A DNA stretch of 64,000 bases from a virus (IMGVR_UViG_3300013382_000008:1-64000); one strand, 5' to 3'. Shown: positions 1 to 64,000, counted from the stretch's first letter. Translations and numbers: made by a program. Notes: generated by a model not told the origin, from the sequence alone.

Positions 1-2
1 CG

Positions 3-404
3 GCTGAAAAGCTTAAATCATCTATCCTTAATGATAAGGATGTATTTGGGGATTTATCTATAGATAAATCAACAAGACAGAAGATTTATAATAATATAGC
101 CAAGCCTGTTTATAAAGACCCAGAAACAGGGGAATATTTTACTGCTATCCAAAAATATGAGATGGAGAACAGAACAGATTTCCTTAAGAACATTGGGTTA
201 CTTTTCACACTAACTGATGGCTTTAAGAATCTTGATGGTTTGGTGAAAGGTAAAGTAAAGAAAGAAGTAAATAAAGGTCTTAGAGAACTTGAACATACTC
301 TTAACAACACAGCAAGAACCTCAGATGGCAATCTAAAGTTTGTTACTGGAGTAAATGAAGACCCTGAATCTTTTATAGGAAAGGGTTGGAATCTTGATGT
401 CTAA
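3..404 (+). CDS. 5'-truncated conserved crAss-like protein immediately upstream of the major capsid gene (possible scaffold/assembly protein)
   Basis: Frame is open from base 3 to the TAA at 402-404, so the 80-aa ORF in the track is only its C-terminus. Position directly before MCP. Confidence 0.6.
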   Translation, partial: AEKLKSSILNDKDVFGDLSIDKSTRQKIYNNIAKPVYKDPETGEYFTAIQKYEMENRTDFLKNIGLLFTLTDGFKNLDGLVKGKVKKEVNKGLRELEHTLNNTARTSDGNLKFVTGVNEDPESFIGKGWNLDV

Positions 405-448
405 GCCTGTAATATTAAATATTAAGTAATTTTTAAATAACATTCAAT

Positions 449-1960
449 ATGGCAGGAAAATTAGGTAAGTTCCAAATGGTTGGTTTTCAATCTTGGAAAG
501 GTTTAACTAAAGAAAATCATTTAGGTTCAATTTTTCAATTAGCACCACAGAAAGCTACCAATTTAATGGTACAATTGTTAGCTTATTATAGAGGTAAAAC
601 TTTGGATACCTTCTTAAATCAGTTCCCAGTCAAAGAATTTGACGATGACAATGAGTATTACTGGGATGTTATTGGTTCTACAAGAAGAAACATTCCTCTT
701 GTAGAAGCTAGAGATGAGAATGGTACTGTAGTTACAGCTAACAGTGGTATGATAGGTGCAGGTACTGCCCCCTTCTATCTGGTGTTCCCAGAAGATTGGT
801 TTGCAGACCAAGAAGTAATTGTAGGTAATCTTAATGAGGCATATCAATTTAGAATTTTAGGTGATGGTAGAGCTGAGGGTAGCAATACTGTTTATAAGGT
901 TGAACTTATGGGAGGCAATACCCAAGGAGTTCCAGCAGAAAGATTACTCGCAGGGGAAAGATTCTCAGTAGAAACTGCTTATGTAGAGAAGAGCTTATCA
1001 AGAAAAGCAGGTGATGTTAGATTTGCAAGTCCTATTTCTATGAGAAATGAGTGGTCTACTGTAAGAATACAGCACAAGGTACCTGGCAATATGCTTAATA
1101 AGAAATTAGCTGTAGGTATTCCTATTGTTAAAGAGACTAGTGGTAGATACTCTAAGTCTGTTGCTACAATGTGGATGCATGCAGTTGATTGGGAAACAGA
1201 GTGTCAATTTTCTGAATACAAGAACAATGCTCTTATGTTTGGCAGAAGCAATAGAAATGCCAATGGAGAGTATTTGAACTATGGTAAATCAGGAGAAGCG
1301 ATTAAGACTGGTGCTGGCTTATTGGAGCAGATAGAAGTTGCTAATACTATGTATTACAACACCTTCAGTTTAAAACTTCTTGAAGATGCTCTGTATGAGC
1401 TTTCCGCAGCTAAATTGGACTTTGGTGATAGGTACTTCTTAATAAAGACAGGTGAAAGAGGAGCAATCCAATTCCATAAAGAAGTATTAAAGACAGTATC
1501 AGGTTGGACTCAATTTGTTCTTGACAATAGCTCTATAGGAGTAATACGGAAGACTCAATCTCAATTACATCAGAATGCACTTAGTGCTGGTTTCCAATTT
1601 GTTGAGTATAAAGCTCCTAATGGTGTTAGAGTTAAGGTAGAAATTGATAACTGGTATGATGACCCAGTAAGAAATAAGATTCAACATCCTAATGGTGGTG
1701 TAGCACAATCTTACAGATATGATATTATGTACATTGGTACAATGGACCAGCCTAATATCTTTAAATGTAAGATTAAGGGGGATAATGAATATAGAGGGTA
1801 TCAGTGGGGTCTAAGAAACCCATTCACAGGTCAAAAAGGTAATCCTTATATGAGTTTTGACGAGGATAGCGCAATAATTCATAGAATGGCTACATTGGGT
1901 ATCTGTGTTCTTGACCCAACAAGAACTATGTCACTAATCCCTGCAATTTTACAGGGTTAA
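449..1960 (+). CDS. Major capsid protein (crAss-like, HK97 fold)
   Basis: 503 aa. crAss-type MCP features (N-terminal WKGLTKENHLG, GERFSVE, C-terminal GICVLDPTR). Followed by a strong terminator. Confidence 0.9.
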   Translation: MAGKLGKFQMVGFQSWKGLTKENHLGSIFQLAPQKATNLMVQLLAYYRGKTLDTFLNQFPVKEFDDDNEYYWDVIGSTRRNIPLVEARDENGTVVTANSGMIGAGTAPFYLVFPEDWFADQEVIVGNLNEAYQFRILGDGRAEGSNTVYKVELMGGNTQGVPAERLLAGERFSVETAYVEKSLSRKAGDVRFASPISMRNEWSTVRIQHKVPGNMLNKKLAVGIPIVKETSGRYSKSVATMWMHAVDWETECQFSEYKNNALMFGRSNRNANGEYLNYGKSGEAIKTGAGLLEQIEVANTMYYNTFSLKLLEDALYELSAAKLDFGDRYFLIKTGERGAIQFHKEVLKTVSGWTQFVLDNSSIGVIRKTQSQLHQNALSAGFQFVEYKAPNGVRVKVEIDNWYDDPVRNKIQHPNGGVAQSYRYDIMYIGTMDQPNIFKCKIKGDNEYRGYQWGLRNPFTGQKGNPYMSFDEDSAIIHRMATLGICVLDPTRTMSLIPAILQG

Positions 1961-1968
1961 GGATACAA

Positions 1969-2004
1969 GGGAGGAGGAAATATAGTCTTTCTCCTCCCAT
2001 TTTT
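1969..2004 (+). terminator. Intrinsic terminator after MCP
   Basis: GGGAGGAGGAA ... TTTCTCCTCCC stem followed by ATTTTT. Confidence 0.8.
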
Positions 2005-2015
2005 ACTATTAAACA

Positions 2016-3056
2016 ATGAATAAAGGAGAAGATATGGCAGAAAAGAAAATGGAAGAAAAGGTGGATTATTCTGTACCTAACTTTGATATAGATAATACAG
2101 AAGTTCCCCTTCAAGAAGTACCAAAAGAAGAGACTATTACAAAAAGCCCTAAGAAAGCACGAAAGAAAGTAGAGTTATCTGATGATGACTTGGTTAGTTG
2201 TTTAAGAAATGAAAGAATCATTGTAAGACATATACCTAAGTTGACAGGTATGTGGGGCAATAATCCTAAGCACATATTGTCAGGAGGTATGGCAGAGGGA
2301 GCAATTAGAACATTTGTAGTGCCAAGATTATCATCAGGTATGTTTGTCAATGTCCTTACAGACAAGGAAAAGGCATTTCTTGAGGAAATAATGGGACTTG
2401 AATATAATGCTCTAAGTATTTATAAGAAAGTAGACAATTTTTGGGATGATTCCAATGAGAATGGTGTTAATAAGGTAAGATTGACAAAGCAGGACAATTA
2501 TTTCAATCTATCTGACCCAGAGGATTACATCAGATATAAAATATTGTTAGCCAATAAAGATTATATTGCTCCTTCATTACAGACATTACAGGATGCCCCA
2601 AAAGCTACTTATCAGTTTGTTATTATCTCTGAAGGTGAAGAGACCAAAGTTGCCAAGAACAATATGAGTACTACAATGAGATGCTATAAGGAGTTTGGTA
2701 AGATTGAGGATGACATTGATACCTTAAGAACTATCATTGAGACTATTGATGGTAGGCCAACTTCTCAGACTGCTAAACTTGAGTTCTTACAAACTAAGGT
2801 TAATAATTTGATACAGACTGATAGCAAGATATTCTTGAAGGTTATTACTGACCCAATGCTTTCTACAAAGGTTCTTATTAAGAAAGCTATAGAAGCAGGC
2901 CTGATTTCTAACAGGGGTAATTACCTGTACTTGAGAAAGGATAATACTCCACTTTGTGAGATTAATGAAGAGCCTACATTGAATGTAGCAGCTAAATACT
3001 TAAACTCCCCCAGGCATCAAGAAATTAAGTTTGCTTTGGAAGCTAAACTAAAATAA
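2016..3056 (+). CDS. Conserved crAss-like protein downstream of MCP (start may be 2034)
   Basis: 346-aa ORF with an acidic/low-complexity N-terminus, in the position of the conserved post-MCP gene. Confidence 0.65.
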   Translation: MNKGEDMAEKKMEEKVDYSVPNFDIDNTEVPLQEVPKEETITKSPKKARKKVELSDDDLVSCLRNERIIVRHIPKLTGMWGNNPKHILSGGMAEGAIRTFVVPRLSSGMFVNVLTDKEKAFLEEIMGLEYNALSIYKKVDNFWDDSNENGVNKVRLTKQDNYFNLSDPEDYIRYKILLANKDYIAPSLQTLQDAPKATYQFVIISEGEETKVAKNNMSTTMRCYKEFGKIEDDIDTLRTIIETIDGRPTSQTAKLEFLQTKVNNLIQTDSKIFLKVITDPMLSTKVLIKKAIEAGLISNRGNYLYLRKDNTPLCEINEEPTLNVAAKYLNSPRHQEIKFALEAKLK

Positions 3057-3061
3057 AAAAT

Positions 3062-3745
3062 ATGACAACACAAGAATTCTCCAATGAATTTGATGTCTTA
3101 TATAATAATATAATGAGTAATCAAGCCCCAGGCCTTGATGAATATGAAAAGTCTGTAATCCTTACTAAGGCTCAAGAAGAAGTAGTGATAGATTTGTATA
3201 ATGGTAAGAATCCATTTGGTAACTCATTTGAGAAGACTGAAGAAACTAGAAGATACTTGAGTGATTTAATAAGGACTTATACAACTGCTGATAGGAAATT
3301 AGGATATACAGGGCTGTCCAAATCCTCAGTTTTCTTTGAATTGCCTGATGATTTATGGTTTATTACTTATGAATCAGTTAATTTAAAAGATGAAGGGTTA
3401 GGATGTATGAACGGTGAAAATATCTCTGTAATACCAATTACTCAAGATGACTATCATAGAATAAAGAAAAATCCTTTTAAAGGAGCTAATAAGAGAAGGG
3501 CCTTGAGGTTTGATTTGAGTAATAAAATAGTAGAGATAATATCAAAATATAATGTGGAGAGTTATCTTGTCAGGTATCTTGCAAGGCCTGTTCCTATTAT
3601 ATTGGATGATTTGACAGATGGCCTGTCAGTTAATGGTATAAGTGAGAAAACAGAATGTGAATTAGACCCTGTAATACACAGAACTATACTTGAGAAAGCA
3701 GTAAATATTGCTATTAGAGTAGAGTTCCATGCAGGAAAAGAATAA
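3062..3745 (+). CDS. Putative tail ring / head-tail adaptor protein
   Basis: 227 aa. Pattern LTKAQEE ... ELPDD ... YLARP ... CELDPVIHRTILEKAV is typical of gp4-like adaptor/ring proteins. Synteny. Confidence 0.65.
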   Translation: MTTQEFSNEFDVLYNNIMSNQAPGLDEYEKSVILTKAQEEVVIDLYNGKNPFGNSFEKTEETRRYLSDLIRTYTTADRKLGYTGLSKSSVFFELPDDLWFITYESVNLKDEGLGCMNGENISVIPITQDDYHRIKKNPFKGANKRRALRFDLSNKIVEIISKYNVESYLVRYLARPVPIILDDLTDGLSVNGISEKTECELDPVIHRTILEKAVNIAIRVEFHAGKE

Positions 3746-3853
3746 AATGATTGGATACATATACAAGTTATATATAAGTAGAATGTATAAAAATGAAAGA
3801 AAACCCTGTGGAGGGTTTATCTGGAAATATTATTAAACTAAATAATTATAATT

Positions 3854-4897
3854 ATGAGTGTTTTTTCAACAAATCAAGTAAGACATCTTTATGTAGCAAA
3901 AGCACTTAGTACTCCAACAGCAACTTCTGCTGCTGGTACTATTGCAGTGAAAAATGATAATGCAAAGAACCATGTGTACTTTGAGTACAAGGGTGCTGAC
4001 AGCTTAATGAGAAGTGATTTAATTGATATTAAAAATATCCTTTATGCAAAGGCTACTGATGCTGATGCTATGGCACATGAATTAAAGGCAGTTACTGTGA
4101 CTCTTGATGGCAGTGTCAATGGTGGTACTCCTGTATCTGGCCAAGATTATATTGTAAGAATTGTATTCAAGCAATTTATAGGTATGTCTGATGAAGACCA
4201 GTACTTTAAGTATGGTATGGTACATGCTTATGCTGGTATGTCAACTTCAGACTTCTATAAGATTTTAGCAGAATCCCTTGCAAAGAATTTCAGTAGAGAG
4301 GTAACTCCTCTTGTTGATATTGTTCTTACAGCCCATAGTACTGATGGTGATACTGCTGTACCTGTCTTAAAGAATGGTCAAATACAAACTTTACCTGCAT
4401 TAACTGATGGACATACTTATACAGCAGTAGTAATTGATGAGGTAGAACAGCCTTGGAGACTGGGTGTCATGCCTCAGACTCCTGTAAACTTTGATGTACA
4501 ATTTATTCCAGTTACTGTAAATGGTGATGATGTAATTTGGGGTAAGGCAGAGGATACTGACCCTGCTGGTACTATTGCCAATGGTAAGAAGATTGCAGAC
4601 CTTGAATACTTCTGCATGGGTGAGAGAGGTGATATTTATAGAGGAGTTGGATTCCCTAACAATATTCCTACTACCTATCTTGTAGACCCAACTGTCAAGT
4701 ATAATGTGATTGACATTCATTATGCTTATGTAGGAAGCAATGAGAGTGTACAAAAGTCTGAAAAGACTATTACTCTTGTAGTACCAAAGGTAGGGGCCGC
4801 TAATAAGGAAAGCAATGCTCTTGCCAATAGTATTATAACAGCTATCAATACTGCTACAGGTTTGACTATAGCTGCTCTTGATGCAACAGGGGCCTAA
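3854..4897 (+). CDS. Putative auxiliary capsid protein
   Basis: 347 aa, Ala/Thr/Val-rich beta protein followed by its own terminator (consistent with a high-copy structural protein). Position matches the crAss001 auxiliary capsid gene. Confidence 0.6.
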   Translation: MSVFSTNQVRHLYVAKALSTPTATSAAGTIAVKNDNAKNHVYFEYKGADSLMRSDLIDIKNILYAKATDADAMAHELKAVTVTLDGSVNGGTPVSGQDYIVRIVFKQFIGMSDEDQYFKYGMVHAYAGMSTSDFYKILAESLAKNFSREVTPLVDIVLTAHSTDGDTAVPVLKNGQIQTLPALTDGHTYTAVVIDEVEQPWRLGVMPQTPVNFDVQFIPVTVNGDDVIWGKAEDTDPAGTIANGKKIADLEYFCMGERGDIYRGVGFPNNIPTTYLVDPTVKYNVIDIHYAYVGSNESVQKSEKTITLVVPKVGAANKESNALANSIITAINTATGLTIAALDATGA

Positions 4898-4907
4898 ACA
4901 AATTTAT

Positions 4908-4939
4908 AAGGGAGGCTGCTAAGTCTCCCTTTATTTTTA
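4908..4939 (+). terminator. Intrinsic terminator
   Basis: AAGGGAGGCT-gcta-AGTCTCCCTT followed by TATTTTTT. Confidence 0.8.
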
Positions 4940-4950
4940 TACACCTGACT

Positions 4951-5520
4951 ATGATAAAATTTAATGAGCTTAGAATAACAAATGATGGTAAATATCTTAT
5001 CATAGATGTTTCTGTCATAAGCCTTTCTTATTATGACAATGTATATATAGATTCCATATCTATAGATACACAAGACACTTATAAAGATGGGGGACCCAGT
5101 TCTTCAGTAGTATATAATAAGAATATAACTGAGGCACTCCCTGACCTTAACTGTAAACAATTTAGGCTGGAATTAGGTATAGGAGATTTGCTTCCATCAT
5201 TGTCAAATAATCTTTTCTTTGTATATGCCAAGGCTAGAGGTACTCCAAAATCTGATACCCCATGTGGTATGGACAATGAGTATACACTAGGAGTTACATT
5301 TGATACTTGCTCTTTATATAATGCCTTAATGTCTTATGTAAGAGAAGTAAATAACTCATGTGATATTCCTAAGAATTTTATAGACTTGTTCTTACAGTTT
5401 AAAGCATTGGAGATAAGTATTAATACAGACCATTATATGCAAGCTATTGATTTCTATAATTCTTTTATAAAAGATATAAAATTAACTAAATCAATTAAAT
5501 CTTGTAATTGCCATGGATGA
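4951..5520 (+). CDS. Putative tail hub protein A
   Basis: 189 aa, Cys-containing, ends SCNCHG, overlaps next gene. Assigned by synteny. Confidence 0.5.
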   Translation: MIKFNELRITNDGKYLIIDVSVISLSYYDNVYIDSISIDTQDTYKDGGPSSSVVYNKNITEALPDLNCKQFRLELGIGDLLPSLSNNLFFVYAKARGTPKSDTPCGMDNEYTLGVTFDTCSLYNALMSYVREVNNSCDIPKNFIDLFLQFKALEISINTDHYMQAIDFYNSFIKDIKLTKSIKSCNCHG

Positions 5521-5914
5521 TGTACTATATAATTCAATTCTTAAATATTTTAATACATTGTCCTATACAGGATACATCAACTATGATGATGTAGATAAAT
5601 TATTACTCCTAGTTATAATAGAAGAATTTATCTATAATGATTTTAGAGGTTTTATAACTGAAAATGATTATAGGGAGATAGAGAAATTTTTATATAAAAT
5701 ATTTGGTACAAGTTGCTTGACGCCTTATCCAAATTATTGTAATAATTATACTATGAATAAACTACATTTAGGAGATATATCAGAACTTTTTTATAGAGTT
5801 AGTGTCAATGAGGACAATATTGAGGAATTACAAAATACCAAGGTAGTTAAAGTTATTCCCTCAGAGGATAAGATTGTAGATGATATTGATACAAGTATAG
5901 AGGGGAGAGGATAA
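5513..5914 (+). CDS. Putative tail hub protein B
   Basis: 133-aa helical protein coupled to the previous gene. Assigned by synteny. Confidence 0.5.
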   Translation: MDDVLYNSILKYFNTLSYTGYINYDDVDKLLLLVIIEEFIYNDFRGFITENDYREIEKFLYKIFGTSCLTPYPNYCNNYTMNKLHLGDISELFYRVSVNEDNIEELQNTKVVKVIPSEDKIVDDIDTSIEGRG

Positions 5915-6021
5915 TAAAAAGTTTGTATTATTGAAATTCCTATAGAAATTGGGGAATATAATGAAGGGTTCTGCCAATAAAATAAATTTTATAATATAAC
6001 CCTAACAAAATCAGTAAAACT

Positions 6022-6055
6022 CTTGTGTAAATGATATTGTTTATTTATCTTTGCA
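6022..6055 (+). promoter_or_regulatory. Bacteroidota sigma-A type promoter (-33 TTG / -7 TAnnTTTG)
   Basis: CTTGTGTA-N16-TATCTTTGCA. Same spacing as three other copies. Confidence 0.8.
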
Positions 6056-6071
6056 CAAGAGTTTTATTATT

Positions 6072-6755
6072 ATGAGTACATATAAGGAATTAGTATATTT
6101 ATGCTTAGATGAATTAAAATTAAATGCAGATGATGCTTTATTTACTGAAGAGCATATAATATTTTTATTAAGTAAATATAGAGGGTTTTTGTTAAAACAG
6201 AGATACTCTGATATAAAAAAACAAATACCTGAGAGTAATTACCAGACTATATGTTTGGATTTGATAAAGGAAACAAAGGAAGGAAGCCTTTGTGGTGATA
6301 CTTATTTGAGGAGTACTGAGAAATTACCTTTTTTAATGAAAATAGGTAATACTTCAGTATTCCCTGTGGATTATTATAGGAGTACTGTCACTTATATCAG
6401 TAGGGAAAGAATGAAATATGTAGGATATAATAAATATTTACAGAATATTATATATGCTTCAATATCCCCTGATAATTATATGTATTTGAAATCTTCAAAT
6501 CCTCAATTCCTATATTTAAAGAAAATAAGAGTCACAGGTATATTTGAAGACCCAAAAGCTGCCTCAGAGTTACAGTGTCCTGATGAAAATGGAAATACTG
6601 TATGTGATATATTGGATAAGACTTTCCCTATTGAGGATGCTCTTATACCTCCACTTGTACAACTTATAGTAGAAGAGTTGACTAAAACTGAATATAAGCC
6701 TGAAGACAAAGAAAACAATGCTGATGATGATTTGTCTGATGTAGTAACTAAATAG
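6072..6755 (+). CDS. Putative tail ring protein
   Basis: ATG at 6072; the TTG at 6051 lies inside the promoter. Motifs GIFEDP and FPIEDALIPPLVQLIV. Synteny. Confidence 0.6.
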   Translation: MSTYKELVYLCLDELKLNADDALFTEEHIIFLLSKYRGFLLKQRYSDIKKQIPESNYQTICLDLIKETKEGSLCGDTYLRSTEKLPFLMKIGNTSVFPVDYYRSTVTYISRERMKYVGYNKYLQNIIYASISPDNYMYLKSSNPQFLYLKKIRVTGIFEDPKAASELQCPDENGNTVCDILDKTFPIEDALIPPLVQLIVEELTKTEYKPEDKENNADDDLSDVVTK

Positions 6756-6761
6756 TAAGCT

Positions 6762-7319
6762 ATGGAATCTTGTCAAGAAGAGAAGGGTAATAAGCTATTT
6801 GATTTTCTAAACTCTATTAAGAAAGTAAAGGAGCCAAGGACACATAGAATCAATAACTCATTAGGAGTATATGATGCTTACAAATTTTTAAGAAAAAGGA
6901 AATGGGCTGATATAGGAGAGCCTTTGAAAGAGCATGAGTTCTATAGTATTATAAGAAAAGTCAATGATTACTTAGCTGATAGCTTGTTACATGGCAATGA
7001 CATTAAGTTACCTCATAGAATGGGCAGGCTAGAGCTAAGAAAATACGATGCAAGGGTTAGTTTGGATGGTGAAAAAGTCAAAACTAACTTACCTATAGAT
7101 TGGGATAAAACTCTTAAATTATGGTATGAGGATGAGGAAGCCTATAAGAAAAAAACATTGGTTAAAGTGGATGAAAAAGAAATCTTCAAGGTCTATTATA
7201 ATAAACAGTTAGCAGAGTATAACAATCAATCATTCTATGATTTTAATGTTAATAGAGACCTAAAGAAAAGATTAAAACAAAGAATTAAAGATGGTTTAAT
7301 TGATGCTTTTAAGATATGA
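6762..7319 (+). CDS. HU/IHF-like DNA-binding protein
   Basis: Basic 185-aa protein with HU-like LLHGNDIKLPHRMGRLELRK segment. crAss structural modules carry IHF-like genes at this position. Confidence 0.65.
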   Translation: MESCQEEKGNKLFDFLNSIKKVKEPRTHRINNSLGVYDAYKFLRKRKWADIGEPLKEHEFYSIIRKVNDYLADSLLHGNDIKLPHRMGRLELRKYDARVSLDGEKVKTNLPIDWDKTLKLWYEDEEAYKKKTLVKVDEKEIFKVYYNKQLAEYNNQSFYDFNVNRDLKKRLKQRIKDGLIDAFKI

Positions 7320-7855
7320 GTTGGAATAATTTATCAATGAAAGATAGAGCTGCTTATATAAAAATTGGATTGGATAATGGTATCACTAATCTAAAAATTA
7401 TTAGGGATACCTATAATAGATATGCTAAAGGAGGTCCTCTTAATCCTTATAGTGCTGGTTCTTTGGTTGATGCTATATACAGAGACTCTAAAGGAGAAGA
7501 GTATTTAGGTGAACCTTCACATCATTATGATTTTACTATTCCTGAGGAAGAAGCTAATAGATTAGGATATTATCCTGATGAAAGAGGACATAGGGATGAC
7601 AGGGTTAAGAAACCTGCACATCCTACACATCCAAGTAGAGGTAAATGGAACTCTTTTGAGGAGTTTGAACTTACTGATAAAGGGATGGAAAATCCTAACT
7701 ATACTTTATTTGGTCTTAATGATAATAATCAAGACCCTCAAGCTGTGATGACTTATAAGGGAGGGATAGTATTACCTGAAATAACAGTAACCCCTAAGAA
7801 GAGCTATATACATAATCCTTATGATAATGTAAATATATACTTATATGAAAGATAA
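7316..7855 (+). CDS. Small modular protein (N-terminal helical module, YAKGG motif, His-rich module, TonB-box-like LPEITVTP)
   Basis: 179-aa ORF, ATGA-coupled to the upstream gene. Motifs read directly from the translation. Confidence 0.6.
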   Translation: MSWNNLSMKDRAAYIKIGLDNGITNLKIIRDTYNRYAKGGPLNPYSAGSLVDAIYRDSKGEEYLGEPSHHYDFTIPEEEANRLGYYPDERGHRDDRVKKPAHPTHPSRGKWNSFEEFELTDKGMENPNYTLFGLNDNNQDPQAVMTYKGGIVLPEITVTPKKSYIHNPYDNVNIYLYER

Positions 7856-8567
7856 GAAATGGATATTATATAGACATACATCTCCATCAGGCAAAGTATA
7901 TGTTGGGATTACCTCTAAAAGTAATCCCAATTGGAGATGGCAAAGTGGTAAAGGCTATGCTGCTTGTACATACTTTTATAATGCTATATTGAAATACGGG
8001 TGGAATAATATCAAACATGAAGTATTATTTGAGGGCTTAAATGAGAACACTGCCAAAAGATTAGAGATAGAACTTATCAGACATTATAAGGGCTTAGGTA
8101 TCTCATATAATATCACAGATGGAGGAGAGGGTAGAAAATCCCCATTATCTAAAAATCATAAGAGAAGGCTCTCAGATGCTCATAGAGGGAAACATCTAAG
8201 TAAAGAATGGAGAGACAAAATAGGAAAAGCCCATAAAGGAAAGATAGTATCTCAAGAAACTAAAGATAAAATGTCTGCTATTATGAAATCCAAACATATT
8301 AAACTCTCTGAAGAGAGAAAGAGAATTATTAGCAGGTCTAATAAAGGAAAAGTGATTTCAGATAAGCATAGAGAGATAGTTAGTAAATTCTTTAGTAAAC
8401 CTGTTTTACAGGTAGATAAGCACACAGGTGAAATTATAAGGGAATATAGTTCAATGACAGAAGCTTCCAAATGTACTGGTATATATTATGGTAGTATAAA
8501 TAAGTGCTGTAATAATATTACGAAGTCTGCTGGAGGATATAAGTGGAGATTAAAATATGATAAGTGA
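7845..8567 (+). mobile_element. Free-standing GIY-YIG homing endonuclease with NUMOD3 repeats and C-terminal NUMOD1/IENR1 domain
   Basis: WILYRH...KVYVGIT, YNITDGGEG, repeated S.E.K.K.S.A.KGK units, KPVLQ...YSSMTEAS...CCN...SAGGYKW. Confidence 0.9.
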
Positions 8568-9264
8568 AATTTCATACATAAATATAAGAGAAGTTCTAAG
8601 TAGAATACTTAGACATCCTCTTCTTCAAGATATAACTATTGAACAAGCTGTGCAATATACTATTGATTTCATAGGTATATTTGGCTTACCTAAGTTATAT
8701 CAGGATAAAGAGGAAGTCATACATATAAAAGACTTTAGAGGATTATTACCCTGTGACTTAATCTCTATTAACCAAGTCAAGGATTGTAAAAGTAATATAT
8801 GTCTTAGAAGTATGACAGATAATTTCATGCCAGAAGAGCATTATGATAAGATTATAGGACATAAGTTGCCTCAAGAGTTGTCTTTTAAGACACAAGGACA
8901 ATTATTATATGTATCCTTCAAGACAGGAGATGTGTTGGTATCCTATAAGGCAATTCCAATAGATAAGGATGGTTTTCCATTACTTATTGATAATCCTGTG
9001 TTCTTGAAAGCTCTTGAAGCCTATATTAAGAGGGAAGCTTTTACTATTCTGTTTGATATGGGTAAGATTGCTCCTGCTGTATTACAGAATACCCAACAAC
9101 AATATGCTTGGTTGGCAGGGCAGTTACAATCAGAATTTACTATTCCATCTATCTCTGAAATGGAAAGTCTAAAGAGAAGTTGGTGTACATTACTACAAAG
9201 AACCACTGAGTTTAACAATGGGTTCAAGAATAATGGAGACCAAGAATATTATAAACTACATTAA
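8557..9264 (+). CDS. Putative tail ring protein 1 / tail tubular protein (P22 gp4-like)
   Basis: 235 aa directly before the large muzzle gene. LPCDL and YKAIPIDKDGFPLLIDN motifs. Confidence 0.65.
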   Translation: MISEISYINIREVLSRILRHPLLQDITIEQAVQYTIDFIGIFGLPKLYQDKEEVIHIKDFRGLLPCDLISINQVKDCKSNICLRSMTDNFMPEEHYDKIIGHKLPQELSFKTQGQLLYVSFKTGDVLVSYKAIPIDKDGFPLLIDNPVFLKALEAYIKREAFTILFDMGKIAPAVLQNTQQQYAWLAGQLQSEFTIPSISEMESLKRSWCTLLQRTTEFNNGFKNNGDQEYYKLH

Positions 9265-9266
9265 TT

Positions 9267-12200
9267 ATGCAAAAACAGGCATTCTTTAAAACCAAGGGCA
9301 TGAAGAGAGATTTATCAGCTTCTGCATTTACCTCTGAATATTCTTATGAGAATAAGAATATCAGGATAATGTCAACTGATGAGAATACTCTGTTTAGTTT
9401 GATAAATGAAAAAGGTAATAAGAAAACAAGTATAATAGGAATAGGAGACCATATTGAAGGCACCCCTATTGGGCAGGCTTTAATTAATGATGAGCTTATT
9501 CTTTTTACTGTTGGGGATACTACAACCTCAGAGGGGTCTACTAAAGAAGATAAAATATATAAAATATGGTTTAATAATGGAGTATTAACAGGTAAACAAT
9601 TATTTAGTGGCAATCTTAATTTTGATTATAAGCATCCTATAGAAACTATCTCATTCTATGAAAATACTGAGATTAGAAAAGTGTATTGGACTGATGGTTT
9701 AAACCAACCAAGAGTAATAAATATAGCTGCTGCATCTGATGTGATGAGTAAATGGAATACTGACTCATTTAATTTTGTAAGAACACTTAAACTGAATGAG
9801 GAAATAACCATTGAAAGAAATATTGTAACTAATGGTAGTTTTGCTCCTGGAGTTGTACAGTATGCCTTTACTTACTTTGATAAGTATGGTCAGGAAAGTA
9901 ATATATTCTATACTTCACCTCTTTACTACATCTCTTATAATAATAAAGGAGCTAGTCCTGAAGATAAAGTAAGTAATAGTTTTAACATTGAGATTACTAA
10001 TGTTAATAAGAATTTTGACTATATTAGAGTCTATTCAATACATAGGACAAGCATAAATGCTACTCCAGATGTTAGAAGAGTTGTAGATTTAGCTCCTCCT
10101 ACAGGAGCATCCAATTATAATATTGCAGGAAATGTAGGATATGATGTAAATTTACCAGCTAATAAAATATCCTTAATAAGAAGAAGTGATTGGATAGAAG
10201 AAAATACTTTGGATAAATATACTCCAAGTACTGATACTTCAAATTATAAAAGTTGGAACATAGATACTACTAAATATTCAAGGATAGTATTTTATGACTC
10301 AAGAAATTACTTAACCTTCCCTACAGGCAAAACTGCTACCATTACTATAATTAGTGGTAATAGAACATCCATTCAATTAAGTGATAGCAGTAATATGGTG
10401 CTGACTGACTATGTGAATGTAAAGGTAGAATATACTGACAATGGTCAATCTGGGGATTCAATAGACCCTACTGAGTTATTATATATAGGAGGAGAGGAAG
10501 TAGTATTTGGTACAATGACTCAAAAGGATAATACTTTATTCCTTGGGGATATTAAGACAAATAGAAAAACTCTTGATTCCACTATAAGAAAATATTTCAA
10601 GGGGCAAGACATTGAATTTGTCATTAGTAGTAAAAGTTTAGCATCTCCAAAAGTTGAGGGTTATTATCCTTATAATAATCAGCTTAAGTTAAATTCTTAT
10701 CAGTTCAAGACATTCAAGTACCTTGAGTATTATAGATTTGGTATTCAAGCACAACATTATACAGGCAAATGGTCAGAACCTATATGGATTAATGATGTGA
10801 AAAATACTGAACATGTTGATACTACTTTCTATAATGATAGTGAGATAGGATTACCTGTAGCTGAATTTACATTGAATGATACTACTATTATCAGTAGACT
10901 TCTTGATAATGGTTATGTTAGAATAAGACCTGTTGTAGTATATCCTACTATCAATGATAGGGAAGCTATATGTCAGGGAATACTATGTCCTACTGTGTAT
11001 AATGTATCAGATAGATATGGCAACTCTCCTTTTGTACAGTCATCTTGGTTTACAAGACCTAATGCTCCATTTGATGTATATAAAGCTTCTCATTATTCTC
11101 AGGATAGTCAAGGTAATTATGGAGGAGATTGGACACCTTTAGGGCAATTCCTTGGAAATCCATCAGTTTATTCAAGAGCAGGAGTTATGTCTAATAACAG
11201 GACTACAGTTACTTCAGGCTCTACTCAATATGATATTGATATAGTTAACAAGGGAGCTTGGGCAGAGTTTAGAAATAATTATCCAATCCCAGGAAATGAC
11301 AAGAGAAATGCAGAAATTCAATGTATTTGGGACCCTCCAACTACTCCCTATGTAAGTAATACTGCATCTGAATCAGATATTACAAATTGGGTATCCAATA
11401 ATGCAGAGAACTATTATATTGACCAATCAATACTGACTTTCCATTCACCTGACATTGAGTTTGACAATGATGTAAGAAGCATTGATACATCAGGTTTGAA
11501 GTTGAGGATAGTAGGAATAGTTCCACTGACTGCATTTGCCTCAGATATTGATATTCAAACTTCCACTCCTGTTAATAACTTCTATGATAGTTCAGAGTTA
11601 CCTGCTGGTTTTTACAAAGAGCCTATAGGGGTAAAAAACGATTTTAGCCAAAGTCAATTGTATAATCATTTAGGGGATTCACACTTTGGATGGAAAGGTT
11701 TGATTTCTGGGGCATTCTGGTTTGATGAATTAACTGCATATAAGAAAGATACAGGTAATACCAATCACTATACTACTGGGTTTGTGGTATATCCTTGGCA
11801 CAGAAATGGCTCACTTAATAATACTAAGTTTGCTACTGATGGATATAGGTCAGCTATGCTTGACAAGAAAAAGATGTCCAATATGAGATATTCCTATAAG
11901 TCATTTTATTTGGATTCAAATAACATATGGAATGCTTATATTAGTGGGGATACTACAAAAACTGGTATATCAGGAGTTTCAGTATTTGACTCTAATGAAA
12001 TAACTCTTGTCAAGTTACCTGCACAAGAGAACTCTGGACTTACAGACATTACTTACTATGGTAATGTGGATAAGCTTTTAACAATCTCAAGAATAGGAGA
12101 TAAGAAAGATGGTTATCCTATTATGATTACTGGAGTTCAAAGTGCTGATAAATATGCCCATAGTTTATTTAGTGGTAATTATACACAGATAGATAGTAGA

Positions 12201-13991
12201 TTTACTGAACAAACCACAGGTACTGACCCTGTTAGGATAAAGTATAAATCTACTCCTCATGCAATTGTAGCCTTAAACTATACTAAATACCATAGACAAA
12301 GAGTACTCCCTGCAATATATGATAGTGACCCTTCATCTGATAACTCCTCAACTTGGATAGTCAATTCAGGGGAAATAGCTTTTCCTACAGGAAAGAAATT
12401 ATATTGGGATAAAGATAACTCTATAGTAGGAGTATCACAGGATGTGCTTAATATTAATGAGGGTCCTATAAGTTCCATAGGAGGAATACAACATGGCTGG
12501 CTATGGTTAGGGGAATTGTACAATGATAATGTACAGAATAGATTTGGAGGACAGACAGAAGAAGCTTTTGAGAATAACACATGGCTGCCTTGTGGAGACC
12601 CTATTTCTCTTGTAGATGATAATGGAGTCAAGAGTAGTGTTATCATTAGATGGGAGGAAGGTGATACCTATTATCAAAGATATGACCATATAAAGACTTA
12701 TCCTTATACCCTTGAAGACCAAAATGCAGTAACTGACATTGTATCTTTCATGTGTGAGACAAGGGTGAACATTGATGGTAGATATGATAGAAATAGAGGT
12801 CAGACAAGCAACTTAGCAATTACTCCTGAGAACTTTAATTTAATTAATGATGTATATTCACAGCTTAACAACTTCTTCAACTATAGAACAATCAATCCAA
12901 ACAAATTGAACTTGGATAATTTTCATAATTCAATTACTTGGACTAAGACAAAAACTGCTGGAGAGTTGGTAGATACTTGGACTAATATTACCCTTGCTTC
13001 TACTCTTGACCTTGATGGGGATAAGGGTACTGTAAGGGCACTGAGAAGATTTAATAATAATATACTTGCTTTTCAAGACAGGGGTATCAGTCAGATTCTA
13101 TATAATGAGAATATGCAGATTTCTTCTACCGAAGGAGTCCCAATTGAAATTGCAAATAGTGGAAAAGTTAATGGTAAGAGATATTTAGCAGATAAAATAG
13201 GATGTACTAATAAATGGTCTATATGTGAAACACCTAATGGTATTTATTTTATAGATGATATTACAAAAGGTATATTCTTATTCAATGGTCAACTAGGTAA
13301 TTTATCAGATAAATTAGGTTTCCATTCTTGGATTAACAAAGCCTCTGATAGAATAGATATATGGAACCCAGTAGACTTTGGTGGATTTGTTACTTACTAT
13401 GATAAGGTTAATGGGGATGTATTCTTTATCAGCAAAGATGAGTGTTTGGCATTTTCTGAACCATTAGGCCAGTTCAGCTCATTCTATAGCTATGAAAAGA
13501 TGCCTTACTTTACTAACATTGAAGACAGGGGGATTGCCTTTAATGTTGAAGGTACAGACACACTATACAGACCATGGCTGCATAATGAGGGTGACTATAA
13601 TATGTTCTTTGGAGTATATCAGCCATTCTACACTACTGTAATAGCCAATCCAGATATGCCTGTAGATAAGATATTCAATAACCTTGAGTTTAGGTCAGAT
13701 AGCTGGGATAAGAACGGTAATCTGCTTAATACAACATTTGATACCCTGACTGCATGGAATGAGTATCAGCAAGGTAGTTCTACTCTAAATAATATTTTAG
13801 GGAAGCCTTCTAACCTAAAAAGAAAGTTTAGGATATGGAGAGCTAATATACCAAGAGCTAATATATCTGGCTCTAATAAGAAAGGCAGAGATAGAATGAG
13901 AAATCCTTGGTTATATATCAAGCTGTCCATGAAAAAAGAGAATACAAATAAGACTATATTACATGATATGATTGTACATTACTTTGAATAA
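9267..13991 (+). CDS. Muzzle / tail stabilisation protein (P22 gp10-like beta-propeller)
   Basis: 1574-aa beta-rich protein. N-terminal KGMKRD...ENKNIRI, VYWTDGLNQPRVINI, EGDTYYQRYD, C-terminal KRKFRIWRANIPR...RMRNPW. Confidence 0.8.
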   Translation: MQKQAFFKTKGMKRDLSASAFTSEYSYENKNIRIMSTDENTLFSLINEKGNKKTSIIGIGDHIEGTPIGQALINDELILFTVGDTTTSEGSTKEDKIYKIWFNNGVLTGKQLFSGNLNFDYKHPIETISFYENTEIRKVYWTDGLNQPRVINIAAASDVMSKWNTDSFNFVRTLKLNEEITIERNIVTNGSFAPGVVQYAFTYFDKYGQESNIFYTSPLYYISYNNKGASPEDKVSNSFNIEITNVNKNFDYIRVYSIHRTSINATPDVRRVVDLAPPTGASNYNIAGNVGYDVNLPANKISLIRRSDWIEENTLDKYTPSTDTSNYKSWNIDTTKYSRIVFYDSRNYLTFPTGKTATITIISGNRTSIQLSDSSNMVLTDYVNVKVEYTDNGQSGDSIDPTELLYIGGEEVVFGTMTQKDNTLFLGDIKTNRKTLDSTIRKYFKGQDIEFVISSKSLASPKVEGYYPYNNQLKLNSYQFKTFKYLEYYRFGIQAQHYTGKWSEPIWINDVKNTEHVDTTFYNDSEIGLPVAEFTLNDTTIISRLLDNGYVRIRPVVVYPTINDREAICQGILCPTVYNVSDRYGNSPFVQSSWFTRPNAPFDVYKASHYSQDSQGNYGGDWTPLGQFLGNPSVYSRAGVMSNNRTTVTSGSTQYDIDIVNKGAWAEFRNNYPIPGNDKRNAEIQCIWDPPTTPYVSNTASESDITNWVSNNAENYYIDQSILTFHSPDIEFDNDVRSIDTSGLKLRIVGIVPLTAFASDIDIQTSTPVNNFYDSSELPAGFYKEPIGVKNDFSQSQLYNHLGDSHFGWKGLISGAFWFDELTAYKKDTGNTNHYTTGFVVYPWHRNGSLNNTKFATDGYRSAMLDKKKMSNMRYSYKSFYLDSNNIWNAYISGDTTKTGISGVSVFDSNEITLVKLPAQENSGLTDITYYGNVDKLLTISRIGDKKDGYPIMITGVQSADKYAHSLFSGNYTQIDSRFTEQTTGTDPVRIKYKSTPHAIVALNYTKYHRQRVLPAIYDSDPSSDNSSTWIVNSGEIAFPTGKKLYWDKDNSIVGVSQDVLNINEGPISSIGGIQHGWLWLGELYNDNVQNRFGGQTEEAFENNTWLPCGDPISLVDDNGVKSSVIIRWEEGDTYYQRYDHIKTYPYTLEDQNAVTDIVSFMCETRVNIDGRYDRNRGQTSNLAITPENFNLINDVYSQLNNFFNYRTINPNKLNLDNFHNSITWTKTKTAGELVDTWTNITLASTLDLDGDKGTVRALRRFNNNILAFQDRGISQILYNENMQISSTEGVPIEIANSGKVNGKRYLADKIGCTNKWSICETPNGIYFIDDITKGIFLFNGQLGNLSDKLGFHSWINKASDRIDIWNPVDFGGFVTYYDKVNGDVFFISKDECLAFSEPLGQFSSFYSYEKMPYFTNIEDRGIAFNVEGTDTLYRPWLHNEGDYNMFFGVYQPFYTTVIANPDMPVDKIFNNLEFRSDSWDKNGNLLNTTFDTLTAWNEYQQGSSTLNNILGKPSNLKRKFRIWRANIPRANISGSNKKGRDRMRNPWLYIKLSMKKENTNKTILHDMIVHYFE

Positions 13992-13997
13992 TAATAT

Positions 13998-14037
13998 AGG
14001 GAAGGTAAGTTTATTACTTATCTTCCCTTTAATTTTT
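13998..14037 (+). terminator. Intrinsic terminator after muzzle gene
   Basis: AGGGAAGGTAAGT ... ACTTATCTTCCCT then TTAATTTTT. Confidence 0.8.
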
Positions 14038-14047
14038 GGATAATATC

Positions 14048-14081
14048 CTTGTATAATTCAAATACTTTAATTATCTTTGCA
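14048..14081 (+). promoter_or_regulatory. Bacteroidota sigma-A type promoter for cargo genes
   Basis: CTTGTATA-N16-TATCTTTGCA, 16 nt before the ATG at 14098. Confidence 0.8.
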
Positions 14082-14097
14082 AATAAATTAGTATAAT

Positions 14098-16881
14098 ATG
14101 GTTAAAAGAAAAGTTATTAGAAAATCTAACAGACCATTTACATATAACCCACATTATTATAGTTGGGGAGGTGATTTTACTAAATCTATTGGTGGTAATC
14201 CTTTTAAAGGAGCATTTAGTGGAACTGCTGTTGGTAATATAGCTAAGGGAGCTGCTGGAGCCTTGGGTAGTGCAGTAGGTAGTATTGCTGGAGGTGCTAT
14301 TGGTGGGGGTCTTAGCTCAGGTGCAGGCAATGCAATAAGTAGTGTTGGTAGCACTATAGGAGGTTTGGTAGGTACAGTCAATCCTGTATTAGGAGGTATT
14401 GTATCTGCTGGTACTGGTATTTTAGGAGGTTTGACAAACAGAATGTTTGGTTCTAAATTAAACAATGAGAAGATTGCTGAGATAGAAAGTAATAATAAAG
14501 CTTTAAACAATGTCTTGGTGGATAACAGTAGTTTAGATTCCATAGAAAATCAATGGGCTAACCAAGATTTTGGTACAGATTTCTCCAAGTCAGATATTGG
14601 TAGTGATGGTTGGTTTAGTAACAAAGCCAAGAATAAATACAAGAAATTAAAAAAGCAGCAGGATATAGCAAGGAGTAGAGCATTAACTTCTTATGATAAT
14701 GCTGCTGATGCAGCAGATACTCAATCTGACCTTAATGCTATAGCTAACTATGCTGCATTTGGAGGCTTATTAGATACATTTAATAATTATGGTGATGGGG
14801 CCATAGGTTATGAATTAAATAAAGAAAACTTAGGCATCAAAGCTCTTAATGCTCTAAGTAAAAATAAAATATCCTCGTTGCCTAACTATGATATTAACAC
14901 TTTTGCTGATGGAGGTAATATACATATTAAACCATCAAAGAAGGGTACTTTTACAGCAGCCGCTAAAAAGCATGGCAAATCTGTACAAGCATTTGCTTCT
15001 CAAGTATTGGCAAATAAGGAAAATTACTCCCCTGCTATGGTAAAGAAAGCTAATTTTGCAAGGAATGCGGCCAAATGGCATAGCTTTGGAGGAGACTTAA
15101 ATACCAATGGTGCTGACTTTAGCAATGGACAGGTAATTATAGGTAATGGTGGAACCCATGAAGATAATATTTATGAGGGAGTACCTATGGGTATGGATGC
15201 TGAGGGAACTCCTAATCTTGTAGAGCAGGGAGAAGTTATATTCAATGACTATGTATTTAGCAATAGATTATTTGCTGATAAAAAGCTATTGGACAGTGTA
15301 AATTTACCTAAGTCTTATGATGGGTATTCATTTGCTGCAATAGCAGAGAAACTTGGAAAGGAGTCTAAGGAAAGACCTATTGACCCAATAAGCAAAAGAG
15401 GCTTGTTAAATTCTATGTCAAAGTTACAGCAAGCACAGGAAATAGTAAGAGGACAACAGCAAGAGAATTCAAATAATAATAAATATGCTACAGGTGGTTA
15501 TGCCCCATCTGATAATATAAAGAATAAGATTATTGATTGGGAAGGTTCTTCAATGAAAACTAATAGAAGCTTTGAGGATGAGGCAAGGGATTTCAATAGA
15601 TATTTATCTCCTGAGTTACAGAGTAAATTAAACCCTAATCAATTGGATGCTTTATATTCTTATGGTTATAATGTAGGTATGGGAAGATTGAGAGACAGAG
15701 TATTGCCTACACTTACTGCATATACTCAAGGTAATGCTACTCTTCAAGATGTACAAAACTCCATGTGGGCATCTAAGGATAATAAGTATAGAGGGCTTAT
15801 GAATAGAAGACAATATGAAAGAAATTTATTTGGTACTCCTATTAGTAACAATACTATAGATACACTTATAACTACTCCTGATAATACTACAGGTAATCTT
15901 GGATTAAATAATGAATTAAAAGAATGGAGACAAGAGTTACAAAATGGTTATATACCTGGGGTAGATAGTAATGGCAAATGGGTAGAAGAACCTAAGTATA
16001 TGGCAAGGGCTGCTGCAAAAAGAGCTGGACATGATGTAGGAGAAGATTTAGATGCTTATAATGAGAACCCTGTAGAAAATCCTGTAAGTAAAGGCATATT
16101 TGATAATATTGATACTACATACCTTAGATATGCTCCTGTAGTAGGTGCTGCAATAGGTATAGGTCAGAACTTATTTAGTAGACCTGATTACTATACATCA
16201 AATGCTATACTTGAAGCAGCTAATCAATCAGGTGATTATATTCCTGTAGATTATGACCCAATAGGCAATTACTTACAATATAAGCCTCTTGATAGAAATT
16301 ATTATATGAGTAGACTCAATGCTCAAGCAGGTGCTACAAGAAGAGCTATTATGAATAGTACAAGTCCTTCAAGAAATGCATCATTGCTTGCAGCAGATTA
16401 TAATAATCAATTAGCAGCAGGTAATCTTGCAAGACAAGCAGAAGAGTATAACTTAGCTCAAAGACAAGCTGTTGAACAGTTTAATAGAGGCACTAATCAA
16501 GCTAATTCTGAAATGGGATTACAGGCAGCTATGGCTAACCAAAGGGCTCTTATGAATACAAGAAATGCAAGACTTAGTGGGATAGCACAAGCCATGGCAC
16601 TGAGAAATGATATTGATGCAAGAAGAGCTGCAAGTATGAGTGCAAACCTTACCAACTTCTTTAATTCCCTTGGGGATATAGGTAGGGAAGAATATAGTAA
16701 GAATATGGTTATGAGTAATCCAGCTTTATACTATTCTATTGACAATAAAGGTAATATTACCTATAAAAATGGATATGAAGACCTTAGTGAGGCAGAAAAG
16801 AAAGAAGTAAGAAATGCTGCCAATAAAACTAAGAAGAAAAGAAAAGCTAAGGGGGGTTATTTAACTATTAAGAAAAAGTAA
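14098..16881 (+). CDS. Cargo/ejection protein 1 (Gly-rich membrane segment, modular, contains a lysozyme-like domain)
   Basis: 927 aa. Gly/Ala-rich hydrophobic N-terminal stretch, NQLDALYSYGYNVG...GLMNRRQYERNLF muramidase signature, Gln/Ala-rich coiled coil. Follows the muzzle gene. Confidence 0.7.
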   Translation: MVKRKVIRKSNRPFTYNPHYYSWGGDFTKSIGGNPFKGAFSGTAVGNIAKGAAGALGSAVGSIAGGAIGGGLSSGAGNAISSVGSTIGGLVGTVNPVLGGIVSAGTGILGGLTNRMFGSKLNNEKIAEIESNNKALNNVLVDNSSLDSIENQWANQDFGTDFSKSDIGSDGWFSNKAKNKYKKLKKQQDIARSRALTSYDNAADAADTQSDLNAIANYAAFGGLLDTFNNYGDGAIGYELNKENLGIKALNALSKNKISSLPNYDINTFADGGNIHIKPSKKGTFTAAAKKHGKSVQAFASQVLANKENYSPAMVKKANFARNAAKWHSFGGDLNTNGADFSNGQVIIGNGGTHEDNIYEGVPMGMDAEGTPNLVEQGEVIFNDYVFSNRLFADKKLLDSVNLPKSYDGYSFAAIAEKLGKESKERPIDPISKRGLLNSMSKLQQAQEIVRGQQQENSNNNKYATGGYAPSDNIKNKIIDWEGSSMKTNRSFEDEARDFNRYLSPELQSKLNPNQLDALYSYGYNVGMGRLRDRVLPTLTAYTQGNATLQDVQNSMWASKDNKYRGLMNRRQYERNLFGTPISNNTIDTLITTPDNTTGNLGLNNELKEWRQELQNGYIPGVDSNGKWVEEPKYMARAAAKRAGHDVGEDLDAYNENPVENPVSKGIFDNIDTTYLRYAPVVGAAIGIGQNLFSRPDYYTSNAILEAANQSGDYIPVDYDPIGNYLQYKPLDRNYYMSRLNAQAGATRRAIMNSTSPSRNASLLAADYNNQLAAGNLARQAEEYNLAQRQAVEQFNRGTNQANSEMGLQAAMANQRALMNTRNARLSGIAQAMALRNDIDARRAASMSANLTNFFNSLGDIGREEYSKNMVMSNPALYYSIDNKGNITYKNGYEDLSEAEKKEVRNAANKTKKKRKAKGGYLTIKKK

Positions 16882-16882
16882 T

Positions 16883-18658
16883 ATGGCTGATTATAGTTTA
16901 GTTATTAATTCACAATTTAAACCTTTCACATATCAAGAGATGCTTCAACCTGTATTGATGGCTACACAAGCTCATCAAGAGTTGGAGAATCAATATGGAG
17001 AATTGTCTGCAAAGGCAAATATATGGGAAAATATGGCTAATGAGCAAACTGACCCTTATGCTTACAAGATGTATAAGACTTATGCTGATGACCTTGAGAG
17101 TCAAGCAGGTCAGTTGGCAAGAGAAGGACTTAATGCCTCAAGTAGGAATAATATGCTTAATATGAGGGCAAGATATAGTAAAGAAATAACTCCTATAGAA
17201 AATGCCTATAATATGAGGATGAAGCAAGCAGAACAACAACAGCAAGCATTATTACAGAATCCTACATTATTACTTAGTAGAAGGGCAAGTACTACAAGTC
17301 TTGATGATTATATAAGAAATCCTCAACTATCCTATGATAGTTATGCAGGTAATATGATTACTGCACAGGCTGCACAAGCTGCATCAGCACTAGCTAAAGA
17401 GATGCAGGAAAAGCCAAGGAAATGGAGAAATATCTTAGGTAATTCATATTATGAAACCATGATGCAAAAAGGTTTCAGTTCCCAAGCAGTGCTACAGGCT
17501 ATACAAGATAATCCAAAGGCTGCTCCTGAACTTACAAGAATAGTCAATGATGCAGTTAATTCAAGTGGAGTTAGAAATTGGGGAGACCAAAATACTATTG
17601 CAAGAGCTATTGATTATGCTAAACAAGGTCTATGGAGTGCAGTTGGTGAGACTCAATATCAAATTCTTGATAACTGGAGAGCTAAGATGGCTGCTCAGGA
17701 AGCTATGCAGATTAGAGCTGAGAGAAGAGCTGCTGCAAGACAAGCACAACAAGCACAACAAGCACAGCAGACACTAAATGGCTTAGCTATTAATCCTTTG
17801 AATATTTATAGTAGCAGGGAATTAAGTAATAAAGAAAAAGCATATAACAATGCACTAAAACAATATTCTAAGTACTTCTATAAAGATAGTCATGGTAGAA
17901 TGAGAATGACTTGGAAAGGGTGGCAAGAATATAACAGAAATGCTACTCCTAAAGTAACATTAGCAGGTTCTGGTAGTGGTACTGCAAGGCTTATGAATGC
18001 TGAAACACAAATGCAGAGTGGTAAGAGAAAATTTACTCCTTCTGCATTTAGACAGTTTATGGATAGTTTAGGAGCATCAAAGGCTACTCATGGAAAATGG
18101 CAACCAGGGAATCTTGGTAATGTTTGGAGTAAATATTTAGGTTCAGCAGAAAATACAGGTAGATATGATGCTACAAAAGCTACTGAATTTGATTATTCTA
18201 TAGCAAGTTCTCAACAAGGAGATATGAAAGATGCTATTATGACTGCTGGAAGAGGGGCCAAGCTTAGAGAAGTAGATTATGATAATAAGTCAAGAAAATT
18301 CAAGGATACAGGGGAAACCTTGGATATGTCAGACTTAAAGTCTGATAAATATAAAGTTACTGCTACAAGATTTAGTCCTTATGGTAATACAGTCATGATT
18401 CAGGATGATAAGGGTAATGTAAGAAGATATAGAATGCCATCAGGTATTAACACTTATAATGAGCAGAATAGAGATTATGCAATGCAACAAGCTATGCAAA
18501 TACAAGAGAAACTTAAAAATCCTAGACTTTCTACTGGAGATAGGTCAGCCTTGGAGAACTATTATTATCAAACATTAAATGATGCTTACTTATATCATTC
18601 TCAATTAGGGGCACAAAATAAAACAAAAGAACAAGAATTTAATCCTTATGGTTATTAA
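16883..18658 (+). CDS. Cargo/ejection protein 2
   Basis: 591-aa helical Gln/Ala-rich protein with no Cys seen. Lies between cargo 1 and the giant protein. Confidence 0.6.
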   Translation: MADYSLVINSQFKPFTYQEMLQPVLMATQAHQELENQYGELSAKANIWENMANEQTDPYAYKMYKTYADDLESQAGQLAREGLNASSRNNMLNMRARYSKEITPIENAYNMRMKQAEQQQQALLQNPTLLLSRRASTTSLDDYIRNPQLSYDSYAGNMITAQAAQAASALAKEMQEKPRKWRNILGNSYYETMMQKGFSSQAVLQAIQDNPKAAPELTRIVNDAVNSSGVRNWGDQNTIARAIDYAKQGLWSAVGETQYQILDNWRAKMAAQEAMQIRAERRAAARQAQQAQQAQQTLNGLAINPLNIYSSRELSNKEKAYNNALKQYSKYFYKDSHGRMRMTWKGWQEYNRNATPKVTLAGSGSGTARLMNAETQMQSGKRKFTPSAFRQFMDSLGASKATHGKWQPGNLGNVWSKYLGSAENTGRYDATKATEFDYSIASSQQGDMKDAIMTAGRGAKLREVDYDNKSRKFKDTGETLDMSDLKSDKYKVTATRFSPYGNTVMIQDDKGNVRRYRMPSGINTYNEQNRDYAMQQAMQIQEKLKNPRLSTGDRSALENYYYQTLNDAYLYHSQLGAQNKTKEQEFNPYGY

Positions 18659-18660
18659 TT

Positions 18661-21600
18661 ATGGCTAAGAAAAGTAATACACAGAAAGATATAGATATTA
18701 CAAAGATGGGGCCTATGAGATACAATCAATTACAACAGGCTAACAATGCACAATTTAGTGCAGATGTTAGTCCTGATGTAAAGGATTTTATTACAAGAGG
18801 TAGAGCACATCTGGCTGCACAAACACTTTATAATCCTTATGAACAAGCAGAGCAGAATGTTCAAAGCTCTTTAGCTAATACAACTACTCCATGGGGGCAA
18901 AGCATGTGGGATAATCCTACTGCAACTGAGGCACAGTTTCAAGAGTTAGGGGATATAAGAGCTGAGAATCAACCTTGGTATGCTAAGATAGGGGCAGGTT
19001 TAGCCAAGGGGGCTATACTTGCAGGAACTACTTTCCTTGATGGTACTTTAGGTTTGTTGTTTGGTGCAGGAACTGCAATGAAGGAAGATAGATGGTCAGG
19101 TCTTTGGGATAATGATTTCTCCAAGGCTATGCAATCTGTCAATGATTGGTCAGAACAAGCATTGCCTAATTACTATACAAGAGCAGAACAAGAACAACCT
19201 TGGTATGAGAACATATTTACTGCTAACTTCTTAGGAGATAAGTTTATCAAGAACTTAGGTTTTACAGTAGGTGCTTTCTACAGTGGTGGTGTTACTGCCG
19301 CTGGATTGAAAGCAACTAAATTACCTCAGCTTATTGGGGCAATTGCTAAGTCTTCAAAAGCCCCAGCAATTGTTAATACTGCTGTAGGAGCACTTACTTC
19401 AGCAGTAAATGAAGGTAGAATAGAAGCTCTTAACAATAGTAATGATTGGTTTAATTTACATAAGGCACAATTTGATGATAAATATACTCAGAGAGTACAA
19501 GAAATAAGAAACTTGTATGGGGATTCTCCTGTGGCAGACAGTCTTATTAATCAAGAGACAGAATCTTATAATTCAGCTATAGGAAAACTTAATGAGGATA
19601 GACTCAAGATGGGTAATGCAGACTTACTTATGAATATTCCTATCCTTACTGCATCCAATATAATTCAATTTGGTAAATTATATGCCAATGGTTTTAAGAC
19701 AGCAAGAAGGGCTACCAATATAGTAGGCAGGGCTGGTGAATATACTGCTGGTACTACAAAATTAGGCACTGCTGCTGCTATAACTAGAGGTGCATTATCT
19801 GAGGGTAATGAAGAAATATCACAAAAGGCAGCATCTCTTATAGCAGGTAAATATTATGAGACTGATGTAAATAACTTCTACAAGGCAAAAACTGACCCTA
19901 CAGCATCACAGGAAACCTTGGATTGGACTAAATCATTTGCAGAGGGAATTAATGAGACAGTAAATGACGCAAATAGTTGGGAAGAGTTCTTCATAGGTTC
20001 TTTGACAGGTGCACTGGGTATGCCAAGATTTAGAGGGATTAGAAGTGAGTCAGGCTCTCTGCAATCTCCTATTACTATTGAAGGTGGTGCTATAAATGAG
20101 TGGAGAGATTATAGAAATAAGATGGCAAGAGAAAGTGAGATTGCCAACTATATGAATGAGAGAATCAATTCTCCTGAATTTAAGAATTACTATCAAGGAC
20201 TTATTAGACATAATAAGTATCAAAATGATATGAATGTTGCTGCTGAGGAAGGTAATGAATTTGATTTTAAGAATGCAGAACATGCTCAATTAATATCTGA
20301 TATTTCCATGTTTGACAATGCTGGCAAAATGGAAGACCTTAATACATTGATTAATTCTGCATTTGACACTTCTGATGAAAACCTTGCCTCTATAGTAGAA
20401 AATACTACAACTACTCTTGAAGATGGTTCTAAGGTAGGCCCCTTTGTTGATAAAAACGGTAATCCAATGTATGCTACTCCTGAAGGCAAACAAGAGATGA
20501 TTACTAAGTTACAACAGAATCATGATGAGATAACCAATGCCATCAACAACTATTTAAAGATAAAAGATGAGATTGACACTAAGACAGGTCAGCAATTATC
20601 AGATGACCAGCTTGAGGAATTAACTTGGATGAAATCCCAGATAGGTAACTGGTCTGAGAGGGCTACAGCTATGTCTGGAGAGATAAAGTCAACTATAGGA
20701 AGTGTTATAGGTAATTTAAGCTCTCTTCTTAATTTCAATCAACAGATAAGAGATTATGAAGGTCAAGCACATGCTGATTTGACTGACAGATATAATCAAG
20801 CAGATAAAAATGTAAGAACTATCCAAGGTGCTATAAATACCCTTGACTTAGTAAGAAATCAGAATGATGAAACATTAGCTCATACATTAGCAACTAATCC
20901 TAAGTTTGTAGATGGTCTTATAAAGGAAATCAATGAGGTGGATGATACTGTACTTAATGCAGATGAAAAGGAAGATATTACAACCAAACTAAATGATATT
21001 GTCAAGTTAGGTAATGCCTCAAAGACATATAATGCAAAGCTAAAAGAGTATCTTGAAAATCCTCAAAAGCAAGCAGAAGACCATGCAAAAGCTGATGAAC
21101 AGGCTGTTCAGCAAGAGTCTAAAAGAAAGTCAGATGATTTAAAGACATCTTTAAGCAATGCCCAAAACTTACAAGAGTTTAGAGACATCATAGATACCCA
21201 AGAGGACACAGAAAATAGGGATAAAGTATTAAGTGAACTTGAGGATGATGATAATGAGATGGCTAAGAATTATAGGGAAACTTCACAATATAATAATGAA
21301 GTAAGAAGAGTTCTTAATAACTCAGATGCAGACACCCAAACTAAACAAGATGCTCTTAAGCTCCTTCAAGACCAATTTGATAATTCTGAGAATATAAAAC
21401 AATTGGCTAATCCTAACTCTATATATATTAATAATGAAAATGCCTTTGATGAAGATTCAGAGGAGGATGTAGAATTGTCTGCAACAAGATTCCAAGAAGC
21501 CCAATATGAGCTTCAGAAGGCAATGTCCCAAGTAAACAATGACAATAAATTTAAGGATAGATTTTCTCCTGAATATAAAAAACCTGTAAATAAAAGAGAG

Positions 21601-24600
21601 GGAAAAGTTAGAGGAGATGACAGAACTACTACAGGAGATAGTGGTACATCTACTACACCTCCTGTGACAGATAATGAGAATTTACCTGGAACAGGAGTAA
21701 TTGAAACTTCTGAAACTCCTGTAGGTAATATAACTGCTGAAATGGTCAATGAGGAGAATAAAAAAGCTAATGAAAAGGTAGAAACTCCACAGAGACCAAG
21801 TAAAGGTGCTGTTAGTCAATATTATAGACCTGCTATACCTGAATTACATATAGAGGCAAGTAAAGAAGGAGACTTCAGACCATTTGATGTTGTAGTTAGT
21901 GAGAGGGAAAAGAATGTAGATTTCTCTGGTATTTATGGTTATTTAAGAGACAGTGGTGCCTTTAAATATTTGAATGAGGGTAACTTAAAAGCAGGTGATG
22001 AACTTGGATTTATGATAGACCCTTCATTTAATGACCATACTATTTTCATTATAGATAAGAAGAATAATCAGATAGTAGGCAGTTTGGATGAATCTGATTA
22101 TAGTACATCAAGATATGAAGGTCTGAAGAATCTTGAAGAGAGAATAAGAAAAGAATTTGCTAATAGGACAACTAATAATGTTGAGGAGAAAAAAGATAAA
22201 AATGTAGTAACAACTGAATATATTAGTGCAAGTGGTACTCATAAAGTACAAGCAACACCTGTTCATTTTAGAGATTTAAAGCCCGGAGATAAATTTATTA
22301 ATGAGTCAAAATCATTAGATACATTTATTAAAAGAATTGATGATAAAAATGCTGTCATACAGAATAGTGAAAGTAGTTCAAAGGCTTTAGTCAGTGCTAA
22401 TAAATCAGGAATGAACTATTACAATTGGCTTAAGCAAGACCCTGTAATTTATAAAATTACAGAAGAAAGTAATAGCACTAAAGAAACTACAGATAATAGT
22501 AAAACTAAAAGTAAATTCATAGCATCTCCTACTACTAGAGTATCTAAGTTAATGATAGGTAGGGTTCCTTATGGTAGTACTGAAAGAAGTTTGGCTAATA
22601 TTCCTAATGTATCAAGTGATAATAAGAAGCCTATTTTTGGTATTATAAAGAATGGTGTTCTTACTACTAATGGTAAGATTGATGATAGTCTTATCATCAA
22701 GCCAATGGATATGAGCCAAAAGGAAGGTAGGTTATATTTGCTTATACCTAATGGGGCTGGTAAATATTCTCCTGCTGCTGTAAGAGTTAAGCATTTCAAT
22801 AATGAGGAGTTTAACTTAAAAGATGCTACTGTAAGTTCAACTCCTATTGGAGAAGACATAAAGAATGCCATTACTAAGTTATCAACTGCTATATCACAGG
22901 ATGATGTGTCTGCTGCTATGCAGGACTTGGCACAAGACTTATATATGCAGGATATTATGATTACTTGGTTCAGTGGTAAGGCAGGTGATGGTATTGTTAT
23001 AAGTAAGAAAGTAAGAAAACCAGATGGTACTTATGAAAAAGTAATCATTGAAGGTAAGGAACAAATCAAGGAGGATAAGTATGATGTATATTTCTCTACA
23101 AGTAGCAAGAGTACAAAGATTGGAGGTATAAACTTTGATGCAACTGCTCTTGAAGACTTGGGAGATACAAGTGCATTAGGGGTTCCAAAGAGCCCTGATG
23201 ATATATATAATGAAATACTTGGACACCTTATTAAGTTCAATCTTCCTCTACAAGTTAGTGCAAGGAGAATAAATGAAGGTGTATATAACAATAGATTGAT
23301 AAACTCCAATATTCTTACTTCAAATATTGTAGATGCTTCAGTAAGAGGTACTTGGTTTACAACTGATTATTTTGACAATGATGGTAATCTTCATCAAGCT
23401 ATAAGCCCAGCTTCTGTAGCACCTCAACCTAAGAGGAAAATTGAAACTCCTGTAGGTGGTACTGAGGGTGCTATTGCAGGTACAAGAATAGTATCTATAT
23501 TCTCAAACAAGCCATACTATGTGGACTTAAAGACAAATACTATTAAGGATGACCAAGGTAAATCTGTGACTATTACCAATACTAATAAGATTTTATTAGA
23601 TTTAGCTTGGGCACAAGATAACTTTGGTGATGCTACAACATCCTCAATGATGGTAGATAACAAAGTCCTTACTCCTGATGGTAAGGTACTTGACAGAAGT
23701 AAACAAAAGTATCTTAGTGGTCAAGAGGCTCAAGATATAAAGGATACTATTGCAGGTAGGAAGGAAGAAAGAGAAGATAGAGTTGCCGAGTCTAAGGAGG
23801 TTATCAATGAAATATATGAGAACCAAAAGAGAGTAGATAAGACAAGAACTGATGGGGAGTTTTACTATATACTTGAAGATGATGGGGAGTATCACCAATA
23901 TAGCAGAGTACATAGTAGGTTAGGTTCTAATTGGATAGAATCTAAGAAAGAAACAAAGGCTCTTGAATTAGCAAGACTTAATCTTAGTAAGTTTGTAGAT
24001 AATCCTACTCAATATGAGAACTATCTGAAATACTTGGAAAGAAAATTCAAGGTAGACTTGACTGCCTACAGGGGGAAAACTGATGTCAAGAGTAGAGATA
24101 CTATTGTGAATATAGTAAGAGACAAGATGTCTGGTACTAACTCACAAAGGGCACTTGATGCTGGCTCTGCTGTAGATAGTATTATTAGACAATATTTTAC
24201 TATAAGAGATGTCTCTAAGATAACAAAACCTTCAAATATGTCAGAAAATGCTTTTATAGATTTGATTACAACTCTTAATAAAATTAAGTCAAATATAGAG
24301 CAAATGGGAGAAAGATTCCTTGCTGACAATATAGTATTGTTCCAGAAGTATCCTGATGGCACAAGGGTTGCAGGCGAGGTTGACATTCTCTCTGTTGACA
24401 AGGAGGGTAACTTTAGAATCTATGATGTAAAGACAAGTAGATACAGCTTCTATGACTTTACAGATAGATATGGTCATAAGGTTAATTACTTTAATAGTGC
24501 TTCTCCTACTCAAAGAATGAGTGCTAAAAGTTATTATACTTTACAACTTTCTGCTTATAAGAATCTATTTGAGTCTCAATATGGTGTGCCAGTTACTAAG

Positions 24601-26403
24601 TTAGCTGTAATGCCATTTGTATTGAGTTATGATAAGGAGAATGTATCATCAGTACAAAGTGAAAAGGGTATTCCTATTGTGTATAATCCTGCTGTCAATG
24701 TACCTTTGGTAAGTAATGTCAAAGTAGATAAATCTACAGAAACTCCTGCTACTCCAGCACAAGCTCAAACAGTGCTACCTATTTTTGAAACTTCATTGGA
24801 GACACAGAATCCTATTGAAGATTTAACCCCTGAGCACAGTATGAATAATGTTGATGAAGAAGTAGGATACTTTGAACTGGATGGTAAGTTACATAAAGGA
24901 TATTTAACACCCATTGCAGGTATTACAGAAGTAGATGTCTATATGACTAAGGTTCCTAATATTACAAAGGGATTTGGTAGACAGGGAGAAGAAGCTCATG
25001 TAGCTTCAAATAGTTACTATGTAGTATTTCCTAATGGTAAAACATTCTTACTTGTAAAGAACAATCCTGTGCAAAGAGGTATGAATGAAACTCAAGTGGA
25101 GAATACCATTAGAAAGGCTTTATTAGGTAATCCTCAAAGAATGAGAGATTTTGCATCAGAAAAAACTATATTGTTTGACCCTGATGCAGTACCTACTGTA
25201 AGTGCTACTCCTATCACTACTGTAGAAACTCCTGCAACTATTAATCAAGGTAATACCCAAACAGGTGCTGCCTATACTACTCAAAAAGAACAGGCAATTA
25301 ATGACCATGATGAAGAGTTTGAAAATGAGTTAATTCTAAGAAGAGTTGATACCTCCAATACTACAGTATGGAACCAAGAGAAAGAACTTAAATGGTTAAA
25401 TAAAGTATTGCCTCAATTAAGTGAGAATGATAGAGTACAAGTAGTAAAAGGCCTTATTAAAGTAGGCAGACAAGGTGCTTTAGCTTGGGGCAAGTTTGAT
25501 AAAGGTATAATTACATTATCTAACATAGCTGCTGAAGGTACTGCATATCATGAAGCTTTCCATGCTGTATTTAATCTTCTTCTTGACAATAATGAGAGAC
25601 AAGCATTATATGATGAGGCAAGGAAGTTATATGGTGAAAAAGACAATCTTTCTCTTGAGGAAGATATGGCAGAAGGATTCAGAGAGTATGTAATGACAAG
25701 ACAGAATAGAGGCTTAGGTAAGAGAATACTTGATTTCTTCAAGGAACTCTTTACCAAGGTTACTAACTGGTCTAACTTTAGACCCTCTCTTATAAGTTAT
25801 TATCAGAGAATTAATGCTGGTAATTATGCTAAAACTCCTGTATATTTGAGCACTGAAGGTCAATTAAAAGGAAAAAGGTTATGGCACACTTCTAATGAGA
25901 TAATATACAGATTTAATAAGGAAATGCCAGAAGGGTATTTTGCTCAACATGGGGGTTCATCAAAGGCTATATTCTTTGCAGATAGAGCACCTGAGTCTCA
26001 ATCTTTCTTATCTCAAAGGAAGTACAAGAATCAATATGACGTGATAATTAATAACCCTTATGTAGTAGAGAATTTGACTGCTGGTAAATATAATCAAGAT
26101 AGTAAGCATAATTCTATGCAAGAAGCTATCCAATATGCTATAGATAATGGATATGACTCAGTTATATTCAAGGACCTTTATGACAATATGATGTATGGAG
26201 ATATATATGTTATATTTGACCCAAATCAAGTAAACTATATAGTTGGTCAAGATAATATTGGGGTAGACTATGGTCCTAATAAATTCAAAGATTTGCCAAA
26301 GGAGCAATGGAAAGTCCTTGTAAAAAAAGGTTGGACTGAAGAACAATGGAACAGAATCTCTCAAGAAGAGAGAAACCAAGCTGTTAAGTGTATAGCCTTT
26401 TAA
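18661..26403 (+). CDS. Giant virion-ejected polyvalent protein (membrane segment, PD-(D/E)xK nuclease, zincin metallopeptidase, ART-like domain)
   Basis: 2580 aa. AGEVDIL...IYDVKTS...YTLQLSAY; HEAFH...EEDMAEGF; WHTS...IFFA...NNPY...GYDSVI...YVIFDPNQV. Confidence 0.8.
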   Translation: MAKKSNTQKDIDITKMGPMRYNQLQQANNAQFSADVSPDVKDFITRGRAHLAAQTLYNPYEQAEQNVQSSLANTTTPWGQSMWDNPTATEAQFQELGDIRAENQPWYAKIGAGLAKGAILAGTTFLDGTLGLLFGAGTAMKEDRWSGLWDNDFSKAMQSVNDWSEQALPNYYTRAEQEQPWYENIFTANFLGDKFIKNLGFTVGAFYSGGVTAAGLKATKLPQLIGAIAKSSKAPAIVNTAVGALTSAVNEGRIEALNNSNDWFNLHKAQFDDKYTQRVQEIRNLYGDSPVADSLINQETESYNSAIGKLNEDRLKMGNADLLMNIPILTASNIIQFGKLYANGFKTARRATNIVGRAGEYTAGTTKLGTAAAITRGALSEGNEEISQKAASLIAGKYYETDVNNFYKAKTDPTASQETLDWTKSFAEGINETVNDANSWEEFFIGSLTGALGMPRFRGIRSESGSLQSPITIEGGAINEWRDYRNKMARESEIANYMNERINSPEFKNYYQGLIRHNKYQNDMNVAAEEGNEFDFKNAEHAQLISDISMFDNAGKMEDLNTLINSAFDTSDENLASIVENTTTTLEDGSKVGPFVDKNGNPMYATPEGKQEMITKLQQNHDEITNAINNYLKIKDEIDTKTGQQLSDDQLEELTWMKSQIGNWSERATAMSGEIKSTIGSVIGNLSSLLNFNQQIRDYEGQAHADLTDRYNQADKNVRTIQGAINTLDLVRNQNDETLAHTLATNPKFVDGLIKEINEVDDTVLNADEKEDITTKLNDIVKLGNASKTYNAKLKEYLENPQKQAEDHAKADEQAVQQESKRKSDDLKTSLSNAQNLQEFRDIIDTQEDTENRDKVLSELEDDDNEMAKNYRETSQYNNEVRRVLNNSDADTQTKQDALKLLQDQFDNSENIKQLANPNSIYINNENAFDEDSEEDVELSATRFQEAQYELQKAMSQVNNDNKFKDRFSPEYKKPVNKREGKVRGDDRTTTGDSGTSTTPPVTDNENLPGTGVIETSETPVGNITAEMVNEENKKANEKVETPQRPSKGAVSQYYRPAIPELHIEASKEGDFRPFDVVVSEREKNVDFSGIYGYLRDSGAFKYLNEGNLKAGDELGFMIDPSFNDHTIFIIDKKNNQIVGSLDESDYSTSRYEGLKNLEERIRKEFANRTTNNVEEKKDKNVVTTEYISASGTHKVQATPVHFRDLKPGDKFINESKSLDTFIKRIDDKNAVIQNSESSSKALVSANKSGMNYYNWLKQDPVIYKITEESNSTKETTDNSKTKSKFIASPTTRVSKLMIGRVPYGSTERSLANIPNVSSDNKKPIFGIIKNGVLTTNGKIDDSLIIKPMDMSQKEGRLYLLIPNGAGKYSPAAVRVKHFNNEEFNLKDATVSSTPIGEDIKNAITKLSTAISQDDVSAAMQDLAQDLYMQDIMITWFSGKAGDGIVISKKVRKPDGTYEKVIIEGKEQIKEDKYDVYFSTSSKSTKIGGINFDATALEDLGDTSALGVPKSPDDIYNEILGHLIKFNLPLQVSARRINEGVYNNRLINSNILTSNIVDASVRGTWFTTDYFDNDGNLHQAISPASVAPQPKRKIETPVGGTEGAIAGTRIVSIFSNKPYYVDLKTNTIKDDQGKSVTITNTNKILLDLAWAQDNFGDATTSSMMVDNKVLTPDGKVLDRSKQKYLSGQEAQDIKDTIAGRKEEREDRVAESKEVINEIYENQKRVDKTRTDGEFYYILEDDGEYHQYSRVHSRLGSNWIESKKETKALELARLNLSKFVDNPTQYENYLKYLERKFKVDLTAYRGKTDVKSRDTIVNIVRDKMSGTNSQRALDAGSAVDSIIRQYFTIRDVSKITKPSNMSENAFIDLITTLNKIKSNIEQMGERFLADNIVLFQKYPDGTRVAGEVDILSVDKEGNFRIYDVKTSRYSFYDFTDRYGHKVNYFNSASPTQRMSAKSYYTLQLSAYKNLFESQYGVPVTKLAVMPFVLSYDKENVSSVQSEKGIPIVYNPAVNVPLVSNVKVDKSTETPATPAQAQTVLPIFETSLETQNPIEDLTPEHSMNNVDEEVGYFELDGKLHKGYLTPIAGITEVDVYMTKVPNITKGFGRQGEEAHVASNSYYVVFPNGKTFLLVKNNPVQRGMNETQVENTIRKALLGNPQRMRDFASEKTILFDPDAVPTVSATPITTVETPATINQGNTQTGAAYTTQKEQAINDHDEEFENELILRRVDTSNTTVWNQEKELKWLNKVLPQLSENDRVQVVKGLIKVGRQGALAWGKFDKGIITLSNIAAEGTAYHEAFHAVFNLLLDNNERQALYDEARKLYGEKDNLSLEEDMAEGFREYVMTRQNRGLGKRILDFFKELFTKVTNWSNFRPSLISYYQRINAGNYAKTPVYLSTEGQLKGKRLWHTSNEIIYRFNKEMPEGYFAQHGGSSKAIFFADRAPESQSFLSQRKYKNQYDVIINNPYVVENLTAGKYNQDSKHNSMQEAIQYAIDNGYDSVIFKDLYDNMMYGDIYVIFDPNQVNYIVGQDNIGVDYGPNKFKDLPKEQWKVLVKKGWTEEQWNRISQEERNQAVKCIAF

Positions 26404-26427
26404 TTAGTAGGATGAAATTTTTTATTG

Positions 26428-26462
26428 AGGGGAGTAACAGAATGTTACTTCCCTTTTATTTT
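26428..26462 (+). terminator. Intrinsic terminator ending the + arm
   Basis: GGGGAGTAACA-gaa-TGTTACTTCCC then TTTTATTTT. Confidence 0.8.
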
Positions 26463-26495
26463 ATACTAACAATAGTATAAAGCAAATTAAAAATT

Positions 26496-26541
26496 AAAAA
26501 AAATAAGGGGAGGAGTAGAACTTAATCTACTCACTCCCCTT
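26496..26541 (-). terminator. Intrinsic terminator ending the - arm
   Basis: AAGGGGAGGAGTAGA ... TCTACTCACTCCCCTT stem with an A-run on its left (U-run on the - strand). Confidence 0.75.
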
Positions 26542-26579
26542 TTACATTATTAACATTAACATTATTGTCTTTATTATCT

Positions 26580-29500
26580 TTACTGCTTAAAGAATGGTAT
26601 ACTTTCTTCTGGATGTAAACTTCTATATATAGTCTTATTCATAGGAATTAATGGAGACTCAAACCATAACTTAGTAGCTTTTGAATCCCCTTTGAATCTA
26701 CCTGATTGTATAATAGCATCCTCACCTGCAAATGTCTCATAATTCATAGGATTCATCACTCCTACCATATCCAATACACTCTCTAAAGTATTGATACCAG
26801 CAGCAGGAGATTTCAATATTTTAAGAGCTTCTCCTACCATTTGAGGGCCAGGGACTTGAGTACCTATTTCAGTATAAAGTCTTCTTGCTTGATACTCAAC
26901 CATCTTTTGTAACCAAGGTCTATTCTTATTATCATCCCAATCCATAAGGCCAAGGAATGCTGCTACAATTAGAAAATGTCCTACCTCAGTGGCAGCTCTC
27001 TTAATATTTGCTTTTTCAGTCTTAGTAAGATTATTCCAATTGGCAGCTATTGCAAATTGTCCTTCCTTTAACTCTTTTGCTAACTGCATCATGAATCTTC
27101 CTGTAGTAAGATAATATCCTTCAGTCCAAGCTTGTAAATCCATATTATAGGAAGCTGATTTAAATCTTCTATTTATAGAAGGTTTAATCCACTTTCTAAA
27201 CATAATGCCCATTCTGCCTATAGCTAATCTTTGTATTGCACTTCTATCAATCTTATTATAAATACCATGCATTCTCTGATTTATAGCAGCAGATTTTCTA
27301 CTAAATGCTATAATATCATCTCTTGTAAAAGCTGAGTCATCTTCCTTGGTATAACCCTTTTTTAATTGTAACTTAGCTCCCAGTTTCTTATTATTTTTGT
27401 CAATGGGAACTACTTCCATGGCATCCCATAAAGATACTATCTTTCCATCAGGAGCTTTCATCTTATAAGCATCTGCAAGGGCTAATGAGGTTCTATTCTG
27501 CATCCAGTGCTCACCAGCATTGTTCATAAGGAATAATGCAGAAGTACCAAACATTCTACTAAACCAAGTCTTTCTATCAAAATTTACTTCTCTTACATCA
27601 GTCTCATACTCTTGCAATACATTGAATAATTCATCCCATAAAGCAAGTTTGTTTGTTTTTACCCTATTACCTATCTCAGCTAAATAAGCAGGTAAAGCTT
27701 TTCCATAATTTCTATCAGCATGCAATGTGTTGGATTCATTATAAAATTCCCCTGCAAAGGATTCAATTCTCATCATTACCTTACCTGTGGCTACATTGGA
27801 TATACCACTTAATAAATTAAGTCCTAACATATTAAGTGATGTTATTCTATTGACAAAATTAGCTGCTTTACCTCTATCAATCTTAGTATTGCCAAAAGTA
27901 CCTTCATCTGCCATATATTTACCATATACTTGCATTTCAAAGAAAGTATTTAGTCTCTGCATAAATCTTGTAGCATCTCCAGATTTAGTAAGAGTAGATT
28001 CAACTTTTCTACCCACAGACTTAAACTTCTCAACCAATGGCTTACCACCTCTTGTCTGTATAATCTCCCTCTCCCTTAGCATATCCCTACCAAGCTCAAG
28101 GACATCAATTACTTTATTCATTTCATTGAAGTCATTAGCCATAGCTGCATAAGCTGTAAGAGTAGATACTATATCAGTAGATAAGTCATTAGGATTTTCA
28201 CCTTTCTTCATTTTAGTATAATAAATAGGTAATACTTGAACTTCATTACCCTCAAAGTCCTTCATAGTAGCCCTATCACCAAAGTCAGTATCATCTGTCC
28301 TTCTAATAAATTGGTCTTTAACAGCTTCCCATAATTGCATAGTACCTGACTTTACACTATCAGAAGATTTAACTCTTTCAAGTAAGTCTTTTCTAATCTT
28401 AACTGCATTGGTTAAGGTAGTATATTTGTCAGGAAGGTAGGAATCAAGTCTGCTCTTTATATCCATAATCTTATTATAGTATTCTTTCTGAGCAGTATTT
28501 AAATTTTGGTAAGCTTTATTACCATAGATTGACATCTTAGGTTGCTTTTTACCATTGATTACCTCCATGTTATCATCAAACCATGCCTGCTTTTCCTTTC
28601 TATATTTATCAGCATTGTCTCCTACAGGATTTTTACCATATTTCTCATTAAGGGACTTAAACATTTCTCTAATTTTATCCTTGAATAAGCCTTGGTTAAT
28701 CTCAGATATATAGTTGCCTGTTAAATTACCTTTATTATCTTTTTCAAACATCCAATCAGTATTCTTTATACCAGCTTGCTCAAGTTTAATAGTAGCTGCT
28801 TGGAGTTCTTTCATAACATTGATAGTATCTAATCTTGCATTTTCCTTACTCTTCTTGACAGCTTGGTCCATAACTTTCAACATATAATCAGAAGAATCTG
28901 CCATAGAATCTAACCACATGTCAAAGAATGATATATCATTATCAGCTACCTTAACCAAGTTTTCAGCAGTCATAGTTTTACCTTTGAATTTACCAAAAGG
29001 GACAGTAATACTATTTCCTATAAAGGGTTTGATGAAGTCAACAAATAATGGCATAGATACTTTATTGTATTCTATAAATAAGTCTTTAAGTAATGTAGTA
29101 GTATTATCTAATACTACTCTTACTCTTTGTCCATATCTATTATCATCATATTTTTCTTCATCTACAAGAGCCTCTCTAATATCTTCAGTGATATGCTTAT
29201 AACTATATAAATAATTTCTCACATCTCTTAATACTCTAGCCCTTTCATTCATATCAGCAGCAGGGGTATTTTGTAAAGCGGTAAGTCTTTTATCTACTTT
29301 AGTTAACTCATTTAGAGCATTTTCTGTAAAGGCATATATACCTTCAATCTCATTATTATCAGCTAAATCAACATCTAATTTATCAAGAAATAACCTTTGA
29401 TTCATACTAAACTGTCCTTCAGGGTTTCTCTTTTCATAAATTTTCAATCTCTTTAACTCATTATCAATAATTTCTTGAAGTAACTTCTTATCTCTTGTTA

Positions 29501-30635
29501 TTCTCTCTGAGGTATTGTAGAATAATCCATTTGCACTTATATTATTAATATCAAGGGCATTATCCATACTACCATCAAGAATTTGTTGAGCTAAGGAACC
29601 AAAATTCTTATCAGCTTCCTTTATAGCTCTTTGGATAGGGCTTGCACTAATATTCTTAAAAAAATTCTTAATAGCCTGTATTACTCTTTGTAATAGATTC
29701 TTATAAGGAGCAGTTGGAACCCCCTCTCCTTGAAGAAGATGTTTTGCAAGTAGTTTACCAGCAGCCTCCTTTGCTAATTTAGCACTATCTCCATTATATA
29801 GAGTATCATAAGTACTATAATCATCTCCTAAGATATTCTCTGTTAGTCCTGTAGATGCTATATTATTAACTAGTCTTGTTATAAGAGGATTATCTCTCAT
29901 AGCTTCAATAGCAAAGTGAGCAAATTCCTCTGGAAGAGCTTTCTCGCCTTGTATACCATTAGCAAGCCTAATCATTTCAACAAGACCATTTGCTGCATTT
30001 CTTGCAACATCAAAATCAGTTACACCATGAATACCCATTCTTTTTTCAAGGTTAGTCAAAGCTCCTACACTTACTCCATGAGATTCAAGTATACTTCTTA
30101 ATCTATTATTAAGATTCTCATTGTATTCCATTTTATCTGCATTAATGGAGTTAAGCCTGTTTCTTCTCTCAACCTTTACACCAATGAATATTCTAGGAGA
30201 CTCACTATCCTGAATTTTAATTACACTAGCTACATAATCATCTCTAAAATCTGAGTTTTGATTAAAAGCTATTGCTTTTTGTTTTAACTTCTGATAATTC
30301 TCATCATTGTTCACCCATAAAGCAGGTCTATCAGAACCTCTCTTATAATATCCAATTTCCTTATTAAGTCTCTCAAGTACTTTAGTCTCTGGAATGACCT
30401 TACTAAAATTAGTTTGCTTTAATAAACTTCTAAGAGTAGGTTCATTATTTTCATCAAGTATTAATCTTGGTTGCCATTCTCTTATAAATTGATTACTTTT
30501 TGTAATTAGATAAAGTTTTACAGCTTCACTTCTATTATTTGAAGTGAAGGACAGCAAGTCCTTGAATAACTTGCTGTCCACTTTTTCACCTTTTTTATTC
30601 TTTACTTTTGGAATAATTGCACAACTTCTTGCCAT
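26580..30635 (-). CDS. Large virion/ejection protein associated with the virion RNAP (degenerate zincin motif)
   Basis: Likely start MARSC at 30635 (1351 aa), 2 nt after the RNAP stop. EEFAH...KEAAG zincin-like segment; helical C-terminal region. Confidence 0.7.
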   Translation of the reverse strand: MARSCAIIPKVKNKKGEKVDSKLFKDLLSFTSNNRSEAVKLYLITKSNQFIREWQPRLILDENNEPTLRSLLKQTNFSKVIPETKVLERLNKEIGYYKRGSDRPALWVNNDENYQKLKQKAIAFNQNSDFRDDYVASVIKIQDSESPRIFIGVKVERRNRLNSINADKMEYNENLNNRLRSILESHGVSVGALTNLEKRMGIHGVTDFDVARNAANGLVEMIRLANGIQGEKALPEEFAHFAIEAMRDNPLITRLVNNIASTGLTENILGDDYSTYDTLYNGDSAKLAKEAAGKLLAKHLLQGEGVPTAPYKNLLQRVIQAIKNFFKNISASPIQRAIKEADKNFGSLAQQILDGSMDNALDINNISANGLFYNTSERITRDKKLLQEIIDNELKRLKIYEKRNPEGQFSMNQRLFLDKLDVDLADNNEIEGIYAFTENALNELTKVDKRLTALQNTPAADMNERARVLRDVRNYLYSYKHITEDIREALVDEEKYDDNRYGQRVRVVLDNTTTLLKDLFIEYNKVSMPLFVDFIKPFIGNSITVPFGKFKGKTMTAENLVKVADNDISFFDMWLDSMADSSDYMLKVMDQAVKKSKENARLDTINVMKELQAATIKLEQAGIKNTDWMFEKDNKGNLTGNYISEINQGLFKDKIREMFKSLNEKYGKNPVGDNADKYRKEKQAWFDDNMEVINGKKQPKMSIYGNKAYQNLNTAQKEYYNKIMDIKSRLDSYLPDKYTTLTNAVKIRKDLLERVKSSDSVKSGTMQLWEAVKDQFIRRTDDTDFGDRATMKDFEGNEVQVLPIYYTKMKKGENPNDLSTDIVSTLTAYAAMANDFNEMNKVIDVLELGRDMLREREIIQTRGGKPLVEKFKSVGRKVESTLTKSGDATRFMQRLNTFFEMQVYGKYMADEGTFGNTKIDRGKAANFVNRITSLNMLGLNLLSGISNVATGKVMMRIESFAGEFYNESNTLHADRNYGKALPAYLAEIGNRVKTNKLALWDELFNVLQEYETDVREVNFDRKTWFSRMFGTSALFLMNNAGEHWMQNRTSLALADAYKMKAPDGKIVSLWDAMEVVPIDKNNKKLGAKLQLKKGYTKEDDSAFTRDDIIAFSRKSAAINQRMHGIYNKIDRSAIQRLAIGRMGIMFRKWIKPSINRRFKSASYNMDLQAWTEGYYLTTGRFMMQLAKELKEGQFAIAANWNNLTKTEKANIKRAATEVGHFLIVAAFLGLMDWDDNKNRPWLQKMVEYQARRLYTEIGTQVPGPQMVGEALKILKSPAAGINTLESVLDMVGVMNPMNYETFAGEDAIIQSGRFKGDSKATKLWFESPLIPMNKTIYRSLHPEESIPFFKQ

Positions 30636-30637
30636 AT

Positions 30638-33600
30638 TTATAAAGTATATATTGTTGGAGCACCACAAATTTCTTCCCCATTTTCATCCTTATATTCTGT
30701 ATTAGGCTGAATAGAGGTTACATCATCAGATTTTGGAATTGAAGTATCCAAAGGAGTATTATAAGTCTTTTGAAAAGCCTCAGAATCTGCTTGGAGAATA
30801 GAATTCCAAAATTCTTCAGGCATATCATCAGGCATAGAACTCTCATCTACTTCAACATTTCCATTATCAAAGTTTGCCAATGTTTCTGCATAAGGGTCAT
30901 AGTCTTTCTTATTCTTGTCAATTACAGTTTCCATTTCTTCCACATCCCTGCCATACTCATATTCAATGAAGCTATTTCTGAAACCTAATGGTTCAATTCT
31001 TTCATAAATTGCAACATTGGGATTTTCAGTATTTAAAGTTGATAATTTGTAATAAGCATACTTTCCTTTGATTCTTTTACCTATATACTTAAAAAAGTCA
31101 TAAACAGGACCATCAGGAGTATCTATTCTCTTTTTGATAACTTTCTTATCTCCAAGAGTAGCATTATCATCAATCAAAAATGTAACTTCATCCTTAATAT
31201 CACCTTTATCATTTGTAAACTTGACAGATGAAGTATCAGGTATTTCAGGAACCAGCCTTCTATTATCCAAGTGATTATATACATATTGGTCTACAAATTG
31301 ACTATAGTCATCATTTGTTTTTAGTATAGACCTCAATGTACTTATATACTCTGGTACAGCCCTTCTTATTGCTGTAGGAGCCAAATGAATAAAAGTATTA
31401 GGACCAAAAGCAAATCCATTTCTATAGAAACTATATCTAAATAAGTTAAGAGCAAGTTTCTGGGCTTCTGGGTTACTCATGTACAATAGAGATGCCCAAT
31501 CTCTCATATATCTTTCTCTTAAAGTAGAACTCAATCTGCCTACATTCTTGAAGACTATAGTATCTACAGGGTTAGTGTTATTTGCCCTAATCACCTTTAG
31601 TCTCTTGATATACTCAATACTTGCAATATCCTCAATGTCTGTAACTACCTTCTTGAAATACTTAGGAAAATTATTGATAAATTCTTTCCTTCTATTATAT
31701 GAAGATATAGTAGTATTATCTACTTTAGAATCAGGATTGATAAGCAACTCAGACCCAAAGAAACCAGTCTTGGACATAATATATGCAAGTAAGTCATTGT
31801 AAATATTATTCATAGTTTTTGCATCCAACTTACCTGTTTTTGTCATGCCTCTGAGGGTATCAATTACTTCTCTAAATGATTCAGTATATTGAGGAAAATA
31901 AGACTTTAGCATTTCTTCTGTTTTCTGTAATCCAAGAGTATAGAAAGCCTGTAAGAAAGGAAGAGGAGCTGACAATAATCTTTCTCTTAAAGTGTCAATG
32001 CTAGGATTGTCGGATAACAAATCATCAAGTATTACATTGGCATTCTTCAAGGGAAACTTGGCATTATTCTCTATCTGGTCTAACAGGTCTTTTACTTTCT
32101 GTATCTTCAACTCTGTATCTGCAATAGTAGGGCCAGCCCCCCCACCTTGAGTATCAGCTCTTGTAGCTTGAACTAACTGACCTAAAGCATCAGCAGAGTT
32201 CATTATTCTCTTGAATAAATATCCTACTGCCACTTGTTTCTGATAAAATTCAATCTTTCTGAAATCAGAAGTCTGTGAAATATCAGTAACAGCTTCTTTA
32301 GCAAGTATTATATTATCCGCAAGGTCATCAGCAAGAAAACTATTGCTCTTATAATTATCATAAGTAACCATATTGGTAAGAGCGGCTTTCTCCTTATACT
32401 TATCTAGTACTTCATCAATAATACTATCCTTACTTTTACCTTCTCTACTCTCTCTAAAATAGGTCTGAGTAATCTCTTGAACTATAGGTTGCATCATTAA
32501 CAGACCTATCTCAATAGGATTATAACCTAATCTTGAAAGAAGCATGGAAGCATCAGCAGTTAAAGTATTTTGATTAAGTGCTGCAAGTACATGGTCTTTG
32601 GCATTATCCACAGAAGCAGCCAAGAATCCAGCATTATTCTTTGAGATAAATTCCTTAGCACCATTCATAATATCATGTAGAGATGTAAGTCTCTTCCCAT
32701 TCAATACAAATGAGCCATTTTCTTCATCCAAAGCTAACTGAGTATGTTGCATCAAGGCATGGTTTGCATTATGGTTAGCATAAATACCAGTCAACTTAGT
32801 ACCAGTCATGTTCTGTTGATGCAGCATTACCTGAGTTCTTGGTGATAATGGGTCCATCTTGACCTTTGTCTTTTCTGCTATTTTATCCAAAGTATCAAGA
32901 CTTAAATCAAATAGATAAGATGCTATGGACTTAGGATAAACCCTATTATTCTTCTGTACAGTCTTATTGAGTTCTACCCCTTCCTTCTTTAAAGCTTCAG
33001 CTAATTCACTCTCAGTAGAGTCATTAAGAATTGTCATTATTCTTGCTGCTCTTTTCTGATAATCAAAACCACCTGGGTTAAGAATCTTTGAAGCTGTATC
33101 TGCATTAGTCAGGACTCCATACATCATATCTATCAGCAAGTTATTTCTTGCCTCAAGACTGTTCTCCTGTGGAGACTTATTGAAGTCATACTTTACCTTA
33201 CTTATAATAGGCTTGGCAAGTCTATACTTCTCCTTATTCTCCTTGAACCATTCCTTAAAGTCATCAGTATCTGCATTGAGAATATCTTCTGCCAACTGGC
33301 TATGAGTGAACTGTGACAATACTTGATTGAATAGGCTATTCATTCTTGCATAGTCTTCTCTTGCCTGTCTCATATCATACTTTTTAACTCTGAACTCAGG
33401 TAACATGATATACAGCTTATCCACATCAAAGTCAGAACCTGACAGAGTAGTAATCTCAGCAGGAAGCATGATTGCAGAACCATTCTGTTGAGGAAGGAAT
33501 CCCTTAATATACAAAGGAGCCATTGAGTACTTATCCTCTGTTGGAACTCTATATCCAATCAACTTTCTCAAATCATCAGGAAGTTTAGTTACATCAAGCT

Positions 33601-36600
33601 GGTGAGTATTTGGGTCCATTAGAGGCTCATAGAACTCTCTACTATATGCAGGCATATAACATTCAAGATACTTAATCCTCTTGTTAGCACCTTCACCTTC
33701 AAACACTACATGAAGTTCATCAGTCAAGCCATAGTCAGATACCTGAATTAAAGCACCACCTCTAATCTTCTGTTTAGTAATTCTACTCTTGATTACACTA
33801 TTAAGGAGTGTCTGTACTCTTTGAGATTGCACAGGGTCAAAGAGAGGGATATTGAAGTTGTTGTTCTCATCAAGAGTACAAGCCCTCATCATATCCATAC
33901 CATATCTTTGATTGCCTCTTATTTCTTCAAGTAAGATTTCCTCTACTTTCTTTGGGTCTTTGAATATCTCATTTACATCAGCAAATGCTTGAAGAATGTT
34001 CTCAGTATTGATGGCATTATACAGGTCAAGCCACTCTTTCTTAGTCATCTTCTTACCATTAACCTCAATGATTGTGTCATCAGAGATGTCAGCAGTAATT
34101 AGTTTTCTAATCTGAGTACCTACCAACTGAACTGCATCAATAGCATGTTCAGGAGTTGCAGTCTGAATACCATAATCTTCATAAGATACCTTATGTACTA
34201 CATTAGGATTCTCATTACCAAATCCAATACCTGTAGTATCTTTAAGCCTTTGGATTACATCAGCCTCTGTATTTACATCATTCAAATCTATTACACCTTG
34301 TTTTCCAACCTTAGTGGTAGATTCAAACTGAACTACATCAATCTGATTATCCTCCATAAACTTATTTATGGCTTTCAGCTTGCCTGACCTTCCTAAAGGG
34401 CCAGCAATTAGTTCGTGCATAGCAAGCAATAGGAACTCTGAGTTCTTATGTTGTACAGGAGTCTTAATTCCAGTATGACCTTCAATGCCACTGTTATTAT
34501 TGACTTGTGTATAGACATAAGGCTTCTTAGTCTGCCAAATGATATTGAAGTCTTTGATATTCCAATCTCCATTCTTGAAGTTGTTATATGCTTGCTCCAT
34601 ATCATCTGTCCACTGACCTGACATACCAAGTATTGCCCTATAGGAACTCAAACTTCTATATGCCTGAGCATCTGCTACATTCACATTTCTAAACTTGTTG
34701 ATGATATAATCTCTGTCTATCTTGGACATTTCATTTCTTCTAACCCTTTCATCAAGTACAGTCTTGATGTCTTCAAGTATAGAAGATACTATTTCATCAT
34801 CCTTCAAGTAGAGGGTTCTTTCCCAATCTCTACCAATTCTCTCACCTTTATAAGTAGCCTTAGTATTCAGTCTAAGGGCAGGAGCATGAACCTCCTTATA
34901 TCTCTTCTGAAAGTCCTCAAGGTTCTTATAGAAGGCAAGGTCGGTAGTAGTAAGCTGGATAATTTGTGAAGTAGCCAGTTTACTATTCCAATAGTATTCC
35001 CTTAGAGCATCCTTAGCATTATTCTTAACAAACAGACTTCTTGAGATTGATTGAGCATCTTTCAACTTTATTTCACCTCTAGCAGCCTTATCTGTAAGTA
35101 ATGCCTTAATTTGCTCCATCAAATTGTTAGCTTCTCTATTATCAAAAATACTATTGTTATTATAAGACCTAAGTAGCAACTCCATATTGGTATTCCATAG
35201 TGGGCCTAATGCTTCCTTAGCCTTTATAAGAGCTTTTGCAGTTATTGCATTTTGCTTGGATTGTCCAGTAAAAGGAAGATATTTATACTTCCCATTAACC
35301 TCATCAAAGAGTCCTACTCTTTCCCAATCTTTACAATCTTGCTCAAACCCATCCTCCATAATATCATAGAGTGTAGTTCTAAGAAATTCTCTAAGCTCGG
35401 CACCAGTACCCTTGGATTTAAGCCTACTTAATCTATCAAGGAAAGTTTCTCCATTATCATACTTAATGTCATTAAGGGCAGGAAGGAATTTAAATTCTGC
35501 TCCTCCAATATTCTTTATATTACCTTCCTTATCTCTGATAATATCATAATTGGCAATAGGTTCCATAGTAGTAATACCATTCTGATAAGCATCATCCCTT
35601 TCCCTAACTAACATGATTCTATCATATTCTTGGTTAACCAAATCTACTAGCTTGTCAAGAATAACATCATCATAAGTTCTTTTCTTACCATTTTCATCAA
35701 GTATATCACCTGTAGTGTATTTTCTGAATCTGATAAACTCAGCAGAAGGAGCATCTGATAGAATAGGAACATGATACCAAGCATACTTTATACTTGACTT
35801 TGCAGAATTAGGGTCTCCCCAATACTCTGTAAGAAGAGCCAAAGTATAATCCAAGTCATCCCAATCCTTATATTCTACCTTATCAGAGTTTAGTACTACC
35901 TTATGATTAAGACCTTTTCTCAATTCATCAGATTCTGCAAGTTGTCTTAACCAATCATTTCTCCAATGACCATCCTTAAAGAACCACTCATAATCCTTAA
36001 ATTCAGTCTGCATAAACTTCTCAAATCTCTCCTTATCATTCATGACATTCTTGAGATTTTTGATAAGCTTACCCAAATAGTTAGGAGTAACATGGGAATA
36101 ATAAGTTTTATCATTCTCTCTAGTACTACTTTCAATAGCATCTTCAGTAACTTCTGCAAGCATTGAAGCTATTGAGTTATAAGCAGAACCAAAAGTATTA
36201 ATAAGGTCCCCCTTTCTCTCAGTACCATCTTCTAGTTTCTCATTCTTTATTTTACCTTTCTTGATGCCATTAAATATGACATTCAATTGAGGTAATAATA
36301 ACATGATGGGGTCAGTAAATGTAATACCTGGGGCTTTTTGTATGTTAGTTAATGATGTTCTTAAAACAGAAGGATTGGCATCAATACCTATCATATGAAG
36401 TAACTTCATTAAAGTCTTCCATACATTTTCTTTCTCCAAGAGTTTGAGTCTAGCATCTGTATCAAGATTTTGGAACATATTATTCAAGGTCTCAGTCCAT
36501 TCTAAACCTTTGGATGCATTACCCTCATTTATATCCCCATTCTTATCATATACACTATCTTCATCAAGTAGATTACCACTTTCATAATTATCTCTCCAAG

Positions 36601-37867
36601 CATCAAGAAGATAATATATACCTTCAGGTTTATTGATAGCCACAGTTTCCATCTTAAAAGTACCATCAGGCATCAACTTCTTCTTTTGAATCCAGTAAGG
36701 TATAAAGTCTTTTCTGAAATCTTGATAGAACTGAGAATACAAAGTTTCATCATTTTGAAGTAACTTGATTATTTGCTTAACCCAAGGTTTTGTTTTTTGT
36801 AAATCTTGAAGCAGAGGAATCATGTCATCTGAGTTAATCATGTTCCTTAGCTTGTCTATAAGAGTAGCATGAACATAATCAGCATCAAGGTATCTAGTAA
36901 ATCCCAAGTCATCCTTGTCATATGTACCTCTATAATCAAGCATAGGTACTTGTCTTATTACCTTTCTTACTGCTTGAGACAAAGACTCATGGGAACTTAC
37001 TTGTCTAAAATTAGTCATCCAACCATCCTTATAAGACTCTTCTTGCTTCCACTCATCTGAATCATTGTCTATCTCACTGTTACCTTCAGGGTCATCATCA
37101 TTAAGATTAGCATCAGCAGGGGCAGTATAATTAGGGTCTATTCTAATACCCTCAGTCATTACAAGTATAGTACTTGCTTCCTCTGCAAGAGCTTTAAATA
37201 CCTCAGGGTCATCAATTATCTTCATATACTCCTGATACTTATAAGCAGCTTTCTTCTTGGCAGCTTCAAGTTTCTTTTCGTCAGAATACTTATCAGCCCC
37301 TTTCATGGAATTGATAATATTAAGTTCTTGTTGTACTCTGTTTTCCTCTGTGTCCTGTACATAAGATTTAAATATGTTAGCTACTCTATTAAATAGGCCA
37401 GCAGGAGTATATTTACTTATGACAGATAATCTACCCAAGTTATTAAGTTCTGCTTGCAAAGCTTCTTTATCTATACCTTGACTATCCTTAATTTTTCTAT
37501 TTAAGGAATCTGTCATTTCCTGTAAAGCATCATCTACCTCATTACTAAAGAATCTTGCAATAAGAGCAACTCTATCCCTTCTTGTCTTAGGGTCAAAAAT
37601 TAAATCTACTTTTTGCTGAGTTTCAAGAGAAGTAACTTTAAGAGTATCAAAAGATTTACTAATTTCCTCATTAGAATTTTCAGTATTCTTAGTACCTCTT
37701 ATTTCTTTAATAAAATCATTGAGTTCTCCACCTAATGGAATATCCTCAATGGACTTATTATTCTTTTCTTGCCACAGTCCAACCAAATTAAGTATTGATT
37801 GCTCTGTCTCATTTGGAAACTTCTCAGCTAGTTTCTTTATTTCTGGTGTTAATATTAAACAACTCAT
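30638..37867 (-). CDS. Virion-packaged DNA-dependent RNA polymerase (crAss-type, double-psi barrel)
   Basis: Catalytic GSDFDVDKL (DxDxD), IGYRVPTEDKYS and VADAQAY motifs. Likely ATG at 37867 (MSCLIL, 2409 aa), downstream of a promoter. Confidence 0.9.
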   Translation of the reverse strand: MSCLILTPEIKKLAEKFPNETEQSILNLVGLWQEKNNKSIEDIPLGGELNDFIKEIRGTKNTENSNEEISKSFDTLKVTSLETQQKVDLIFDPKTRRDRVALIARFFSNEVDDALQEMTDSLNRKIKDSQGIDKEALQAELNNLGRLSVISKYTPAGLFNRVANIFKSYVQDTEENRVQQELNIINSMKGADKYSDEKKLEAAKKKAAYKYQEYMKIIDDPEVFKALAEEASTILVMTEGIRIDPNYTAPADANLNDDDPEGNSEIDNDSDEWKQEESYKDGWMTNFRQVSSHESLSQAVRKVIRQVPMLDYRGTYDKDDLGFTRYLDADYVHATLIDKLRNMINSDDMIPLLQDLQKTKPWVKQIIKLLQNDETLYSQFYQDFRKDFIPYWIQKKKLMPDGTFKMETVAINKPEGIYYLLDAWRDNYESGNLLDEDSVYDKNGDINEGNASKGLEWTETLNNMFQNLDTDARLKLLEKENVWKTLMKLLHMIGIDANPSVLRTSLTNIQKAPGITFTDPIMLLLPQLNVIFNGIKKGKIKNEKLEDGTERKGDLINTFGSAYNSIASMLAEVTEDAIESSTRENDKTYYSHVTPNYLGKLIKNLKNVMNDKERFEKFMQTEFKDYEWFFKDGHWRNDWLRQLAESDELRKGLNHKVVLNSDKVEYKDWDDLDYTLALLTEYWGDPNSAKSSIKYAWYHVPILSDAPSAEFIRFRKYTTGDILDENGKKRTYDDVILDKLVDLVNQEYDRIMLVRERDDAYQNGITTMEPIANYDIIRDKEGNIKNIGGAEFKFLPALNDIKYDNGETFLDRLSRLKSKGTGAELREFLRTTLYDIMEDGFEQDCKDWERVGLFDEVNGKYKYLPFTGQSKQNAITAKALIKAKEALGPLWNTNMELLLRSYNNNSIFDNREANNLMEQIKALLTDKAARGEIKLKDAQSISRSLFVKNNAKDALREYYWNSKLATSQIIQLTTTDLAFYKNLEDFQKRYKEVHAPALRLNTKATYKGERIGRDWERTLYLKDDEIVSSILEDIKTVLDERVRRNEMSKIDRDYIINKFRNVNVADAQAYRSLSSYRAILGMSGQWTDDMEQAYNNFKNGDWNIKDFNIIWQTKKPYVYTQVNNNSGIEGHTGIKTPVQHKNSEFLLLAMHELIAGPLGRSGKLKAINKFMEDNQIDVVQFESTTKVGKQGVIDLNDVNTEADVIQRLKDTTGIGFGNENPNVVHKVSYEDYGIQTATPEHAIDAVQLVGTQIRKLITADISDDTIIEVNGKKMTKKEWLDLYNAINTENILQAFADVNEIFKDPKKVEEILLEEIRGNQRYGMDMMRACTLDENNNFNIPLFDPVQSQRVQTLLNSVIKSRITKQKIRGGALIQVSDYGLTDELHVVFEGEGANKRIKYLECYMPAYSREFYEPLMDPNTHQLDVTKLPDDLRKLIGYRVPTEDKYSMAPLYIKGFLPQQNGSAIMLPAEITTLSGSDFDVDKLYIMLPEFRVKKYDMRQAREDYARMNSLFNQVLSQFTHSQLAEDILNADTDDFKEWFKENKEKYRLAKPIISKVKYDFNKSPQENSLEARNNLLIDMMYGVLTNADTASKILNPGGFDYQKRAARIMTILNDSTESELAEALKKEGVELNKTVQKNNRVYPKSIASYLFDLSLDTLDKIAEKTKVKMDPLSPRTQVMLHQQNMTGTKLTGIYANHNANHALMQHTQLALDEENGSFVLNGKRLTSLHDIMNGAKEFISKNNAGFLAASVDNAKDHVLAALNQNTLTADASMLLSRLGYNPIEIGLLMMQPIVQEITQTYFRESREGKSKDSIIDEVLDKYKEKAALTNMVTYDNYKSNSFLADDLADNIILAKEAVTDISQTSDFRKIEFYQKQVAVGYLFKRIMNSADALGQLVQATRADTQGGGAGPTIADTELKIQKVKDLLDQIENNAKFPLKNANVILDDLLSDNPSIDTLRERLLSAPLPFLQAFYTLGLQKTEEMLKSYFPQYTESFREVIDTLRGMTKTGKLDAKTMNNIYNDLLAYIMSKTGFFGSELLINPDSKVDNTTISSYNRRKEFINNFPKYFKKVVTDIEDIASIEYIKRLKVIRANNTNPVDTIVFKNVGRLSSTLRERYMRDWASLLYMSNPEAQKLALNLFRYSFYRNGFAFGPNTFIHLAPTAIRRAVPEYISTLRSILKTNDDYSQFVDQYVYNHLDNRRLVPEIPDTSSVKFTNDKGDIKDEVTFLIDDNATLGDKKVIKKRIDTPDGPVYDFFKYIGKRIKGKYAYYKLSTLNTENPNVAIYERIEPLGFRNSFIEYEYGRDVEEMETVIDKNKKDYDPYAETLANFDNGNVEVDESSMPDDMPEEFWNSILQADSEAFQKTYNTPLDTSIPKSDDVTSIQPNTEYKDENGEEICGAPTIYTL

Positions 37868-37888
37868 ATAATTAAAAATTATTACTTG

Positions 37889-37922
37889 TGCAAAGATAAG
37901 AAATTTAATTGTGCTATACAAG
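37889..37922 (-). promoter_or_regulatory. Bacteroidota sigma-A type promoter for the RNAP operon
   Basis: On the - strand: CTTGTATA-N16-TATCTTTGCA. Confidence 0.8.
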
Positions 37923-37931
37923 CACTTACTT

Positions 37932-37973
37932 AAAAAATTAAAGAGAGAACAAGTATTTAACTTATTCTCCCTT
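37932..37973 (-). terminator. Intrinsic terminator after thyX
   Basis: - strand AAGGGAGAATAAGT ... ACTTGTTCTCTCTT then TAATTTTTT. Confidence 0.75.
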
Positions 37974-37984
37974 ATAAGATTTAT

Positions 37985-38848
37985 CTATGATGTAGTTAAT
38001 AAGCCTCTTTTAATAAATTCTTCCCTTAAAGGTGATGTCAATGCTCTGGCATCAGGATGAGGAGCACCTGTAGTGCCTAAAGTTCTTAATTTAAAGAAGT
38101 TTTCCCAATCACTTACAAACCCAGTATATACTACTTCAGTTGCAGTAGACAGGGGTAATACCTCTCTTGCTTGCTGAGGTTGCATACCCAGTTTTTTAGT
38201 AAGTTTCATATATTGTTGTTCAGCTACTTGCAAAGCCTTATAATAAGCATGTTCTGGAGTACCCAAATGATATAACTCTCCTTCATAAGCCCAAGTAGGA
38301 AGTACATAGGAAATCTCTCCTCCAAACTTATCTCTTGAATAGTTACAATATCTTGTGCTTTGTTCTGCTATACTAAAGGTTCTATGCCTGTTAAATTCTC
38401 TGGATATTCCTATAGAAGTTGTGAACTTTACACATGCTCTCTTCTCATGTAACTCTGTAGGTTCACACATATATTGTAAATCATCAAGCCAGCCATTTTC
38501 TATTAACACCCTAAAGTTAGTAGTTACAAGTACCTTATTAGTATTCACAGAAGTTTTTTCATCTGGTTCTTCTATTATTTTAACTTTAGAATATTTATTA
38601 TGGTAATATTTATTTAAAGGATGGAAAATTCTTGCTGCTGAATTATGTTGAAGATAAATAGTACCATGTTCACATACCGATAGATGTTTACCTTTAACCA
38701 ATCTTTCGACAAAAGGCTTTGCAGAATCCTCTGTTATCTTATCCTCTGATTTATAACATACCCTGCCTACCTTCTCAATCTGTTTATAAACTCCTTCAAG
38801 ACCAGCAGGTTGTTCCCATATTTCAAAACTTGGTTTAATAAATCTCAT
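37985..38848 (-). CDS. thyX: FAD-dependent thymidylate synthase
   Basis: RHRTFSIAEQSTRY ThyX signature, HLSVCEH, AREVLP. Confidence 0.92.
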   Translation of the reverse strand: MRFIKPSFEIWEQPAGLEGVYKQIEKVGRVCYKSEDKITEDSAKPFVERLVKGKHLSVCEHGTIYLQHNSAARIFHPLNKYYHNKYSKVKIIEEPDEKTSVNTNKVLVTTNFRVLIENGWLDDLQYMCEPTELHEKRACVKFTTSIGISREFNRHRTFSIAEQSTRYCNYSRDKFGGEISYVLPTWAYEGELYHLGTPEHAYYKALQVAEQQYMKLTKKLGMQPQQAREVLPLSTATEVVYTGFVSDWENFFKLRTLGTTGAPHPDARALTSPLREEFIKRGLLTTS

Positions 38849-38858
38849 ATCTACATCC

Positions 38859-39017
38859 TTATTTTAAATTTATACTTACATTTTCACAAAACATACAACT
38901 GCACTCATCAGGATTATGTCCAAGTTCCCTTAATAAAGTATCAGTATCTTCATCTTTAGGATTAGTATATACAGTTACACTACTATCTGAATAATCCATT
39001 ACAACCAGTCTTTCCAT
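38859..39017 (-). CDS. Small hypothetical protein
   Basis: Likely start MERLVVM at 39017 (52 aa), after an AT-rich spacer. Confidence 0.5.
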   Translation of the reverse strand: MERLVVMDYSDSSVTVYTNPKDEDTDTLLRELGHNPDECSCMFCENVSINLK

Positions 39018-39045
39018 ATTGTTTAAATTATTAAATTTATTAAAT

Positions 39046-39420
39046 TTATTCTTGCACAACTTCAAAATCATCAACATTCCAGTCCTTCAAATCAAAGATA
39101 GCATTGACCTCCCTCTTTGTCTTAGGGGCTATATAATCCCAAGCCTTTTGAGGTAATACAATCTGCTCTTCAACTGCACCTTTAAGGTCACAGTTTGAGT
39201 AATCTACATCCTCAAAATATTCACCATCCTCATCCATTCCAGAGTCAGTAATCTCATAGTTAGATACCCTAACCTTTACAGTTTTACTAAGGGTGACACT
39301 TACTGTAACCTCAATCTCTTTTTCAGGATTATCTTCTTGATTCCAAGGAGCATTATTCCATTCTGATTGAGACATAGTAGGGTAGTTACTATCACCATTT
39401 AATGATTCATTATAACTCAT
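39046..39420 (-). CDS. Acidic hypothetical protein
   Basis: 124-aa ORF packed in the operon. Confidence 0.6.
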   Translation of the reverse strand: MSYNESLNGDSNYPTMSQSEWNNAPWNQEDNPEKEIEVTVSVTLSKTVKVRVSNYEITDSGMDEDGEYFEDVDYSNCDLKGAVEEQIVLPQKAWDYIAPKTKREVNAIFDLKDWNVDDFEVVQE

Positions 39421-39422
39421 AT

Positions 39423-39845
39423 TTAATCTTTATTATTTTTATTAAGCCACATAACAGTTATTATACTATATGAAGCTAAATCAAGTAAAGTATCCTTAAT
39501 AGATTCATCTTTAACTTCTGCATTTTTGTTATTAAGAGATTCAAGTCTGTTCATCTTATCCCCCATCCTTACAAGAGAAGCTAATAAACCAAACTTATCA
39601 AGAGATTGTTCAAAGCTATTACCATAATCATGATTCTTGGCTGCATAAGTCTTAGCCATGTTATTAGTAATATATATAAATTGTTTCACACTATCATTTA
39701 TTATAGGATGTGAACCTAAATGAACTAATCTACTTTTTACTACCTGAAGTTCTGTTTTTATTTCATTACTAACTTTAGGAGAATCTATAATCTTTGTTAT
39801 AATATCTATCAAATATTGATACTCTGAGTTTATTGTCATTTCCAT
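39423..39845 (-). CDS. DUF1599 / nucleotide-modification-associated domain 1 protein
   Basis: KNHDYGNSF...RMGDKMNRL...ESIKDTLLDLASY. Confidence 0.8.
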   Translation of the reverse strand: MEMTINSEYQYLIDIITKIIDSPKVSNEIKTELQVVKSRLVHLGSHPIINDSVKQFIYITNNMAKTYAAKNHDYGNSFEQSLDKFGLLASLVRMGDKMNRLESLNNKNAEVKDESIKDTLLDLASYSIITVMWLNKNNKD

Positions 39846-39880
39846 ATTTTTCTTTAATATTTTTTAAACTTCATTCTACT

Positions 39881-40015
39881 TTACTTTAAATATTCTTTAT
39901 TTACAGCTTCCAATTGTTGAATTATATTATCTATTGTTTTGCCATGATATTCCATAGCTATCTCCTTTAATACTGCAATATGGGTCTTTAGTCTGATATA
40001 TTCTATCCGTGTCAT
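39881..40015 (-). CDS. Small hypothetical protein (44 aa, not in the ORF track)
   Basis: MTRIEYIRLKTHIAVLKEIAMEYHGKTIDNIIQQLEAVNKEYLK. ATGA overlap with the YopX-family gene stop. Confidence 0.6.
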   Translation of the reverse strand: MTRIEYIRLKTHIAVLKEIAMEYHGKTIDNIIQQLEAVNKEYLK

Positions 40016-40443
40016 TTACCATCCTCCTTATCGAACTTTGAATGTAAAACCTTGATTGTGCTTTCAGTATCATCGGTGCCTGGTAATGCTATATATTCTT
40101 CACCTCTATAACGATTTCCTACACTCATATTTTCAAACATATAATCTTTCAAAACAAAGCCCCAAATATCTTCTTCCCAAGTGATTGTACCCTTTACATG
40201 GGTATCATCACCTTGCTCATTGAAGTATGTACATTCAACAATATCACCTTCATAGATAGGTATATCATTTTCTGCATTTTTCCCTGTGTACTGGCAGACG
40301 GTGGAAGAGTCAATCTCCACCTTGTTGCAAATAGAGTCCTCATACCATTCTATGAATGTACCGAAAGGAGTCTTCACCAATGAGCCATACACCCATTTGC
40401 TATTGTCAAGTCTCTTTGCCTTGAATTTTATATCACGTCCCAT
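40012..40443 (-). CDS. YopX-family protein
   Basis: IKFKAKRLDNSKWVYGSL...TVCQYTG...IYEGDIV. Confidence 0.85.
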   Translation of the reverse strand: MGRDIKFKAKRLDNSKWVYGSLVKTPFGTFIEWYEDSICNKVEIDSSTVCQYTGKNAENDIPIYEGDIVECTYFNEQGDDTHVKGTITWEEDIWGFVLKDYMFENMSVGNRYRGEEYIALPGTDDTESTIKVLHSKFDKEDGK

Positions 40444-40544
40444 ATTATATTATATTTTTAATTTTAACTATACCATATCTCGGGTATCTCACTATATTCT
40501 TTCATGCTTCCTCCAAACTTATTTATTTTAACTCGACAGGCTCA

Positions 40545-41510
40545 TCACTGTTTTATTTTTAATCTTTTTTCTATACACCCATAGGAGGCATTAAAATATT
40601 TAGCTATTTCCTTTATAGTTTTCCCTAAATTTCTCATTTTAATTACCTCGTTTATATCAATATCTTTTCTAAAATTATTCTTCCTGTTTAACAACTTTGG
40701 ATATACGTTCTTCTCTATCCCAACAAATAATGGATTCCCTTTCCACCAATCAGGACTTTTAGCCACTTTATCACACTCTATATTTTCTCCAATATCAATT
40801 TCGTTTATTGCATTCAACACACAATCATTTTTACTTGTTGCATTTGCAAAACCACCAGATGGCAGATACGCTTGCCATTTATTAGTATCAACTTTCTGTA
40901 TTACTACATAATAGCCTTTGCATGGCAATAAATAAAATCCACAACAAATGCGTTTTATCTTAATATCCAAATCCATCATACTTATCACTTTTGTAGGCTT
41001 TGTGTTATCTGATTTCCATTTAAAAATATAACCACCACAAGTTTTGTAAACTCCATTGCAACAATCACCTATATGCCCATTGTTTAAATGCAAAGCCTTT
41101 GATGCAGCTCTTGTTGATTCAAACTCACAAATCTTATTCGATTCCAAATCATACTGAACTACAGGCTTCATTCTATGTACGATTGAATCATGGTAGATTT
41201 TCTTTGCACTATAATGACTGTTATACTTGGCTGTACACCATTCTAAATTATCTATACGATTATCATCTTTTATTTCATTTTTGTGATTAACCGCAGGATA
41301 ATTATTTGGATTTTCCAAGAAGGTCAATGCAATAAGTCTATGCACCTTTTTAGTAAACTGAATATTATTTTCAGATAATCTAACTTGTACATATCCTTCT
41401 CTGTCAGGAACGCCTTTTAGAGGTTTTGTCTTTCCAATTCTTCTAATATTACCCAAATCCGAAGCCTCATAACATTTGAGACCAGGAATCTTTTTCCAGA
41501 CTTCTTCCAT
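40545..41510 (-). mobile_element. Free-standing HNH homing endonuclease (NUMOD4-HNH-NUMOD1, extra domain and C-terminal HTH)
   Basis: EEVWKKI...YEASDLGNIR, VHRLIALTF...VNHKNEIKDDNRIDNLEWCT, KPVVQYDL...CCNG...GGYIFKW. Likely start MEEVWK at 41510. Confidence 0.9.
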
Positions 41511-41519
41511 AAGCAATAA

Positions 41520-41702
41520 TTAATGTAACTCTACTGGATTATCGCTCCATTTGAGTTCTCTTCCTATCAGCTTCTTAATTGAGCCTTTGGGAAGTTCAAC
41601 ACCACCATACACACAAGCATATCTACCATATTCTTGCATTTTGTGTGGCTCACTTGAAGAAACAAATTCAGAGCCATCATTATTAACACTTACCCATGCC
41701 AT
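41520..41702 (-). CDS. Small phage protein (MAWVSV...LPKGSIKKLIGRELKWSDNPVEL); apparent target of the HNH insertion
   Basis: Start at 41702. A diverged duplicate of its last 9 codons lies at 40523-40549. Confidence 0.7.
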   Translation of the reverse strand: MAWVSVNNDGSEFVSSSEPHKMQEYGRYACVYGGVELPKGSIKKLIGRELKWSDNPVELH

Positions 41703-41704
41703 AA

Positions 41705-41950
41705 CTATTCCTCCTCCCAAAAAAAGTTAGGTAAGAAATCATACACACAACTCCATATTGCAGTTGGATGAGATTTAAACCAATCCTTCAAATCAGCATC
41801 ATATCTCTCTAATGTGATATGTGGGCGAGTTTTTCTGTAATCAACTACTATCATATCAATGCCGAAGTATTTAGGCAAATTCTCTGCCTTGTGCCACTTC
41901 TTTTTGATTTCTTCCTTTACTATCTTGTCTCTTAATTCTTGTTTATTCAT
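41705..41950 (-). CDS. Hypothetical protein
   Basis: 81-aa ORF tightly packed between neighbours. Confidence 0.6.
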   Translation of the reverse strand: MNKQELRDKIVKEEIKKKWHKAENLPKYFGIDMIVVDYRKTRPHITLERYDADLKDWFKSHPTAIWSCVYDFLPNFFWEEE

Positions 41951-41951
41951 A

Positions 41952-42347
41952 TTAATCCTCGCTTTCTTTTATGCCAAACACAGAACCATCGGCAAAGTTA
42001 TAGAATTTCATAACATCATTAAAATGCCAATTCTTGGCAACACCGAAAGAAATATGCTCATCAACAGAAGTGATGAGTGTATAATGTCCATCCTCTTTGT
42101 CTTTTACATACCCGAAAGGCTGATGTTTCAACATTTCCTGCCAGCACTCCTCTGCGTTGGCAAAGGGTCTGTAGGTAAACTCTGGCTTGATGCGGTAGTC
42201 ATTGACATTAACAAAGGCATTATCGGTATAAAAGCCCTCCTCTGTTGTGATGTCTTTCCAAACTCCATTATCTCTGTATTGTATCACTCTGCCTTCTGCA
42301 AACGCTTGTAAGATGGGTAATAAATCTTTAACTTCTTCTCTTGTCAT
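41952..42347 (-). CDS. Hypothetical protein, paralogue of 42370-42789
   Basis: LLPILQAFAEG...YRIKP...YRPF...HQPFGY. Confidence 0.7.
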   Translation of the reverse strand: MTREEVKDLLPILQAFAEGRVIQYRDNGVWKDITTEEGFYTDNAFVNVNDYRIKPEFTYRPFANAEECWQEMLKHQPFGYVKDKEDGHYTLITSVDEHISFGVAKNWHFNDVMKFYNFADGSVFGIKESED

Positions 42348-42369
42348 AATATCTTATTAATTTTTATAG

Positions 42370-42789
42370 TTATTCCTTTCCAACTTTAACTCCAAATGGT
42401 TGCCCATCTAAATAAACATATTCTTCAAATACAGAAGTAAACTTGGTAGCTACATTAGGCATAGACAATCTTAAATACGGATACCCATCATTATGTATCC
42501 CAATTATCAAAACTATGTCACCTTTTTGCTTTTTCCTAAGATAGCCAAACGGCTTATGATTTTCCATATCATGGAAGCATTCTTTAATGCTTTGATAAGG
42601 ACGGTACTTTGATGAGGGCTTAATGCGATATTCAATATTAGCCCAACATTCCAATTCATCCATTACTACCCAATCATTAGGCATCGAAGGATTTGCGATA
42701 CCTTTTGGATTTGTTCTTACCTCTATTGTCTTGCCCTCTGCAAAAGCCTGCAAGATAGGCAATAGCTTTTTTACTTGTTCTCTGTTCAT
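42370..42789 (-). CDS. Hypothetical protein, paralogue of 41952-42347
   Basis: LLPILQAFAEG...YRIKP...YRPY...HKPFGY. Confidence 0.7.
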   Translation of the reverse strand: MNREQVKKLLPILQAFAEGKTIEVRTNPKGIANPSMPNDWVVMDELECWANIEYRIKPSSKYRPYQSIKECFHDMENHKPFGYLRKKQKGDIVLIIGIHNDGYPYLRLSMPNVATKFTSVFEEYVYLDGQPFGVKVGKE

Positions 42790-42793
42790 TGTT

Positions 42794-42955
42794 TTAATAA
42801 TTATAAATTATTACTTCATCATGATAACATTTGACATCTTTTATACTTGTATCATCACGTCCATACTCATCTACATAATAATCCATAGTTACAGGAATCT
42901 CCCCATACTTATCAAGAGATTCCTGTAGTATATCTATTAATTCTTTATTAGTCAT
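42794..42955 (-). CDS. Small hypothetical protein (53 aa, not in the ORF track)
   Basis: MTNKELIDILQESLDKYGEIPV...IIYNY. Confidence 0.55.
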   Translation of the reverse strand: MTNKELIDILQESLDKYGEIPVTMDYYVDEYGRDDTSIKDVKCYHDEVIIYNY

Positions 42956-43041
42956 TTTTATTAGTCATAATAATATATTAATATTAGTGAAGAAGAAATA
43001 AAACACAAACTATTATAGCCCCTATAAATCCTCCTATTGTA

Positions 43042-43365
43042 CTAATAAGTGCTATTATACCAGTAATTAAACATAATATTGCAAAAAATTATAAGAACTG
43101 ATATAAAGGATTTATATATTGCCTTACCTAATTTTTTTAATTTATTTTCATTTTTTTTGCTTAATTTATTATAACATTCATCACTTTCAGCCATAAGTTT
43201 ATCAAAGCTGTCATAATTCTCAGATAAAAGAGCCTCAGCTGCTTTCCTTAATGCAATCACACCCTGTAATGCAAGCTCCTGCTCTTTCTGGCTCATTCTA
43301 TCAAAATCTATTTTCATTTTTTCTTTGGGGAAATCCGTTAATAACTTCATAGGACTTCTCGCCAA
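43042..43365 (-). CDS. Hypothetical protein, start uncertain; 3' part may be a frameshifted membrane-protein remnant
   Basis: ORF track entry with homopolymer runs near the 3' end. Confidence 0.4.
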   Translation of the reverse strand: MARSPMKLLTDFPKEKMKIDFDRMSQKEQELALQGVIALRKAAEALLSENYDSFDKLMAESDECYNKLSKKNENKLKKLGKAIYKSFISVLIIFCNIMFNYWYNSTY

Positions 43366-43458
43366 TATTTATTTCCTTGATAGAAAAACTTGACAATACT
43401 CGTCTTTTGAATCCTTCATGTTCACCGCTACCCATAGTAAAACTCCTCTTTCTTTCTA

Positions 43459-43644
43459 TTAATAATTTGGTCTTATTATTGCAATCCTATATCTGTTTTT
43501 TAGAAAATAGAGATAGAAATGATATTCGTCGAATGCACTATCTGTACTATGATTAGAAAAAGCTATTGTCGGTATAAGATAAGAGGTTCTTTTAAGGTTA
43601 TCTTTATACCCTACAATATGTATTCTATTTATTTTAAAGTTCAT
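43459..43644 (-). CDS. Hypothetical protein
   Basis: 61-aa ORF. Confidence 0.5.
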   Translation of the reverse strand: MNFKINRIHIVGYKDNLKRTSYLIPTIAFSNHSTDSAFDEYHFYLYFLKNRYRIAIIRPNY

Positions 43645-43693
43645 ATCTATTCTGTTTACCCTCTCTCTGCTGTCACCAAGGAGAGGTGGTTAG

Positions 43694-43831
43694 TTAATCA
43701 ATGCTATTGTCTCCTATTTCCTTTAATACCTTCCTAAGAAAGGTCTTAATTCTATATAGACCTTCATCTGTGTACTCATCAATTTTAAAACCATTGATAA
43801 ATGTAGTACTTCCAATTTCTTCTATATTCAT
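43694..43831 (-). CDS. Small hypothetical protein (45 aa, not in the ORF track)
   Basis: MNIEEIGSTTFINGFKIDEYTDEGLYRIKTFLRKVLKEIGDNSID. Confidence 0.5.
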   Translation of the reverse strand: MNIEEIGSTTFINGFKIDEYTDEGLYRIKTFLRKVLKEIGDNSID

Positions 43832-43858
43832 ATCATTACTATTTAAGTCCAAAGGCTG

Positions 43859-44284
43859 TTAAACAATCATATTGCTATCCAATCCCAAGCCAAAGAGAAG
43901 GTGCTGTAATTCATGCACATTTGATATAGTTTTCAGATAGAAATCATCTTGACCTACATCATAGCTATCTGGACTTAGGTTATTATACACTTCGACACTT
44001 TCTATTATCTTATGTTTCTTGTCCTTATATTCGGCAATAAGATATAATTTACCATTAAGCTGATAATCATAATCCGTCCCATCATCCTTCCACCCATTCT
44101 TTTTCAAAAACTGCATTGTGATTGGGATAGGCTTTAGTTCGTTTCCTTTCACAAAACGGAAACTGGTAATGTCTCCCCCAACAGTTTGGCATCCATAAAC
44201 CCCACTTCTTTCCCAATATGATATATAGCAAACCTTGCCATTGTACATTACCAAATCTCCTGGTATATATCCAACTTTATTCAT
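43859..44284 (-). CDS. Hypothetical phage protein
   Basis: YIPGDLV...LKPIPIT...LKKNGW...VHELQHLLFGLGL, a pattern common in Bacteroidota phages. Confidence 0.7.
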   Translation of the reverse strand: MNKVGYIPGDLVMYNGKVCYISYWERSGVYGCQTVGGDITSFRFVKGNELKPIPITMQFLKKNGWKDDGTDYDYQLNGKLYLIAEYKDKKHKIIESVEVYNNLSPDSYDVGQDDFYLKTISNVHELQHLLFGLGLDSNMIV

Positions 44285-44286
44285 AC

Positions 44287-44619
44287 TTACTTTCTAAAAT
44301 AATGTTCTTTACTGCCGTTAAGATACTCTTTACATGTTTCTTTTGTTAGAAACTCATTGTCAGAATAATCATCAAATTTACCCAAACTTACTTGGTGAAA
44401 AAGAAATTTTATGTTATTATCGCTATTCTCATATCCTGTAAATTGCAGACTGTTTTGACAAAGACAAAGCCATTCAAGATAAATCTCATAATCTCGCTTA
44501 GAGAATTTAAAACCTTTGACATTTCTCTTACACCAACCAAAGTATTTAGGATTCTCTCTGAGAATACTTGTAACTTGTCTTCCTTTATACTTTCCAAAGG
44601 TATAAACATTATTATTCAT
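44287..44619 (-). CDS. FGKYKG-motif protein (exodeoxyribonuclease X C-terminal-like)
   Basis: YTFGKYKGRQV...NPKYFGWC. Confidence 0.65.
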   Translation of the reverse strand: MNNNVYTFGKYKGRQVTSILRENPKYFGWCKRNVKGFKFSKRDYEIYLEWLCLCQNSLQFTGYENSDNNIKFLFHQVSLGKFDDYSDNEFLTKETCKEYLNGSKEHYFRK

Positions 44620-44621
44620 AC

Positions 44622-44828
44622 TTACTTTCTTTTCTCAATAAATATTACATTCTTGCCATCTGAGCGGTCAGTTGCTTCACATTGGAAGCCTTCCGCCCAA
44701 TCATTATATGTTGGATTGTAACAAGTATCATCATAACAAAAGATGCAACCTTTACAAGGGTCTTCAACATCATTTTGCTGCTCTTTGACCACCAATGTGA
44801 TTTCCTCACCAACCTTATATTCTTTCAT
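44622..44828 (-). CDS. Small Cys-rich protein
   Basis: CKGCIFC...C...C...RSDGKNVIF. Confidence 0.6.
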   Translation of the reverse strand: MKEYKVGEEITLVVKEQQNDVEDPCKGCIFCYDDTCYNPTYNDWAEGFQCEATDRSDGKNVIFIEKRK

Positions 44829-45054
44829 TTCTCACCCCTCCTTTCTTCTTAGGTATATACTCATCACTACTCTCGTCATACTCATAGCAATCTGGGCAAT
44901 AGTGCTTGCCTTTGATTTCCAACCAATCACTACTTTGCATGAGTTCGTGGACTGAAAGTTTATCACTCCAAGCCGTGATGGCACCACCATCATATTCCAG
45001 CCGCTTGCCGCAACCGTCACAGATTCCTTCATAAAGTGTTACTGGTCTAATCAT
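44815..45054 (-). CDS. Small zinc-ribbon protein
   Basis: CDGCG ... HYCPDC. Confidence 0.65.
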   Translation of the reverse strand: MIRPVTLYEGICDGCGKRLEYDGGAITAWSDKLSVHELMQSSDWLEIKGKHYCPDCYEYDESSDEYIPKKKGGVRNERI

Positions 45055-45449
45055 TTCTCACCTCCTTCTTCATGCTTTAATAAATCTTCAAGATTAGACC
45101 ATCTTCGGGCACATCCTTGTCTTAGATATGAACTTAGATTCGATTCTTCTGCTGGAAGTCTCTTACTAACATAAAATATTCTTCCTTCAATAGCCATTTC
45201 AATAAGGAAAAAGCCCTTTTTAGGTATTCTTTCTTGACGAATATCATGCCACAGGTCTTTCAAGAACTCTTGCATTGCCCAGTGAGCACCATCTTTAAAA
45301 GCAACATCTGCACTTATATTCCATACAGAAAAAAGTGCTCCGTTCTTTTTATCTCTTTGCTCTTTCTTACGACATATAGAAGAACACTTCTTTTCATATT
45401 CTCCTGCAGCCTCTTTTATCTTCCTTTCGTCTATCATAATTACTCCCAA
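45051..45449 (-). CDS. Hypothetical protein (start probably a few codons downstream)
   Basis: MIDERKI...AFKDGAHWA...LWHD. Confidence 0.6.
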   Translation of the reverse strand: MGVIMIDERKIKEAAGEYEKKCSSICRKKEQRDKKNGALFSVWNISADVAFKDGAHWAMQEFLKDLWHDIRQERIPKKGFFLIEMAIEGRIFYVSKRLPAEESNLSSYLRQGCARRWSNLEDLLKHEEGGEK

Positions 45450-46168
45450 TTATCTGTTGTACCTATTAATTCTGCTGTTTTTTCATTATAAGGAATACAC
45501 TGGTTCCAAGCACCTTGAATACATACATAAATTGTGGTATGAGAACCAATAGATACTGCTTTATGAGAAAATATGTTAGCTTTCCATACTTCAGTATCAT
45601 AATTTCTAACCATTACCTTGTCAAATGGCTTAAATTTCCATTTTGGTTTATTCTCAAGTTTTAAAGTTTTCATATTAAGTTTGCCTCCTAATCTTTCTTC
45701 TATAGTATTAATAAAGCACTGAGCGTCATCTTTGTCCTCAATTTGATAATTAACAGTGAAGAGAGACATATTTTCTTTATATTTATGATTATTATCATCT
45801 GCACAATTAAGGTAATGTTTACCTTTAAAACATGAATAATCACTTGTACTAAAGCTATCAAATATAACCTCTTTTTCAAAGTCATTACTTACCAATACAT
45901 CACCTTTTTTCCAAGTTAATTTAGTCCAATCCTGAACTGATTTACTAGGAAAAAGTAAACATTCTCCCTTATCCCCATTTTTAAAATAATGACCATTAAA
46001 CTCAAAATAATAACAATAGTAATTAATACCAAGTTTTGATACAACTATATTATTATCACTAGTTACCCTTTGAAATACCCCTTCCCCAAATATAGGAGAA
46101 TATACTCCTGTACCTTTAGGTTTATTTCTTAAAATATCTGCTATATTAATATTATCTTTCATAATCAT
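45440..46168 (-). CDS. Hypothetical phage protein
   Basis: GECLLFPSK...FKPFDKV...QCIPYNEKT. Confidence 0.7.
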   Translation of the reverse strand: MIMKDNINIADILRNKPKGTGVYSPIFGEGVFQRVTSDNNIVVSKLGINYYCYYFEFNGHYFKNGDKGECLLFPSKSVQDWTKLTWKKGDVLVSNDFEKEVIFDSFSTSDYSCFKGKHYLNCADDNNHKYKENMSLFTVNYQIEDKDDAQCFINTIEERLGGKLNMKTLKLENKPKWKFKPFDKVMVRNYDTEVWKANIFSHKAVSIGSHTTIYVCIQGAWNQCIPYNEKTAELIGTTDNWE

Positions 46169-46184
46169 TTATATAATAAAGTTA

Positions 46185-48233
46185 TTAATGTACCCAATGG
46201 TCATTTATCTCAGCTTCTGCTGGTATAGGTAAAGACTTACAAAACTTTGCAGCAGTATCAAACATCTCATTTTCTATTCTTTTACTAAAAATTTTTGCCT
46301 CTTCTTTTGGACATTCCCAAAGACATTCATCATGGATAAGTCCACATAAAAGATAAATACCAAACTTACCATTATCCACTACCCAATTAAATAAATTAAT
46401 TTGACTAGTTTTTAACATGATAGCACATGTTCCCTGGGTTGGAGCATTTCTTGCCATCCTATCCCATTTGGAAGCAACTTTAAAGTGAGCTTTTACTTCT
46501 TGCTCTACCATATCTCCAGTACCTTTATGATATTGCTTATATTCTTCCCAAAAAGCAGAATCATAGGAATCTTGTTCTTCTTTCCACAGTCTCCAATCAT
46601 ACCAATACATTTTATGCCCTGTAATAGGATTCATAAGCACATAACCATTAGCCCTTACAAATTTAGACCCCTTTTTAGCAAAAATAGCAGACCCCTTAAA
46701 ACCATTTTCATAATTTCTTAGAATTTCTTCTGCTTCAGCATCACTACATTGAATAGCTTGTTTTATAGCAAAAGCTCCTCCACCAAAATTTAATGCAAAT
46801 TCAGGAGCTTTAGCTTTTTGTCTTAAGTCAGGTCTAAGTTTTTTTATATCATGGACATCAATATCTTGTAACTCTTTTTTAAAAAAGATTTTAGCATACA
46901 TACTATGACTATCTATGTTATTAAGGAATATATCCTTGATAGCTTGGTCATTATATATATCTCCTGCTAACCTTGCTTCTGCTGCTGACCAATCGCAATC
47001 AATCATAAGATTTCCTTTTTCTGCAACAAAACAAGCTCTAGTCACAGAGTCATTTGGTAATTGTTGGTAGTTTGGATATTTACATTCTGAAGGTTTTACT
47101 TTATTTATTTTTGCAAGAGTATTATTAGATTGGTTACTACCACAAGACATCCTTCCTGATGCTGCACCAAGTTGTTTATATATGGTATGACTTCTATTAT
47201 CTGTAGGACAAATAGTATTAAGATGCCCTTGACCAAATGAAGATACTACCTTGGCATATTCTTGATACTTGAAATAAAGATTTAAAAACTCATCATTAAT
47301 TCCTTTTTGACCTTTTAAAGTTTTCTCAAGTACACTATCTTTATTTTCTCCTGTATTTTTATCTTGTACTGTAGTATTGAATCCTAATATCTTGGCTACC
47401 TTGACTACTTGTCTTGAAGAAGACCAATTGATATTTACTTGAGGCTCCAAGTTAAATCCTGTAAATAAGTCTCCTTGTCTATCTATAAATGTGAACTCTT
47501 TTAAACTAGGAATCCTTACAGCGAAGTCATTAAGGTCTTTTAATGCTTTATCAAGATTCTTCTTATCATTTAGCATCTTAGCTTTCCATTTTTCTTTATC
47601 CAACTTAATGCCACACCATTCAAGATATGCTATGACAGGAACAAAGTCACATTCCAACTTAGCTCCTACAAGACAGCCTTGGTTTTTACAATCTTCCAAT
47701 TGGGACATCATAATATCATATAAATATAAGACATCCCCAGCAGCATACTTTATTACTGTACTATCCAATCCTCTCCAAATAATCTGACCTCTCACAGATT
47801 TATCTATGTCAATACCCAACCTTTTCATTGCTATAGATTTAAGACTATAGGAAATACTTCCACTAGGATAACCAAGATGAAGTAGTTGTTCTACAATCAT
47901 AGTATCATAAATCTTTCTTGGTACTATATGATAATTATAGAAGAACTGTAAATCAAACTTGCCATTCTGCAAAATAAGATACTTACTTTCTATTATACCC
48001 TTGAATTTCTTTATATCTATAGTACTGCAATCTACAACTATTTGAGAAGTCTTCTCTATATTACCAAATTGAGCACATAGTAAATTGTTTAAAGGAGCAT
48101 AAGTACCATCAGTCTCAGTATCACATTGAATCATTTTCCATGAGCTTATCATAGATAAAGCTTCCTCTATGGTAATTACTTTATAAGAGGCATCCTCAAA
48201 TAATTGTAGATTATTAGTTACTAAATATATCAT
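46185..48233 (-). CDS. polA: DNA polymerase family A with 3'-5' exonuclease
   Basis: Exo DTET, NGKFD, YAAGD; GRMS; motif A DWSAAEARL; motif B RQKAK..EF...FG; QGT; motif C IHDE. Confidence 0.93.
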   Translation of the reverse strand: MIYLVTNNLQLFEDASYKVITIEEALSMISSWKMIQCDTETDGTYAPLNNLLCAQFGNIEKTSQIVVDCSTIDIKKFKGIIESKYLILQNGKFDLQFFYNYHIVPRKIYDTMIVEQLLHLGYPSGSISYSLKSIAMKRLGIDIDKSVRGQIIWRGLDSTVIKYAAGDVLYLYDIMMSQLEDCKNQGCLVGAKLECDFVPVIAYLEWCGIKLDKEKWKAKMLNDKKNLDKALKDLNDFAVRIPSLKEFTFIDRQGDLFTGFNLEPQVNINWSSSRQVVKVAKILGFNTTVQDKNTGENKDSVLEKTLKGQKGINDEFLNLYFKYQEYAKVVSSFGQGHLNTICPTDNRSHTIYKQLGAASGRMSCGSNQSNNTLAKINKVKPSECKYPNYQQLPNDSVTRACFVAEKGNLMIDCDWSAAEARLAGDIYNDQAIKDIFLNNIDSHSMYAKIFFKKELQDIDVHDIKKLRPDLRQKAKAPEFALNFGGGAFAIKQAIQCSDAEAEEILRNYENGFKGSAIFAKKGSKFVRANGYVLMNPITGHKMYWYDWRLWKEEQDSYDSAFWEEYKQYHKGTGDMVEQEVKAHFKVASKWDRMARNAPTQGTCAIMLKTSQINLFNWVVDNGKFGIYLLCGLIHDECLWECPKEEAKIFSKRIENEMFDTAAKFCKSLPIPAEAEINDHWVH

Positions 48234-48721
48234 TTCTTACTATAAGCTATTAATGATTCAAAGTCAAATATATATTTATATTTCTGAAAAAACAGACTAC
48301 CTAATATTCCATGAATCTGTACTCCAGTTTCTTCTTTTATAATGGCAAAGGCATCATCCAAGTTATGGATACAAAATTCTCCTATAAATATTTGTCCTTT
48401 ATAAGTGATTGTCATTTCACAGAACTCAGTGTTTGTCTTATTACCCTCAATTCCTGTTACATCCATATTCTTTTCCTTAATTTTCTTATGCTCAAGAAAA
48501 GGTAATATAGAGCTATTGATTTGGGAGATATTACTCCCTGTATCCAATAAGAAGTTAAGTTTCTTATTACCATTAAGGAATGTAACCACAGGCAATTCTA
48601 CCAAATCCATAGCTTCTTTGAAAGACATAGGAACTTTCTTATTGTTACTATAATATTCCTTAAGACAAATACCTATTCCTATAATGCTAAATACCAGTAC
48701 AATACAAATTACTATCAACAT
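48230..48721 (-). CDS. Membrane-anchored retropepsin-like aspartic protease
   Basis: N-terminal hydrophobic helix, FLLDTGS and HGILG motifs. Likely start MLIVIC at 48721. Confidence 0.8.
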   Translation of the reverse strand: MLIVICIVLVFSIIGIGICLKEYYSNNKKVPMSFKEAMDLVELPVVTFLNGNKKLNFLLDTGSNISQINSSILPFLEHKKIKEKNMDVTGIEGNKTNTEFCEMTITYKGQIFIGEFCIHNLDDAFAIIKEETGVQIHGILGSLFFQKYKYIFDFESLIAYSKK

Positions 48722-48737
48722 AACGATTATATATTTA

Positions 48738-49259
48738 TTATTTAATTCCAGTGCTTCCAAAACCCCCTCTATTTTTACCACTTAAACTATCTACTTGTAT
48801 TAATTTTACTCCAGAACTAAATAACCATTTAATCTTTTGCCACATAGTTGCTTTCTGAGTAGGAACAACCTCAAATTGACATATTCTGTCAAGTTTCTCA
48901 ATTTTACCAGCCTTAATAGCAAATACTCTAAATAGCCACTCATCATCATTGCCACTATAACTGTTATCAATTTCACCACTACAGCACATAATTACCCCAT
49001 GGTTCTTAGTAAGAGAACTCCTACCTTTAAGTTTAGCCATCATTCCTTTAGGGAGCTGCATTGCTATTCCCAATTTAATTAACTGTTCATCAAAAGTAAC
49101 ATCACCATACTTTTCATTGTCTTTTTGATATTGAATACTAGCTTGAGGGGCATTAAATATATAGGTATCTGCTGCTCTTAAATCAATTAAATCCCCTTTT
49201 TCACTAATTTTAGGCATACAGCCTTTTGTAAATACTTTTACTTTAATTTTCAGTTTCAT
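48738..49259 (-). CDS. dut: Trimeric dUTPase
   Basis: DLRAA, GRSS, GEIDNSYSG, RICQ, RGGFGSTG. Confidence 0.92.
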   Translation of the reverse strand: MKLKIKVKVFTKGCMPKISEKGDLIDLRAADTYIFNAPQASIQYQKDNEKYGDVTFDEQLIKLGIAMQLPKGMMAKLKGRSSLTKNHGVIMCCSGEIDNSYSGNDDEWLFRVFAIKAGKIEKLDRICQFEVVPTQKATMWQKIKWLFSSGVKLIQVDSLSGKNRGGFGSTGIK

Positions 49260-49260
49260 G

Positions 49261-49740
49261 TTAATTATAATTATGAGTTATATTAATAATATTACCTTTA
49301 TCTATCTTATAAATTTGTTGATTACTTGACCCTCTAAAGGCTAAGTTAATATCCTTTAACTCCTTAATAAAAGGCCCATCTACTATCACATCTACACTAT
49401 TTATTAATCTCTTAGGCAATTCATTTATAAGATGCCCTGTATATAACCATATTGTTTTATCATGATACATATTCCATATAAGATTATTTATCTTGATAAT
49501 ATCTTCTGACCATATAGAAGGTTCTCCTCCTAACCAAGTAATACCTTCCACATACTTATTATCCAATAATTCAAGTATCAGGTTAGTCTCTTTATTAGTC
49601 CATTCCTTGCCTTTTGTAATATCCCAGAGATTAGAGTTAAAACAGTCTTTACATTGGATATTACATCCTTGTGTAAAAACACTTACCCTAACTCCAGGAC
49701 CATTACTAATATCCATTTTTCTTATTGTATTATACTTCAT
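49261..49740 (-). CDS. nrdG: Anaerobic ribonucleotide reductase activating enzyme
   Basis: NGPGVR, CNIQCKDC radical-SAM motif, GGEP, VDGPF, RGSSNQ. Confidence 0.93.
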   Translation of the reverse strand: MKYNTIRKMDISNGPGVRVSVFTQGCNIQCKDCFNSNLWDITKGKEWTNKETNLILELLDNKYVEGITWLGGEPSIWSEDIIKINNLIWNMYHDKTIWLYTGHLINELPKRLINSVDVIVDGPFIKELKDINLAFRGSSNQQIYKIDKGNIINITHNYN

Positions 49741-51857
49741 ACTTCATGATTATCCAAATGTATGAATCTATCCTTCACATCAGAGGTTCTACCTTCATTG
49801 GCATTTTCTGTAGAAGCATACCCACATATACGATATAAATGTCTTAGATTGTCAGGATTCTTTTCTCCACAATCTACACAATACCAGTTTAAGTTATCAT
49901 CTATTTGTTGAGGTTTCTCTGAGCCACAAGTATAGCATTTACATGACTTAATATTAAGTTCTGCATACATGCAATTGTCATATATACATTTTTGTACCTC
50001 ATATATAGCTTCAAGATTATTCTTTAAATCAGCACATTCAATATAGGATATACAACCATTCTTAGACAGAGGCTGGAACTCTCCTTCAATCTCAAGTTTC
50101 TTAAATGGGTCTATATCTATGAATACTGGGATGTGATAACTATTTGTTATATAAAGCCTCTTATAAGAAGGGTATATGGATTGTAAGGCTTTAGCAAATT
50201 TATATGTACCACTTTCCATTGGGGTACCATATACTCCATATCTCACCTTATCTTCCAATGTCCATTCCTTACAGTAATCATTTAACTTTTGCATAACACT
50301 GAAAGCAAACTCCTTACCATCCTCCCAATGGTTTTTATACCCCATTATGGTAGCCATTTCATATAATCCAGCATAACCAAGTGATATACTAGCATATTCA
50401 GGTTTGATTATAGTACCTAATTTGGTATTCAAATCCTTTACTCTGCTAAATATTCCATCTCTCCATAATAAAGGAGCACATCTTACTGTAGAATTACATA
50501 TTCTTTTTAGTCTTATTTGATGTGCCTTATGGGCAATCTTGGCATATTTATCCAGTACTTCAAAGAAGTCTTTATTATACTTCTTAGCCTCTGCTGCAAT
50601 ATAAGGAAGATTAAGACTTACCACTCCACAATTAAGCCTGCCATAGAACTTATTAGGGTCAGTTTTATAGTTAGGAATACTTGTAGAAGTCCACTCACTG
50701 AGAAATGACCTACACCCCATACTTGGGAAACAATGTCCATGTATTTTCTTCATTACTTTCTCACTGATATAATCAGGAGCACATCTATTTACATTGCACT
50801 TAGCTGCAAGCTCTGTAAGATAATACCACTTATCCTCTTTATGTATATTATCTTCTTGAAGAACATAGATTAACTTAGGAAAAGCAGGAGCTACCCAATT
50901 ACCATGGATGTCCTTGAATCCTTGAATCCTTTGCTTAAGCACCTCTTCAATTATATCTGCAAGATATTGTTTATCTTCTTTAGTCTTAGCTTCATTGAGA
51001 TACATATTGACTGTAAGAAAAGGAGTTTGCCCTTGTGTAGTAAACATACTGTTCACTTGGTACATGAATGTCTGCACACCATCCCTTAGAATCCTGTAGT
51101 ATTCTATATCCCAAATATCAGAAGGATAGTTCTTTTGAATGGTTTTATGGTTTAACTTCAACGCCTTCACTAAATGAGACAATGTTATGGTAATACCCCC
51201 ATATTGAAGCCCTGCTACACCTTGTATTATTTGAGTGGCTACTGTACAAGCCACTACAAATTTAGTTTGGGGTTCTATCATTACATCATTAAGAACTGTA
51301 CCATTATACAATGGGTCTTCCAGATTGAGCAAACTACAATTGGTCATGCCCTTGATAGCACTCATATCTATGTCATGAATATGGATAGCTCCTTTGTCAT
51401 GCTCTTTCAGTATATATTTAGGAAATACTTGGGTTCTACAATATAAGGTACCTAATATACCTCCTAAATAGCTAAACTGAACATTATTTAATTCAGGTTT
51501 CTTATTGGCATTTTCCTTCATTAGATAAGAATCTGTCTGATTAAAAAGTCCTTTTATTTGTTTAATCATATTGGATTCTCTCTTCACAGTTTGCCTGTCT
51601 CTATATCTAATATAGTTTTTGGCTACATTAGAGTAAGGTGTCTTAATAAGGTAGTCCTCTACCTTCTCTTGTATTTGCTCTACTCCTGTGACACTGGCAT
51701 CACTACGTAATATATTATAGACAATATCATCTGTCATCTTAGATAATTCTTCCTCATCTATAGGAGTATTACATGCTTCAAAAGCCTTTGATAGGGCATT
51801 CTTTATTTTGTTATTATCAAAGTCTGCTAATGTATTATCCCTTTTTAATACTTTCAT
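49737..51857 (-). CDS. nrdD: Class III anaerobic ribonucleoside-triphosphate reductase
   Basis: N-terminal ATP cone (VLKRD), IHIHD, NCSL, MGCRSFL, TNSYH, CxxC pairs, glycyl-radical RICGY. Confidence 0.95.
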   Translation of the reverse strand: MKVLKRDNTLADFDNNKIKNALSKAFEACNTPIDEEELSKMTDDIVYNILRSDASVTGVEQIQEKVEDYLIKTPYSNVAKNYIRYRDRQTVKRESNMIKQIKGLFNQTDSYLMKENANKKPELNNVQFSYLGGILGTLYCRTQVFPKYILKEHDKGAIHIHDIDMSAIKGMTNCSLLNLEDPLYNGTVLNDVMIEPQTKFVVACTVATQIIQGVAGLQYGGITITLSHLVKALKLNHKTIQKNYPSDIWDIEYYRILRDGVQTFMYQVNSMFTTQGQTPFLTVNMYLNEAKTKEDKQYLADIIEEVLKQRIQGFKDIHGNWVAPAFPKLIYVLQEDNIHKEDKWYYLTELAAKCNVNRCAPDYISEKVMKKIHGHCFPSMGCRSFLSEWTSTSIPNYKTDPNKFYGRLNCGVVSLNLPYIAAEAKKYNKDFFEVLDKYAKIAHKAHQIRLKRICNSTVRCAPLLWRDGIFSRVKDLNTKLGTIIKPEYASISLGYAGLYEMATIMGYKNHWEDGKEFAFSVMQKLNDYCKEWTLEDKVRYGVYGTPMESGTYKFAKALQSIYPSYKRLYITNSYHIPVFIDIDPFKKLEIEGEFQPLSKNGCISYIECADLKNNLEAIYEVQKCIYDNCMYAELNIKSCKCYTCGSEKPQQIDDNLNWYCVDCGEKNPDNLRHLYRICGYASTENANEGRTSDVKDRFIHLDNHEV

Positions 51858-51868
51858 AATTATATTTA

Positions 51869-52915
51869 TTATAATTTATTCATCCACACACTTAAATCAT
51901 TAGGGCTGTCCTCTTTAATTCCTTTTGGAACTTTTGGTCTTGAAGAGAGATAAAAAGATAATTCCTTACCTATATCAAATGGGTCTCTCCATTCTATTTG
52001 GGAATCCTTGCCTACTTTAATAACTCCTTTTACCTTTGTATAAGGACATTCCCATACTAATGGGGTGAGAGTTTTCTTATTCACTACTATGAACTTATAA
52101 TTATTGAGCTTAAAGTCCCTAAAATAATCATCTTTATCCATTGTATTCCTCAACAACCTCCAATATAACCTTGCTTGTATAATATAAAGCCAATCATTGA
52201 AAGATTTATAAAAATCCCACTCATAATGACTACTTGTCTTTAAATCACATGGAGTAATTTCCTTATTCTTATGGTCTACTATAGCTAAGTCCATCATACA
52301 TCTATACTCAATACCTTCAAGATTATCCTTGAATTTTAACTGATAATATCTTTCAATATTATCAAAAGGATTATCAAGGGAGAAATAAAACTGTGTAGCC
52401 TTGCTTTCTTTCAATGCCCTTACAGCATTACTTACATCTTGGTAAGTTTGGGTACTAAGTATAGTTCTATCACCTGCTATAAACAATAAATTATAATAAT
52501 CAGCTCCTTTCTCCTTGATGACCTTAGCTCTTGTCTCTGGTTTCCAATTTAATTGATACCCCTGAACCTCAGTTTCCCTAATGATGGAATTATCAGGGAT
52601 TGCAATAAGATTTCTATAGGAATCTCTATATTGACCAAACAAGGATTTTACCATCTTTATGATAGAATCTGGTATGGAAGGAAACTCTGCTACTATAAAT
52701 CTTTCATTAAACTCTTCTTGACCCCCTGTGATAATACTATCTACAGCACTACCAAAAGTAAGAGAGGGAGTTTCCAACTTATCAAATAATTTATCCAAGT
52801 TATTAAAACCCTCCCTCTCATATCTTGCAAGAGTAGAATAACTAAGTGCAGAATCTGCTCTATAGACATCTTCTGTCACTAACCATGATATATCCTTTAA
52901 ACTCTTCTTATTCAT
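51869..52915 (-). CDS. PD-(D/E)xK exonuclease (RecE/exonuclease VIII-like)
   Basis: LSYSTL, FGSAVD, CMMD...DLKTS, YIIQARLY. Confidence 0.75.
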   Translation of the reverse strand: MNKKSLKDISWLVTEDVYRADSALSYSTLARYEREGFNNLDKLFDKLETPSLTFGSAVDSIITGGQEEFNERFIVAEFPSIPDSIIKMVKSLFGQYRDSYRNLIAIPDNSIIRETEVQGYQLNWKPETRAKVIKEKGADYYNLLFIAGDRTILSTQTYQDVSNAVRALKESKATQFYFSLDNPFDNIERYYQLKFKDNLEGIEYRCMMDLAIVDHKNKEITPCDLKTSSHYEWDFYKSFNDWLYIIQARLYWRLLRNTMDKDDYFRDFKLNNYKFIVVNKKTLTPLVWECPYTKVKGVIKVGKDSQIEWRDPFDIGKELSFYLSSRPKVPKGIKEDSPNDLSVWMNKL

Positions 52916-52918
52916 TTT

Positions 52919-53116
52919 TTATTCTTCTTCTATATGACTTACAGTCAATCTGTAATCTATCTCCATCTCCAAGGTTTGTAAAATTCCAAGCCTTCTTTTG
53001 ACAGCTTTTATAGTATCCTTGATATTCTCTTTAAAGACTAATATATTATCACTATATTCCAAGGAGGGACTTTTATTAGCTTCCCTTATCAGTTCCTTTA
53101 TTACATTCTTCTGCAT
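52919..53116 (-). CDS. Hypothetical protein
   Basis: 65-aa ORF overlapping the upstream gene. Confidence 0.5.
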   Translation of the reverse strand: MQKNVIKELIREANKSPSLEYSDNILVFKENIKDTIKAVKRRLGILQTLEMEIDYRLTVSHIEEE

Positions 53117-53591
53117 ATTGTTTGAATATTTCTATGGATTGAAATAATTGTCTTTTGCTATATACTTCAAAAAAGATACTCTTTATACCTTTTTTGGCTT
53201 GATTCTCCAAATATCTTCTAAATAACTTTTTCTTTAGATAATAAACATCATTCTCTATCCCCTTAGCCTCTATCCATACATCTATATTATTATGCCTAAT
53301 GTAAAAATCTGGAGTATAGGTAATAGGAAGCATTTTATTACTCTTGAGATTAAGTAATTTAGGGGACTTTCCCTCTTCTTCCAATCTTTTCTGATATTGT
53401 TTATCAGTCTCTTTGTCATAAAAAGGTACAGTGCAATCGTCAAACTTTAGTAAGACAATTTTCTTGGGCTCATACTCTGGAGTAAAACCTTGCTCTACAA
53501 GAGTATGATATATTGTTTTCTCAAGATGAGACTTAAAAGTAATGCTGCTGCCTTTACAGACAGTAGCATTTCTTATCTTATTATTAACCAT
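53076..53591 (-). CDS. PD-(D/E)xK endonuclease (T7 endonuclease I / resolvase-like)
   Basis: FKSHLE, YEP, YTPDF, IEAKG. Confidence 0.75.
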   Translation of the reverse strand: MVNNKIRNATVCKGSSITFKSHLEKTIYHTLVEQGFTPEYEPKKIVLLKFDDCTVPFYDKETDKQYQKRLEEEGKSPKLLNLKSNKMLPITYTPDFYIRHNNIDVWIEAKGIENDVYYLKKKLFRRYLENQAKKGIKSIFFEVYSKRQLFQSIEIFKQYAEECNKGTDKGS

Positions 53592-54126
53592 TGTACTTAA
53601 ACATATCTTTAAGAATATCCCTTGTTATATTACATGCAGTCTTAGCATCTTCTATAGTCCTGAAAGCCGCAAAGTTTTTATAATTCTTTATATGAGCTTT
53701 GTTAGCTTTGACAATCTTACCGTTAAACATGGAAATTACATAGATATTAGAACTCTTTTCAATATGGTCCTTATATTTCTTATCCAGTTCAATGGCAATT
53801 TCTCTAAGTACCATTGAATATGCAGCAGCAGGGTAAATACTATCTATATTATTAATATAGTTATAAGTCTTTTCAAGTTTCCAGCCCATCTTATCTGCAA
53901 TCTTCTGAACATAGTATGATAAACTTAATGGAATATCAGTGGGAGAAACATCTGATTTAATAACAACAATTCCAAGTGTAAGAAGTTCAGGAAGAGTATC
54001 TTCAGTAAGAGTAATGATATTTTTAATACTAACTTCTTCTTTTTTATCCCCTTTCATCTTAGACTTATAGACCAAGACATCTCCAAAGTGAACTTCTTTA
54101 CCATTCTTTAAATACATTTTTTCCAT
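53584..54126 (-). CDS. Hypothetical protein
   Basis: 180-aa ORF. Confidence 0.65.
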   Translation of the reverse strand: MEKMYLKNGKEVHFGDVLVYKSKMKGDKKEEVSIKNIITLTEDTLPELLTLGIVVIKSDVSPTDIPLSLSYYVQKIADKMGWKLEKTYNYINNIDSIYPAAAYSMVLREIAIELDKKYKDHIEKSSNIYVISMFNGKIVKANKAHIKNYKNFAAFRTIEDAKTACNITRDILKDMFKYNG

Positions 54127-54144
54127 TTCTTTTCTTATTTAATA

Positions 54145-54834
54145 TTAATATCCCTTGTACCATTCTATAGGTACTCCATAAATGTCATTTACTTTATTAC
54201 TTATATCAGTAAATAGCTTATAAGGCATCTTGGTGCCATTCCTTGCAAAATATGCAGGATGCTCAATTTCCATAATATAATTGAATCTGCTATTGATATA
54301 AGGTTTGAAAGTCTGAGCTTGCCTACCAAACAATACATATATTATAGCTGTGTTGTACTCAGACAAATTCTTTAATAACTTAGCAATAAAAGGCCTCCAT
54401 AACATTGTATGTGAACCTATTTTATTCATTTCCACAGTAAGGGCTGAATTTAGCATTAGTATACCTTGTTTAGCCCAACTCTCCAAAGTTTGGTCAAAGA
54501 TAATACAATTATGTGGAATCTCAAAATTAATGGCTGCTTCTTTAACAATATTTAATGAAGGGGATAAATTTTCTTCCCTAACATCCTTCCTATTTCCAAA
54601 CAATATACCAGTTGCTCTTAACTTACCCATATATTTATCTGGGTAAGGGTCTTGACCTAACATAACTACTTTCAAGTCATTAAGAGGACATAACTTAAAT
54701 GCTTTGAATACATCTGGTTGGGCAGGGCATATAGGTTTCTTCTTATATTCTTGCCCAACCTTAGTCATCACATTAGTAAGTTCTGTTCTATCAATTACTT
54801 TCATCCAATCCCCAAAATATTCATCAATTGTCAT
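54145..54834 (-). CDS. ung: Uracil-DNA glycosylase family 1
   Basis: KVVMLGQDPY, SPSL, WAKQGILMLNSALTV, EHPA. Confidence 0.93.
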   Translation of the reverse strand: MTIDEYFGDWMKVIDRTELTNVMTKVGQEYKKKPICPAQPDVFKAFKLCPLNDLKVVMLGQDPYPDKYMGKLRATGILFGNRKDVREENLSPSLNIVKEAAINFEIPHNCIIFDQTLESWAKQGILMLNSALTVEMNKIGSHTMLWRPFIAKLLKNLSEYNTAIIYVLFGRQAQTFKPYINSRFNYIMEIEHPAYFARNGTKMPYKLFTDISNKVNDIYGVPIEWYKGY

Positions 54835-55601
54835 ATAAGCACCATTAAATCCTCAATATTATCCACAAGACATTTATTTAAATCATCATTTGAAAAAGTT
54901 GAGATGGTAGGTTTCACAGGTTTTACAAAGAAATTATCAAAGTTATCTATCAAGATTTCTACTTTCTTATTAGTAACCATATTAATGAGACCATTATAAC
55001 TACTAGGCAAATATACATCATAGTTTGCATAACAAGGAATTAATTTTTTAATAATTCCTCTGTTAAGCAGCTTATCAGACTCCAAGAACACTATAGGATT
55101 AATATGACATACTGGTCTATAATATCCAATAACAACTTCATTATGTTTATCAAGTATCTTCTTTATTCTCAATGCACACATTATAAGAGGATTAAAGTTA
55201 CCATCAAATATAATACCCTTACCTCCATAATATATGTCTCCTTTGCCTGTACTAAGCTTCTGTAGTCTTTCTGAATAAAGCACATTATTAAAAAAGTGTT
55301 TTATGATGCCATTAAAAGTCTTTCTTTCCAGAAATGAATTACTGTCATACAATGGCAAGACTATCTTGTTAATATTTCCTGGGGAAGATGAGTATTTTAA
55401 ATTATATGAGATTATCTTTTCAAAATGATTTCTTGCTATTATAGGAATTTCTATATCATCAGTACTAATATCCACAACCAAGCTTCTTGTAAATATATTA
55501 TTGTTATCAAGTCTCCTGTTACAACTTGATACAATAATATCACCTTCCTCAGTATAAAAGACATTTTTCATACTAAATGCAAGTTGTTCATTAATATTCA
55601 T
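54831..55601 (-). CDS. Hypothetical protein translationally coupled to the E1/ThiF gene and to ung
   Basis: 256 aa with ATGA overlaps at both ends. Confidence 0.65.
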   Translation of the reverse strand: MNINEQLAFSMKNVFYTEEGDIIVSSCNRRLDNNNIFTRSLVVDISTDDIEIPIIARNHFEKIISYNLKYSSSPGNINKIVLPLYDSNSFLERKTFNGIIKHFFNNVLYSERLQKLSTGKGDIYYGGKGIIFDGNFNPLIMCALRIKKILDKHNEVVIGYYRPVCHINPIVFLESDKLLNRGIIKKLIPCYANYDVYLPSSYNGLINMVTNKKVEILIDNFDNFFVKPVKPTISTFSNDDLNKCLVDNIEDLMVLI

Positions 55602-56455
55602 CCGTCTATAGTTTTAAGATACATTAATTCTGCATTATAAGTGGTAAGAAAAGGCAATTCTCTATAAGCTCCTACTTCATTTGCACAAAAGTTAACATAT
55701 AGATTAACCATGTAAGAAGCAATCATATTTGCACAGAAAGTAGTCTGTTTATATGAGCAAATAGTTTCATCAGCCTCATTGTCAGAGAATAAGAACTCCT
55801 TGGAATATCTATCAATATTAAACTTATCATCCCCCTTGATGCATAATATCTGAAATTCCTCTGCTGCCAATCTACCATCCAAAAATAAACATTTCTTCCT
55901 AAGTTCTTCTGGTAAGGACATGACATGCCCTAACCATTTAGTAAAGAAACATTTTCTTGCCGACATATTGTCAAAGCCACAAATCATAATGTTAGAAGCT
56001 TCTGATGTTTCTGTAAATTTCTCATGAAATGCTACAATGCTACCATAACTGGCATAATTCCTAATCATATTTGCAATAGCATTTACTTTTGGCTTCCCAA
56101 TATCATTTATGCTATATAACTGCCCTGACATATTGACTTCCTCAACTACATCATCATCATAAATATATAATGCAGCTGGTTTCATTCTTGCCAATAAGAA
56201 GCATACATAGCTGCCAATTCCTCCACATCCTGCAACTATAACAATCTTCTTTTGAATGTTATCATACCAAGAAGCAGAGCTAAACCTACTTGTAGTATTA
56301 TCCTTGAGTAGTGTAGCAGAGTTTATAGGAATTTCTAGGTGGGCCTCCTCAACTGCTTGGGCAAGAAGAGTTTGTTCTTCCTCTGTAAGTCCTTCTATTT
56401 GATTAATTGGCTGACTATTCATCTGATTATTATCTTGTATTGTCTCTTCATTCAT
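55598..56455 (-). CDS. E1-like (ThiF/MoeB family) Ubl-activating adenylyltransferase
   Basis: VAGCGGIGS nucleotide-binding loop, YDDDVVEEVNMSGQ, GKPKV, GFDNMSAR, DGR, candidate catalytic Cys in ETICSYKQ. Confidence 0.88.
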   Translation of the reverse strand: MNEETIQDNNQMNSQPINQIEGLTEEEQTLLAQAVEEAHLEIPINSATLLKDNTTSRFSSASWYDNIQKKIVIVAGCGGIGSYVCFLLARMKPAALYIYDDDVVEEVNMSGQLYSINDIGKPKVNAIANMIRNYASYGSIVAFHEKFTETSEASNIMICGFDNMSARKCFFTKWLGHVMSLPEELRKKCLFLDGRLAAEEFQILCIKGDDKFNIDRYSKEFLFSDNEADETICSYKQTTFCANMIASYMVNLYVNFCANEVGAYRELPFLTTYNAELMYLKTIDG

Positions 56456-56467
56456 AATAGCAATTAT

Positions 56468-57658
56468 TTAAATTATATATTTCTGAAGTGAATTTATATA
56501 TCCATCAATATAAATATTATTAGGAAGTTTCTTAAGCTCCTCTATCATATCATAGGCACAAATGGCACAAATTTCTGTTTCATCAAAACCAAGTTCCTCA
56601 AGATTTTCATCCCTTGCGTACCATGTTAAATATTCTGTATAGGTATCTGCCCACATTTCAAAAGATTTCATACATTCTTTTCCTGTGCCAAACCTCTTCT
56701 CATAGAAAGTAGTCATTGACTTAACCCACTTAGGAAGAATGATTTTACTATCTTTTGAAAGAATGATACTTCCAGTAACCAATTGCATTACAAGAGACTT
56801 TATGGTATCTTTATTAAAAGTTACTTGACCATAATGTATAGAATCTTCATTTTCCCAATGTCCACTCTTATCAAAGAGAGAGGATTGTGCTTCCTTTGTT
56901 TCACTATTTCTATCAGTACCTGACAATTCACTATTTATAACATTTGGATTATCCTTATACCAATAATTAGTATCAAATGAAGATTCCTGTGTTTTCTTAC
57001 TTTCCTCTTTCTTAACTTGTTTAATTTCTCTAAGTCTTTCTGCCATGTCTGAGAAAAAGTAATCTCCCCCTTCCTTTTCTACTTTAAGATAAAACCATTC
57101 AACATCATCAGCCTCAATCAAATATTCTCTTGTATCACATTCCATGCCTTTGTCAAAAAATTTATAGGATTCAGATTCCCTAATTAATTTCTTAACAACT
57201 CTTCTTGTGATTGCAGCAGTATAATTACCTGCATTATTTACAATGAGAGACACAAAATTATTTCTATCCTTACCTTCTTCTTTTAAAGTTTGTTGGTCAG
57301 TTCCACTAAAGAATGTAGACATTCCAGCATGTGAATGAATTAGACCAATTTGACAGTCCAGCAACTCTTGATGAGCAGTCATATAAGATATTACATCAGG
57401 ATTCATATCAAACTCTGTGTAAGTTTGATTACCAATATCCATAATATAAATATCTTTACATTTAATCACAAGGTCATTACTTTCAAAAGAACCTTCATAA
57501 GTAAAGAATAATATCCCCGACCATTCAGTATCCCACACTTCTTGACAGGCAAATCTTATCTTTTTCTCTACTTCCTTTGGAATGACTATTTTGTAATTAC
57601 AAGTACTTGACTTCTGTACCAAATTTGTCTCCTTGGCATATAGCTTTGTCTCTTCCAT
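56468..57658 (-). CDS. JAB/MPN+ metalloisopeptidase (deubiquitinase-like) with long C-terminal extension
   Basis: Catalytic Glu in TEWSGILF and JAMM motif IHSHAGMSTFFSGTD, followed by FVSLIVN. Confidence 0.88.
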   Translation of the reverse strand: MEETKLYAKETNLVQKSSTCNYKIVIPKEVEKKIRFACQEVWDTEWSGILFFTYEGSFESNDLVIKCKDIYIMDIGNQTYTEFDMNPDVISYMTAHQELLDCQIGLIHSHAGMSTFFSGTDQQTLKEEGKDRNNFVSLIVNNAGNYTAAITRRVVKKLIRESESYKFFDKGMECDTREYLIEADDVEWFYLKVEKEGGDYFFSDMAERLREIKQVKKEESKKTQESSFDTNYWYKDNPNVINSELSGTDRNSETKEAQSSLFDKSGHWENEDSIHYGQVTFNKDTIKSLVMQLVTGSIILSKDSKIILPKWVKSMTTFYEKRFGTGKECMKSFEMWADTYTEYLTWYARDENLEELGFDETEICAICAYDMIEELKKLPNNIYIDGYINSLQKYII

Positions 57659-58898
57659 ATCTATAATTTAATACTTTTAATATGTTTGTCAATATATATA
57701 ATGCTATCTTAGTATTAAGAATTACACTCTTATTGTTATTTTCATTATCAGTACCTACAATGTTTACAGTGATTTCTTTCCCCTTGAATGTACAAACTTT
57801 TTTTCCTGTGTATGCACTGTAATTGTTTGTATAATAACTTGACATATAATAATAAATATTATTATTGTTTATAATGCACTCTCTTAAAATATTTTTATCC
57901 TTGAGAGATAAAAAGTTTGTAGTTACTTCTTTCTTATTATATAATTCATTATACCAATCAATAAAAGCATTACTAATTAAGATAATAAATTCAATATACG
58001 ACATCCCTATGGAATAGGAGCCCTTTATATAATTGAATTTAAGCTTTTTTAAATTGATAAAATATTTTACAAACTCTTTTAAATTGATAGTCCTAAGAAT
58101 GTCTGCTGAAAAATTAGGTTTTTCATAAACAATATACTTATTATTATCCCTTATTAAATTATCAGTAGTTAATTTTTCTAAATAATGATAGGGGATTCCA
58201 TCAATAGATTCTACAGTCACATATTTACTTAGTTCAAGACAAAACATGTTCCATATGTCTTCATTATATTCTATATTAAGGAGAGTCATTGTATTTTTAA
58301 TTGGACCAACCCCAACACAAGGTTTTTCAAATTGTGTAAAATCACGCTTAGGGATAGTTCTAACATGACTATGTAGATAATTATTATTAAAATGTAGGGG
58401 GGAATATTCTGACCTATTAAGGGTAAAAATTCCTTCCATAATGCCATTATATTTTATTTTTACCTTAGCCCATAGATGATTAATATCCACAAATCTATCA
58501 TTTTCATTGGTTACCCTTACATGAGGAAAATGTATGAGAATAAATATATCTTTGAACTTAAGGATACCTATATAAACTCTAAGTGAATCATTCTTAAAAA
58601 CTTCTATAATTTTTTCTATTATATTACTAGATAGATTATCAATAGTCTTTTTATCTATATCTAAGATATTTGTTTCCTCAACTAGGTTACCAATGATATT
58701 ACGGGGTATATATTCACTTAAAGGAGCAGTCTTCAGCCAATGTAAGAACTCATTCAAACTATAATAATTTTGCATATCTACTTTATCTTCACCAAAGAAG
58801 TCATTGAATATCTGTAATATTCTAAGAGGTCTTTCCATTATAGAATTATAAAGTTCCTTTGCTTGACTATCAAATAATTCAATTAAATTTTTTTCCAT
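57597..58898 (-). CDS. Putative E2-like (prokaryotic UBC-fold) conjugating enzyme
   Basis: YLHSHV...PCVG (HPN-like motif plus Cys-x-Gly) after beta strands, lying between the Ubl and JAB genes. Likely start MEKNL at 58898. Confidence 0.65.
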   Translation of the reverse strand: MEKNLIELFDSQAKELYNSIMERPLRILQIFNDFFGEDKVDMQNYYSLNEFLHWLKTAPLSEYIPRNIIGNLVEETNILDIDKKTIDNLSSNIIEKIIEVFKNDSLRVYIGILKFKDIFILIHFPHVRVTNENDRFVDINHLWAKVKIKYNGIMEGIFTLNRSEYSPLHFNNNYLHSHVRTIPKRDFTQFEKPCVGVGPIKNTMTLLNIEYNEDIWNMFCLELSKYVTVESIDGIPYHYLEKLTTDNLIRDNNKYIVYEKPNFSADILRTINLKEFVKYFINLKKLKFNYIKGSYSIGMSYIEFIILISNAFIDWYNELYNKKEVTTNFLSLKDKNILRECIINNNNIYYYMSSYYTNNYSAYTGKKVCTFKGKEITVNIVGTDNENNNKSVILNTKIALYILTNILKVLNYRYGRDKAICQGDKFGTEVKYL

Positions 58899-58902
58899 AA
58901 GT

Positions 58903-58951
58903 AAAAAATAAAAAAATAGGTAAGAAGGCATTTTCAACCTCCTTACCTATT
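58903..58951 (-). terminator. Intrinsic terminator/attenuator between the Ubl gene and the E2-JAB-E1 genes
   Basis: - strand AATAGGTAAGGAGG-9nt-CCTTCTTACCTATT (one G.U pair) followed by TTTTTATTTTTT. Confidence 0.8.
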
Positions 58952-58962
58952 ATTGTTTATTG

Positions 58963-59652
58963 TTAATTATCCCCCATTCCTGCAAACATGGCAGTAATTT
59001 CATCATCAGAGTAAGGGGAAGCTGTCTTAGGTTCATGCTCTTTAGAAGGTGCAGCGGCTACAGCTATTTCACCCTCAAGAATACCAAGCACTTCCTCTTT
59101 ATCATAATCCTCAATTGTACTATTGTACTCAAGAATCTCTACCAACGTGGTGAGAGCAGCTCTTGCTTTCATATCAACACCTTCATTACATTTGTTCACA
59201 GGTGTTGCAGGGGTACTTGCTTTAGGCATAGCCACAGACTTTAAAGCCTCTTTGTCCTGTATTAATGCAACAAGGTCAGCAGTCTTGCACATAGTGAAAT
59301 TCTTACCAAACTTCTCTTTACAAGTTTTCTGTAAACCCATAGACTTGATAGTCTCATATACTTCAGCTCTAGTCATTACAGAAGCCCCACTTTTAATTTT
59401 CTTATTGGCATTAGTAAGCATGAAAACCAATTCATTTGTAATAGTACCCTTATAAGGAACATCATGTGGTAGAACTGAAGCATCAGTCTTCAATTCAACC
59501 TTTGATGTACCCTCAAAGAAAGACATATTATTATAATCAATCCCATTATCATGCAAATCTTTTTTCAACTCGGCAAGAGTTGTAGCTGCTGACATAATAA
59601 CACTTTTCTTCTGGTTCTTAGTCTCAATGATTGTAATTTTTCTAGCTTCCAT
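58963..59652 (-). CDS. Putative ubiquitin-like (beta-grasp) protein precursor with C-terminal extension
   Basis: Residues 1-89 follow a beta-beta-alpha-beta-beta-beta pattern (RKITIIE, KSVIMS, TTLAELKKDL, MSFFE, VEL, ELVFMLT) ending KKIKSG. First gene of the E2/JAB/E1 cluster. Confidence 0.65.
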   Translation of the reverse strand: MEARKITIIETKNQKKSVIMSAATTLAELKKDLHDNGIDYNNMSFFEGTSKVELKTDASVLPHDVPYKGTITNELVFMLTNANKKIKSGASVMTRAEVYETIKSMGLQKTCKEKFGKNFTMCKTADLVALIQDKEALKSVAMPKASTPATPVNKCNEGVDMKARAALTTLVEILEYNSTIEDYDKEEVLGILEGEIAVAAAPSKEHEPKTASPYSDDEITAMFAGMGDN

Positions 59653-59692
59653 ATTTTTATTTCTTAAATTGTTAAACTTAAATTTTATTTTT

Positions 59693-60730
59693 TTAATCTA
59701 TACAAAAGGGTAAATCATACCATCCATCCTCTTGTCTTGAAGGATTAAACAAGGGCTTGATTATTTTAATGAACTTCTCTTTTCCATTGGCTTTGAATAA
59801 ATCACTTATGTCCTTTCCTTCGTTAAATGGAGGTAATACTACATTAGTAAAGCCTGTTTCCTTAGCTAACTTTTGAGCATCTTTTAATCCTGGCTCATCA
59901 TTATCCAAGCAAATGAAGATTTGTTTATACCTTCTTTTTAGTTCACTAATTGCAGTATCACTCATCCTATATCCCTCTCCTTGAATGGCAATGGAGGGAA
60001 TATTTGTGTTAGCCCATAGACATAAAGCGTCTTTCAATGAGGAACATATGCATATTTGTTCTCCATATTCAGGCACTTTAGTCCATAGACTTATTACAGA
60101 ATTATCATGTTTGTTACTCCATTTATACCCAGCTTTATTGAAAGGTTGGTATATCTTTAGAGTAACTTTACCTTCTTTGTGTTCTACATAAGCATAAGCA
60201 TATTTATCAGCCCCAAACACATATCTATGACCATCTTTTATGACAATCTTATGAGATATGGGGTAAACCTCTGCATACTTGAGCCATTCCAAAGTTATAC
60301 CATAGGATTTCCAATATTCAATATCATAATCTCTCCAATCTCTAACTTTACATTGTAAATCAACACCTTTACTATAATTATTTGTGCTTCTTACAATACA
60401 AGAAGTATATGAATGAACATTGGCACTCCCATAGAATTTTGGAATGTCATTATATATTTTACTTAAAACTTCATTAAAACTACAATGCCATAGTTTTTTA
60501 AGAAGGTCAAACAAACCTCCCCCATCTTTTGTAGCAAAATCTATGTAAAATATTCTTTTCCCATCAGTAGAATATAAGCCAAATGAAGGCTTTTTATCAT
60601 CTCTAAGAGGACTATTCATTATGCATGGAACCTCTTTGATTCCTAAGTAATATGACAGAATATCTGCTTCTGTCACCTTGCTTAGTACATCATCAAGGCT
60701 TGTTGAGGTTCTACCTTTGCTGATTGCCAT
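59693..60730 (-). CDS. DNA primase (TOPRIM)
   Basis: SPLRDDKKPSF, DFAT, SSLKDALC, CLDNDEPG, KDISD. Confidence 0.85.
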   Translation of the reverse strand: MAISKGRTSTSLDDVLSKVTEADILSYYLGIKEVPCIMNSPLRDDKKPSFGLYSTDGKRIFYIDFATKDGGGLFDLLKKLWHCSFNEVLSKIYNDIPKFYGSANVHSYTSCIVRSTNNYSKGVDLQCKVRDWRDYDIEYWKSYGITLEWLKYAEVYPISHKIVIKDGHRYVFGADKYAYAYVEHKEGKVTLKIYQPFNKAGYKWSNKHDNSVISLWTKVPEYGEQICICSSLKDALCLWANTNIPSIAIQGEGYRMSDTAISELKRRYKQIFICLDNDEPGLKDAQKLAKETGFTNVVLPPFNEGKDISDLFKANGKEKFIKIIKPLFNPSRQEDGWYDLPFCID

Positions 60731-60750
60731 ACTTACATATTTAACTATTA

Positions 60751-61695
60751 TTACTTACCAAAATCCCAAGGAGTATCACTAGAGGAATCACTAGACGAAT
60801 CACTGGCTGGGAAAGGCATTTCTGAGGAACTGGATTTACTGAGGTCTGTAGCCTCTACATCATATTCTTTCAAATCACATACTGAAAACTCAGTACTAGG
60901 ATAAGCTCCTGCTTCCTTTCTCTCCTGTAAATTCTTATCCAATCTACTATAATCAGTGATATTGTTTCTTAAGAACATCTGATTATATACAGCCTGATAT
61001 TGTTTATTATCATCAGTAGTTCTTACACCAAATAACACCTTGACTCTATTAGTAGGCTGAAGTGCAATAATATCCTTCAGCTCCTTGAAATTACCCTTGA
61101 AATACTCATTAATATTCTCAAGTCTTGCTTCACAATCACTAGGATTATCAACCATTACCCAAGTATTATTGACATATTTCATCACATTAGGAATATTAAG
61201 ATATGCCTTGATAAAGTTAGTAAGGTCTTCTTCCCCATTATAAGCAGGTCTATAATCCTTATCAATGTTGGCAGGACCATTCTTATACATAGGAATCTCA
61301 TGTGCCTTAGCTTGTTCAATAGTAACCCAAGCTGTCCTACCATACTTATCAATTATCTGTACCTTGGTATGGTCCCTATTATATCTGAAATCCTTCCTGA
61401 CAAAGAATGTTACCTTGGTGGTGAACTCAATGCCTCCACATTTCTCAGCATTAGTCTTGACAATAAAGTCAATTCTCACATTCTGTACTTTATGTTTATC
61501 TTCCCCTACCTCAATCTCACTAATATACTCAGGATTATTCTCAATCTGTGTATTATACAGTTTCTCTAATTCTGCCTTATTAGGATTGACAGCCAATACA
61601 AACACAGGAGCAACTCCTATATATCTCTTTACTACAGCACCTTCTGTGCTTTCTGCGCCTTTACTAAATGCCATGAATGCAAAATTTGTTTTCAT
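60751..61695 (-). CDS. Putative single-stranded DNA-binding protein
   Basis: AVNP...RIDFIV beta-rich core, acidic Ser-rich tail ending PWDFGK. Lies between the AAA ATPase and primase genes. Confidence 0.55.
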   Translation of the reverse strand: MKTNFAFMAFSKGAESTEGAVVKRYIGVAPVFVLAVNPNKAELEKLYNTQIENNPEYISEIEVGEDKHKVQNVRIDFIVKTNAEKCGGIEFTTKVTFFVRKDFRYNRDHTKVQIIDKYGRTAWVTIEQAKAHEIPMYKNGPANIDKDYRPAYNGEEDLTNFIKAYLNIPNVMKYVNNTWVMVDNPSDCEARLENINEYFKGNFKELKDIIALQPTNRVKVLFGVRTTDDNKQYQAVYNQMFLRNNITDYSRLDKNLQERKEAGAYPSTEFSVCDLKEYDVEATDLSKSSSSEMPFPASDSSSDSSSDTPWDFGK

Positions 61696-61766
61696 TATAT
61701 GATTTTTAATATTAATTATATATTATTATTTCTATTTATTTTTAACCTATTTAATTATAGCCTTAA

Positions 61767-62243
61767 TTATTCTCCAAATGGTAAGCCATTGTCCTTTGCA
61801 TTATTAGAAAAATTGGTAGGGTCAAAAGTAGCCTCTTCCTTTTCAGGAGCTTTCTCTGTATCATCCACTGTATCAGGAGCAACCTCCTCAACAATAGGTT
61901 CCTCAATATGAATCTCATATACATTAGATTCCTTATTGAATACTACCACATCTTCTTTTGGTTCATACTTAGTAACCTTTATAGGCTTGTTTGCTTTATC
62001 AACCTTACCAGTGTCCTCAACTTTCTTGACAACCAAGTCTTCACTTGTAAGACCTCCAGTCAATGCTTTAACACCCATTTCATGTCCCTCAATTTCTTCA
62101 ATCAAAGCATTATACTCTGCATTGAGTTCACTAATTTTGGCAGCAACTTTATTCTTCTTTACTACCAAAGGATTAACATTCTGTGCAATTCTTTTTACAC
62201 TTGCAAACTGTCTTAATGTCAATGTTTTCATAACTGTTTTCAT
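61767..62243 (-). CDS. Hypothetical coiled-coil protein with acidic tail ending LPFGE
   Basis: 158-aa ORF. Confidence 0.65.
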   Translation of the reverse strand: MKTVMKTLTLRQFASVKRIAQNVNPLVVKKNKVAAKISELNAEYNALIEEIEGHEMGVKALTGGLTSEDLVVKKVEDTGKVDKANKPIKVTKYEPKEDVVVFNKESNVYEIHIEEPIVEEVAPDTVDDTEKAPEKEEATFDPTNFSNNAKDNGLPFGE

Positions 62244-62276
62244 AATTGTTTTTCTTTAATATATTAAAAAATAACT

Positions 62277-62957
62277 TTATTCATAATATTCTTTCATAGC
62301 TTTCACTACTATACCTAAATCATTAGGTATAAAATCTTCTGTAAACATACCAGCAGGAGATTTAGCTGGAATTTCTATTACACCATCCATGAATCTATGA
62401 GTATAGAAACCATAGGTAGCTACACCTTTGTCATCATATTTAACAGATGAATACAGTACCATTGGAACGACTTCCACAGGATTATACTGAGAATCAAGAA
62501 GCTTACCAATAGTACTTACTTTATATCCTACAATAGAATTATCACTCATAACATCCTCACTATGAAGAATAAGAAAGACATTAATGTCCTCTCTCATATT
62601 CTCAATAGTAGAAATGATTTGTTGAAAGTGCATTCCAAGCTCTGTATATTTGCTATAACCTGCTTCCTTTGCCCTTCTAAAATACTCCTTTCTCATAATA
62701 TATATAGCATCATCTATAATAATATTATGTACATAAGAAGCCCCTTTATCTATACCTTGAAGCATGTTAATTGCTTGGGTGTAATCATCTATTCTAAATA
62801 AGTTCTTAGCTTCCTTATTATATAAAGTACTACTTCCCTTAAAAGGAAGTTTTTTCCCAAGTACATTAAGCACTACAGTTTCTTTGGGGTCAAGACCTTT
62901 GATGCTACTAGATTTTCCAGTACCACTTTTACCCAAAATAATAATTGCATTAGCCAT
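62277..62957 (-). CDS. AAA-family ATPase (AAA_24/Sak4-like recombination ATPase)
   Basis: Walker A GKSGTGKS, Walker B IIIDD, AKSPAGMF...IPNDL. Confidence 0.8.
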   Translation of the reverse strand: MANAIIILGKSGTGKSSSIKGLDPKETVVLNVLGKKLPFKGSSTLYNKEAKNLFRIDDYTQAINMLQGIDKGASYVHNIIIDDAIYIMRKEYFRRAKEAGYSKYTELGMHFQQIISTIENMREDINVFLILHSEDVMSDNSIVGYKVSTIGKLLDSQYNPVEVVPMVLYSSVKYDDKGVATYGFYTHRFMDGVIEIPAKSPAGMFTEDFIPNDLGIVVKAMKEYYE

Positions 62958-62975
62958 TGTTTTCTTTGTTTTTAA

Positions 62976-63014
62976 AATGTTATTTTATAATGTTATTTTA
63001 TAATATTATTTTAA
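62976..63014. repeat. 13-bp AT-rich tandem repeat, 3 copies
   Basis: AATGTTATTTTAT x2 followed by AATATTATTTTAA. Confidence 0.7.
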
Positions 63015-63998
63015 TCTGAAAAGGGTTGCAAATTTACTAAATAATTTAATTTTCCACAACTCTTTATTCTTTTTACTTATTCCATAGCTATAAAAAGATT
63101 TAGCTATCTTTGTTCTCATGTCTTGAAGAGTCTTATAAACATTCTGTATTTTAGGGTCATTAGCCCTTGGTAATTCACTAAAATAATTTACTGCACCATC
63201 AAAATACAATGCTATCATACCTCCAGGACTACCTCCTCTGTTAATAAGCACTTCCAAGAATCTACAATTATCCCTCAGTTTGGTAATGTCATACCCAAAA
63301 TATTCTTTAAGTTCATACTTAAATGGACTAAATATACCAAGCACACAATTACAATCTCTTGCCAAATATTTACTATCTCCAAGATTGGCTATGGTAGGTC
63401 TTACCTTATTCTCTTTGAAAGCATCCAATGATTCTCCTTGAAAGGCTTGCTGCTGGATAGCACATATTGAGAATTTATACCTGTTTCTAAGGATAACAAA
63501 GTACTCACTTAGCTTATCAATGCTTTGTTTGAGGGTCATACCTCTCTCAGTATTAGTTAATGATACATGGTCATAGAATATAATTCTATACTCATCAGGG
63601 TCATCATATTCATACCAATCAAAGGCATCTATAGTTTTGGTTTCCCCAAGTTCTCCTTTCACAAGTTGTTTTTTAGTATGTACCTTACCATGTTCTGTGG
63701 CATATTTTTTACATTCATTATATACTCCTGTTGGATTAGCTGAACTACTAAATATTACATTTGATTCAAAGAATTTCAGTATATTTAGATATTCATCTTT
63801 CTTGAGTAAATCAATGATAGTCTCATCAAGTATCTTGTTATTTCTTGTAGACCTTAAGTTAGTAGGATTGATTCTTATCTTATAACCACTTAAAGTATAT
63901 AGTAGATAAGACATAAATCTTATCATTATATCCTCTGGAGTTTCTTCCAATGGATAATAAAATATCTTAACCCTAATTTTATCAGGGTTATTATAGGC
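63006..63998 (-). CDS. dnaB: Replicative DnaB-like helicase, 5' end outside the window
   Basis: Frame open to the window edge. FYYPLEE, IFYDHVSL (Walker B), IQQQ, RDCN, INRGG match DnaB motifs. Confidence 0.8.
   Translation of the reverse strand, partial: AYNNPDKIRVKIFYYPLEETPEDIMIRFMSYLLYTLSGYKIRINPTNLRSTRNNKILDETIIDLLKKDEYLNILKFFESNVIFSSSANPTGVYNECKKYATEHGKVHTKKQLVKGELGETKTIDAFDWYEYDDPDEYRIIFYDHVSLTNTERGMTLKQSIDKLSEYFVILRNRYKFSICAIQQQAFQGESLDAFKENKVRPTIANLGDSKYLARDCNCVLGIFSPFKYELKEYFGYDITKLRDNCRFLEVLINRGGSPGGMIALYFDGAVNYFSELPRANDPKIQNVYKTLQDMRTKIAKSFYSYGISKKNKELWKIKLFSKFATLFRLK
63027..63060 (-). promoter_or_regulatory. Bacteroidota sigma-A type promoter inside the 3' end of the helicase gene
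   Basis: - strand GTTGTGGA-N16-TAAATTTGCA. Same -33/-7 spacing as the other three. Confidence 0.6.
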
Positions 63999-64000
63999 AT

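Follow-up and report, generated by a model that had tools for sequence, protein, structure and literature searches.

We found that three giant proteins encoded by a crAss-like gut phage, with the virion RNA polymerase (RNAP) as the middle one, are almost free of cysteine except for one Cys at each end that faces the next protein. Hundreds of relatives keep such a pair wherever the genes are separate and lack it where they are fused, which points to an end-to-end tether that is probably a disulfide, as inferred from sequence comparison. The window analyzed is a stretch of 64,000 nucleotides (IMGVR_UViG_3300013382_000008:1-64000), part of a Crassvirales genome (Steigviridae, Asinivirinae). Its nearest records are uncultured phage cr85_1 and bajarodcaudo virus 1, at about 82–83% nucleotide identity over the RNAP gene. 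Genes were assigned by comparison with crAss001 and by Pfam, and the relevant features are as follows.

9267..13991 (+), muzzle protein (Pfam crAss_MUZ)
14098..16881 (+), cargo protein 1, homologue of crAss001 gp45, 927 aa, no Cys (Pfam crAss_CARG1, E 1e-52, and Phage_lysozyme)
16883..18658 (+), cargo protein 2, gp46 homologue, 591 aa, no Cys (Pfam crAss_CARGO2, E 4e-115)
18661..26403 (+), gp47-like giant cargo protein, 2580 aa, with a weak PD-(D/E)XK/exonuclease signal (phrog_298; same position and strand arrangement as crAss001 gp47), proposed first link of the chain
26389..26391 (+), TGT codon of Cys2577, the 4th residue from the C-end (KCIAF and stop) and the only Cys of the gp47-like protein
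30638..37867 (-), virion RNAP, homologue of crAss001 gp50 and phi14:2 gp66, 2409 aa (PDB 6VR4, chain 6vr4_A, E 3e-28; about 82% nucleotide identity to the cr85_1 "putative RNA polymerase"), proposed middle link
37859..37861 (-), codon of RNAP Cys3 (MSC)
33419..33433 (-), catalytic DFDVD motif of the RNAP, residues 1479–1483
30665..30667 (-), codon of RNAP Cys2401, the 9th residue from the C-end (ICGAPTIYTL and stop), at the end of an acidic tail that is predicted to be disordered
26580..30635 (-), gp49-like protein, homologue of crAss001 gp49 and phi14:2 gp65, 1351 aa (tblastn, 68.7% identity to crAss001 gp49, and a hit to phi14:2 g065), starting 2 nt after the RNAP stop, proposed last link
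30621..30623 (-), codon of Cys5 (MARSC), the only Cys of the gp49-like protein
30402..30620 (-), N-terminal domain of the gp49-like protein (residues 6–78), which follows Cys5 and is homologous to the N-terminal domain of the phi14:2 RNAP gp66 that follows Cys3 of that protein

The first-pass annotation had reported a single Cys near the C-end of the gp47-like protein, a single Cys near the N-end of the gp49-like protein, one Cys at each end of the RNAP plus three internal ones, and no Cys in cargo proteins 1 and 2. Every one of these positions was correct, and the observation is confirmed in full. Counted from the ATG at 37867, the RNAP carries Cys at residues 3, 845, 1330, 1403 and 2401; the gp49-like protein was counted from the ATG at 30635. 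The five proteins hold 7 Cys in 7858 aa (0.09%), against about 1.6% in the other ORFs of the window; i.e., their Cys frequency is far below the average. With random placement, four or more of seven Cys falling in the 100 terminal positions has P about 9e-7. The start codons are fixed, as in most relatives an in-frame stop lies one codon before the ATG of the gp49-like gene, and in several one codon before that of the RNAP gene. The sites use both TGT and TGC across relatives.

We next assessed conservation in STEIGVIRIDAE, using 62 IMG/VR loci (L001–L062) at 45–89% identity, as loss of the terminal Cys in orthologues would have spoken against a chain. Cys5 of gp49 was present in 61/61 of these relatives and was almost always the only Cys; among database homologues of gp49 it was present in 120/120, with 113 having it as their sole Cys, and it is an invariant column in the gp49 alignment. 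The RNAP N-terminal Cys was found at residue 3–7 in every relative whose N-end is present, behind variable leaders (MSC, MSTNPTC, MNNC, MSKRC, MSYC). The RNAP C-terminal Cys was always present, followed by 0 to 9 variable residues, such that in some relatives it is the very last residue, and it is an invariant column in the RNAP alignment. The gp47-like protein had a Cys within the last 4 residues of every complete orthologue, 3–4 residues from the end, and it was nearly always the sole Cys.

Cultured or reference phages, i.e., crAss001, cr111_1, DAC15 and IAS virus, showed the same pattern, and in nine reference phages the Cys of the gp47-like protein is the last, 2nd-last or 3rd-last residue. 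In the marine Cellulophaga phage phi14:2, also a member of Steigviridae, g067 (1797 aa) has its only Cys as the last residue, g066 (the RNAP of PDB 6VR4, 2180 aa) has only Cys3 and Cys2179, and g065 (1421 aa) has only Cys3; that is, there are four Cys in 5398 residues, all terminal. The first-pass annotation had proposed a chain made from genes on opposite strands. However, in phi14:2, cr111_1 and loci L049–53 the three genes are collinear in the order gp47-like, RNAP, gp49-like, indicating that the opposite-strand layout of the window, in which the gp47-like gene lies opposite to the other two, is a local rearrangement.

We then compared lineages in which two of the modules are fused. In Intestiviridae (crAss002, Rudgehvirus, cr3_1, cr8_1) the RNAP and gp49 modules form one protein of 4100–4400 aa. 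A search of IMG/VR with a single Intestiviridae protein gave one locus, and an alignment query was needed to obtain the set of 81 loci of this type. In these, the gp47-like protein ended in Cys in 81/82 ORFs, the exception being the front half of a broken gene, and it started with Cys in 0/78. The fused protein started with M-x(1-6)-C in 77/78, the exception again being a gene fragment, and had a Cys in its last 10 residues in 0/76. In Suoliviridae (cr1_1, cr118_1 and 45 IMG/VR loci) it is gp47 and RNAP that are fused, into 4500–5300 aa. The fused protein had an N-terminal Cys in 0/35, whereas all 41 complete RNAP ends carried a Cys 2–4 residues from the end; the separate gp49-like protein started with MQC, MIC or MSIIC in 41/41 and had a C-terminal Cys in 0/39. 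Neighbouring cargo proteins almost never had terminal Cys (2/72 and 0/50). One further locus, L203, encodes a 6301-aa triple fusion that lacks both joint Cys, but it lies on a double-length contig and was therefore not used as evidence. An attempt to map the split termini onto the junction of the fused proteins with HMMs gave no usable hits. Apart from the gene fragments, a Cys pair sits at every break between consecutive modules and not at the outer ends, both Cys are absent where a peptide bond replaces the break, and the order of modules is always the same. Fusion removes the termini themselves, however, so this result alone does not exclude independent roles that depend on a chain end.

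A solved example of the same sequence signature exists in cyanopodophage A4 (Anabaena phage A-4L; PNAS 2025, PMC12002296). Cryo-EM shows the C-terminal helix of ejection protein gp27 inserted in a cleft of gp26 and fixed inside the capsid by a disulfide between Cys1715 and Cys5. In the A-4L record, gp27 is 1717 aa with Cys1715, the 3rd residue from the end, as its sole Cys, and gp26, the product of the next gene, is 1114 aa with Cys5 as its sole Cys. The crAss proteins share the arrangement of an upstream protein with a Cys within a few residues of its C-end and a downstream protein with a Cys within about 7 residues of its N-end, both otherwise Cys-poor. We found no homology between the gp49 family and A4 gp26: hhalign gave a probability of 0.1%, a PDB profile search gave nothing, and Foldseek and VIA-align listed no A4 chain when queried with a model limited to the first 450 aa of gp49. 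PDB sequence searches with the gp47-like and gp49-like proteins also gave no hits. A4 is therefore an analogue, not a demonstrated relative; it has one joint rather than two, no RNAP in the chain and a pentameric ring architecture, and the paper does not present the bond as a general rule. A second cyanophage, Leptolyngbya phage Lbo-JY46, has a 1552-aa protein whose only Cys is its last residue, followed by a 2748-aa protein whose only Cys is residue 4; the C-terminal part of the latter is homologous to gp49 (E 5e-29).

The orthologous crAss001 gp47, gp50 and gp49 and phi14:2 gp67, gp66 and gp65 share with the window the neighbouring muzzle protein and cargo proteins 1 and 2, and they are packaged in virions according to published mass spectrometry; for the phage of the window, packaging is inferred from this homology. 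The crAss001 structure paper shows inter-subunit disulfides in the particle (the gp57 dimer, the tail hub and the ring proteins), places gp47, gp49 and gp50 in the capsid cargo zone, and argues that they must partly unfold to pass the tail. It says nothing about their cysteines, although reduced and non-reduced samples went to mass spectrometry, and its supplement contains nothing on these proteins. The phi14:2 RNAP preprint does not mention cysteines, but it notes that some phages fuse the three proteins. The papers describe these proteins as packaged RNAP-associated cargo and do not mention any covalent link. Full-text searches on crassvirus cargo cysteines or disulfides found no paper that describes the terminal Cys of crassvirus cargo. 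Cys depletion is known for the giant RNAP and ejection proteins of N4-like phages (N4 gp50 vRNAP; DEV gp71–gp73), where it is thought to reflect passage through the periplasm. In those phages the polymerase is one polypeptide of about 3500 aa with no conserved terminal Cys, whereas here a comparable length is built from separate proteins, each with conserved Cys at the joints, and the RNAP is of a different type (two-barrel, DFDxD motif). What is not in the literature we could search is the inferred presence of this kind of link, of which A4 is the one solved example, as an order-wide rule in Crassvirales, with two joints around the virion RNAP and interchangeable with gene fusion.

We also examined the predicted structure of the ends. 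An AF2 model of gp49 residues 1–450 had a mean pLDDT of 72; residues 1–5 are disordered, followed by a beta-hairpin and a confident helical domain to about residue 345, placing Cys5 on an exposed tip. The best structural match among 48,161 chains was the N-terminal domain of the phi14:2 RNAP (VIA-align, 6vr4_B residues 2–94, Z 6.5, rmsd 3.2 A, 69 residues aligned, 26% identity). This Z is modest, but profile comparison supports it, as gp66 residues 1–69 against the gp49 N-terminal profile gave an hhalign probability of 95.7% and E 1e-8, with Cys aligned to Cys. That is, both Cys-receiving proteins can carry the same Cys-tipped N-terminal domain. However, the N-end of the RNAP in the window resembles this cassette over only about 10 residues, which is not significant. 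The model of the RNAP C-terminal 450 aa was poor (mean pLDDT 50), and its last ~115 residues scored 30–50. The last 100 residues carry a net charge of -19 and the first 40 residues of gp49 carry +6, which is consistent with a flexible acidic tail docking on a basic head but is only suggestive.

The explanation we favor, with moderate confidence, is that the three giant cargo proteins are tethered end to end through pairs of terminal Cys in the order gp47-like, RNAP, gp49-like, as one linear thread of about 6340 residues, most likely with an intermolecular disulfide at each joint. In this view, the C-terminal tail of the upstream protein would dock on the Cys-tipped N-terminal domain of the downstream protein, as inferred from A4 and from the acidic RNAP tail facing the basic gp49 N-end, and the two thiols would oxidize in the particle. 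As each link sits within 0–9 residues of a chain end, the assembly would remain unbranched and could pass the narrow tail like the single giant polypeptides of fused lineages, partly unfolded, in a fixed order and N-end first, and reduction in the cytoplasm would free the polymerase. The analysis itself establishes where the Cys lie, that they are conserved, and that a peptide bond and a Cys pair are interchangeable at each joint, whereas the docking, the S–S chemistry, its formation in virions, the ordering of ejection and the release by reduction are inferred. The interpretation of the first-pass annotation, i.e., a covalent or metal-bridged train pulled through the tail in a fixed order and coming apart in the reducing cytoplasm, is thus partly supported: comparative evidence strongly supports its pairing and order, and the remainder is inference. 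No direct evidence of a covalent link exists for any crassvirus, and because the hosts are anaerobes and the gut lumen is reducing, oxidation is not guaranteed.

Other explanations appear unlikely. A bound metal ion or cluster, e.g., a Zn site completed by nearby acidic or histidine residues, would give the same topology without requiring an oxidizing environment; acidic residues precede the C-terminal Cys in many lineages, and the four terminal Cys of split forms would suit a tetrahedral site. However, fused lineages keep only two Cys and still conserve them strictly, which argues for pairwise joints rather than one four-Cys node, no conserved His or second Cys lies near the termini, and the solved A4 joint is a disulfide. 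It is similarly unlikely that each Cys serves a role of its own, such as attachment to the portal, capsid interior or cargo, a thiol modification, or a packaging or ejection signal, although the short motif after the N-terminal Cys is hydrophobic and conserved and could be a recognition peptide. C-terminal and N-terminal Cys always occur in equal numbers and on neighbouring modules, the gp47 N-end and the gp49 C-end lack them, no consistent Cys partner exists in cargo proteins 1 and 2, which have none here, and the same pattern in A4 is a direct pair. Chance, shared ancestry without selection, or wrong start or stop calls can be considered effectively refuted. Close relatives do share sequence by descent, and some database annotations start too early, as for crAss002 gp33; nevertheless, the Cys persist where flanking residues and tail lengths vary freely, and at 20–30% protein identity across three families (Steigviridae, Intestiviridae and Suoliviridae) and in a marine phage, in addition to the codon usage, upstream stops and terminal enrichment described above.

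Several specific readings were also rejected. KCIAF followed by a stop fits a CaaX prenylation box, but relatives end in C, CK, CS, CNS or CR. Split intein or Hint-type splicing and N-terminal nucleophile autoprocessing were ruled out because the Cys lie on short variable stubs rather than at intein block positions, and the model of the gp49 N-domain shows no such fold. A lipoprotein lipobox was ruled out because there is no signal peptide. A nucleotide-level signal at gene junctions does not explain the pattern, as the gp47-like and RNAP genes are not adjacent in the window and both Cys codons are used.

A broader reading is possible but tentative, namely that a C-terminal Cys tail plus a Cys-tipped N-terminal domain forms a general, modular coupler with which podophages assemble separately encoded ejection proteins into one linear thread that reduction can cleave, and which evolution swaps freely with gene fusion. 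On this reading, the coupler would operate throughout Crassvirales and also outside the order, in cyanophages A4 and Lbo-JY46, and would fix the stoichiometry and order of injection of the virion RNAP. Crassviruses are the most abundant viruses of the human gut, and how about 0.7 MDa of RNAP cargo is packed, counted and threaded through a tail that is at most 50 A wide is a question raised by the crAss001 structure paper. A covalent end-to-end tether would give 1:1:1 co-packaging and a fixed ejection order, and it would also explain why different families can split or fuse these genes freely.

The RNAP gene was often interrupted or enlarged, namely in loci L004, L007, L017, L033, L039, L052 and L059 (Steigviridae), L070 (cr116_1), and L163, L178, L180, L182, L184, L185, L188-L191, L195, L198 and L205 (Suoliviridae). 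Complete RNAPs in the Steigviridae loci L001-L062 ranged from 2247 to 2790 aa. In many Suoliviridae, the first ORF ended within or just after the catalytic ...SDFD motif, and in cr116_1 a 215-aa ORF was located between the two halves; this looks like mobile introns or inteins with homing endonucleases targeting the active site. Within the window, two further pairs of features were observed:

40545-41510 (-) and 37985-38848 (-): an HNH/NUMOD homing endonuclease near the ThyX gene (in cr111_1, the ThyX gene is split by an endonuclease gene).
4951-5520 (+) and 6762-7319 (+): tail hub protein A (Pfam crAss_THA), which ends in ...CNCHG, and a 185-aa ORF, which starts with MESC.

The tail hub and ring proteins of crAss001 are disulfide-linked in the published structure; therefore, the latter pair may represent further structural disulfide sites.

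The annotated start (9237-9335 of locus L068) of the crAss002 fused RNAP-gp49 protein (gp33) is probably 32 codons too early; the conserved MSC start lies at codon 33, as in related loci. In addition, locus L203 (1640-20545) encoded a 6301-aa ORF that fuses gp47, RNAP and gp49. The fusion comes from an in-frame deletion that removes the RNAP tail and about the first 270 aa of gp49, so that both joint Cys are gone. However, the contig is a 195-kb double-length assembly, and this may be an assembly artefact.

In the epsilon-group phage csAssE-Sib (locus L079, 3970-6228 and 14405-20807), a 752-aa protein has Cys5 and a Cys 2nd from the end, as a middle link would. The gp49-like gene appeared as two overlapping ORFs, the first starting MTSTC, which may reflect stop-codon recoding or a frameshift. 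Leptolyngbya phage Lbo-JY46 (locus L075, 2750-15656) is a 125-kb cyanophage that is not classified in Crassvirales. It has a gp49-like C-terminal domain in a 2748-aa protein whose sole Cys is residue 4, and the preceding 1552-aa protein has its sole Cys as the last residue. That is, the same joint, as inferred from the positions of the Cys, occurs outside the order.
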